Shown piece after piece: positions 1-63,999 of a stretch of DNA of 63,999 nt (positions are counted from its first letter, which is position 1; each line of letters starts with the position of its first letter). Position numbers and translations under genes: made by a program. The stretch comes from Rhizodiscina lignyota. Taxonomy: Eukaryota. Where the stretch lies: NCBI GenBank assembly GCA_010015805.1, contig ML978122.1:3258453-3322451 (forward strand). Direction: 5' to 3'. A model generated the notes under the pieces. The model did not search any database. It was not told the DNA's origin and saw only the letters and a list, made by a program, of their open reading frames with translations.

Positions 1-529
1 CGATGCAAGCTCGTGCTGCTGTTCAAGAGTCCTGCGGGCGGAGATTAACGTCAGCACAGCTTTGTCGCTCTGAGCGTGCCCATTGTCGAAGCTCCTACTC
101 CTCCTGAACGCGTTGCTCAAGGATCGTTCAATTCAACAAAATCCCTCATCAACTGAAGTAACACGATGCTCGAAATTGATTTGCAAATGAAAGAGGGTCC
201 CTACAAGTCCTGATCTCTGAAGAAGACAACGCTTCTCTGCAAGAACTTCAGTCAATCTACCGAGTAGCCTTTTTTGAATCTGTACGTACTTCCGCCACCA
301 GGAGAGCCAGCTCATCCTTCTGAGCATCTGTCAAACTACCCAATTGAACGCCTTTCAGCTCCGTTCCAATGTATGGCGTAAGCTCTTCAACTGCGGTTGC
401 CTCTGCCAGCAGCGACTTCTTTTCGGGGTCTGCGAAAAAAGCTCGGTCACGAGCAGGAGTGAACTCCTCATGTGGAGGATGAGGAGGTTTGTAAGCCAGC
501 ACTGCTGGGGTAACTGAATTGGCCACCAT
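1..529 (-). CDS. TauD/TfdA-family alpha-ketoglutarate-dependent (sulfonate) dioxygenase, 5' part; gene continues beyond the window edge
   Basis: ATG at 529. Exon 1 reads ...LTPYIGTELKGVQLGSLTDAQKDELALLVAE; after an intron, RSVVFFRDQDL (~205-236); after another intron, TLEQQHELAS (1-31). These are typical TauD N-terminal motifs. Confidence 0.85.
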
Positions 530-1138
530 GATGGTAAGTAAGCTCGAAATTAGGATCGATATCGGTGGCGAATATCCTTCGTATTACAAGCTGGAGCTGT
601 AGCTATCTTTTCTACTGCAAAGAGTAAGAAGTGTAAGCAGCTCGCATCAACCGCCCTGATTGTTATATAGATCTGGAACCGCGGCACCTACGACACATAC
701 TAAACAGCTGCACATGTCAGCGCTCATGCTCACTGATTCCAATACAGTGTCGCCGGCGGAAAGTTTCCCGTGCGGGAGCGATTTTGAGTCATTCTGGCCT
801 CTTGATTGATTTCCAATTGCCCATAATGTAATGCAGGGTCTCTCCACCTTTTCCTCTTCCGGGAGTTCCATCCCCGCATATTAGGAAGATCTATCTTTCC
901 TAAGCTTCGCCCTCATAATCGCAATTATCACACTGTACTGCGGAAGCTTCTCGAGTCATAGCAGTATTGAGAGTTGTATAAAATATTTTGTTCACTGCTC
1001 CCAGGAGAACTATAACATTGATCAGTCTGACGTCAATACCTACATAGTCCTCTATCTTCCGGTCCTCTCCGTCATAGTACTTGATCCAGAACCTTTCTTG
1101 GAGAAAAATCAATCCTTTTCGGCCGAAAAGCAATCAAA

Positions 1139-2012
1139 ATGTCCACCATAGATAAAGCTGCAATTACCGACCTGCTCACAAATGGCCCTCATCGCTCAGA
1201 AGTAGGCCGCAAGCAATTAACGCTTGCACTTGGAGGGCTTTACATCGCATCCACTACCCTTTCAGAAAAACCGTATTTAGTCTGGGAGAAAGAAAAGGGC
1301 TATCCTCGATACTACATTCCCATTCAGTCGCTGCACCCCGATATTAAGGCACAGCTGGGCGGCGAGACGAATGGTCATCAAGCCTCAGGAACGACAGTCA
1401 AGCTCGAGACAGTTGCGACGGTAAAAGGGAATAACGATTCAGCAGCTGCCATTGAGACGTTGACCGTGGGATCAAAGACGACGACATGGGTGCGATTTAC
1501 CGAAGGCCTTTACAACGGATTCATCAGGTTCGAGCGCAGTGAGATCGACGATTGGTTCCAGAACGGTCAGTTATTTTTTGGCATCAAGAACCCGTTCAAG
1601 CGCATCGATACCGCTCCTGTCTCGAACCACATCGTTGTCAAAGTCGATGGTGAAGTGGTCGCTGAGACGGATGTTGCCGTTTTGCTCAACGAGACCGGAC
1701 TGAAGGAGACGTATTACATCCCTGCGACGAGCGTCAAGAATTGGGGCACGGTAGAGAAGAGCGATCTGAGAACTGCCTGCCCGTATAAGGGCGAGGCTTG
1801 GTGGGTCTCCTCTCATGCCAACGTTGGAGCTAAGGAAGGATTTCAACTGACAAATCTGCAGGTACCTGTCAATCACGGTAAAGGGAAAGAAGTACGATAA
1901 CCTAATTTGGTACTACCCGTATCCCACGCATGAGAGCGCCGGTGTGGAGGGCTTGATCAGCTTCTATAATAAAGAAGGCGTTGATATCCTGGTTGATGGG
2001 GTGAAGATCTGA
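1139..2012 (+). CDS. DUF427-domain protein
   Basis: ORF 1139.. contains LVWE..YPRYYIP, KNPFKRID, ETGLKETYYIP and TACPYKGEA. Intron ~1801-1861, then exon YLSITVKGKKYDNLIWYYPYPTHESAGVEGLISFYN...KI*, with TGA at 2010-2012. Confidence 0.85.
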
Positions 2013-2672
2013 GTCGGGGGCATTCATCGGTACATTATCATTCCCACTTAGCTATAAACGGACGATCAGGATTGTAGTCACTTTAGCTGAATCAAGGGTT
2101 CAAGTTCCAACTCAGACAAACACATTGCACCATCATCGCTTGAACGAACTCAAGCGCGATTTCTTCGCGTGACTAAGCAGGTCCCCACTTTGAACCTCCT
2201 CTGACCCTGGTCAACAACATGCGATCAAGCACCATCCTTCGCCCGTTTCGGAATCCAACACCTGTTCAAAGTCTCCAGTTTCACGAAGTGTACGCTTGTC
2301 GGCGAGTCGTAATGAGCTTCGATAGGACGCGGCGGATATGCTGAAGATGTATCATCAGGTCGTAGCGTTCGATGACTAACGTTCTCCGGTTTCCTGGCTT
2401 CGAACCGCTTCCGGATTGTCACTATAAGGAGGAGCTAAGTCCAAGGACGTAAGTGGATCTATAGAGTAGCAGTGGAACCTCGAGTTTCTTTTGATACATT
2501 CCATTTCTGTACAAGAATCGTCAGGCGGCTCGGTGTCATTACAGCAACTTTCCAAAGTCAACACGCGTGTTCCAGGACGAGACAAGAGGAAAGGGAGTAA
2601 CAGGCGAACAGCTCAAAACTGACAATAAGATCCGTTGAATCTTAAAGATCTTCACAAATTCTCGCCACGACC

Positions 2673-4477
2673 ATGACAATTGGTCGAGATACCGGCCGGC
2701 TCGAGGGAAAGACTGGAGAGTCTCTGCATCGCCAGGTCTCGAGTTCCCACATGGACGAACAGCATGCCGGGTCGAAGAAAATGGAAGATGCTGGCCCCAC
2801 AGAAGTTCAAAGACCCAGTTTCGACGGTGAATCCCTTGATTCGGTCAAGGGGGTTATTGATATTCAAGCCATTGATCCAGTATTGGCGAAGAAGATGGCG
2901 CTCGTCAATAAAGCGATTGACGATATCGGAATGACCAATTTCCAATGGAAGCTGTTCTTCCTCAATGGATTTGGATATGCAGTCGACTCGGTTAGTTCAC
3001 AAATACCTTCTTTCCTCCAACCGCATCCTTGTGCCGAGCTAATGCGTCATGACAGCTGCTCGTTGTCGCCCATTCTATTGCGAATCCGGCAGTGCAACAG
3101 GAGTATGGATTACCAAGTCCGCATGTCTCTGGAATTCCACTGGCATCGCAAGTCGGTCTTCTCGTCGGCGCTGGGATATGGGGATTCTCAGCCGATATCA
3201 TTGGCAGGAGGATCGCTTTTAACACAAGCTTGTTTTCCTGCGCCATCTTCGTGATCATTGCTGGAGCAATGCCTGGTTACATATCTTTTGCTGCTTTGTA
3301 GGTGCATCCGCCCTTGTTCCTCATCTGCGGCTGAGAAATGTCCCCAGAGTTGCCATCTATTCCGCTGGCGCTGGTGGAAATTACATCCTGGACGCCACCA
3401 GCTACTTGGAATTCCTTCCAACTACACATGCTTGGCTGGTCACCTTCATGGCCTTGTGGTGGGCTATCGGATATACCGTTACTGGGCTGCTCGCTTGGGC
3501 GTTCATGAGTAACTTCAGCTGTGCGCCAGACGCAACACCGCAGACCTGCACACGTGCGGACAACATGGGGTGGCGGTACCTCCACTTCACATGCGGAGCA
3601 CTTGTCTTGTTCATGGCCCTGGCTCGAGTTACCCTCATCAGGATGGTGCAGACACCACGATGGTTGCTAAGTCAGAATCGAGATGCCGAGGTGATCAAGG
3701 TCTTGAACAAAATATCGGCCGAGTCCAAAAACATGCACCATTTGACGCTGGAGCAGCTCCAAGCAGAAGGTGTCGTCCTTCACACCGATAAATCCGTTTG
3801 GTCCTCTTTGCGACTGAAGATGCACTTCAAAGGTCTCTTCCAGACGCGAGCGCTCGGATGGTCAACGGCCATGATATTGTGCAACTGGTTCGTGATTGGA
3901 ATGGTCACCCCACTCTATGGCGCCTTTCTGCCATTCTATCTCTACTCGCGAGGTGCAGATGTTGGGGATGATTCGAATTATACGACATGGAGGGATTACG
4001 CAATCAACCAGGCCGCTGGTCTTGTCGGTCCACTTATTGCTGCCGTCTTGATCGAAAGCAAATTCATTGGACGGCGGGGTACGTTGGCCATTGGTGCGGC
4101 AATAACGACGGCCCTCCAGTTTGGATATACACAAATCAAGACACCTGCACAGAATCTTGGTGTCTCGGCTGCTATATCTGCTGCATCGTGAGTTCATCTC
4201 CGACTCTTGATAAAGATCGCTGACTATGTCTAGCAACATCTACTACGGCACAATCTATGCGTATACTCCAGAAATCTTGCCGTCCGCTCATCGTGCGACT
4301 GGTTATGGTCTTTGTGTCGTTCTGAATCGGATCGGTGGCATCCTTGGTGTGCTTGTTGGAAGCTACGCGAATGTAGAGACGACAGCGCCGTTGTTCGTTT
4401 GCGCAGCATTGTTTGGCTTGCTCATCGTGCTCAGCCTGTTGTTGCCATTCGAATCAAGGGGCAAGAGAAGCCAATGA
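2673..4477 (+). CDS. Major facilitator superfamily transporter (sugar transporter/SV2-like)
   Basis: Exons give IGMTNFQWKLFFLNGFGYAVDS, WGFSADIIGRR (motif A), EFLP, QTPRWLLSQNR and YAYTPEILPSAHRATG. Introns at ~2991-3055, ~3298-3347 and ~4188-4233. Start codon uncertain (2673 or 2751). Confidence 0.9.
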
Positions 4478-5207
4478 TGAGTGAATTCACCGCTTCCCAG
4501 GCTAGTTTCGCTAGCCTCGATTATCCCCAAACAGCTGCAAGCTGCGATTGATAGCTGCAAGAAGGACATCCATCGAATGTGAGGTCTCTGGATAGATAAG
4601 TCTGTGGAGCAAATTAAGCATGTGCAACAAAGGTCGAAAACCGTGCTGTGTCAATGTTATAGTAGCTCATGCGGAGACCCCCGATAGAATTCCAGTACAC
4701 TCTAGCAATGTTTGCACTTTCAAAATCATCCTCATTGCAAACAGCGGAGCTCACGTTTGAGCATCGGCGTTCTGTCGCGCAGATTCTTGTCGTATCCCCC
4801 TTTCCATCAGATTCAGCGAGACTTCCACGTCTCTGACTTGCTAAATCTTAGCTGCTTTCCGGAGTCGTCAGCTTGGACAGTGTACTGACATGGCATCAAT
4901 TAATATAGAGACACAGGCAGAACACCGGAGGAGAAGACGAGAGGTGTTGAACATCCTTGGCCTGGCCCAGCACAAAACGATGTAAACATTACGAGATCAG
5001 CCCTTACCGTATAGGATTAGCGCACATTTTCAGAGGAAGGTGACAGGTCTTGGCAAAAATTTCCAGAAACACCAACTTGCATAGCTCTCTACTTCCCTTT
5101 TCTCCAATCTTTCGCGTGCCCGCGTCAACAGCCCATCAGCACGGCATTTCCTCTGCCACATACCTTTTCTGTTGCTGAAGTCTTCAATTCAAAATTTCAC
5201 TTACACT

Positions 5208-5840
5208 ATGTCTACGCAATCAAGCACCGGCCCAATCGTCGCCGCATCCATCGGCGTCTTCGCAACCGGCTTCCTCGCATACGCGCTATATTTTGATCAC
5301 CGGCGACGAACAGACCCCGACTTCCGTAAAGCACTGAAGCGCGAGAGCAAGAGACAAGCCAAGGCAGCGAAGGAGGAGGCTGAAGCGGAGGATGTGCAGC
5401 GCAGGAAGAAGATTCGAGATCTTGTGGCAGAGGCGAACGCTGAGGGATATCCTTCGGACCCAGAGAGGGTGGAGGAGTACTTCATGACAGAGGTGGCTGA
5501 AGGAGAGAAGAAGATTTCAGATGGTAGGTGTTTCCATGGGAGATGTGTTTAGGTATTCACGGATTGTCTAACGGGCGAGTGTAGGGTCTGACCCGGTCGA
5601 TGCAGCTCTGTGCTTCTACAAGGCCTTGAAAGTATACCCGAACCAAGAAGATCTAATCCACATCTTTGACAAGACGGTTCCTAAGGCAAGTGACCTCCCA
5701 GTGGAGGTTTGGCATGGACTAACGCCCTTCAACAGCCAATCCTTGACATCCTCGCTCAAATGATTGCGGCCGACCCGAGCATTCGCATCCGTTCCTCCAC
5801 TGCTGGCTCAGCAGCTTCCGACCGTGGCGTTGATGACTAG
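5208..5840 (+). CDS. TOM20: Mitochondrial outer membrane import receptor Tom20
   Basis: N-terminal TM segment followed by [34 protein letters not shown]; exon 2 [14 protein letters not shown]...DKTVPK; exon 3 [11 protein letters not shown]...DD*. Two introns, the second GC-AG. Confidence 0.95.
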
Positions 5841-6296
5841 AGCATAGCTTGCTCACTCGCAGTCCAACATCTCCTCTCTTCGCTCTGGAACCAGCTCTGC
5901 GAGCGAAATCCCAAACTTGGAGCCTTTTTCGCCTTCCTGTCTATATCTCCTGTACAAAATTCCATCGCTTGGAGTCGGGCTTTTGAATGGATGCGTTTGC
6001 AAATTACGATCGTAGACCTGGAACGACGAGGCATGTCAAGGAACAGAGCGGTTCGGAAGCTCTTGCAAAGCAGGTAGCGCTTTTTGCTGCCCTCATTGAA
6101 TTTCTTGCTCTGTATTTATGACCCTTTGAGACTGCGCGGCTCGACCATAAGCGCAGAGAATCACATAATACATTCCTCTCGCCCAACCATGCGTTATCGT
6201 CACAAACGAGCCAAGGCTGCATGGTATATGGTATAGACCTAAAATGAAACGCCGTCGCAATGCAATGCTGATCTGAAGTGTCTCCAAGAATGCGTT

Positions 6297-7748
6297 TCAA
6301 CCCATCAAATCCATGATGCCTTCAGGCCAATCTCCCACCACGACCGCATTTCCGGGAACTCTCCCACTCACGGGGCTGAGCAACCTCAGCTTTTTCTTTG
6401 CCTCGTCCACTTCTGCAACATACATGTACCCTAGTACACTCGAGTCGCGGATCGTCTCCTGACTATCGGTTGCAGATGCGGTTGTTATGGCAAGCAGTGC
6501 GTTCTGGAGCATCATGCTTGGCATGACTTTGTCGTAAATGTTGGAGACGCCAAACGACGAGGGGTCGTAGTCGTCATCGTCGTCGTCTGCACCTGGGTTG
6601 AATGAGGATGAGTTACCAGATGTAGACTTGATTTTGTAGATGCTTATCTGGCTGAAGTCCACCATCTGCGTGTAAGGGCTGAGCGGCGCAGAAGGTACAC
6701 CGAAGAAATAGTTCCGCACTTGCGCCTGGCGCAGTTGCCGCATGTACAATTCGTCACGCTCGACACAGCCTTCGGATTTGGCGAGTCGGACCACAGAGAC
6801 GGGTGCGTCGCCCTCGCTGGTGCCGGCGCTGAAGAGTCGGGTCATGTCCTTGTAGAGACGCTCAGAGCCGAGGACGACGATCACATTGACGGAGAACTCG
6901 GACACGATATGTTGGATCATCTCATATGAGCCGCCTTTGCCGGACGAGATGCTGCCAGGAGTGTCGAGGAAGCAACCAGCCTGGCGCACTTCGTCGTCTT
7001 CCTGGAATCTACTCGTCACAGCCAGAGCCAGTCGTGTAATGAGTGCCTTGTATACTGCCTTATTCTCATCTGGCGTGCCGCACGCATAATGATACACCAA
7101 TGGCATCTTGATCGGAACCGCACTCGGGCCAGATATCGGACTGCTGCCCCAACCACCCACCTCTTCAACATCTAGAATGTCGGCAAACGTTGTCGCTGTG
7201 AGCGATCCCGGCACACTCAGCAATCCCTCTCGCGGATTCAAGTTCACGACTGTTGGCTGCCGTCCCATTTTGACCGCATAAGCCGTCAAGATCCTCATCA
7301 GGCTCGTCTTCCCGCAGTCCTCTGGCCCGACCACCAGCACTCTGGGCCCAATCGCATTGCTATTGGTCGCCGTGACCTGCCTCATCTCGTCCAGTGCAAA
7401 GTGCGCATTCGCAGCAACCCCCATCTCCGTCTCCTCGCCGACATAGTCGTTCTCCACCGCCCCGTAAATTTCGAGTTCGCACCCATGGTAGGTGAATATC
7501 GCGCCTTTGAGCCCGGTGAAGGTGTATTCGCGACCTGGAGCGAGTTCGGAGCCGAAGAGCTCAGCGGTGCCGGTGAGGAGCTTGATGCGGAGGGTGCGCG
7601 CGAAGGGGACTTCGAAACGATATTCGGTGTTGGCAGAAAGGGACTGTGTGCGGATTGAGGGCGCAGATTGGAGGGAGGATTGGGCGGTGGTGTCGACGCC
7701 GGTGGAGTTGAAGGAGAGGCCGGGGAGCTGGAGGCCGGGGATGGACAT
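6297..7748 (-). CDS. CLP1: mRNA cleavage and polyadenylation factor Clp1
   Basis: Intronless 483-aa ORF with EYRFEV, GTAELFGSEL, P-loop GPEDCGKTSL, FSVNVIVVLGSERLY and C-terminal EVDEAKKKLRLLSP. Confidence 0.95.
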   Translation of the reverse strand: MSIPGLQLPGLSFNSTGVDTTAQSSLQSAPSIRTQSLSANTEYRFEVPFARTLRIKLLTGTAELFGSELAPGREYTFTGLKGAIFTYHGCELEIYGAVENDYVGEETEMGVAANAHFALDEMRQVTATNSNAIGPRVLVVGPEDCGKTSLMRILTAYAVKMGRQPTVVNLNPREGLLSVPGSLTATTFADILDVEEVGGWGSSPISGPSAVPIKMPLVYHYACGTPDENKAVYKALITRLALAVTSRFQEDDEVRQAGCFLDTPGSISSGKGGSYEMIQHIVSEFSVNVIVVLGSERLYKDMTRLFSAGTSEGDAPVSVVRLAKSEGCVERDELYMRQLRQAQVRNYFFGVPSAPLSPYTQMVDFSQISIYKIKSTSGNSSSFNPGADDDDDDYDPSSFGVSNIYDKVMPSMMLQNALLAITTASATDSQETIRDSSVLGYMYVAEVDEAKKKLRLLSPVSGRVPGNAVVVGDWPEGIMDLMG

Positions 7749-8630
7749 TTGGGCGCTGTATTACAGAATAGCCTTCAGCTGCTTTGAACGTATATTCTGG
7801 AGGAGACTGAGCGTTGAAGAATGTGGTACAGCGCCACGCTTGCAAGGATAGCGCTTTCTTTGAATTGGAGCATATTCAGGACTAAGAAGTCTTGGCAAGA
7901 TCGGTGCTAGAGCTTGAACATGAGCAAAATGTGAAAGTACTTACGCAAAGGTAAACTGCTGGGTGGGGTGGAGCTCGAAAATGTGTTGATGTTGGTCGAT
8001 ATATGTGCCCCGGGCTTCATACGGGGGCCTCCTTAAGCTTGATCCGAATGCACCCATGCCGCGCTTGCCTAAATGGCTCTAGCTGCGCTCTTTACTTCAG
8101 CCATTATTCCCAGCTCCCTTTGACTCTGGACGTCATCCTTATATCTCAATGGCTTCATGTCCTGACCAATGGTCCTTTCTGGTTCTCGCGACGCCATTTC
8201 CCATCCCTCGATGCCAGACGTATTGCGTTGGTGATCCTGAAGTCGCGAGAACCGCCGAACTCCACCGCGTCGAGCGAGACGTTCATGGTGCTGCACTAGC
8301 CAGCTAGCCTGCCACCAACGCTCCACGTCTCGGCGCATTGCTTCGCGGAAATCGCGGAATCGGAGTTGCAGCATTGAGTCATCGCGATTACGAACCGCGC
8401 CTGTATCGCGCCATTCGCGCCTCGAAACACTTTCGATTCTCCTCGCTGTCAAGCTATTCCGCTCGTCTTACTATACCCATTGAGATGCAGTTTGAGTGTG
8501 CGTCGTTGTCGCCATCAAATTTCGGTGTTGGCATTGCGCTTTTTGTTGTTTTGACATGTCGTGAGAGTCGAGGGAGCTTGGATGCATCGAGAAACGTCTT
8601 AAACGAAACTCCGTACCCTCTTGAGCAAGT

Positions 8631-11138
8631 ATGACCTCTCAGGCACCGAAAGACCCTCAATTCCGCCGCAATGGCAAGCCTCAGGCGTGCGAGCCCTGCA
8701 GAAAGCTTAGGATCCGGTGCGACCATGGTCGTCCAATTTGTGGCAGGTGCAGCAGGAAAAGACCCGAAGCTTGTGTCTATCACCCAGCTCCTATGACGAG
8801 AGCACCAACCGCTGTTCGTCAATGGCATGTCAGCACTGTAGATGGAGGCCCTCCAAGATCATCACGTCCTTCCACTTCTGACACTTCCCCTGTGACGCCG
8901 ACTACCGCCACGTCCAATAATGCTGTCCGACCCGATGCTGCAGGACTACGCACTCCCCAATCCGTCCCAGGTCCAGGAGGATTGACACCTGGTATCGAAC
9001 CTCCTAAATCCTCCGGAGAACTCCTATCAGGTCCGGCAGCACAGCAAGATTCCTTCTTGGGCTCAACTAGTTATTCCGCTGCTCTCGCCGAGAGCCACCG
9101 TGGAAGTGTTGTAACTCCTGATCCCATGTTTGATCGTCCAGATACTCTCACGTTCACGAGATTCGTGACACCAGCGACGAAGAAGGCCGAGCAAGACCGG
9201 ATCAATTATGGCGCTCGCCTGCTGGCTCTGCTTCCTACCCTGCCTCTCGCCGAAGAGCTCATAGATCGGTATATGCGGTTAAGTCAGGTCGTCATTGTAC
9301 CTTCTATGGTTGTCAACTTGTCACTGCAAGCACTCCGGCGCCAAATGGATTCCTTCTCCACTGATGAGAAATGCTACGAGATGTCTCGACGGATCTTCAT
9401 CGAGACGAATAAACCAATCCACTACAATGAAGATCTTCGACCCAACAACTACCACGAATTCTTCACAGGCGAACACTTGCGCTGGGAGATTCTTGGGCTG
9501 ATATTCACATTGATGGGACTCTCTTGCATGACCATCGGGGAGGAGACTTCTTTTGCATCGACAATCGTGTCGTGCAAGGTCGACTGGAAGATCTTGATGG
9601 AAGAGATGCTGCTTGCGAGTAACCAATGCATCTCTTTTGCTTACCACTGCCAGACTCTCAACGATATGTTTGTATGGCTGCTGCATTGTAATCTGACGTT
9701 TCTGACTATGCATCGTGGGGAGTCTAGTAACGCCACCATGCCTGGTTTGACCGTTAACATACGCTAATTACGATAGATCACATCGTCTGGCGACGACTGG
9801 GAGACCTTTCTACTGCCGTGTACGAGATGGGCCTGCATCAAGACCCTGGATCAACAGATACGGCGCCATTCTTCCTGAAAGAGCTTCGCAAACGCTGCTT
9901 TGGCACAGCTTACTGTGCAGACAAAGCAATCGCAACCTTTTTGGGCAGGCCACCTCTCATTTCACGGCAGTACTCTTGCAGCACACTTCCAGTCGATCTC
10001 GACACAAGTGCTATCATGAGCTCTTCGCCTGGAGAACTGGCCAATCATCTTGCAGAGCTGGACTCTGATGGTTGGAACGTTGCAAAAGGACATTTTGTTC
10101 GGGCGACATTCCTGAGAGTCAGAATGGCTATCAGCTATATCCGAGAGGATGTGTTATTGTTGTCTCTGGGAACGGAAATCTCTGATTTAGAGGCCCGAGT
10201 CTAGTACGTGTTGCCTCTATCAGAGACAGTGATCAGACGCTGACAGACATTATCCAGCTCCACTCTCCAAAAGGCAGAAACGGCGTGGAACAACTTTCCT
10301 CAGTCTGCCCGTTACTCCGAGGCATGCTGGACCTCCGAGACGGATCCGATTATCTGCTTCATGATGCTACTTCTGTACCTCGACCACCTCCACTCGCTCT
10401 TCTTACTCTATCGTTTGTTGGTCAGGAAACGAGATACTGGAGCTGAGATGTTGGTTGATACGGCTCGGAAGCTACTATCCGCAGTCCTGGTGCTGTGTAA
10501 GGAGAGGAGTAGGCTTATTGCTATCGCCACAGACTTTCCGTGGATTGTAAGTGCATTATAGTCTGCTGAGCATACACCGTCTGACGACACAGATTTTATA
10601 CTATGGTCTTCCTTCAGCCGCTCTTCTCTCTGCTGAGCTTTATCGTCAGCAGGCACAACAACCGCCACCTTCTTCGCAATCTTTTCTCTCTACAGCAAAT
10701 ACCGTTCCGTTACCTCGTTCAGAACTCATCCGTAATCTCTCAGTCTTTGTCTCGGCTATGGAATGGGCCTCCTCGCCATCCGACGGAAACTATTCGCTTT
10801 GCGTCAGAGCCCGAAGGCATTTGTCAAGGGTGCTGGACGAAATCCTCGAGCAGCCCGCGAGCATGTCGCCTCCACCGGCCGCTGCTCCAGGACTGAATAC
10901 GACGCTGGCCAATGGTGGGGAACAGGATGGAACCGATGATGCGTTGAACGAGCAGGCTGCCGCTGGAACACTAGCAGCAATGGCCGGCGTTTCGAAGATG
11001 GATGGTATGCCACCTCCAAGCTCGCAAGGATTGGGTTCGATGCCAGGTCAGGATGATGACTGGCAGAATATGGAGTTCTTCCTGGATGGACTTGTCGATA
11101 ACAACATTGATATGATGGACTGGAATCTTGGACTCTAG
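8631..11138 (+). CDS. Zn(II)2Cys6 fungal transcription factor with fungal-specific TF (middle homology) domain
   Basis: CEPCRKLRIRCDHGRPICGRCSRKRPEAC binuclear cluster; ELRKRCFGTAYCADKAIATFLGRPP; LYYGLPSAALL. Introns at ~9728-9776, ~10204-10257 and ~10547-10593. Confidence 0.93.
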
Positions 11139-11197
11139 GCTCGGCTGTGACAAATCGCACCGCAGCTTCACGACTCTCTTGACTCGACGAATCGACG

Positions 11198-12529
11198 CTA
11201 CTTTACTTGGGCGGCATTATGATCTTGTTGATAGAATTGGCTCATATCAGATGCTAGCTTGGAATGGCTTCGGAGGTTCTGCTTTGTGTTCGTATCTGCC
11301 TCCCGGAGCGCCCGCAGGAACGGATCCATCTCCCCGACTGTTTCGGGATCTGGCTCATGGAGTCGCCGCTTATTTGCCTGGGACGTGGGATTGACAATGT
11401 CCAAGAATGTCTCCCGCCGCATCTGAGCGTAATGATCGAGGATTGAATCGGTTGCGAGGCCTTGATAGATGGCGATCAGTGCATCTGCCAATGCCGCCGC
11501 ATCCAGAAGACCGCCAGTTAGACCCAGCCCACCGAATGGATTACACACTGGCCCCATTAGTAGTTGCTTTGGCTGAGGTCCTGTAGACTTACGATGTGCG
11601 GCATCTCCTGCGAGCATTATGCGACCTTTACGGAATGTCCCTGCACACCGCTGGTTCAAGCGATACGGTGACATTTGATCCAATTTGTAGTTCGGAGGTT
11701 TGAGTCCTGGGAACATCTGTGCATATTTCCATGGCATTCGCTCCTCGATCTGCTGTTGCGTCAAACCGTCCCTCTCGCCATAAGAGACCCGATACAGCCC
11801 CTTCTCATTGATCTTCGCGACCAGCGCCCAATGCTCTGGATCTCTGCAGCACGTAAGATGCCTGATCCAAGTTCCGGGGAGACAATGCACTCACATGAGG
11901 AAATTCGCATCTTCCCAGCCGAATTTATCAAATGGATAGTACACGTTGGTCGAGACGAGCTGCTCCGGATACTGGAAACCATCGAAGGGTATCTCGCACA
12001 ATTTCCGGATGGTGCTGCGCCCACCGTCCGCACCAACCAGATAGTCTCCATCATAGAACTCGACTTCTCCATCAGGTCGTTCGGCCGCAACACGTACCGC
12101 TTCGTCATCGTTACGTTCTACCTTCACGACCCTCGTGTTCCAGCAAACCTTCACTCCTGGAAGTTTTTCGAGATGCTGCAGAATAACAGCGGCAAGCTCA
12201 TGCTGCCCGATTACCAGATTTTCATATGGATGCTCCGGCGTTACGAAACGCTCCATCCTCACGATTACTTCTCCAGTTGAAGTTTTGCGCCAGCATACAC
12301 TCTTGCCGCTTCCCCCTACCGCACGTACATCGGCTAGGATACCAGCGCGGTCGAGCTCTTTAACGGCGATTGGTTGGTATGCCATGGCTCTAGGAGATTC
12401 TTCGACTGCTGGGAGCGCTTCCAAGACTGTGACCTGAATGCCCTCTTTTGCGACACGGAGGGATGTGAGGAGTCCCACTGGCCCGGCGCCAACGACGAGG
12501 ACGGATATTTTGGGTTTTGTTTGTGCCAT
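11198..12529 (-). CDS. FAD-dependent monooxygenase (aromatic-ring hydroxylase, FAD_binding_3 family)
   Basis: VVGAGPVG Rossmann motif, YLVGADGGRS (DG motif), LAGDAAH and NPFGGLGLTGG. Two introns (~11847-11894 and ~11549-11592). Confidence 0.93.
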
Positions 12530-14384
12530 ATGGACGTGGTGTCTGGTGTGGAAGACTCCTGATTATCGGTGGAATTGTGAGATACTGGATATATTGGCGC
12601 TATGCCGAGGTAATGATAATAGTATTTGATTTGCTGCTTCTGGAGGCGCCTCAAAGTCAATCGACGCCAATGTTGCGTATACTCGGAAATCGGAGCGGTT
12701 ATTTGAATATAACACGGTTAGAACCATCAACTGCCGATTGATAGTTTTGCCAGGCTGTACCGGGGAAGTTCAATCTACGTATTTAAATATTTCGTAGTAT
12801 TCCCCACACCCCACACTGTTACCCCGCAGGTTGACTGCTTCAGGCTTTGAGTTCGGCTCTTGTCCCCATTACTTGTGGCTTAAGCCTCGCTGTCGCTGTC
12901 ATGGAGGTTGACCCTCGCTTACATACATGTGGCTGTATTGAAACTAGGCTTCTGGCAAATCTTGGTGTCTATGCACTTTATCTGCACGGCATTCAGCTTC
13001 GGCCTCATTGTCAACAGGAGGCTGCTCGGATATATTAAAATGTGTTTTACAAAGTTGGCCGCATCTCTCCCCCTCAATGTCGAGTGTCGACTACCTTCAG
13101 ATTTGTTTTTGCGGATTTGAGGCACTTTCCTTCCATTTTGCAGAGTATCGTATCTGGTACCAAGTACATCGTTTTATATTTCCGGTTAGCTCTCGACGAT
13201 GGATGCTTTCAACACATTCTTCACTGAGTATACTACATATTGGCTTGCTAAAACCTCTTACGCCAACAGTGTTACAGATAACACTTGTACCGCTCTGTTT
13301 TCACAGGAACGTACAAGAGTGCTATCGGACTACGCATCACAATGTAAAAATCGCTGAATTGGAAACACGGCTTGGTACTAGAGACTAGTGCGAAAATGAA
13401 GACAACCATGTTCTACTCCAGATCGCTTGGGTCCCAATACAAGCGGATGGTTTCCCTTAAGAGACCTTGATCCCCTAATCAATGATATCTCCCCAGACCG
13501 AAACCAACCTTGTGAATCTCTTCAAAATTAAGAGCGCGTTCGAGTATTCCGGTACCTGTGGTCAAATGTTCCATTTGGAGCGCTTCGACCAGGAAACCAC
13601 GTCTTAAACACGCGCCTTTTTGATCCAAGTGAAAGGCATGGCCAATGTTTACCTGGTCCCATGATCCGGCGCTACTATCGTCCACGGAATGTTTTGGGGA
13701 AGATGCGGCGATATTGATATGATGAAGAGTATCGTCGATTGCTTCAAAGGGCGGGCCTGTATTCATGCAATGTTTCTCGCCCAAGCTTGGACAATGCTAC
13801 AAGAATGCAGATTGAGGAAGCTGATGATGCATACCACGCAATATTCAGGGCGCATAGAGCGCCGAACACGCTTCCATTGGTGGAAATTTTGACCCACCGA
13901 GGTTGCAGCAAAGGGAGACATGCACTCACTCTTAACCGAGCTTAGTGGGATGAAGGAGAAGTTGGATTTGCGTCAGCGAGACCCCAATTTGCTCAAACTG
14001 TCCTCGAAGCACCACAGCCTCTTGTGTTCCAGATCAGCGATGGAGAAATAAAGAGCGTGGATCTCATTCCGAGGCTATCGCGACGGGTCATGCTGAGTCT
14101 GTACGCCCTCATGCTGGGACTTCTGAGATGCTCTAGCCGTGTCAACTGCTTAAAAATCGGCTGAAAGTACCTGTGAGGCGAACGAGAGCGCTGAAGACGC
14201 CAAAAGTGCACTGAGGCGACTAAAGATAAGAGTAAAGAAATGTACGAGAAGGTAACTGCAGATACAGACTCCACTGTTACGGAAGTCCAGATCGGAAGTG
14301 CTCCACTGAATAGAGAGCATGTGCTCGGGACTTGGAGACGGAGACTGCGGTAATATGGGTTCGGCATTCTGGTACAATTTTATC

Positions 14385-15291
14385 TCAAGCCTTGTTGACT
14401 AAAGTTAGCGTCTCGAAATTGCTGTATCTCGAAAGGTACCGCTCATCTCTCCGGTAATAATAAAGGGTCAATCTGTCCCAGTTTCTCGCCGCCTCCGGTA
14501 GCTGTCGATATCCTGGATCGAATACCAGCAGCCTACGCTTCCCATTCTGGTCTCGCTCAATTCCAACAATAGTCAGAGAATGCGAGGGTCTTTGCAGGAA
14601 AATGGGAGAACGATTGGTTCGAATAATCCGGTCTGACCTTTGACTGGTTCCAGAGGTAAAGTGTGCCTCAATGGAGTCGAGAAGCTCTAGCCATGCCTTT
14701 TCACCTGTGAATGCCGCCGCTTTGCAGGGCAAGTTGAGACTTTGGAGTAGAGCTTGGGCCTATTAAGTATGAGTATGAGTAAGTAATACTCTTTTGGCGA
14801 ATGACAGACAGACACACTTCCGATGTACCAATGTGTTTTCGAGTTCCTGTGATTCCACCCGTTTCGATGCGGCCATGATCATTGAAACCCATATTCCAGG
14901 CCTTTTCGATCATCTCCTGCAGCTCCAGTATCGAATAGATAGGATGCGGCTCTGGCAACATCATCTGTATGTTGCGATAAGCACAGAAATGGTTTCCCTC
15001 GCCACGAAGCTTGCATATCTGGGTCACGGACTGATCGCAGAGGTACGCGAATTCGACATCTTGATCCTTTTCTAGTAGATCGGCCAACAGGTTGATAACA
15101 CCAGACACCTTATTTGTTGGTAACTCCTTCTCGACGATCCTCGCGACGCGGTCTGGCATGCGCTCCTCGAAAGCATGACGACCAAGTTCACGTTTCTGAG
15201 ATTGGGGTCAGAATAATATTAAATAGTACAGGCAAATAGAAAAGGAGAGTCTTACTCCAAGACGACGGACATCTGGGGCGCTCTCGTCCAT
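14385..15291 (-). CDS. Peptidase family C78 (ZUFSP/Mug105-like deubiquitinase-type cysteine protease), short form without zinc fingers
   Basis: Exon 1 MDESAPDVRRLG (ATG 15291), intron, then KRELGRHAFEERMP...NHFCAYRNIQM (catalytic Cys), IEKAWNMG, TRKHIGTSE. After an intron come PIFLQRPSHSLTIVGIE (His) and LLVFDP (Asp). Confidence 0.8.
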
Positions 15292-15889
15292 TGGACTTCT
15301 CCGCCATCAGCGAGCCAAGACTTCCGCTGGCTTATGACGTCCTAGTGCATGTTCATCGCGCATCAAGTAGATAGAGAAACCGGACTGAAGGCGAAGATAT
15401 GTAATAGTTACAGGAGATGCAACTGCGCCTCGCACGTGTACAAGTAAATTGATCTACTTGGACGCGCCGTTCGGGGTAAGCGGTGAGGCTGATATTACTC
15501 GTGAGGGTGAGAGTTGCGACCAGCATGCGAGTGGCAGCGAGATTGCAGGTGGCTCCACCAGTAAGGGGCGGATGACGTTGATTCAGCTGCGTTCAAGCAG
15601 AGGCCAGCAGCCGCCGCGCCCAGCCTTACGCGGCACTAAACTTGGCGGACGCGACAAGCATTGGACAAGCTTAGCACGGTCAAAACAAGCTTTAAGCGCG
15701 CTAGCCGCATCAAGCCAGTTGCTCATCATGCATAAACAGCTGTCCGCCGCCTGCCAGCATTCCCCCTCTGACACTCGCTCTCAGCTGCTCATCACTCTCA
15801 CTTCCTCCCTTACAAAAAGTCGCTCAAAGCCTTCAAATTTCGATTTCTCGACTTTCCGCGTGCTCGCAAAGCAACACCCTACCACAATC

Positions 15890-16330
15890 ATGCCTGCTTC
15901 CACCGTCGAGAACCAGCCCCAAGTTGCGCGCGAGCAAATGGTCGCCCAACCCGGCGCACAGAACGATAACGTTGCCAACAACCAGCAGGAGGTACAAGCA
16001 CTCTGATTGGACCCGTTCAAGTCTCTATCGTGCTAATATCATACAGAATGGCGAGCAAGAGCGCCAGCCGCGCCTCAGCATGAGAGGTGGTGGTCTTATC
16101 CGTAAGTCTTCTCCATCCCCTTCGTGGTCATCAAAGCTGTGAGGAAGGTGAAACTGACTTTAATCGCTCTTTAGTTGATCTGTACGTGCCCTGAAACCCA
16201 CCAATGCACCTTGTGCAACATTCCGCCATTTCCGAACCTATGCTAACAAAGAAAAAGCTGCGCCTGCTTCATCTGTTGCGAGGCTTGCAAGGGATGCTGT
16301 GAGGCCATCGATGACTGCTGCTGCTGCTAA
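15890..16330 (+). CDS. Small protein with Gln/Pro-rich N-terminus, RLSMRGGG motif and Cys-rich C-terminal tail (CYSTM-like)
   Basis: Four exons: MPASTVENQP...QQE | NGEQERQPRLSMRGGGLI | 7-nt micro-exon 16175-16181 | CACFICCEACKGCCEAIDDCCCC* (TAA 16328-16330). All introns are GT..AG with branch sites. Confidence 0.75.
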
Positions 16331-17743
16331 GCGCTTTCATAACAAATGCTCGACTCCAAGCATATCGGGAGGGATTCGGAATACCGGTGGTTTACGGGGG
16401 CATGTAATGGTTCTTGGGTGAAGGTTCAATCGGTCGGACTCGATGCAACAATTTCATGGTCCTGGTAGCGTGGATACAGCGTAGCTTTATATCCAATTGA
16501 GAAGTACCTTGATCTTTAGCCTTCCGTACGCGTGCGGGCATGCTACTCCTCGTTTTCGAAGTGAGATGGCCCCGTTTCCCCCAGGATTTCGCGAATCTGC
16601 AGGTTTCTTTGTGTGTTTAAGTTGACTCAAGGGAAGCTCTCACCAGCAAGCCTTCCGTCACGGATTCTCATGCTTGAAACACCTTTTCATCCTTCGGTGG
16701 TCGAACGTTTACAACAATCAACGACGCTGGTGTCGGTTGGGATGTCTTCGGCCAATTGGCAACGGGCAATTGGCAGTTTTCGCACTAGAGACATGCATAG
16801 GGAGAGAGGTAATTGATAAAGATGAGAGAAATGAGGATGTCTGTAGGAGGGCGTGCCATTCTTCAGTGCCACGGTCCTCGATATGGATGGAGAATCGGCT
16901 GATATTCGGCCATTCATTCCAAGCAAAGTCCGATTACCTCAGCAGGAGCAGGCTCCAGCCACTTCATCGACCCACGAACAATGGTGACTATCTTTCCAAG
17001 CAATCACCACAGGTGCATTTGAACCGCTTTGATTTGACCGCAATCACTTGGGGGCTTTGGCTAATACTACCCGCAATCGTCTCGACTTCCAGCATCTCGG
17101 TAAATCGAACAGGCTTTCACCAGAACGCGTGCAATCACCACGTGGATATGTCGGAGATTATGCAACAGCCATGATCGTGTATGTGGAGCCCTGGCTTCGG
17201 GGCCTTGGAACATGAAATTGGACTTGTAGCGCTTTCAAAGCCTTCCGATGCACTCTAGAGGCTGATATCGCTTTTCTGCAACAACCACTATGCAAACTTC
17301 AAGTACTATCGCACGAAGAGATTCCAATCCTCTTCACCGGTCCTCTTGCCATTGCCGTTGAGAGTCTGTCCTCGGCTATTGCGCCTGAAGTTCAGTACAG
17401 CAGAAGGATTGTGGTCTCCGGGCAACTGGGAGAAAGCTTACTCCCGATTTCGCCGAATGGAAGGCTGAAAGATTCGCCAAAGCCGACACAGTTGTGCCTA
17501 CAAAATATGGATCCTCAGTAGTTGCTGATTAACGCGTCATGACCCAGGCCTCCAGAAGCGCTCTTTTGTATTGAGAGGCAAGGCTCAGCTCATCTATCCC
17601 GCACTTTTCAGTCCCGAGAGAGCTCATTTCTTTGTTGCTTTGAATGACTTTGAACTAATTACTATTCCGATCAATCTTCGAAAAATTGTAGATTGCATTA
17701 CATCCCCCCTTGTCCTTGGGGTGTGTGCGCTTATACCAATATC

Positions 17744-18470
17744 ATGTCCAAACTCATCGTTGTTACAGGAGCAACGGGCCGTCAAGGCGGTCAAGTGGTT
17801 CGCGCCTTATTGAATCAGCCATTATTCTCATCCGTTGAATACGCAATCTGTGCAATCACGCGCAATCCAGCATCTCCCGCAGCAAAATCACCTGCCTCGC
17901 TCTCACCGGCCGTTAAGCTCAGCCAAGGTCATCTGTCTAGGCCTTTGAAGCTGGTACAATCTCTTCCGGAAAGGCCATGGGCGATTTATATCATGACGAG
18001 ACCCAAGAACACGGAGGTTTAAGATGCGGCACGTCTCATTGATGCTGCTTTGGAAACCGGCGTTCAACATTGTGTTATCTAGCGTGGATCGTGGGCACAA
18101 CTCTACCGAGGGCTTCAATCGATCTTGCAGAGTCCCCGTATGGAACACGAAACATCACATTGAAGCACATCTTCGCCAACGCATTGCAGCAGGAGACGGC
18201 AAGCCCTGCACTTACACCATCATTGGGCCCGTCTTCTCCCTTGACAATTTGGCCCCGAACTTCTTCGGAAGACTCACAGCAACCTGGTGGGACTCATTCC
18301 TCCAAGGAAAGCCTCTCAGGGTAATTGATACTATGGATGTTGGCAACTTTGCTGCTCAAGCACTCCTTGACCCTACCTCTCCCCGCTTTGCAAATGCCGA
18401 AGTCAATCTAGCCGGAGACGTACTCACCTTTGATCAGGCGAATAAGACTTTCTATCAGCGGAGTTGCTGA
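17744..18470 (+). pseudogene. NmrA-like/isoflavone-reductase-like NAD(P)-binding protein, disrupted
   Basis: MSKLIVVTGATGRQGGQVV...AITRNPASPAAK. In-frame TAA at 18020-18022, after which the same frame continues DAARLIDAALETGVQH. Frameshift at ~18070 into VLSSVDRG...TKHHIEAHL...LAGDVLTF. No intron signals seen that would rescue it. Confidence 0.8.
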
Positions 18471-18963
18471 GGCGACCACAAGCGTAAGCACAAGTGTTCG
18501 TGTTGTCTCAACTGTCGTTAGCTAATCTGACGATAGCAGTAACCACATTTCAATGGTATGCCATATGCGCAATCGCTGTTGTCACATTCATGTAGATCCG
18601 CACGTCAAAGGCAGGTGCAACATTTATAATACCTGCGAGGTCGTGATAGAAGCGTGACTCCAGAGCGGACTTCGTCCCGTCACATTCATTCAGACAGTGT
18701 AAGACGATCGGGTCGGTCCACACTTCGCTGATTTGTTCAGAAGACAGTTGGCATGGTCAAAGCACCAAAAGTAAAAGTAAAACCCGAATGTCAATTGCAA
18801 TCTAGCGATCGTATCATACACATTGTAAGGAAACAAGGAAACAGTCATATGAGATCGTCAAAGAGTGGCTGCCGGCTCAGTTCTCTTTCCCCCTTCTCTT
18901 AGTCCGCCAGGGACGAGAATTCCATATTCTTCACCTCCTTCGTGGCGACATTGCTGAACAGTT

Positions 18964-19967
18964 TTACTGCTTGCTAGGAGCAGCGCAGCCGTAGCCGTAT
19001 CCAAGGTTGATGGAGCAGCCGGCATCCTCTTCAAGGTCACCGCGCTTGATCATTTCCCCGAGGTGTCGCTTCATGATCTCGTTCTCAACAACGTCCCGCT
19101 TGCTTGAGGCACAGCCGTAGCTATAGCCGAGGTTGACTGAGCAGCCAGCATCCTCCTCAAGTCCGCTATCTGTCGCACGTCTCTTGATCTCCTCCTCGAC
19201 GGCGGCCCTCTTGGATGGAGCACATCCGTAGCTGTAGCCAAGGGTGACCGAGCAACCGGCATCGGGCTCAGCCGTCGAGCGCCTCTTGATCTCAGCATGG
19301 CGCTTGGCAATGGCGTCCTCAACCACGGAGCGCTTGGAAGAAGCACAGCCGTAGCTGTAGCCAAGGTTAACAGAGCAGCCAGCGTCCTCCTCGAGGTCAC
19401 CACGCTTGGTCATCTCCGCCAAATGACGCTTCGCAATCTCGCCTTCGACAAAAGCGCGCTTGGAAGACGAGGCGCAGCCATAGCTGTAGCCGAGCGTGAT
19501 GGAGCAGCCGGCATCCTCATTGAGGTCGCCATCGGTTGCGCGCTTCTTGATTTCGTTCTCGACAGCGGAGCGCTTGCTCGAGGCGCAGCCATAGCTGTAA
19601 CCAAGGTTGACAGAGCATCCAGCATCCTCCTCAAGATCGCCGCGCTTCACCATCTCGGCCATGTGGCGCTTTGCGATCTCTCCCTCGACGACATCACGCT
19701 TGGAGGAAGCGCAGCCGTAGCTGTAGCCAAGGTTGACGGAGCAACCAGCATCCTCATTGAGGTCTGTATCAGTTGCACGAGGAAGGAGGCCCTTGGACTT
19801 CAGAGTCTCCAAGATTTTGAGACCTGCGTAATGTCAGCGGCTGCGGATAAGACTGGGATAGGAGAAGGTGGCCTACCTTCAGCTGGGGAAGATGCCTGGA
19901 TGGTTGCTGGGGCGCCAGCAACGGCGGTCGCCGTAGCGAGCATAGACACAAGCTGGGAGAAGAGCAT
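18964..19967 (-). CDS. Secreted Kex2-processed repeat protein (KEP); putative fungal RiPP precursor, 316 aa, 7 core repeats
   Basis: Exon 1 19967-19877 encodes a signal peptide, MLFSQLVSMLATATAVAGAP. Intron 19876-19824 (GTAGGC...GCTGAC...CAG). Exon 2 encodes seven (E/P)DAGCS[VI][NT]LGY[SG]YGCA units bounded by KR/RR sites. Confidence 0.92.
18970..19775 (-). repeat. Coding tandem repeat array (7 core units plus spacer peptides)
   Basis: The + strand shows the motif family CAGCC(G/A)TAGCT(G/A)TAGCC(A/G)AGGTT recurring seven times with minor variants. Confidence 0.95.
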
Positions 19968-20129
19968 TTTGATTGAATGAAGTGTTTGTCCAAACGACTT
20001 GACTTGTGCGATTTTGCAAAGCTGCTTGGATGAACGAAGGGGAGCTTGGTGTCTTGCTTGGCTGACGACTCGCTATGGTGCTGAGATCGGAGGCGATGGT
20101 TCTCGTCAAAAGCCGTGAAATCGAGTGCA

Positions 20130-20135
20130 TTTATA
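20130..20135 (-). promoter_or_regulatory. Candidate TATA box of the precursor gene
   Basis: GGTATAAATGC on the - strand, ~165 bp upstream of the ATG at 19967. Position only; not validated. Confidence 0.45.
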
Positions 20136-22322
20136 CCTATCAGGACGACACCATTATCGCCCCTCGCGACTCTATCGTCGCAGCTCTTTCTGCATTTCTG
20201 GAAGGTCTTCGTTATCGTGCTCATCAACATCGTCGCTTTCGACTTTCGAGTCAGTTTCGCGCCCGTCTGTCTCATCAGTTGTACCTCCAGGCCCACAAAT
20301 GCTGAGCTGATTGTTGATCTAAGAGTCCGTAAACGTTGACTGATAGTCCCTGAACGTTGAGTTGAGGAAGGTTTCGTAGTGATCAGGTCGAAAATCTTGC
20401 TCTTCATTGCAATGATATTCGCGTCGTCAGCGCTGAACGGCCCTTCTGAATGTGACTTTGAAATACCGAGTATTGATCAACCCTTGGCTCAGCAAGACTG
20501 TGGAGAAGTCCATGTCGACTAAATCGAAGGTCCTTCCTTTTATTTCAATGATTTTCGAACCCCCAGCGAGTGAGCATTTGTAAACTCCCTAGTCTCGCGC
20601 GGAGACTCGAGCCGGTTTATCTTTGATCAACGAACGATGACCGTGAGCAGTCAAGTTGGCCTCGCAAGGAGTATACGCAGGGGCTACGACCGCTGATGGA
20701 ATTCCGAGAGTTGTACCGTGTACGAGTTCAGGCGATTCTGTCAATCATCAGCCGCGACAGTCACGAGATAATAGACGAGAGAGAATCATCACTCAAGATA
20801 GAAATCGGTAACGAGGTTTGAGGAGAAGGTGTTTCTCGTTCTCGGATTAACACACCCCCTTTACCTTCTCCTTCGGTATGTACACAGAGCAGCACTAGCG
20901 CGCTAGGGGCGACAACCACGACTGAAGTTGATCATAACTTGGGAGAGAAATAGTAGTAGAACTAACGAGAGGAGGGGACATAGTACTGCCGCGAAGGAGA
21001 TCGACAGTGCGCTCTCTAGTTGCAGCAAATTACGAGCAGAACGGAACAACGAAAAGCCCTCCTCTTCATGAAAGTGGCAAGAAAAAGACAAATAGAAAGA
21101 CGACACACTGTGGCTACACATTACTAGAGATATCAGAAATGATTCCCTGACTCGCGCAACCACACCAAGCCTTCAGCTTATGGAATGTAAAGTCAGATTG
21201 TAAGAACGAAGGAGAGAGATGTCGTTGGATTAAAGTGCGTTGATCGTGCTCCATCAGGACAGCTTGCAGGGACCTTGGGACGAGAAATATGGAGCCAATA
21301 CCGACGCACAGTAACCCCATGAGATGGCACAGTAATACGCTCTCAAAATACAGCCAGAAGCGGCAACCTACGATTTCCCCAGCAATGAAGGCATGGTGAC
21401 TTACGGATCCACATGGGGTATTTTGGCCCCAAAGAGGCATTTCTACTGCTATCATAGGCTAGCCTCGCATTCGCATTACGCTCTAACCTCGTAATCGTAT
21501 TAATCCGACTAATTAAATACTTTCCCGTGCCCGCGATTTTAGCGATGTGACAGGCTAAGACAATTCCATTGGATGGGAATGCTCACCTTTTGGCACCAGC
21601 CTGTTTATTCCCGGCAAAATAAGATTTTAACCTTAACACTACTCCTGTACGCCTCGGTGCGAACCGATCTACTGTGGGGTTGAGGGGTTGCAACATCTGC
21701 ATAAGTACAATGCTCTCAAATTATCACAGGTCGTATTTTCGTAGCCTTCACGCTAAGAACGGGTACATATCTCGTCAGAAGAATATTTGGGAACCAATTC
21801 GCGGAAGGTATCTGGACCTTTGGCCCCAAGATCAACGGGCCTGATAAAACGTTCAGTTACACGTGCAGCCTCATTTCAGCTCAAGTGGCCTCAAGCCACG
21901 GCAAATTCGAGAGCATGTCGCATCCTCCTGCCACATTCAGCCTTGAATCTGATACAAACGAGCAATTCAAGGGCTAGTTTACCGCTGGTATCCGTCACAC
22001 GAGCCCCACGCTGTCTCGTCCACGACTTGGCAGACTTGCATTCAACCTGAAAGTCGTCCGCATTATCCGAACGATGTCGGAGGCGTGAGAATATGGTCCG
22101 CACGCTCTTCGCAACGCAAAAGATAGCCTCTGACATGAAAGGGGCGGAAGGACAATCACAACCATCCTGAGTGATAGTTGAGCTAAACATTTGCATATCA
22201 CTTTCCCTCCCATTTTGAAGATCTTTCACCTTGGAGCCTTGAAAGAGTCTTGTGGTCTGCTATAGACATGGCTTTGCTTCGCTCCGCTCTGTCTTGTACA
22301 TTCCATTCAAACTTCTCACAAA

Positions 22323-23291
22323 ATGGAATTGGATGAAAAATATCACGACGAGGACATTGCCCTGCGCTCTTCAGGCGAAGAGGAGTCCAAGAGTGACCCT
22401 CATGAAGCCTTTCTACCATCCGGTAACAAGAGAAGATATGTCCAGATCCAAGTCTCAATTCATAGGTGGATGCTGCATGTTCTGCTCCTGAGTATCAACC
22501 TTCTGGCACTCATCTATCTTGTCTTGTCTTTGCGGGAGAGTAAGGTGGAACGTCTGGTTTATTGTAAGCGTTATCTTTTCAGTCTCCTTCTGCTCATAAG
22601 CTTACATTTTATAGCACCTCTCAACGATATTATCACACCCACCAGGGAGTATCGAAACATCACGCTCGGCGATCGGACGCCGTTCACAGATGCTCCAGGT
22701 CCTGCTGTCGATGCGCTGTGGAATAGCATCTCTGTTCCTCCCGGAGATGTCGGCGTCGTTATCCTGAATCAGCAAGAGAAAGACAAGTGGGGTGTTACGA
22801 CTGTGAAATTGGCAGATGGTTCAGGATATGCAGCCACAATCGACGTGTTCCATCAACTTCACTGTCTGGATCAGCTGAGGCAATTCATTTTCAATGACAC
22901 GTACAAGATCTCACCTACAGAGCATCCGCTGTGGGAAGATCATATCGGTAAGTTGCTTACCAATGTCATGTCCTGTTGCTGACTCTTACTCAAAGCACAT
23001 TGCATTGACTCAATTCGCCTCTCTCTACAGTGCAGTGCAGACGTGAGTTTGATGCCATGGAATTGGATTCGTGGTTATGCGCTGCCCTGGCCTGATTTTC
23101 GGGCCAAGCATGAGTGTCGTAACTGGGACGACATTGTCGCATGGGCATTGGACCGGAAGCTGGATACGGAGAAGCCAGGCATTTGGGTCCATCCAGAACT
23201 GGGAAATAAAGACCTTTTGGATGAGAGCTTCACGCAAAATCCTTTGGAGGATGGGAAGGAAATTGAATATTTGGAGGATAATCTCTACTAG
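22323..23291 (+). CDS. DUF3328 / UstYa-like oxidase (fungal RiPP maturase family)
   Basis: N-terminal TM helix; VYSPL after removing intron 22564-22614; PGPAVDALW; first motif VFHQLHCLD. After removing intron 22948-22995, second motif HIAHCIDSIRLSLQCSADVS. C-terminal HECRNWDDIVAWA. All are hallmark DUF3328 motifs. Confidence 0.95.
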
Positions 23292-24026
23292 CTAGAGAGT
23301 GACTTCTTCTCTTCAGCTAAAATGATTGTTTTCGACTTTCATGTATTCGTATCGTTGGAGTCTGCAGGTTTCTGGCTCCGCGGTTGTCATTTACGATGTC
23401 GTCGGCTCAGTGTAAGAACAGTCTGATGTAGTACATTCGCTTCCGTCATTACCAGCTTGGTCGTTTCATTCCATCTCGGGGCACTCACAGCAATACCAGG
23501 TCGCAAACTGCCAACCCTTAAGTGACGTAGTCTTCGGTGATTGAAATGACGTGCAAACAACATGTACCTGTTACCTGTTGTTGTTTTCAATGAAGCTACA
23601 GCAAACAGGACTCTGAGCGAGAGTATGGCGCAGACGAAAGATTTATGTGGAGCGGTATGGTCTCATTGTTCATACTGGAGATTATTTCCTCATCCGAAAC
23701 CCCTCTGCCCCTTCCAAGAAATGCGCAGAATGGCTCTACATGTTGAGTAACACAAGTCTCGCCGCCTTGCACAACCACTCACAGCAGATCAGAAAAGATT
23801 TCGCATCGTATATTTGTTTGACAAATTACATGACAAATCTCTCAGGCTAGTGCATCCGCCTCGTTCTCTGCGCATTCATATCTATCGATAACCGTTATCA
23901 AATTCTTGAAACAATGCACTCGATATTTGACGAACTTGTGTCAGGCGCGCAAAAGAGATAACCCTCTGCATGATATATGGCGGTGCACAGCGGATACGGA
24001 ATATATTTGTTGAGGAGCTACGTGCA

Positions 24027-35580: not shown

Positions 35581-36516
35581 TTACAAGTAAGCGAGGGCAG
35601 CACCGAGAGGAGCCATTGCGAGACCGGCTGCCCATGCATCGAAGTGAAATGTAACCTGCGCCGCTGCACCCGTTGACGTCGATCCTGCTGCTAATGCCGG
35701 CTTCGTGACGGTCTTTGTCGCAGCGCCGGTTGTCGAAGAAGAGAAAGCGGCCTGCTTCTTGTTGCATCCGCTCTGGCATCTGCGCTTCGTCAGCAATCCT
35801 CGATCTTGGTATATAAAACAGCAGGAATTCTGGGTAACCCACCCTTTACCACAATGCAGAGACGTGCCTCCACAGAAACTGTTTTCTTCACGTTAGCCGC
35901 ATTCATTTTCTTCGGAGGCTCGACGTGTAGACCCACCCTGCGGAGCTGCAGCAAGGACCGTAGTTGTACACTCCGTATGAGACAAGCGCATTTGGACCCA
36001 ATTCAGCATTGCATACCGCACCGCCGAAGTTTGCACCACATTGGCCGTCGCATCGAGGAGAGTCGCCAATGCCTGACCAACTGCAGGCTGGATTTCCAAG
36101 GGTCATGTTAGGCTTGTGGCAAAGACCATATTTCGGATTGCAATCGGCGCCGCAGTACTGATCCGTGTTTCCGCAAAATCTGAGATGCAAAATTAAACGA
36201 GTCATTCCAGACTTTATCAGATGTCAGCCTTACCCAGAGGAACTGTATCTTTGTCAGTATATAACTCTACGTTGATGGAAGGATTTGCGCACCTGCAGCA
36301 TGGGTTTATTCCGTCGACAAAGCACATGGTGCCTTTTGGACCTCCGCAAGATTCATCGGTGGTTATCGGGCCTTTCGCACTATGTGTAGCAGAAGGCTTG
36401 GAGTGCAGATGTGAGGCAAGACTTGTTGAGTTTGTGGATGCGTGTGTGGTTTCATTCTTTGCTGCGTGGACGTGTAGCGCGAGGAGCAGAAGCTCCAACC
36501 AGACCAAGATGAACAT
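35581..36516 (-). CDS. Secreted, probably GPI-anchored chitin-binding protein with two hevein (CBM18)-like domains
   Basis: Signal peptide MFILVWLELLLLALHVHA. Spliced domains CGG...PCCSSSGFCGNTDQYCGADCNPKYGLC and CGANFGGAVC...PCCSSAGFCGGTSLHCGKGCQSGC. Ser/Thr stalk and hydrophobic C-terminus. Four introns, including a 9-nt micro-exon at 36234-36242. Confidence 0.85.
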
Positions 36517-37636
36517 TTTAGGCTAGTTTGCGACACTCGAACCGTGGGGAGAAATACTTTAGTTAATGGCGAAGAAGAAGAGAAAAGAGCGACTGTAAAC
36601 GAGTGACTGCGCTGATGGTATGAAAGATCAAGAGAATGACAGCAGTGAAACGAAGTCACTGAAACGAAGGCAGGAAGACGCACGACAAAATGTCATCGCA
36701 GTCGCGACAAGGTCGAGGCAGATCGACCTAATCAATGCTCTGCAGCGATAGCATCGTCAGCCACAATAATGAGCCATATCAGGTGCGCTGCTCGGCTTGC
36801 ACTCCGTACGCTCGCGCCCAACTGAAGAAGGGAAAAAGGTACTGTAGCACCTACGAAGCGGCGGGCATTGGGGCCATCTGACGGGCACGGGCGCCTCGCT
36901 AACTGCGGCACTTGCTGCCCCTGCGTCCCGTATAGCAGGTACCCGTCCTTCGGGAGCACGCCGCCGAAAAACCAATCTGCAGTGGCCAGCCCAACGAGGG
37001 GATAGCTTCACAATTTGCCAGCGCTCATGCCCATCGTATTCCTATTCAGATGATTCATGCCGTGCTCGCTAGACACGGGGAGGCAGCTCTTCAGAGCCAA
37101 TTGACGAACGGCTCTTCACGATGTCGCGAGCGGCGAATTCTCGCGTTGACGCCTGAGACGTGGAGAACTGCAGTCTGGTGTATGAAGCGCATTGCTGACT
37201 TTAGCACTCTATTTTCCGCCCCAAACGTTAAATTGCACGGGACTCCTATCAGTCTACTAAGCAGCTTCACTTCCCTGGCGTGCATAGACCATGCGCTGCC
37301 GAGGGCGAGGGCTCACTTTGGAGCGTTTGCGCGCTATCAGCCATCCCCATTTCACTGCGTCGCGTACATAGGCAGGCTAGCCTTGTTTCCTCCCTGAGCG
37401 TTCGTATTGGCCATTTTGCTATACAGCACTGTCTCACTTCTCCTTTCGTTTCGTCTAAACAATTCTGCGTACAATCAGCAAAAGCCAGCAGTGCCGCATG
37501 GAAGCTCCTCGTCGGCCCTTGCTCTCCACAATTTGAAAACGCCATCTCAATCTTCAAGCCTGACTACTTCTTTTCATGTCAACTGCGATCGACCGCCCAC
37601 ATCGGAGACTGAAGAGAACCGCAACCTTCCTTCTCG

Positions 37637-38533
37637 ATGCGGTCGTTGCTGTTTATCCTCCCAGCGCTGGTTGCTGGCAGCACCAACATTGCGACGTTCT
37701 CAGACTCGAACTGTCAACAATCATTTCAGAACCTCCAAGGCCCGAACGGCTATCCTAATGGAACATGTACCGCCCTCAACACCCAAGGGTCGTATGGGAG
37801 CTTTCAGGTGGTCGATGAGGACCCGGGCTGTACAGGTAGAGACTGCTCAAACGGTCGCGCCTGAAGATTCTACTAACGACAGTTTGCAGTCACAATATAC
37901 GGCAAAGATGCGACTCCAGACAGTTGTTCTTCGACCTCTCTACAATTCGCCGAGATAGCGATGTGCTATAATGCTTCTTGGGTATACTACAGCATCGATG
38001 CTTGCCTTCGGCCAGGCACAGCAGCCTACTCATCCGCTCTTTCCGCCTCCTCCGCTGCATCCACATCATCGGCAGCAGCAGCAACATCATCATCTTCGTC
38101 TTCCACATCTCATTCATCACACTCGTCACCCATTGGTCCGATAGTTGGAGGCGTTGTTGGAGGAGTTCTTGTTGGCATGCTCGTACTGGGCGGCGGTTTC
38201 TTTTTGTTAAGAAGGCGGAGGACTCAAAAGCAACAAGAGCGGTCGTCAAGAGATTACCACGAGATGCCAGGAAGCCAGGGGTGGATACCACATCGCGATG
38301 CGAAGGTAAAGGACACGGCACAAGCACAGGAGCTTCCAGCAAACCAAGTTGGAGAGCTGCCTGGTGACATGGGGTTCAGCCCTCGTTCAGAATTGGAGAC
38401 ACCGACTACAGGAATGGAGAGAGACTTTGACAAGAGTCAACACCAGTTTGAGAGTCAGACACAGTACGAGCCAGTTGAGCTGGATGGACATTCGCAAATA
38501 GAGATGCAGCCATTGGACCGGGACCGAAAGTAA
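37637..38533 (+). CDS. Type I membrane protein (signal peptide, Cys-containing ectodomain, Ser-rich stalk, TM, cytoplasmic tail); Mid2/Wsc-like architecture
   Basis: MRSLLFILPALVAG signal peptide; intron ~37836-37889; poly-Ser stretch; PIGPIVGGVVGGVLVGMLVLGGGFFLLRRRR; ELP/ELE/ELD motifs in the tail. Confidence 0.85.
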
Positions 38534-39811
38534 TTCTGTATTATTGTACATGTCAAACCACCGACGAATCTCATTTACGATATGCATATTGAACACCACT
38601 TTCTGCTCGTGCTAAATCTGTTCGTACTAAACGAACCTCAGCTTTCCTTCTCGGGATCGGTTCAGACTCGATCTCCATTATCTGCAGCCGAAATGAGACG
38701 GTTTTGTACTGGTATGACAGCGGCACTGGGGGCGGGCGTAATGCGTTGGACGGCGTTGGACGGCATTTCCGCCCTCAGGCCATGATTCTCACTACTTCGG
38801 CACGCCGCACGACTGCCATCTCCCTTGCCAGATTTGGAAAAAGGTGTTGAGCAAAACGATAAACGCCAGCGTTCCACAGCCTGATAGACGCTATATGTTC
38901 CACATATGAGCGAGGACTATGAAACAAAAATAGCGTTCGCAATTCTCGTGGAAGTGGTTAAGCCTGTCCCGCAGGCCAAGAAGTGCGAGCAGCGAATTTC
39001 ACGATTGGTGAGGAGGTGTCGATCAACGGTCGCCTCGAACAGCTATACCCATGCTATATCCTGAAATCCGGCGGGCATTGAGAGGAGCAGTGCTCAGGGC
39101 AGGCTGGAGATTGGTTGGGACGACGCCCTCACACAAGCCACGCTAATGCAAGGTACAACGGCTCCTCCCTTCTCCTCGCCGACTTCATCAGTTCTCGAAC
39201 GCGAAGCTTCAGCGCCGAGCCAATTCTAATTTCGCAGTCCAGCTCAATTCATTTTCACCAAGCTCGTATGCCGGCCTGCACACGAAGGAAAGCCATGCGC
39301 TGCACAGCGACACGCGGCTGTCATGACTTGTCACTGGATGCACGCTTGCGGATCTGAATCATGGCTACGCCCGTCAGCATATTGGCTAATGTGCGCCGTT
39401 GAGAAGCGAAATTCAGAGCCTCCTGAGCATGCGCCGTGATTCCATCATCCTTGACAAAGCTTTGCGCCAGCGCCGCATGGCCACAGGGCTGGAGATTCCA
39501 CTCAATTTGGAAGCCTAAGGCGCGGTCAATGCCCTCATGGCCCAGCTAATTTATATATGGACGCTTGCCCGTGAACCGCAAATCGTTAGTTGCACATTCC
39601 AAGTTGGGACAGATCTTCACTCTTTTATAAGTCGGAGTCTGCTGAGTTGCTTTTGACTACCAGTCAAGAAGCGTTCGCGTCAGTTTTGTATAATCTCTTC
39701 ATGTGCTGATTCGCTGACGAAATCATAGCTCCATTCCACTCTTTTGGATCATCATCGACCGAAACACTCGTTCATTAATCACGGTCGCTAATCTATCTTG
39801 ACCTCATCACC

Positions 39812-40433
39812 ATGGGCAAACTCAGTCTTCTTGTTGCTGCTGGCGCTTTCGCGCTCCAGGCCACCGCTTGCAACCTGATCTACAGCGCCTCGCATACCTT
39901 TTACGGCTGGCCAGACAATGACCCAGCTTCAGCCCAAACAGCCTATGACTGTGGCCGCAACTACACGGCTGGCGGTTCCGGCACATTCGATGACCCACTC
40001 ACGTTCGCATCTGCACCTGGAGAGTTTGATCCTTGCGAGGTCATCTACTCTCCGTACGTGATGAAGTACCTGCGCATGGAGGACACTTGCGCTCAATGCA
40101 CAACCGACTGGAATGGCGGCAACGGCGGCTTCCCTCACATTGATGTCTGGGTTGGCAACAGCTATGGTGGCGGTGGAGACGACCAAGTCAGCTGCGAGGT
40201 TGAATTGACGCCCCAGGCGCAAAGCCAGGGTCTTGTGCGTTACCCATGGGATGGACACACTGTTAACAGTAAGCTCTTGCCCCGCGATAATCGAAATTTT
40301 CCGTCTGGTGGTAGCGTAGAACGATGATGCTGACATGTTGGCAGGCGGCGAACTCTATGACCTAGACTCCGTTACTTGCTACCCAGGCAACTTGAACACG
40401 GGCTACAGCATCGACGATTATGCCAACTGCTAG
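39812..40433 (+). CDS. Small secreted Cys-containing protein of unknown function
   Basis: Signal peptide; TFYGWPDNDP, AGGSGTFDDPLTFA, KYLRMEDTCAQC and HIDVW; intron ~40269-40344; TAG at 40431-40433. Confidence 0.85.
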
Positions 40434-42132
40434 AGCAGGAGCGTGAAGTTGCGTGAAGTTGCGTGCTCGCGTGGGGTGGAGTTCGTTCGGGGACGTGGGA
40501 GGAGCGAAGAGGGACGGCCTGGGGTTCATATGAGCATACTCGCTGCGCTCATCTGGGGTTAATCTTCACATCATACATCAAAGGCGCAGCCGCTGAACCA
40601 GCACAATGATGCGGCTATCGCTATTTTGTCGTCTTAATATTCAATGTGCATAGTTATCTCGCGGCAATACAATCCATGTTCAAGAGGGACTTGATCCATG
40701 CGCAGTTACTCTTCAATCGCCTTGGACCTCCGTATATTGAACCTACCGTATTTTTTGCGTGATTTCCTGGAATTTGGAAGAGCCTCCGTATGTTGATTAG
40801 TATCTATTTTCATCTTGACTTCCTGGCATCTGGAGCTCAGCATGAGCCGCCAAAAGATGAGAGGAGGCTCGGAGGTTTTAACCGTATTAGGAATAGCTTT
40901 GCCGCACAAACTTGTGCCACGTTTGAGCAGAGCTTTACCCACCGACTCTCTTCTCCTTCTCAGCAAAGGGACAGCATGTTGTAATACAGGACAGAGAATC
41001 TCGCCGTCTATTCATTTAGCAATGAACCCTTGACCTTCTTGGCATGGTGCTGTCGCCGCGAATCAGTTGCCAGCGATTGAGTTGACGACTGGAGTCATCG
41101 CAGCCTGGACTGTCTTGAATCCAGTCTCATCCATTCCCTTCTTGCTCAATGTTTTTGCATAGCTTTAAATCTAGGCTGAATATTTCTGCTTATACCAAGC
41201 CATCGTAGAAGACTGTACTGTGTTTTTCTCACGTTCTGTTCTCTGACTGGGAATTAATGGGGCATCGATGCCCCAAGCAATTGCTTTCTTTTCTCTTCCT
41301 GGCGCTTCCATATGTCTTTTTATCTGCATCTGGTGTATTCCCAAGTTGAATTGTGCACATATACCGGAAAACTAACAGTACTAAGACACAAACGATATCT
41401 TTCAACCTCATCCCTTGGGCCAGAGAATGCAGTCCGAACACGATAATACGACTCATGGCTTGGTCACCGATCATACCCCACGATGCAGACGCATAGTGTT
41501 TGTTCATGCTGCATCGGCGACTTCTCTGCGGCAAAGCTATGGCAGATGCCAAAATCATCCGAATATGGCACAGTTTTGGGGCAATTTCAAGTCCAAGACA
41601 ATCCAGACGGAACATACGTGCTTTGGCCACTTTAATGGCGCAAAAGAACAACAGAGTCATGCATATATGTGGCAATTGAGACATCCCAAAACACCATCAC
41701 AAGATACTTCGGCAATTGTTCATCCGCGGCAATGGCTACTGTCATCCCTCTAGCGCGTACGACTCGGTTGAATACGAACAACCAGTCCTTTTGAGGCTTT
41801 GGCACACCACCATGGCATGCGCAATTCTTGTGTCAGTAACCCGGAAAACTCGGCAACGTATCGTCTGATCCATAGCTATCCCAGAGATGCGACATACCTT
41901 TGAAACCACTCTTGGGCGAGGCGAAAATAATGGCACAGCGCAATCTGTATCAGTACACCTTGACTACTGATACATGTGACATTGATGAGTATCGTAGCGA
42001 TGGCACAGCAACGATGGAGAGGATAAATACTGCACTAAGTGTCCGCTGCCAGATACACAACTCAATGTTCTGGCAGTCGTCTCCACTACTACATTTTTCA
42101 CCGATTCACACTGTCCTCACCTCACTTGAAAG

Positions 42133-45100
42133 ATGTTGTTCACGACTCTGGTCTTTTCTCAGTGGATCTGTCCACTCTTTCTCTTTAGCCTTTTGATTAC
42201 AGCTGCACCCCAAGTCAAGTACGTAACCTCCCTCTTGCTGCTTCAGCGTCTGACGATTCACGTCCAGGAAATCAAGTAACACTACAATATCTGGGTCCGA
42301 TATACGCATTGCTAATACTAGCGGGCTTTCAAAGTCTGTTTTTCCTGGAACCGGCGTCGTGGGCGCAGTTGAGACTGCTGAGAGTATCCTCAAGTCAAAG
42401 AGTGTGACTTCAAAATCTAGTCGTGGTCCTGATGCTGGGGAACATCCACCTGGGAGTAGCAAGAAGGCACTTTCGCACGGCTCTGCAACAGACTCCCGTT
42501 CGTCTTCGAACGCGAGCACAAGGGAGAGGACGTCACGCAGGCTTGAGACTGGCAGCAGCAATGAGAGAAAAACCACCACCAAGAGCTCTCCATTTGTATC
42601 AGCCCGGAAGAGTACCATCAAGTCTGACAAGCCCAACGAAAGAATCTCCAAGACAAAGGGCCTCTCAGTCGAACCAACTCTGACGAACAGCAAAAATACT
42701 ACCTCCTCGGGTGGGCTTGTTGGTGTGATGGTGGTTCATTCCACAGTAGTGACGTCCGTTAAGGGAAAGACCAGGACTGAGACTAAAGATTTCATCAGTG
42801 CCAGCGGCACCTTGATTCCTCTGTTAGTCACAACTCAGATCAACCCAACTGGTTCGATTGCACGGTCTAGTGCTAAAGACATCCAATCGCAACTCTCGGG
42901 CCTTCCTCCACTGATTGGGGCATGGGTCAAGAAACCCAGCACGACGCTGACTCCAAAAGTTGAAAAGAGTATCGAAGAGGCCAAAAATAAGCTGGTCAGA
43001 CTGTTTGGAGAGGTCGGCGGAAGCAATCACCCACCCGAGACAAAGTGCAGTGGCGGAAACCTGCTCACGTCTCTGCTTAAGGCAACATCATGCGCGATCC
43101 AACAACTACAAATCCTCGGAGGCAATGTCAAGAACAACTTAACCAACAGGGTCAAATTGGGACTTCCAGTGCTTCAAGGCCTGACAGGAAACCCACCGGG
43201 AAAGCCCAGCAATCCAAAACCGTCTCGGCATCCGAAACATCCATCATCAAACGGTAATCGACCAAGTTCGGAACATCCTTCGAAAACTTCTGAAAGATCT
43301 TCCCATACTTTAAAACGGTCGTCTTCCGTATCTGAAGCATCATCGTCAAGGCCGACTTCGAGCTGTTTAGAGACAGAGACAGCAACACAATGCCGTGTCA
43401 TCTGCGATGCCACCATTATTGGTTCTTCAAGGGTCCCAATGACTTTAGGGGCTAAGAGTGCTTCAACGGCGGCATCATGTTCGACTACGTGCTTCCATAC
43501 TGTCACTGGCTGCAATGTTGTTGGTACAACAACTACGACGAGCGCAGTGGAAGCCTGTACGCCGAATACTTATATACCTCTTGCGAAATTTGGTCCGCCA
43601 CCACGGAATGGTATTGCCACTGGTGATGGGGACGACGAATATATGCCCGATCCGGATTTCTATCCCTCTGGGTGGAATACAACAATACCAGGTTCAGACA
43701 AGTTGAGGCTACTTGCACTGCCGAGTAAGACGACTATTAGCCACCCTCACAGCACACCCAGTTCTTCAGAGAAGAAGGCATCAAGCACCACGCGCGAGAA
43801 CCTGAGCTCTTCGGCCAAAAAAACATCCCGTTTCACATCTAAGCGGCCAGCGAAGAGTTCATCTGAGCTACCATCGAAGACTTCTTCTAAGACAACACCC
43901 AGTTCTTCAGAGAAAATGGTATCAGGCACCCCACGCGAGAGTCTGAGGCCCTCGGCCAAGAAGACATCCCGTTTTACATCCAAGCACCCCCCAAAGAGCT
44001 CATCTAAGCTACCATCGAAGGTCTCTTCCAAGACAATATCCAATTCTTCAGAGAAGGCATCAAGCACCCCACGCGAAAGCTCCCCAGCCATGAAGACATC
44101 CCGTTCTATCTCTGAGCAGCCACGGAAGAGCTCATCTAAGCTACCATCGAAGGTCTCTTCCAAGACAATATCCAGTTCTTCGGAGAAGGCATCAAGCACC
44201 CCACGCGAAAGCTCCCCAGCCATGAAGACATCCCGTTCTATCTCTGAGCAGCCACGGAAGAGCTCATATATGCCACAATCGAAGATTTCTCCCAAGACAT
44301 CCACAACTTCCCCGAAGGAAACTGGAACTCGGATTGAGACATCCAGTGCCTTAATCCGAAAAACATCAAGTTCTCCGGGGAGAGAAACGTCTAATCCCCA
44401 ACATAGTATGCTCTTCCCTCCAATTTCTTTTTCGCTGCAGACTAAGCTAACGCTACTCTACAGCTCATTCAAAGTCAATACCTATTGCACTCAGCGATGC
44501 TACCCCGACTTTGACATCCTTCAATCCGACAGTATCAAACAATCAAGTCACGTCAGTTGGATGTGAAGTCAGGCTTGGGAAATTTGATGTCAATGGAAGA
44601 CCCGTTGCACAGACCCCCAGCAACTTCATTACACTCTCCGGAAAAGATCTCTCTTTGGTCTCGAGTAAGGCTAGCGCATTTTGCGCTCCTACGGTGCTCA
44701 TATCTTCGTCGGCATTTCCAACACTCTCACAACCTGGAGAAGCATTCTCTTTTATATTCAGCAAGTACGAGCCAGTGTGGGACGAGAGTTGGACAGAGGA
44801 CTGGAGCCTCAACTTGTTCTGGGGATGGAATCCAGATCCTTGGTGTAAGAATTACCCAGCTTATCGACCTTCACAGCCAGTGGAAGCCCCTCCGAACACT
44901 AGAATCACAGGAGGCAACGGGGTAGATTTCTTTTGCTGGAGTGCATTCAATGAAATCTTCCAAACATGCAACTCCCGGGATGGCAGCAGCTCTGGTGGGT
45001 CTTTCTTCCAAGGATGCACAACCTTTGGATGGGAAGCCTTCAACGGATTGGTAAAGCGTGGCACTGGAAACTCCAGTGCTGAAGACCATGGGACACTACA

Positions 45101-46143
45101 CCAGGATGAGCAAAGACGACGCGCTTTGATCCAAGCTCGTGCACCTCCGAAGCCACGTCAGAAGTATTTGTGGCAACCAAATAATGATGACCTCTGGACC
45201 GAAATGGTGTCTCGTGGTAGAACTCTTTGGGACAGGCTCAACAGCGCGTTGAACAGCAATGGTCCAGATAGAGCCATCATGGACCCTGCTCCTGCTTATA
45301 GGTCACCGGTGGAGCGGATTAAGGGTGCCACGGCTGGTAAACCCCTCCTTTTTGAGTATGCTATGAACACTATGCTGTTTACCCACCGAGGCTATTTGGG
45401 GATAGATTATGAAGAACCCGACTTTAATGTGGTCAAGCTCGAATGGCCACGCACAGGAGACCAGAAGGCATGGTTTTATAATCAAGTCAGTTTTAGGACC
45501 GGCACCATCATTGTAAATTCAATTCAGCGCTACGACAGTGAGCATGGTCCCATTCAGGAATGGAACAAGGACCACACAGAAAAAATGCAACAAGCAGTGG
45601 CCTACAATCAGTACATCAAGCAAACTTATACCGCACCGCACTACTGGGCAGACGTGGCATGGTATTCGTGGTACACTGAAGCGACAGATGGTTGCGGCGG
45701 AGACTCGGAACAGGAGAAAGCGTTCCTGTCAAGTCGATTGCGTAGCCTGAGACAGGTCATCCAGCAACAGGTCACGAACAAGCTCACCAGGATGGCAATC
45801 CAGTATGTCTGGGCTCAACTCGGTATCGGTCCAGAGAATGTTCAACAGTATACATGGGTCACGCCAGAAAATGGCGATCTATTCTTTGGCCTTCTTGGCT
45901 CCCCCAACGGACTTGGGGTTGCCCATCTAGTGAGCAAACCTACCGGCTTTGCAAGTATAATTTGGTAACACTGATATATGTCAGCTTAGGCAACATCATA
46001 ATGAGCTGGGCAAGAAGACGATATCCCACATCTCAATTACCACTGTCGACAACACCGGGGAAGTGACTCTGACCGATTCCCCAGAACAGCAACAAGAAGA
46101 CGCTTGGCCTTTCTACCTGATTTTTAACCTTGTTGATGTGTGA
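42133..46143 (+). CDS. Large (~1250 aa) secreted modular protein with Ser/Lys/Thr-rich repeats and a conserved-looking C-terminal domain
   Basis: Signal-like MLFTTLVFSQWICPLFLFSLLITAAP, then intron(s) at ~42219-42321. ORF 42359.. joins ORF 44511.. via a phase-1 intron at ~44406-44463. Final intron ~45930-45985, then LRQHHNELGKKTISHI...*. Motif FFGLLGSPNGLG. Confidence 0.75.
43757..44300 (+). repeat. Coding tandem repeat, about 4 units of 141/141/132/132 bp
   Basis: Unit starts (G/A)TTCTTC(A/G)GAGAA at 43761, 43902, 44043 and 44175. The last two units are near-identical. Confidence 0.9.
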
Positions 46144-46935
46144 AGCCCCAGTAGAACATGCATTTTGGATATTGGTGAATTTGCCCCTTGTTTGTTCTTT
46201 TTGGACCCGAGCAGTGGCCTCTAATATAGCTTGGCTAGCTTATCGTAGTTTGTACTATTTACGATTGTTTACATGTTTGCATTCGTGGTTTCTGGGTGTC
46301 AGTGTTGTGAGATGCATTGACACCCGGATAGTTTGTTGATGCTTGTTTGTTTCTATTAGTTTGATGCTAGTCTATAAACGTTGTTGTGAGCTTATTGCTG
46401 CCTTCCGACTGGCTCGTTTCACCCTAAATTCGAAGCTTGACATTCATTACATAAATGCACGAAATTCTTTTTTGTGTGCGAATTCTGCCACATTGCTTGG
46501 TCCTCGGAAACTGGCTGCAACACACAACGCCCAAATGGTATTCCTGTATTGATGTAATTTCTCTGCTCAACTGCTGTTTGTCTCTAGAGCAATACGGTTA
46601 AATGAGAATTAGAATGTTGCTTGGATGACAAGTGGTAATCATAACCGATCCGTTTTCCTGCCCTCTGCGTGCTCCGTTCGATGCGAAAGTTATATAGTAG
46701 TATAGTAGATGAAAATGCCTAAAAATATGCTAATAGGCAATTCTTTTCTCGGTAACTCGGCATGCCCTTACCGTCAGACCATCATGTAGTGGGGCGAAGG
46801 GCGTGGCGCATGCTCAAAAGCCGATATGCGGCACAGCACGACTGCAACGTGGCATAGATTTTGAAAGCCTTATCGCCACATGAATTATACAATGATAAGA
46901 TCATGCCAACACAGCGACGGTGAAAAATAGCAATT

Positions 46936-47913
46936 ATGCTCCCTCCTCCTATGATCCATTCAAATAATGCTGCCGTCGCGGGCCATTTTCCACCTGAACC
47001 AAGTCGATGGGCAGCTACACCTGCGGCTAGCAGAGAGGCTTGCTACCCGCTAGGACTCGAAAGGCTTGAATTCAATGATGAGACAAGCTACATCCACTTT
47101 GAAGGAGATCACTACACATTCAGGTTGGCGCGCTTTTATTACGTGCCACTCTACGCAGGGGACGTTACGGAGCTGGACTTGAACAGCACTCTATACCTTT
47201 GCAGACGAGACTGCCTGATGTATCTTGACCACGACCTGTGCAAGAGTGAAAAACAACTGTTCAAGGCAATTTGGATCAACTGGTTCCCATTCCGTGGCAC
47301 AGACATCCATGGAAGGGGCGCCTCCTTTTTCTGCCACTTCATCCCTACGTATCCGCCGCCAACGACATTCCAGCTCTGCCAATTTCATGAAACTCTCCGC
47401 TCAGCCATGGAGTCGCATATCTTGGATCCGGCCAACGAGCGCCAATTTGCAAGGTTCCGAGATGATGGCGAGTCTCCAATGCTATCTCTAAAGGATATTT
47501 TTATCAAAGTGGATAAGGAATGGCAAGATAAAGGCGTAAGCCTCGTATGCCGTACAAATAACAGCGATGATGTGCTCAAGTTCCTTGAAGCGACGGAACA
47601 TGGAAAACATGATCACACTACCACATTGGATCGGACAGACTGCTACTGCATTCTTCGGGTTGAGCTACCATTGGCGATGATGGCGATTATGTTCCGCGAT
47701 CCAAGGCGCATGGACGCGCATGGTCTTGATTCGAGCGCGTATCGGCTGGTGTGTTCTTACTATGAGAGGCTGTTTGGAGTTGATGACCCATACGGGCCAC
47801 TGAAGGTGTTTGGCAAGTCGCCACTGGATGAGGACATTGACGACCTCACGAGAGAATTTGTGGGCAGGGCAATGACGAAAAGGTCATCACGATGGAACTG
47901 GCTAAACACATGA
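46936..47913 (+). CDS. Hypothetical protein (325 aa)
   Basis: Long intronless ORF with globular-protein composition; no family recognised. Confidence 0.6.
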   Translation: MLPPPMIHSNNAAVAGHFPPEPSRWAATPAASREACYPLGLERLEFNDETSYIHFEGDHYTFRLARFYYVPLYAGDVTELDLNSTLYLCRRDCLMYLDHDLCKSEKQLFKAIWINWFPFRGTDIHGRGASFFCHFIPTYPPPTTFQLCQFHETLRSAMESHILDPANERQFARFRDDGESPMLSLKDIFIKVDKEWQDKGVSLVCRTNNSDDVLKFLEATEHGKHDHTTTLDRTDCYCILRVELPLAMMAIMFRDPRRMDAHGLDSSAYRLVCSYYERLFGVDDPYGPLKVFGKSPLDEDIDDLTREFVGRAMTKRSSRWNWLNT

Positions 47914-48194
47914 AATGAACATCTGCTATTGTTAGCTTAACTTGAATACCACGGCACGTTCTCATGATATCTAGAGTTCGGTTGCTGTTAATTAACCGAT
48001 GTCCGCATTCTCTGGTCTAGTCCGAGACTACGGTGCCCTGCCTTGGCTGAATTTACTAAGACGCAACCACATATGTTTAGTGAGTATAGATTTAAATATC
48101 CGAGTTTCGATGGCGCGCCGAGCCGGGACCAAAGTCTGGTGCTGCGGAAGAGTGGCATTGGTATTTGAATTTGAAAGTGAATGGTACACTTGCT

Positions 48195-49244
48195 TCATGC
48201 TTTAGCCCAGTTTGTCGATGACAGTCCGCATAACTTAAAATCAAGTCCTCTTTTGAATATACACAATTCATCATCTTCCGGTAGCATTGGTGAGAGATAC
48301 GACTCTTTAGACGCACCAACGCCGTCGGTCTCTTCCCACACAGCGGCCCAAACGTCCATTGTCCTCAGTGCCTCGTCATCCCCATCATTCTCGGGACCAA
48401 CAACTTGGGCGACCAGTAGCTCCAACGCCTCTTCCGCTGATAGCCATACCGCTTCCTCCTTCGTTAAAGGCTCGTGTTTCCTCATCTTGCTCAGCCTCTC
48501 CCGAGCATCTGCCAATACCATCCGCACCTCCCACATTCCGTCTTGCACTTCTTCATCTGGTGTAATCGCCTCAACGGAACGAATCTCCCACCCAGCAGTC
48601 CTCGCAATTCTTTCAATAAGGCATCGACTCATTGGCATCCGGATATTCTCGTCGCTCGTCTCGTCGCGCGACTCTTTGAACCCGCGCACCATTGCAGCCA
48701 TGACGTGCGGTAGTGCAGCAGGATTTTGTGCGCTGAGATTATACTCCGCTGTGCAAATCCTGCTCACACGCCCCTTGAGCGAGTGCAATATGTCTTCAAG
48801 TACCGTGTGAGATCTCAGATACCACATTGACAGGCACATGACTGCTACATCCCACGTCTTCTCCTTCCATTCTCTTTCATTCAGGAATTCGATCGGGTCC
48901 CTACGGCGAAACGTGATGCGCCCGCCGATTTTGCTTCTGCGCAAAAACCTCCAGCTGTCTGCTAGTGTTATTGGTTCGCCATAGTCCAACGGGGCAATAT
49001 CCAGTGCGTCGACGTGGCCGTCTGGTCCTACCGCTTCTGCAAGAATGGCAGTGCATGGGCCCTGACCGCATCCAATTTCCAACTCACGCATGCCGGGTTT
49101 GATTGCGCGCTGCCACGAATTGAGGATCTGAATGCGGAAGCGCGTCTGAATCGTTTCGGTATCTGGGTCATCGGCGTAGAGAGGAGAGGCGTAGCTAGCG
49201 ATTCTTCTTGCGGCGGATATAGGGAGAGTGTCGCCGCGTGCCAT
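48195..49244 (-). CDS. Class I SAM-dependent methyltransferase (resembles the UstM-type fungal family)
   Basis: ATG at 49244. Motif I LEIGCGQG, AVGPDGHVDALD, DYGEPITL, WYL, CTAEYNL, PHVMAAM and NIR. Confidence 0.8.
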   Translation of the reverse strand: MARGDTLPISAARRIASYASPLYADDPDTETIQTRFRIQILNSWQRAIKPGMRELEIGCGQGPCTAILAEAVGPDGHVDALDIAPLDYGEPITLADSWRFLRRSKIGGRITFRRRDPIEFLNEREWKEKTWDVAVMCLSMWYLRSHTVLEDILHSLKGRVSRICTAEYNLSAQNPAALPHVMAAMVRGFKESRDETSDENIRMPMSRCLIERIARTAGWEIRSVEAITPDEEVQDGMWEVRMVLADARERLSKMRKHEPLTKEEAVWLSAEEALELLVAQVVGPENDGDDEALRTMDVWAAVWEETDGVGASKESYLSPMLPEDDELCIFKRGLDFKLCGLSSTNWAKA

Positions 49245-49727
49245 TAGTAATGAGACCACCGATGAGGAGTGCTGGAAGCTAGTTGTGTTTCGCAAAGACG
49301 GTTTTAAGAAAGTATCGCCAGAACAAAGTGATATATGGTGAGCGAAGGCTGGAATATGCGCCAGCAAACGATGGTGTCTACCGCTTTCCATATTGAACAA
49401 CCAAGCGAGAAGACAACAAACAGGCAAACATGACGGTACTTTCATGATGGAGACGCCAACAAGATAGACTCAGTTGTGCAAAACCAAAGGAAATCAGATT
49501 GAACAAAGAGAGTCTGCGCCCAGTTCTGAACCGCGCTTTCGACTGTTGGTACAGAAGCGATTGACTCAAATTCTGTCGATGACGAATATCTTCCAAGGAA
49601 AGCAGTACTATGTAGTTCGTCCATTATCCCAGCTTTGAAGTGTATGAGTCATGCTTTGAATGCCGCAGACTGCGCGAGTGGAATGTTCCACTCTTTGATA
49701 ACCATACTGATAAAGAGAAGAGCACAT

Positions 49728-50210
49728 TCAAACGATATCGGTGAGTATGTGGAAGACCGTACGTATCAATACAATTGCGAACAACCAGTTTGATATCAAA
49801 TCAGCTCTGGTTGGACACGAGCTGCTTTGGGTTGGAGGATATGGAGATGTGCTTCCGAGGCGACAACTGTTGTCTCTCCACTGTTTCGTATCCAATCCGG
49901 GATCGGGTGACGAGGAACAAGCGTCTAGATACTTGTCCGCCATGCATTCTGGTACTGTTCCAGGATCTACCTCTCTGACGCTTGAGCAAACGCATTCAAA
50001 CCATTGCTCAAGCTCAAACCAGCAGTCGTCTTCGTCGGATGGCCCTCCTGGGGCGCATGCCAGCGGTGTCGTAGAGACATTACAGAGGCAGTTTGTTGTA
50101 AGCATTGTCTTTGTGCAAGCGAGCCTGGACGGACTGAGAAGGCCGGAGTTGACGCAGCTGGGTTTTGCGGAAGACGGCAATTTTGAGTGATACGATCGGA
50201 GAATTGGCAT
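49728..50210 (-). pseudogene. Cys-rich extracellular-type domain fragment
   Basis: CLCNVSTTPLACA...CWFELEQWFECVC...PECM...C; no signal peptide or clear start seen. Confidence 0.35.
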
Positions 50211-50260
50211 ATGTGGACGTGGAATTGTTGTCTGTTGGGTCTGCAGATGGTTAGGCTGCC

Positions 50261-50869
50261 ATGGAGATACTGATGCGGTCCATACGGGAAAATGGGAACG
50301 CCATGGCGATGCTTGAGATTCCCACGCTGATACTGTCTGCCAAGCAGAAGACTGCCCTCGCACCGCTACAATGTGCAGATCAAAGTTGCGGCAGCGCTTC
50401 AAACTGGACGTCTCTGGAAGATTGGTTTCTAGATATCTGTCCCAATTCGCCTGCCGTTGGCTTTCAGTCGCTACGGTTGTGCGGTCGACGCTGTATTCGG
50501 AGTTTTCTGGTCGAGCAAGCCTGTCCTCCAGCCCATTCCGACGAATCAGGAGATGACCAGTTCAATCGTAACTGTGTCTGTCGTTTTGAAGGTCCCATCA
50601 TGAACCAGATGAAATGCCTTCCCACGAATCAATGCGCATCGAGCACCGCGCAAACTGGGACAATTCTGAAAAGCTTTGATCGGTCGAACTGCGTCTATGA
50701 TCCCAGTGCTGATGAAGGGTTCAACCCGCAGCCCACTGCAGATGCCATCATTTATAGCTCGCCAAATTTCTCAAAGGTCAGTAAGGCGCAAACTTATGTG
50801 GGCATTGGAGTTGGCGTTTTGAGAGCATTGGGAGCCTCTGGGTATTTACCTCTTGTGCCGGAGTGGTGA
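50261..50869 (+). pseudogene. Cys-rich extracellular-type domain fragment ending in a degenerate TM segment
   Basis: APLQCA...WTSLEDWFLDIC...LCGRRCI...CVCR...YVGIGVGVL; N-terminus missing. Confidence 0.4.
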
Positions 50870-51907
50870 GTCTGGCCAGCCCTGGGAGTTGTCGGAGTTT
50901 GCTGACAGCTGGCACGATACAGCATCGACACATTGGAAATCATGGAAGACTGCCAAGTCCTCTGTTGGATCCTCCGCCCCCATATTCGAAATGAAATTGG
51001 CGATGAGACAGCGGGAGAGGCTCCGGGAGGAATGGAGCGCTCTGACGGGAACGGAAAGACTTGCGATGAGGAAGGAATGGGAGGGCGCAAGCCGTTCTAC
51101 GCTAATCTCAGAGTGGTATACATGAAGTACAAAGCGCCAAATGATGCCATCGAGTTGTGCTCAGTAGATGCGAGTGGATTAATAAGACGAAGTTGGAGAG
51201 ACGCGTCAAATTATTCGTTCGCGTCAAGGCGTCGTAAAACGCCAACCCAACCGGGAAAAGCTTCCAACGGGGATTTCAGCGAACCAGGAAAACGACTCTC
51301 AGCTCTTTCAGCTTCTCAATCTCCAAAACATCTCCCGAACTCATTACTGTATATGTCGAGTTATGCCTCTGTCATTTGGCCGACCAAGCTACCTCCCAGG
51401 CGCATATTTGTCCCGTCTTACTCTTTCTTCCTGGTCTTCCGTCCACGGAGCGGTGAACCTCTTAACGAAGAGCCATGTGCCGTGCTTTATGAAAGCTAGT
51501 CGCATGTCCAAGTGAAGAACGTCTGCATGTTTAGCTCAGTGTAGCCTTCGTAAATGGATTGGGCGAGGCGCACATCTATTGCGTTATACAGCGTGCGGCA
51601 TGGTGCCTACTTCGCCCCGCAAGCCTCGTCAGGCCTTATGGCTGTAACCCAATCCCACGAGAATGAGGTCCCTGCAACACAAAGCGACAACAATTGATGG
51701 CGTCCGGACTAGCCTCGCGCTCCTTGCCAAAATTCTATGCGTATGCGAGTTCCTAGCAGCGGCTTGTGCTTTTAGAAGCGGCGCGAAGTAGAAAAGGGCT
51801 CGACGGACGCTGAACATTAGATTTCATCACACCTCACCCTGAATTTCAGCCTTTTTTTTCCTTGGCTTCGCGTGGTCATTACTTGTCAATCTGAAAAGCC
51901 CACTAAC

Positions 51908-53802
51908 ATGTTCAGCCGCGTCTGCATCGCTGCTTCGTTATGGAGCCTTCTCACGAGCGCTCAGACTGGCCAGGTCTGCCCTCTTCTTGGACCTATATAT
52001 CCTCCTCCAGCTCATCCATCGACGTCCAAAGAGTTTGGATTAGCTCAGCAGAATACTCAGACAGTTTTGAACGATGCTTTGCTCACAGGGAGTACGAAAT
52101 TCGGGCCGCTTGACAACACTACGATATCATTTTCGATCCAAGGATTTTCGCTCGAGAACGATTCTCCAATCTTTGATTACAACTTTGCAGCTCCCGGCCT
52201 CAATGGTTCTTTGACGTCTGGAACCCTCGATAGCAGCACAACCTACCGCATTGGCAGTATGTCGAAGCTCCTCACAGTTTACACTCTTCTCAGAAGCTCT
52301 GGATTCTCCGACTTTTCGCAGTCCATCACAAAGTTTGTTCCGGAGCTGGCAAAGCAGAGTTGCAGTAAGGAGGATGACCTCGACAAGGTTTGCTGGGGAG
52401 ATGTCACAGTCGGTGCTCTGGCAAGCCATATGGCCGGGATCTTACGAGAATGTAAGTTTCCATTAGTGGATTGCATTCCTTCATTGACAGAATATCGACA
52501 GACGCACTCTCCGACTTGGCCGTGGCGGACGGTAGCCTTACGCAATATGGATTTCCTGTCCTCAATCCTTCTGCTGTACCCAGCTGTGGATACCCGAATC
52601 CGAAGCCATGCTCACGCCAAGGTACATTGCACCAATGATGTAGTATGCCATGTGCTGAGTATATACGCAGAATTCTTCAACGGCCTTGCCGCTTTCCATC
52701 CTGTATTTCCGCCCTTTACAACGCCCGTGTACTCTAACGTTGCGTTCCAGCTCCTCGGGTATGCGATTGAGAGCGTCACCGGGCGGAGTTTCAATGACGT
52801 ACTGACCACTGAGGTATTGAAACCACTGGGCGCTTCTTCGACTTCCTTGGCACTGCCTCGGAATTACACAAATGCCATCATTCCTTTCAATGCTACTGTG
52901 AGTGGATGGGATGCTGATGCCGCAGACGAAGGACCGTAAGTCACACCCATTTGGTTGTCGCAATCCTGAATCTAATTAGTTATAGTGCTGGCGGAATGTA
53001 CTCAACAACTTCAGACTTTTCGAAAATCGGCCGCTCCATTCTCAACTTCACACTCCTCGGAGCGTCTATGACACGGGCGTGGATGAAACCTCTTACTCAC
53101 ACTTCAAGCCTGACTTTCTCTGTCGGCGCACCTTGGGAGATTATCCGCGTTTCACTTCCATTGCAACGCAACTCCACGTCTACGCGCATTGTCGATCTGT
53201 ACACCAAGTCAGGAAATATCGGCTTGTATTCTGCTATTGTCGTTCTCTCCCCTGATCATAACTTTGGCTTCACGATTCTCTCGACCGGCGTAAACTCCGA
53301 GCAGCAAGTCCTCATCCTGTCAAACTTGCTCACAGATATATGGCTTCCTGCATTTGAAGCGGCAGCAATGGAAGAAGCGAATGCGAGATTCGTTGGGACT
53401 TATGCGGACCCCGCTTCTCAGAATGACACTTTCATCACCGTCTCTTTTGACCGTAATGTACCCGGCCTCGGGATATCTGAGTGGAAGAGTAGAGGCGTCG
53501 ACATCAAAGCCGCATATCTTTTACTGCAAAATGCCCCTTCAAACTCCACACTAAGTATCAGCCTATATCCAACAGGGCTTGGCGACAGTCTTGACGTTGG
53601 GTTCCGCGCTACACTTGACGTTCTTCCTGAGACCGATACTATTGGAGCGTTTTCGACTAAGTGCACCGATTGGGCAGCTGTTGATGGAGCGGCATACGGG
53701 AAGGTGGGAATTGATGAGTTTGTATTTGGTCTTGACAAGTGTGATGGAAAGGCAGCAAGTCTGAGTCCCAGGGTTTTGAGGCAGAAGCTTGTCAGAGTGT
53801 AA
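51908..53802 (+). CDS. Secreted beta-lactamase-family serine hydrolase (alkaline D-peptidase/esterase-like)
   Basis: Signal peptide and CPLLGPIYP; YRIGSMSK (SxxK); LASHMAG; PVYSNVAF (YxN); AGGMYST; YTKSGN. Three introns (~52452-52502, ~52622-52670, ~52936-52985). Confidence 0.9.
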
Positions 53803-54083
53803 GGGAATAGTACGAGGCAGCGCATATGTCGCTCCCTGTTCACCCATACCATCGCTCCAATCCTGAACTCTATGCAAGCGCGCAGTATTGACAACGCTTT
53901 AAAGTGGATGACGTAAGTGGCAACATCAGGGAGACACCCATGATCTCATCGGCTTCAAATTCCTTTCATTTTAACAATTGTGCTACTGTTGGCTAGTTCA
54001 AGCTCAATATTCATCTCATTATGCTTCATCTCCCAGTCTTGTGCGCGCTTCTCAAGATCATGCAGTACTTCATGAGACGTGCT

Positions 54084-55986
54084 TCAATGTCTGCAAGAAG
54101 CTGTGTTCATGCCAAGCAAATACTCGACTAGATCAAGAAACCTCTCCTTGTTGATTGCTACAGCATTGGCCCGCTCAAGCTCGATTTTCGCAACGTCGCG
54201 CTTTGCCTCACAATCCTTCGCGTGCTGCTCGGCAGCATCCAGGATCTCCTTCTGTTCCGGCGAGGGGATCTTTGAAGCTTCTTCTTGCTTCCTGCGTACT
54301 CTCTCCTCTATTTCTTTGACCTTCTTCTCCTTCGCCTCGTTTGCACTCCTTTGCTCTGCTAACCGCGCATTCGCCATGATCAGTTCCCGTTTGTGGTTCT
54401 CAAAGAATGGCGAATAATCTGCTGCGAAGTTTACAAAGGCATTCCACTTCTCTGCGGGGATCTTGTCTGCAGAAAAGTTGCTTCGGCCTGCTGGGTAATG
54501 ACTGAAGCCTGCGCCGGTCTTCGTGTAGCCGTGAGCTGCACGCGTGAAGATGATTTCTGCTGGCGCAGCCTGGTCAGCACCGAAAACCAGGTATACGGCC
54601 AAGAATTTGAGGTCGTATTGCTCGTCGAACAGGAACATCGCTATGGCCTCTGCGGCATTCATGATGAAATTGGAAGAGCGGTGTTGGTAATGATCGTGCG
54701 CTCGTTTATCGCCATTCTTGGAGTAGCCAACGTAGACGAATGGTACTGTCATCGGTAGATCCATTTCATCATCCGGTATTTGGCTAACAAGATTTTCTAT
54801 CCGCTCCGCAAGATAGATCAATTCATTGGCGCGCTTTTCGCAGAACCGCCAGCGTCCTTCTCGCTTCGTCTCGAGGTATTTCCTTCGGCCTTTCTCGTTA
54901 TATTCCCAAGACCAAGCCCGTGGACCTGGTTTCTGCGCGTCGATGGATTGGGCATGTGCATTGAATTCTGGGTCATTGCTTCCTGCAGCATAGCGCTTCA
55001 TATATCTCGCTAGTCTCGTTGCCTGCTTTCCGGAGAGTGCCCTTCCCCACTTGTCCGTGAGCGGCATGATGTAGACAACTGGTTGCTTATCCGATCGCGC
55101 GTCGATTGCGTCAATAGCTGCCGTCGTTGCGGGATCATCGCAATATGCCTCGGCAATATTTCCTGTTAACAGCGGCAACAGTATAGAGGAAGGTGTCGAC
55201 GCAACAATTTCGTACGCGGATTTCTCCAATTGTGATACCAAGGCGCCGTTTAGTGTGTTGGCTTCCTGTATCTCGGGTTCCAAGATCTTGCGGATGAACG
55301 CCATTATGCCTTGCTCTTGCAGACATTGGAGCAGTTCTTGCTGATATTCTTCAAGATCCGTTTTTTGGTGTTGACTCTGCACAAGGACTTCGGTCGTCAA
55401 TGGCCGCAGCAGCGCATCTGCCTTTTCTGCTCCGGCAGGCTGCTCATCATCGTCATCGTCCGGCTCGGAGTCGTTTGCGAATAAGGGCTCGTCAAAAACA
55501 TCTGTTGAGCGCCCATATTCTTCTTTCGCAAGGTCTTGTAGAGCGTCGTTCTCGAAGAGCAGGGAGAGTGGCACTGTATGCTGTCAGTGCATGAAGAAAA
55601 ACAGCAATGGAAGCGGCGCGAGATCAATCAAGATCAAGTTGCTGCGCGCAAGAACGAAGTGAAACGGCAGGAAGCTCACCTTTGCCATGATCCTCCAGCT
55701 CTTGTCTTGTTTGAGTGGACGCAGGATCATTATGAATCGATTCAACGATTGCCGCCGCTTGACTGGACATTTCCTCTTGTTGCTGGGACTGTTGTGTCAC
55801 TGGTCCATCCCTTGGCGCCCGCTCCAGCCGAATCTGTGATCCTCTCGGCCAGCCATGACGTGCAGATTCCCCTTGCTGTGAATCCGGCACCAGTACTGTG
55901 GGGATCGTGCCACTGTTGTTTTGCTGCGCGTCGGGAGGAGAGGTTGCAAACGCCGAGCTACTGATGTCGCTGTTCTGCGTAGCCAT
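54084..55986 (-). CDS. Hypothetical protein with possible GIY-YIG-like nuclease motifs and C-terminal coiled coil
   Basis: Exon 1 MATQNSD...HGK (ATG 55986); intron GTGAGC...CTGAC...CAG at ~55679-55574; then a 496-aa frame with PVVYI...YVGYS..R...H..H.SSNF. The 3' end may extend to ~53956 via a further intron. Confidence 0.7.
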
Positions 55987-56714
55987 GATGCTGTTGCTCT
56001 TTTCGTGTCGCAAGAAGGCTGGTTTCGATCTTGCTGTTGCGAATTTGGTGAAGTTTCAGTGGATGAGCAGCAGACGCTTCAAGCGATGGGTTGCGCATAC
56101 ATCTCTGCGCCACCCACAAAAGCTCGCGGCAATTGCAGATTTGGTTGAGAGGTTGAAGCAAAGACGGAAGAGAATTGGGCGAAGAGATGAAGATAAGAAG
56201 GTTTTTGTAGATGAAAGTGCGATACCAATGCGGCAGCCGCGCTTGAGCAGCATCCGGGTGCTGTCAGGTGACCTGGGGGGTGGCTGTGCAGCCACGTGAG
56301 CACGTGTTCCTCTTTAATCAGTTCGCGTCAAGGCTCATTCAAGCCGGCTAAAGGCTGCTCAATCCAACAATATCAGCTTAATTCACACATCTCTGGCAAT
56401 TCTGAGCGTAAGTAAGCCATTTTGCATCATATTTTGCAGTTGTTTCACGTGTCCCACCCCATCAGCGGCGTTTAAGCTTCCTTGAAGCTGAATTTCCTGG
56501 CGTTCACGCTCAAACTTTCCTCAACTCCAACTTCTTTGCATCTCATCACTCGCGCGTGCAGAGCAGCCTTATGCAAAACCTGCAATAACTTTTGCTATAT
56601 AGATCCTTCCAAGCCTCTTCAACTCTTTCAACTTCTTCAATCTCTTCAACTCCTCCAACCGCTTCAACTCCTCGAACCTCTCGCTAATCTTTCCCCACAC
56701 ACAAGACATTTACA

Positions 56715-58158
56715 ATGGTACGATCTGTTGCCGGAAGTAAGCACAACAGGAAGGACTCGACATCCCCCGGTCGACCGGACAAGAAGCGCCCAAAAGGCAA
56801 GAACAATGGCGGCAATCCTGACAGCGGCTCAGAAGATGAGCCCAACCCTAAAATTAAGAAAGAAAAGCTCACCGTAACATCTCCATGTCCCACATCGCAA
56901 GAAGGATCATGCTAATGTTTCGATTCACTACAGGAATTCGGAGATCTTTATTACTTTACCTACTCCCACGAAAATGACGAATGGCCCCACCAATTACGAA
57001 TTGCTGTCGTCCCGCAACAAGACAAGGCAGGGAACAAACAGTGGCGGCTCTTTTTCAGAAGAGAGCGTATCTACAAGCATCAAGATGCCAGGGATGTTCC
57101 TGCCGGCGAAGATGTCTATCTGTGGCATGAGTTAAAGGACAAGAAAGAAGCAGGTCAGAGTCAAGGCACCGCTGTTTCGGCCTTCTATTTCGGCACCTTG
57201 ACCAAGATCCTTATCAACGTTCATGATCCCAAAAGGAACAAGATCGCCGATGGTGTTGTCGACTCCTACTTTCCTCTCGGCAAAAACAAGAATGATGACA
57301 AGTACGATAATGCAGCAGACATTTTGAGTGCCGAATACTTGCGCAAGACGTTCTTTCCAGATGCTCCCGTCAGAGCGTTGAACGCGACGCGGCAGCTCTG
57401 GCTGCTCCATTTTTACGATTCATTCATCACTACGATGAAGGATGCGAAAGATCCTGCGGACTTCGCATCATCCTTTTGTGTTCCAGGCATGTTCCCCGAT
57501 ATTCCAGATGAGTGTGCTGAAAAGGCCTCTTCCGGCAAGAAAAAATCACAAGCTTCGCAAGATGGTGACGCGCAATCTCCCACGAAGCGCGATGGCAAGA
57601 AGAAAGATGCCGCCGCACTATCTTCGACTCGCAAGAAGCGCGATGACGTGGGAGACGAAGAAGAACTTCCAGGACCGGATCATTCCAATCACTTGGGCAG
57701 CCGGTCACTTCCTCGAGCTGTTCCGATCGCTACCATGAAAAACTCGCCTGTTGTTGGGACAGTAAGTTCCACTGTCTTCATATTACTTCGAATAACGCAG
57801 CACACTGACGGTTGAACAGATCACTGGCGGCTGGATTCGGAGGTTCAAGACGCAGTTGAACGTTCCACTGACCAAACAGGAGTATCGCAAGATCTCCAAA
57901 GCCATGCAAGAGACCTGGAAACTCGCATATCCTGTTCCGGTCAGCGTGTTGCGATCAGCGAGGGAACATGCTATTGCGTTGGGAGGATGCCTCCCGGTCA
58001 TGTTGTCACGACCGATGCGAGAATTTCTCTCAGTAACCGAGATCTCCGTAAGCATCAACCCCTACATTGTTGAGGATCCGCGGCTTCGAACAGTATCATT
58101 GTGGAAACTGTGGATCCACGACTGGGATGATGATGCGTATGCTCGCTTCAATATTTGA
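56715..58158 (+). CDS. Hypothetical protein (Lys-rich N-terminus, probably nuclear)
   Basis: ATG at 56715. Introns ~56874-56933 and ~57762-57819 join ORFs 56715.., 57198.. and 57856.. in frame. Confidence 0.65.
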
Positions 58159-58691
58159 CGCACAGGCTGCTCTTACGCAACATTCGATCCCCGCAAGTTC
58201 GCCAGCTGTTACTGCCATCTTACAGGATTGTGGCGCCGGTGAAAGGAATCTAACAGATGCTGCGAAGCTGCATAATGGTTGGCAACATGAAGTTGACGAC
58301 ATGCGACATGCGACATCCGCAAGCCCGATGTTGCGAGCAACATTTTTGACGACATTTTCTTTACGGCGTTACATTCAGATTCATACATGGTGTTTCTCTT
58401 GGGCTGGGATGATGATTGGCTTTCTGGGACTTTTATACTTTGAATCTTCTCGATCTCTGAGGTTGCTTACTCCCTTTGAGCGGGTTATTTGGCAGGAACA
58501 GATGCTTTCTTCATATCAAACTTGGTAGAATCAAATGGAATATTCAATCCTGCTCGAAGGCTCATTCCCATGTGTGAAGAAAAAAGATCAATCTGATTCA
58601 TCCCATACAATCGGCATCATTGCCGCATCTGCTGAAATCCTCGCCTGTTCGCTTGCCGTCTGACACATCAATGGCTATCTTCTGGCCCACC

Positions 58692-59362
58692 TCAGTTAAC
58701 AACTGCTTCTGATAGCTCATCACCTGAAGCCTCGTCACCATCTTTCGAGCCCTTATGACCTGAACCTCTCCCGCCATGGTCTTCTTCTTCTCCCTTCGTG
58801 TTGGGCGCCGCCGTATCGGTAGGCAACAAAATCAACCCATGATTCCCGTCTTGATCTCCGGTTCCTTGACCGCCGTCCCGTTGCGCATCATGGTCACCAC
58901 GAGCGCATGAGCCTTGAAAGCTCTGAAGACACGAGCCAAATGGGAGGCAATTAGCAGTCTTCTGACGCCTCTCATTCTTGCGAAGTAATGCACCCGACAG
59001 AATCCAGAATTTTCTTTCGGACAGTGTGCAACGAGTGCCAGCTTCTCCGCGATGCTTTCGTAAGGACCGGTTTGGATATCGTCGTCCCAAGACGCATTGC
59101 CGGAACCATGGATCGCGATGGTGCTGTTGTCGGCGACGGCGAGACCTTCTACATGTTCCAGGATTCGTGCTGTGACAACATGAAGATCGTAGACCTTCCC
59201 TCCGTCATCAAGAAGCTCCGCGTCGGTCGGATCCACCGCAGCTTCCATCATTTCCAAACTGATGGCCTTCTCATGAATATGTTCATTCAAAAGGTTGTAG
59301 ATTTCCGACGCCGGGAGCTTCTTCTCATTTTGTCCATAAAATCCGTGCTCCAAGAGATTCAT
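58692..59362 (-). CDS. Hypothetical protein, possibly 5'-truncated by the adjacent element
   Basis: Acidic 176-aa ORF plus a probable second exon after an intron (GCTAAT...CAG at ~58924); no family recognised. Confidence 0.4.
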
Positions 59363-59687
59363 GTAAGTTGTGCTAGGTAAATGCGTCTTTTGCAGTCCCT
59401 ACTCAAGCATTCTACTCCGGAACGCGTCGCCTTCCCGCAACTTGCCCCATTTCACCCCCTTGTTGACACCTAGGAACGCGTCGCCTTCCCAATTTCACCC
59501 GCCTGCCCCCTATGTTACGCGCACGGATCGCGTCGCGATTTACTGCCCTCTGGGAACCCGTCGCGAATCCCTCTCCCCCTAAATCTGGGCTTATATGGCC
59601 TGTGCGCTGCGCGCCCGTCCGCACTTGATAATAACTACTTTAACTACTATCATACTATTAATCTAATCGTACTAATCTCTTTTTTAA

Positions 59688-59714
59688 TCTCTCTCGCGCT
59701 CGCTCGCTCGCTCG

Positions 59715-59756
<42 letters not shown>
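59688..59756 (+). repeat. (CGCT)n/(CT)n microsatellite
   Basis: Direct read: ctctctcgcgctcgctcgctcgctcgctctctct...ctctct. Confidence 0.95.
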
Positions 59757-59757
<1 letters not shown>

Positions 59758-62700
59758 AGCTTATTATCTCTTAAGAATAATATTTCAAGCCCTCGTTGAT
59801 AAAACTAAGCTATCCGGCCGCTAGGACTCTCTTATAAGCGTAGACTAAGACCGGAGGCTTACTATATTAGGGCTGTATCTGGACCGAACTAAGCGCGTCG
59901 TTATCTACATAGAGTGTAAGTACGCGCTCAAGCCGTCCGCCGAGGCCGTGTCTAAGCACCTTTGGGAGAAGCACCAAGTGCCTACCGAAGCCCGCCGCGG
60001 CCTTAATACCTTTATCAACTCGCTAAACCTACTATATCCTAATAAGCTTAGTCTCCGGCCTAACGGCTCTATACTATACCTACACCTTACCGTCTAATCT
60101 AGCGCGGCTTGTAAGTACTACTAGTACTAGTCTACTAGCCTCGACCTCGTACGGCGCTACCTAGCGAAAGGGCACGGTTGAAAGGGCAGCCGTAAGACCT
60201 AGCTTCGCGATGACCTCCGTACTAGTCTGAGCCTATAGAGCTAGAGTTAGAACGGCGCGTAAGGATACTAGATAGTAGCAGCGGCGGCGGCGGCGGCGGC
60301 AGATAGTTAACACGCTCCTACGCTAGAGGTAGTAAGCGGCTCGCCGCGCCGCGAGAGAAGGGTTCTACTACTATACAAGGAAGAGGAGTATCGGGCTATA
60401 GAAAAGATGTAGGACTGCTCGGCGGTAATAGATACTAGTATAGACGACCTGGCCTTTACGAGTACCTAGATGCGCAGAACTAGCTAGGCTAACACGTTTA
60501 CTAGTACTAATCGCTACTTACTCTGGCGCCTTACTAACCCTCCTACTCCGCACGGCTATAGCCTACTACTTAGCCGCCCCAGCACGGACGAGATTTGTAG
60601 TAGCGCTAAGGACGAGCAGGCCCTTACCGTAATTAGTCGTACTATCGACTACTTCTTCGATTAGTATAAGGATACTACGCAGAATACAAGCTACTCGGCC
60701 CGCTACTAGCTTCGAAGCTAGGTCTCTAAAAGGCCGTATAAGGCGCTATTTAAGCTACCGGCACGGGAGAGTACTAGAAGAAGGTACTAAAGGCTGTAGA
60801 AGAGGCTTATATACTTCTTAGCCTGCCTATATCGCCTTAATAGCGGAGTACGCGGAGAGCTACTTAGCGTACAGCTTTTAGACGGCTAGTAAAGGGCTAT
60901 AGAGCTAGTATAGGTAGCTGCCTCGCGACTTGAGCTAGACGGCCTAGCGGGTTAGCTACTATAGACGATAATAGGAGGTTAAGGCCTATACTTTCTATCG
61001 CTACGCTATAACCTAGAAACCCTTGCTGCCTCTAATAGTAAGAGCTCCGGTCGCTTAGGGCTAATTATCTACCGTCGTTAGAGCTATTTAAGGCTATTAA
61101 AGGGTAGTTCCGCCGCTACCACCGCCGCCGCTACAGTAGTAGCAGTAGTAGTAGCGGCAGCAGCGCTATCCCTAGACAGAGAGGGTAATAAGCTAGAGAG
61201 CCCGCTAGAACTATCCGACGAGACTAGCTCGAACGCTAGCGGCGATAAGACTATAGCTACTAGTACTAGCGAGCGTAATTTAGAGAAAGCTTACTTAAGT
61301 AGCGATAGTAGCAGTAGCGGCGGTAGCGGCAGCGGCGGCGATAATAGTAGCGACGACAATAACTATAACAAGACTAACGATGATATTAACAGAGAGGGGG
61401 ATGCTATTAGACTTACCTAGCGCAATCGAAAACAAAAGTAGAGTAAGTCTATTTACTTAATTACTCTATATAAATATAAGTACCTACTCTATCCTATCGT
61501 ATATATATAAGGCTAATATAAACCCCTTATCTATATAGAACTATCTTACCCTAGCCTAACTCCTATAGTAGAGAGGCTTGCAGATCTGATTATAGGGCTC
61601 TTAATATTTCTATATATAAAAGAGTTCGCTAACGGCTATACGGACTCTACTATATTAATTTACTTTAGTAGGGTACTAGGGTTTTCAGACTCGGGATCGA
61701 CCTTAGAGAGGCTACGTACCTTTACCTTAAAGCTCTTTACGCTAATCTACTACGCCTAGCTCTACCTACTTAAGACAACCCTTCCCTAGTTCGCGTACCT
61801 AGCTATTAGCTTAGGGGCTAGACCGCGTATAGGCGGTCTAAGGCGGCTTAATAAGATTTATAAGCGCTACTTCTACTATAGTTACAGGGGACTAATAGGC
61901 GAACTCCTAAGCCTACGTACTTATAGCCGCGCCCTCTCCCGTATAGACGGGCCTAGCTTCTAGGTATAGTAGAGTAAGGACTTAGAGACTATGTCCTAGG
62001 ACGGAGGCGAGCTTCGGATAGATTAGCTACGCTACCTTAGATACTACGCCCTTTAGCTAGCTACGGACTCGATAACTTAGCTAATATATAGGCTAATACC
62101 TAAGCTATAGCTTAAAGATATATACGACAAGTTCTCGAATAATACGCAAGGCTACTCCTTTGTCTAGGACCTAGTAAATAAGCTCGCTACCGCCTACCTT
62201 AAGCTATCCTCCCGCGCATGCCTAGATCCGATTAATAGGCTAATATCGAGCGAAAGGTAGGATATAAGCGCCGTCCGCTACTACCTTAAAGCAGAGGCAG
62301 ACCTTCTTACCTACCTTATACTAGTTATATACCTCTGTAGCGGGCAGGCTACGCGGGCAAGTAAGCTCTTTAGTATTAAGTACTATAACAGACTAAGTAC
62401 CTCGCGTAGTATATATATGTATAAAGGCTCTATCGTCCTCGTCGTACGGCATTAGAAAGCTCGGCACTCTACTAACTACGAGTTTTAGGTAGCGTAGTAT
62501 CTCCTTATATAGGACTTAAAGCTAATTGCTACCTATCTTATTTACGTGCGCCTGTTTGTCGATATGTTGTATCGGTCGTACTATAGCCATAACTAGGAGC
62601 GCCGTCTCCTATTCGCTTCGCTAAACAACTTATACTAGCTATAGAAGGCGGATATACTAACGAAGGCGCTAAAGAAGCTTATATAGGATGTCTATAGAGT

Positions 62701-63366
62701 GTCTTTTAGCGTTTAGGTCTACTAGTAGCTGTCGATTGCAGTTACGGAAAAGTATATAAAGTAGATTAGCAAGCCTTTTAACCGCTACGACGACCGGACC
62801 GCGAGCGCCGACATCGAGGTAGCCTTCTCTTAGTAGAGTAGTTATAGGCTATTATAGCGTAGAGCTTCGTATAGTATCGACGCGGCCTTCCTAGACTCGC
62901 TACAGCCGGCGTTGCTAAGAGTCTACTACTAGGCGTCTAGAGAATAGCACGACTTCCTAGTAGTTAATAGCTACAAGCCGCTACCGTAGCCTATTATAGT
63001 AGAGTCGGCGGAATAGCCTATACAGATAACCGTGCTAAGTAGGCAGAGCGGACAGGGTATTAAGCGGTAGCGCGTAGTATTAGAGCTGCTAGAAAACGAC
63101 CGTAGCCTTAAATAGCAAAGGAGTTCCCGTAGTCTATTACCGTCTAATAGCCTAATAGCGGCTACTATTTTAAGGTCCTTATTAGGGTCCTAGTCAGATT
63201 TTAGAAGTCGACTAGGCTAAAGTAATAGAGGTATAGGCACGAGCGACCGTCTAGTAAGCGTCGATAGTAATATCGATATTAAGAGTAGTAGTAATAGCAA
63301 TAGTAGTATAAGCTACAACTAGGCTAAGGGCGTACTACTAAATAGTAGCGAAGAGATAGTAAGGTT

Positions 63367-63477
63367 TAAGGGTAAGGGTAAGAGTAAGAGTAAGGGTAAG
63401 GGCGAGGGTAAGGGTAAGGGTAAGGGTAAGAATAAGGGCGAGGATAAGGGTAAGGATAAGGGCGAGGATAAGGATAA
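63367..63477 (+). repeat. Hexamer repeat (TAAGGG/CGAGGG/TAAGGA)n inside the RIP-mutated element
   Basis: About 18 degenerate hexamers, probably RIP-mutated Glu-Gly/Glu-Asp codon repeats. Confidence 0.8.
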
Positions 63478-63999
63478 TTATACTATAAGGCAGGTAATAG
63501 AGAGGGCTTTTAGGTTAATAGAGAGGTAGATTAATAAAGAGCAGGCGGTAAGGGAGGAGGAGAAGGAGGAGGAGGAGAGGGAGGTAGAAAGGGCGAAGGC
63601 AAGGGTCTAAGCTAATATAAGTAGGCACGCGCTATAAAGGTAGGTAAGGAGGATAGGATAGGCGAGCCGCGAGCAAGTTAGCTAACCTATACTAAAAGGC
63701 AGGATAAAAACACGAGTACGATAGAGTCTTTTCTAAGACTACTACCTTTACTACAGCTTATATAGTAGTATAAGGTACTTATATACGCAGAGCATAGCAG
63801 CTACTATACTCTCTTAACACTCGACCGGCATCTAAGAGACCTTTATTATATCCTAAAGAAGGATAGAGATCACCTTACTAAGTACCTTAGAGCCTAAGGT
63901 CTAGCTAACTCGTGCCACACGACCGGTTCGAGTCGAACCGATTTGAACCTGCTAACAAATTTAGCGCCGGCAGGATAAGGAGGGGGTCGGACCGATTTA

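Follow-up and report, generated by a model that had tools for sequence, protein, structure and literature searches.

A fungal gene cluster is defined operationally as dikaritin-type when a DUF3328 gene lies close to a precursor that has an N-terminal signal peptide and tandem repeats, whether perfect or imperfect, of at least 10 residues, with kexin sites between them (PMC9632046). The mature product of such a cluster has a side-chain macrocycle that depends on UstYa. According to the survey in PMC7329392, a DUF3328 gene is found within 15 genes of 22% of 7878 KEPs, with a peak at the adjacent position, and Tyr occurs in 65.6% of the repeats of the KEPs that have such a neighbour. The UstYa/DUF3328 copper enzymes are described in PMC12435403 as disulfide-linked dimers, anchored in the membrane by a single N-terminal transmembrane helix and with a lumenal C-terminal domain, which are O2-dependent, carry binuclear copper and share the motif HxxHC(x)nHxxHC. 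The same source likens the cyclase AprY to DUF3328 enzymes in these copper and O2 traits and adds hydroxylation, halogenation, desaturation and others to the reactions of the family. AprY belongs to the asperipin-2a cluster of Aspergillus flavus, which contains the precursor gene aprA, the UstYa homologue aprY, the isoflavone reductase gene aprR and the transporter gene aprT, and in which the core FYYTGY receives two Tyr-to-beta-carbon ether rings (PMC6514808).

Here, we analysed a window of 63,999 nucleotides from Rhizodiscina lignyota (contig ML978122.1), in which a repeat precursor with Cys-bracketed, Tyr-containing cores lies beside a UstYa gene. On balance, we lean towards reading the two genes as a minimal dikaritin-type, that is UstYa-dependent, RiPP cassette, whose product would contain both a Cys disulfide and a Tyr cross-link made by the UstYa enzyme. 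A close UstYa gene and kexin-separated tandem repeats, both part of the definition given above, are seen here, as is a hydrophobic N-terminus that resembles a signal peptide.

The closest described system is asperipin-2a, which also has a very small cluster, where one UstYa homologue accompanies a repeat precursor of the Kex2 type (PMC6514808), a Tyr-rich core containing Gly, and an isoflavone-reductase-type gene, its counterpart here being an NmrA-like gene that adjoins the precursor. It differs in several respects: the core studied here has 11 residues, is bracketed by two Cys and does not resemble FYYTGY in sequence, the reductase-like gene is apparently broken, and there is no adjacent transporter gene. 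The ustiloxin and phomopsin systems (precursors UstA and PhomA, enzymes UstYa/UstYb) resemble the locus in their signal peptide (signal-like here), in the arrangement of tandem cores between KR sites, in the acidic residues just upstream ('EDYxI' as given in PMC6339444, 'EDAG-C' here) and in a Tyr that stands two residues from its cross-link partner, in Y-x-I there and in Y-x-Y here, where the partner is predicted. Unlike the present cores, theirs have 4-6 residues and no Cys, and their clusters, as described in PMC7329392 and PMC6514808, carry a tyrosinase, several UstYa paralogues, and methyltransferase, P450/FMO and peptidase genes. None of these accessory genes was found among the ORFs scanned within 13-31 kb here.

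Precursor gene and cores

The precursor gene consists of two exons on the minus strand, running from 19967 to 18964. Exon 1 (19877..19967; 30 codons plus 1 base) provides the start codon and a signal-peptide-like N-terminus, in which residues 1 to ~20 are hydrophobic (10-residue Kyte-Doolittle means of ~1.0-1.7 over the first 16 windows) and small residues come next. It is followed by an intron of 53 nt (19824..19876; GTAGGC...CTGAC...CAG), for which length, ends and restored frame were checked, and by exon 2 (18964..19823), which includes the TAG stop at 18964-18966 and in which translation and repeat comparison revealed seven repeats. Splicing yields an open CDS of 951 nt, encoding 316 aa. 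In the translation there are 19 dibasic-delimited fragments: the seven that carry a core are each flanked by KR or RR at either end, and short acidic or helical spacer fragments lie between them. All 14 Cys and all 14 Tyr of the precursor are sited in the seven cores.

Each core is a C-x9-C unit of 11 residues with two Tyr inside. Repeat comparison and pattern matching placed CSVNLGYSYGC at core 1 (19711..19743), core 2 (19585..19617), core 4 (19345..19377) and core 6 (19111..19143), CSITLGYSYGC at core 3 (19474..19506), CSVTLGYSYGC at core 5 (19222..19254) and CSINLGYGYGC at core 7 (18985..19017), all on the minus strand. The original prediction had listed these four variants, the first four times and the others once each, and minus-strand translation of positions 18964-19821 of the window reproduced them; its range of 18970-19760 contains all seven cores, and the gene strand, which it had left unstated, is minus. 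As it had also proposed, C1, S2, L5, G6, Y7, Y9, G10 and C11 are invariant within the gene, with variation at positions 3 (V/I), 4 (N/T) and 8 (S/G). The back-translated core pattern matched the window seven times, always in the precursor, and had no match in any of 100 dinucleotide-preserving shuffles.

As judged from the coding sequence, the core is under purifying selection, in that its protein sequence is kept and its codons drift, because synonymous differences outnumber non-synonymous ones (77 and 26, respectively, in 231 core codon comparisons) in repeats whose DNA copies are only 63-82% identical. Indeed, Ser2 is encoded by four codons and Gly6 by three. Tandem Repeats Finder called no array on the precursor, owing to an alternating period and diverged copies; a separate repeat search did detect them.

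When exon 2 was used as query in a word-indexed search of public proteins of 156-499 aa, there were no matches, not even to the precursor's own protein. The precursor therefore seems never to have been annotated, the deposited annotation apparently lacking it, and this apparent absence shows how easily such genes are overlooked.

The UstYa gene and its surroundings

The DUF3328 setting that the original prediction had assumed is real. A full-length UstYa/DUF3328 gene is encoded on the plus strand at 22323-23291, and its start lies 2.35 kb from the start codon of the precursor (19967, minus strand), which makes the two genes immediate divergent neighbours. Exon 1 (22323..22563) encodes the N-terminal region and a predicted transmembrane helix, exon 2 (22615..22947) carries HQLHC (residues 160-164) together with the first part of the second motif, and exon 3 (22996..23291), which contains the stop, completes HIAHC (residues 190-194) across the splice junction; the exons were checked by translation and, for the last two, by their motifs. 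The spliced translation is identical to the deposited protein of 289 aa (P0003), which thus has both HxxHC copper motifs and matches PF11807 with 146 bits (cut-off 25) over profile positions 13-219 of 220. The 2.35 kb between the two genes (19968..22322) are presumed to be their shared promoter region, and there was no Pfam match in any ORF of at least 55 aa within it.

Structure prediction was informative mainly for the predicted membrane anchor. The AF2 model of UstYa, built from a 3-sequence alignment, had a mean pLDDT of 40, and only the helix at residues 33-75 was confident (10-residue blocks from 31 to 70 with pLDDT 64-93, the remainder below 50). A PDB sequence search with the protein gave nothing meaningful (best E 0.34). 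Prediction of a complex of two UstYa lumenal domains with one 42-aa repeat unit, run without controls, scored 0.01 against a mark of 0.34 and is neutral on binding.

At the 3' end of the precursor, an NmrA-like gene of the isoflavone-reductase type (17744..18470, plus strand) appears to be disrupted: an in-frame TAA interrupts it at 18020-18022, the reading frame shifts near 18075, and Pfam NmrA matches fall in two frames. Whether it is a member of the cassette is uncertain. Among the scanned ORFs next to the precursor and UstYa pair, none encodes a tyrosinase, a peptidase or a transporter, so that trimming and export have no candidate gene among these neighbours.

Relatives of the pair

A phmmer search of 1.84 billion representative proteins returned 11 matches, three of which are true relatives of the precursor. 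In the 20 cores of the resulting four proteins, C1, I/V3, L5, Y7 and Y9 are constant (20/20) and every core has two Cys and two Tyr. The second Cys is at position 11 in three of the proteins and at position 8, giving Y-C-Y, in the fourth (P0008). Thus, the terminal GC that had been predicted to be invariant is so in the precursor gene but not across the family, as P0008 lacks it and has its second Cys between the two Tyr. The flanks are unrelated among the four proteins, and the position of the kexin site is also wholly different. With a constant core and differing flanks and kexin-site positions, the conserved unit begins at the first Cys, and the comparison argues that the Cys belong to a conserved functional unit and not to a disposable flank.

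One of the relatives, KAF2256775.1, is from Trematosphaeria pertusa. The closest full-length non-self match to the UstYa of the window is another protein of the same fungus, KAF2256776.1 (52% identity), and HQLHC and HIAHC recur in the T. pertusa UstYa relative (P0005). The two accessions are consecutive and on the same 5.01-Mb contig, adjacency being read from the accession numbers, and for this reason the precursor and UstYa pair appears to be conserved in a second fungus.

The other eight phmmer matches (P0007, P0010-P0016) were set aside on inspection as long TPR-like or other repeat proteins that share only a periodic C-x-x-N-L-G-x-x-Y. A UniRef label on the T. pertusa precursor relative, 'Ecp2 effector protein domain-containing', was not backed by any Pfam match with an E of 0.01 or lower. 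In a word-indexed search of longer proteins with a profile of the repeat unit, only P0006 matched. A metagenome scan with the family alignment gave 24 pattern matches, one of which passed tblastn (L001); it has a single GCKVTLGYSYGY in a long ORF without repeats or dibasic sites, and was discarded as a chance match.

Discussion

In the cassette that we propose, the N-terminal signal-like segment would bring the 316-aa precursor into the secretory pathway, and kexin cleavage at the KR/RR sites would release seven core-bearing fragments of 22-40 residues. Oxidation in the ER would join the two Cys of each 11-residue core as a disulfide, and UstYa, as a predicted membrane-anchored, lumenal enzyme with binuclear copper, would then modify the constant L-G-Y-x-Y. 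By analogy with the Y-x-I of ustiloxin and phomopsin and with the ethers of asperipin-2a, its likeliest reaction would be formation of a Tyr-O-to-beta-carbon ether macrocycle across Y-x-Y. The variable flanks would then be removed by other peptidases, and the expected product would be a bicyclic peptide of ~11 residues with one disulfide and one ether ring. A bicycle of this kind and, as another option, Cys-Tyr or thioether cross-links had been put forward in the original prediction, whose reading is partly supported here. The ether macrocycle is put forward only as the commonest precedent for Tyr-rich KEP cores, because the UstYa family catalyses many other reactions; in P0008, a second Cys between the two Tyr would alter or clash with such a ring.

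To our knowledge, the cores of the characterised dikaritins (ustiloxins, phomopsins, asperipin-2a, victorin and epichloecyclins) are small and without Cys. The original prediction had stated that no Cys-containing dikaritin core is known; a text search of the open literature, which did not extend to the peptide sequences tabulated in the large KEP catalogues, found none and so agrees with this claim without proving it. Since no characterised dikaritin core with Cys was found, we also found no precedent among them for a disulfide coexisting with UstYa chemistry. Only a few of the fungal RiPPs characterised to date are remarked to contain disulfide bridges (PMC10840396). One of the ribosomal fungal peptides with such bridges is acalitide (AcaA/AcaB), the rings of which include disulfides presumed to come from general ER oxidoreductases; unlike the present precursor, that of acalitide is an 81-aa protein with a single core, which undergoes protease-catalysed head-to-tail lactamisation and has neither kexin repeats nor DUF3328 (PMC10840396). 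We believe that, with a conserved two-gene cassette in which two Cys surround Y-x-Y, the chemistry of UstYa would reach a scaffold that is constrained by a disulfide or cross-linked through sulfur. Having a single enzyme and a single precursor, whose gene holds four natural variants of the core, and with more variants in the relatives, the cassette would also be close to the simplest system in which to study substrate recognition by DUF3328 enzymes. The precursor gene is a promising lead for a new cyclic peptide, as predicted from sequence.

Among the alternatives, the one that survives best keeps the dependence on UstYa and changes the chemistry, either to an S-C cross-link, for example a Cys-Tyr thioether as in galactose oxidase, or to hydroxylation, halogenation or desaturation of a core residue without a Tyr ether. 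In galactose oxidase, such a thioether is formed with copper and O2, all 20 cores have two Cys and two Tyr, and the Y-C-Y of P0008 places a sulfur beside both phenol rings. The DUF3328 family uses copper and O2 for a wide range of reactions (PMC12435403), and a further thioether precedent is given by the amatoxins and phallotoxins, fungal RiPPs with a side-chain cross-link between Cys and an aromatic residue (tryptathionine, Cys-Trp), albeit from basidiomycetes, with MSDIN precursors, prolyl oligopeptidase processing and no UstYa (PMC9233826). However, we found no DUF3328 reaction at sulfur in the literature examined, and free thiols in the oxidising lumen of the ER and Golgi normally pair first and would compete for copper. 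The shift of the second Cys from position 11 to 8, with the Tyr fixed, also suits a structural disulfide better than a geometry-specific S-C bond. We thus regard this alternative as unlikely. The more specific proposal that the Cys are themselves UstYa substrates, with their sulfur joined to a Tyr ring or beta-carbon by the copper enzyme of the cassette, we consider quite unlikely. If true, it would add a cross-link so far without description among dikaritins or DUF3328 enzymes and would define a new class of Cys/Tyr-cross-linked fungal RiPPs common to several Dothideomycetes, with the Y-C-Y of P0008 as a variation on this chemistry.

The precursor might instead be an ordinary Kex2-processed repeat protein that gives rise to secreted simple disulfide loops (a signal, effector or antimicrobial peptide), with the UstYa gene there by coincidence or for another substrate. 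A C-x9-C loop can close without an enzyme of its own, the scanned ORFs next to the pair contain no further gene for tailoring, a peptidase or a transporter, and, in the figures of PMC7329392, a DUF3328 neighbour is absent for 78% of KEPs, most being considered linear or unmodified. Against this, precursor and UstYa are immediate divergent neighbours and their pairing recurs in T. pertusa, where each partner is the closest relative found. Furthermore, the constant Y-x-Y contains the type of residue on which UstYa cyclases are described to act (PMC7329392, PMC6514808). These points make simple disulfide loops unlikely.

A third possibility is that the gene encodes an alpha-type mating pheromone precursor of the fungus. 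Two-Cys ascomycete alpha pheromones are likewise Kex2-processed repeat proteins with two Cys per repeated peptide, and alpha pheromones that have two Cys and derive from KEPs are reported by Le Marquer et al. for 13 species of Dothideomycetes (PMC6339444). The nearest ESM-Atlas cluster by features was 'Pheromone 1' (0.75), a value that shuffled sequences often exceed. The Cys spacing and motif are different, however: the two-Cys motifs printed in PMC6339444, which are from a xylonomycete and a basidiomycete yeast and not from Dothideomycetes, separate the Cys by 6 or 7 residues and carry a G-Q or PCW signature, compared with C-x9-C and LGYxY here. The X-Ala or X-Pro dipeptides recognised by STE13 are absent, the seven core fragments beginning with LK, GD, AT, GD, ST, AT and GD. 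Finally, a DUF3328 neighbour is lacking for 98.6-100% of the KEPs annotated as pheromones in PMC7329392, whereas there is one here and, apparently, also in T. pertusa. A role as pheromone precursor is therefore very improbable.

A decaying or spurious repeat-containing ORF, with no functional gene, would fit the precursor's absence from the public protein collection searched and the broken look of the neighbouring NmrA-like gene, but is hardly credible given 316 codons that are open once a single canonical intron is removed, an excess of synonymous over non-synonymous changes in the cores, and the same core in relatives from three other records.

Precursor gene and repeated cores

Translation of the minus strand yielded a two-exon precursor gene in which exon 1 (19967-19877) encodes MLFSQLVSMLATATAVAGAPATIQASSPAE, a 53-nt intron (19876-19824) starts with GTAGGC, contains a branch-like CTGAC site and ends in CAG, and exon 2 runs from 19823 down to a TAG stop at 18964-18966. 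The spliced coding sequence of 951 nt (316 codons) contains no internal stop. All seven C-x9-C cores lie within exon 2 (cores 1 to 7, minus strand: 19711-19743, 19585-19617, 19474-19506, 19345-19377, 19222-19254, 19111-19143 and 18985-19017), and the four core variants and copy numbers listed in the original prediction, a Cys loop enclosing Tyr-x-Tyr, agree exactly with this translation. The back-translated core pattern matched seven times in the 64-kb window, always in the precursor, and in none of 100 shuffles. All 14 Cys and all 14 Tyr of the protein are located in the cores. KR/RR sites delimit 19 fragments, of which seven bear a core (e.g. GDLEEDAG-core-ASS-KR), the others being short spacers, DVVEGEIAKR and HMAEMVKR among them.

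The DNA copies of the repeat are only 63-82% identical to one another, and Tandem Repeats Finder reported no array. Within the cores, 231 codon comparisons (21 core pairs x 11 codons) revealed 77 synonymous and 26 non-synonymous differences, with four codons used for the invariant Ser2 and three for Gly6. The excess of synonymous differences, the divergence of the DNA copies and the varied Ser2 and Gly6 codons thus indicate that the core amino-acid sequence is being maintained.

Neighbouring UstYa gene

In the ORFs scanned with Pfam, the sole secondary-metabolism signature near the precursor comes from a plus-strand UstYa/DUF3328 gene that is divergent from the precursor and 2.35 kb away. Of the 114 stop-to-stop ORFs at least 110 aa long, the scan covered 85, the omitted 29 being mostly shorter and overlapped by a longer ORF in another frame or strand; it also took in every one of the 131 ORFs of 55-109 aa that overlap 13-31 kb. 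A three-exon model (22323-22563, 22615-22947 and 22996-23291; introns GTAAGC...TAG and GTAAGT...AAG) translates to a protein identical to the deposited 289-aa P0003 (NCBI name: hypothetical protein, Rhizodiscina lignyota), which scores 146 bits against PF11807 (cut-off 25), the match spanning positions 13-219 of the 220-position profile. Its HQLHC (160-164) and HIAHC (190-194) form the HxxHC(x)nHxxHC motif, which holds a binuclear copper centre in CctR, a membrane-anchored, lumenal, O2-dependent dimer according to PMC12435403, where CctR-like behaviour is also reported for the asperipin cyclase AprY.

No tyrosinase, second UstYa, P450, peptidase, methyltransferase or transporter was matched by Pfam in the ORFs scanned at 13-31 kb. 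An alpha/beta hydrolase (24030-24893, minus strand), with no signal-like start by eye, and an aquaporin (28362-29121, minus strand) were found there, and an NmrA-like gene (17744-18470, plus strand) adjoins the 3' end of the precursor. In the latter, the reading frame that encodes the GATGRQG Rossmann motif is interrupted by an in-frame TAA (18020-18022), followed by a conserved-looking DAARLIDAALETGVQHCV segment, after which the Pfam match resumes in the +1 frame; judged by its reading frames, the gene resembles a pseudogene or the result of an assembly error. A Zn2Cys6 transcription factor (Zn_clus and Fungal_trans; 8625-10201, plus strand) and an FAD-dependent monooxygenase (FAD_binding_3; 11201-12562, minus strand) lie 6.4-10 kb past the precursor 3' end. 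Genes of these two types are included in ustiloxin-type clusters, but here a UFM1-protease-like gene (Peptidase_C78, 14388-15207) and unassigned ORFs separate them from the precursor.

Relatives of the precursor and of the UstYa protein

A word-indexed search of a 5.8-billion-protein collection with exon 2 returned no match, not even the precursor itself, and because exon 2 failed to find its own protein, the precursor gene (18964-19967, minus strand) has apparently never been annotated in public records; the neighbouring UstYa is deposited. With phmmer run exhaustively against 1.84 billion representatives, 11 matches reached E 0.001 or better, three of them true relatives: P0006 (150 aa, 64% identity; cores CSVNLGYSYGC, CSITLGYSYGC and CSITLGYNYGC), P0009 from Trematosphaeria pertusa (177 aa; cores C[KNE]I[TVS]LGYGY[GSK]C) and P0008 (270 aa; cores such as CSITLGYCYEL). 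Neither a profile search nor a metagenome scan enlarged the family.

The remaining eight matches, long TPR-like or other repeat proteins mimicking a periodic C-x-x-NLG-x-x-Y, were rejected on inspection. Through this likeness, the phmmer E-values of the TPR-like ones (P0007, P0010-P0012, P0014-P0016) against the precursor go down to 1.8e-13, a pitfall when this Kex2-processed repeat protein (KEP) is assigned to a family automatically. The UniRef labels of P0009 ('Ecp2 effector protein domain-containing protein', with no Pfam support) and of the UstYa proteins P0003 and P0005 ('Tat pathway signal sequence', where Pfam supports UstYa instead) look like automatic mislabels.

The four proteins together have 20 cores, all of which contain C1, I/V3, L5, Y7 and Y9, and 18 of which contain G6. 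The second Cys occupies position 11 in all 14 cores of the precursor, P0006 and P0009, and position 8, between both Tyr, in all six of P0008. Core flanks are unrelated among the four proteins and the kexin site shifts, lying 8 residues upstream of C1 in four of seven precursor units and two of three P0006 units (those whose core-bearing fragment starts directly at KR/RR), 1-2 residues in P0009 and 2-3 in P0008. That conservation begins at the first Cys argues that the Cys would be part of the functional peptide or recognition unit, not of a trimmed flank. N-x-S/T sequons occur inside the Cys loop in two of the four P0009 cores (CNITL..., CNISL...) and in none of the window cores; the core may be N-glycosylated in T. 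pertusa only.

Among 176 candidates scored in the word-indexed search, the best full-length non-self relative of P0003 was P0005 from T. pertusa (52% identity). P0005 (KAF2256776.1 / XP_033691780.1) and P0009 (KAF2256775.1 / XP_033691779.1) are encoded on one contig of 5,011,004 bases. In annotated eukaryotic genomes, accessions that follow one another usually belong to neighbouring genes, and from the accessions, rather than the DNA, we infer that these two are neighbours. If so, precursor and UstYa have been kept together and have diverged together in two fungi. In the Umemura survey of 7878 KEPs (PMC7329392), 22% lie within 15 genes of a DUF3328 gene, DUF3328 counts peak at the adjacent position, and Tyr occurs in 65.6% of DUF3328-neighboured KEP repeats versus 38.2% of others.

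A further UstYa fragment, P0004 (131 aa, on a 642-base contig; 74% identity to the window enzyme), reads into intron-like sequence after EDHI, exactly where the second intron of the window gene sits; the intron position is therefore common to a third fungus, which might also be the source of P0006.

Proposed product and alternatives

There is good support for the cassette as such, a genuine KEP coupled to UstYa. The precursor, judging by its sequence features, would enter the secretory pathway and be cleaved by kexin, and a C1-C11 disulfide would form by general ER oxidation, by analogy with acalitide (PMC10840396); free thiols would hamper a copper enzyme, a second argument for the disulfide. 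UstYa would oxidise the constant L-G-Y-x-Y segment. PMC6514808 and PMC9233826 provide two precedents: the Tyr-Ile ether formed at Y-x-I in ustiloxin and phomopsin, and the Tyr-to-beta-carbon ethers of asperipin-2a. Since the residue between the core Tyr varies (S, G, N or C), just as the position between Tyr and Ile does in Y-A-I and Y-V-I, we favour a ring across Y7-x-Y9, which would give a bicyclic peptide with one disulfide and one ether. We give this explanation as a whole, chemistry included, slightly better than even chances; the specific chemistry alone is its weakest part and merits distinctly less confidence.

The same cassette might instead cross-link sulfur, for instance as a Cys-Tyr thioether, or install a hydroxylation, halogenation or desaturation, an unlikely reading that the Y-C-Y form of P0008 keeps tenable, although the mobile second Cys rather favours a structural disulfide. 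Next comes a plain disulfide-loop KEP beside a coincidental UstYa, which we doubt, as the pair apparently recurs in T. pertusa. An alpha-pheromone precursor is highly improbable: Le Marquer et al. describe two-Cys alpha pheromones in 13 Dothideomycetes, but the motifs printed in the text of PMC6339444, from a xylonomycete and a basidiomycete yeast, space the Cys by 6 or 7 residues, and none of the first dipeptides in the present precursor (LK, GD, AT, GD, ST, AT and GD) has the STE13 X-Ala/X-Pro signature; in PMC7329392, 98.6-100% of annotated pheromone KEP genes have no DUF3328 neighbour. Finally, the codon pattern in the cores makes a non-functional ORF unlikely.

Comparison with known clusters

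With the signal peptide judged by hydropathy only and the product predicted, the locus appears to fit the operational definition of a cluster for dikaritins, UstYa-dependent RiPPs (PMC9632046). The closest architecture is the four-gene asperipin-2a cluster, whose isoflavone reductase gene aprR has a counterpart here in the NmrA-like (isoflavone-reductase-type) neighbour, albeit a seemingly broken one. Unlike every characterised dikaritin found, the core has 11 residues and always two Cys. A full-text literature search for the core motif found nothing relevant, and no Cys-containing dikaritin core emerged from publications that link cysteines, disulfides or thioethers to dikaritins, UstYa or DUF3328; this absence from print is provisional, because the sequence tables of two large KEP catalogues lay outside the search. 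Disulfide-bridged members are few among the fungal RiPPs characterised so far, as stated in PMC10840396. The locus is a good genome-mining lead, though no surprise in principle.

Elsewhere in the window, several long ORFs, e.g. 42254-45965 (plus strand) and 54087-55583 (minus strand), had no Pfam match. Pfam identified DUF427 (1085-1897), sugar-transporter fragments (3223-4188 and 31614-31970), MAS20/TOM20 (5085-5549), CLP1 (6300-7760, minus strand), a short-chain dehydrogenase (30419-31281), DUF6604 (32498-33475), a methyltransferase (48198-49469, minus strand) and a beta-lactamase-like protein (51821-53799).
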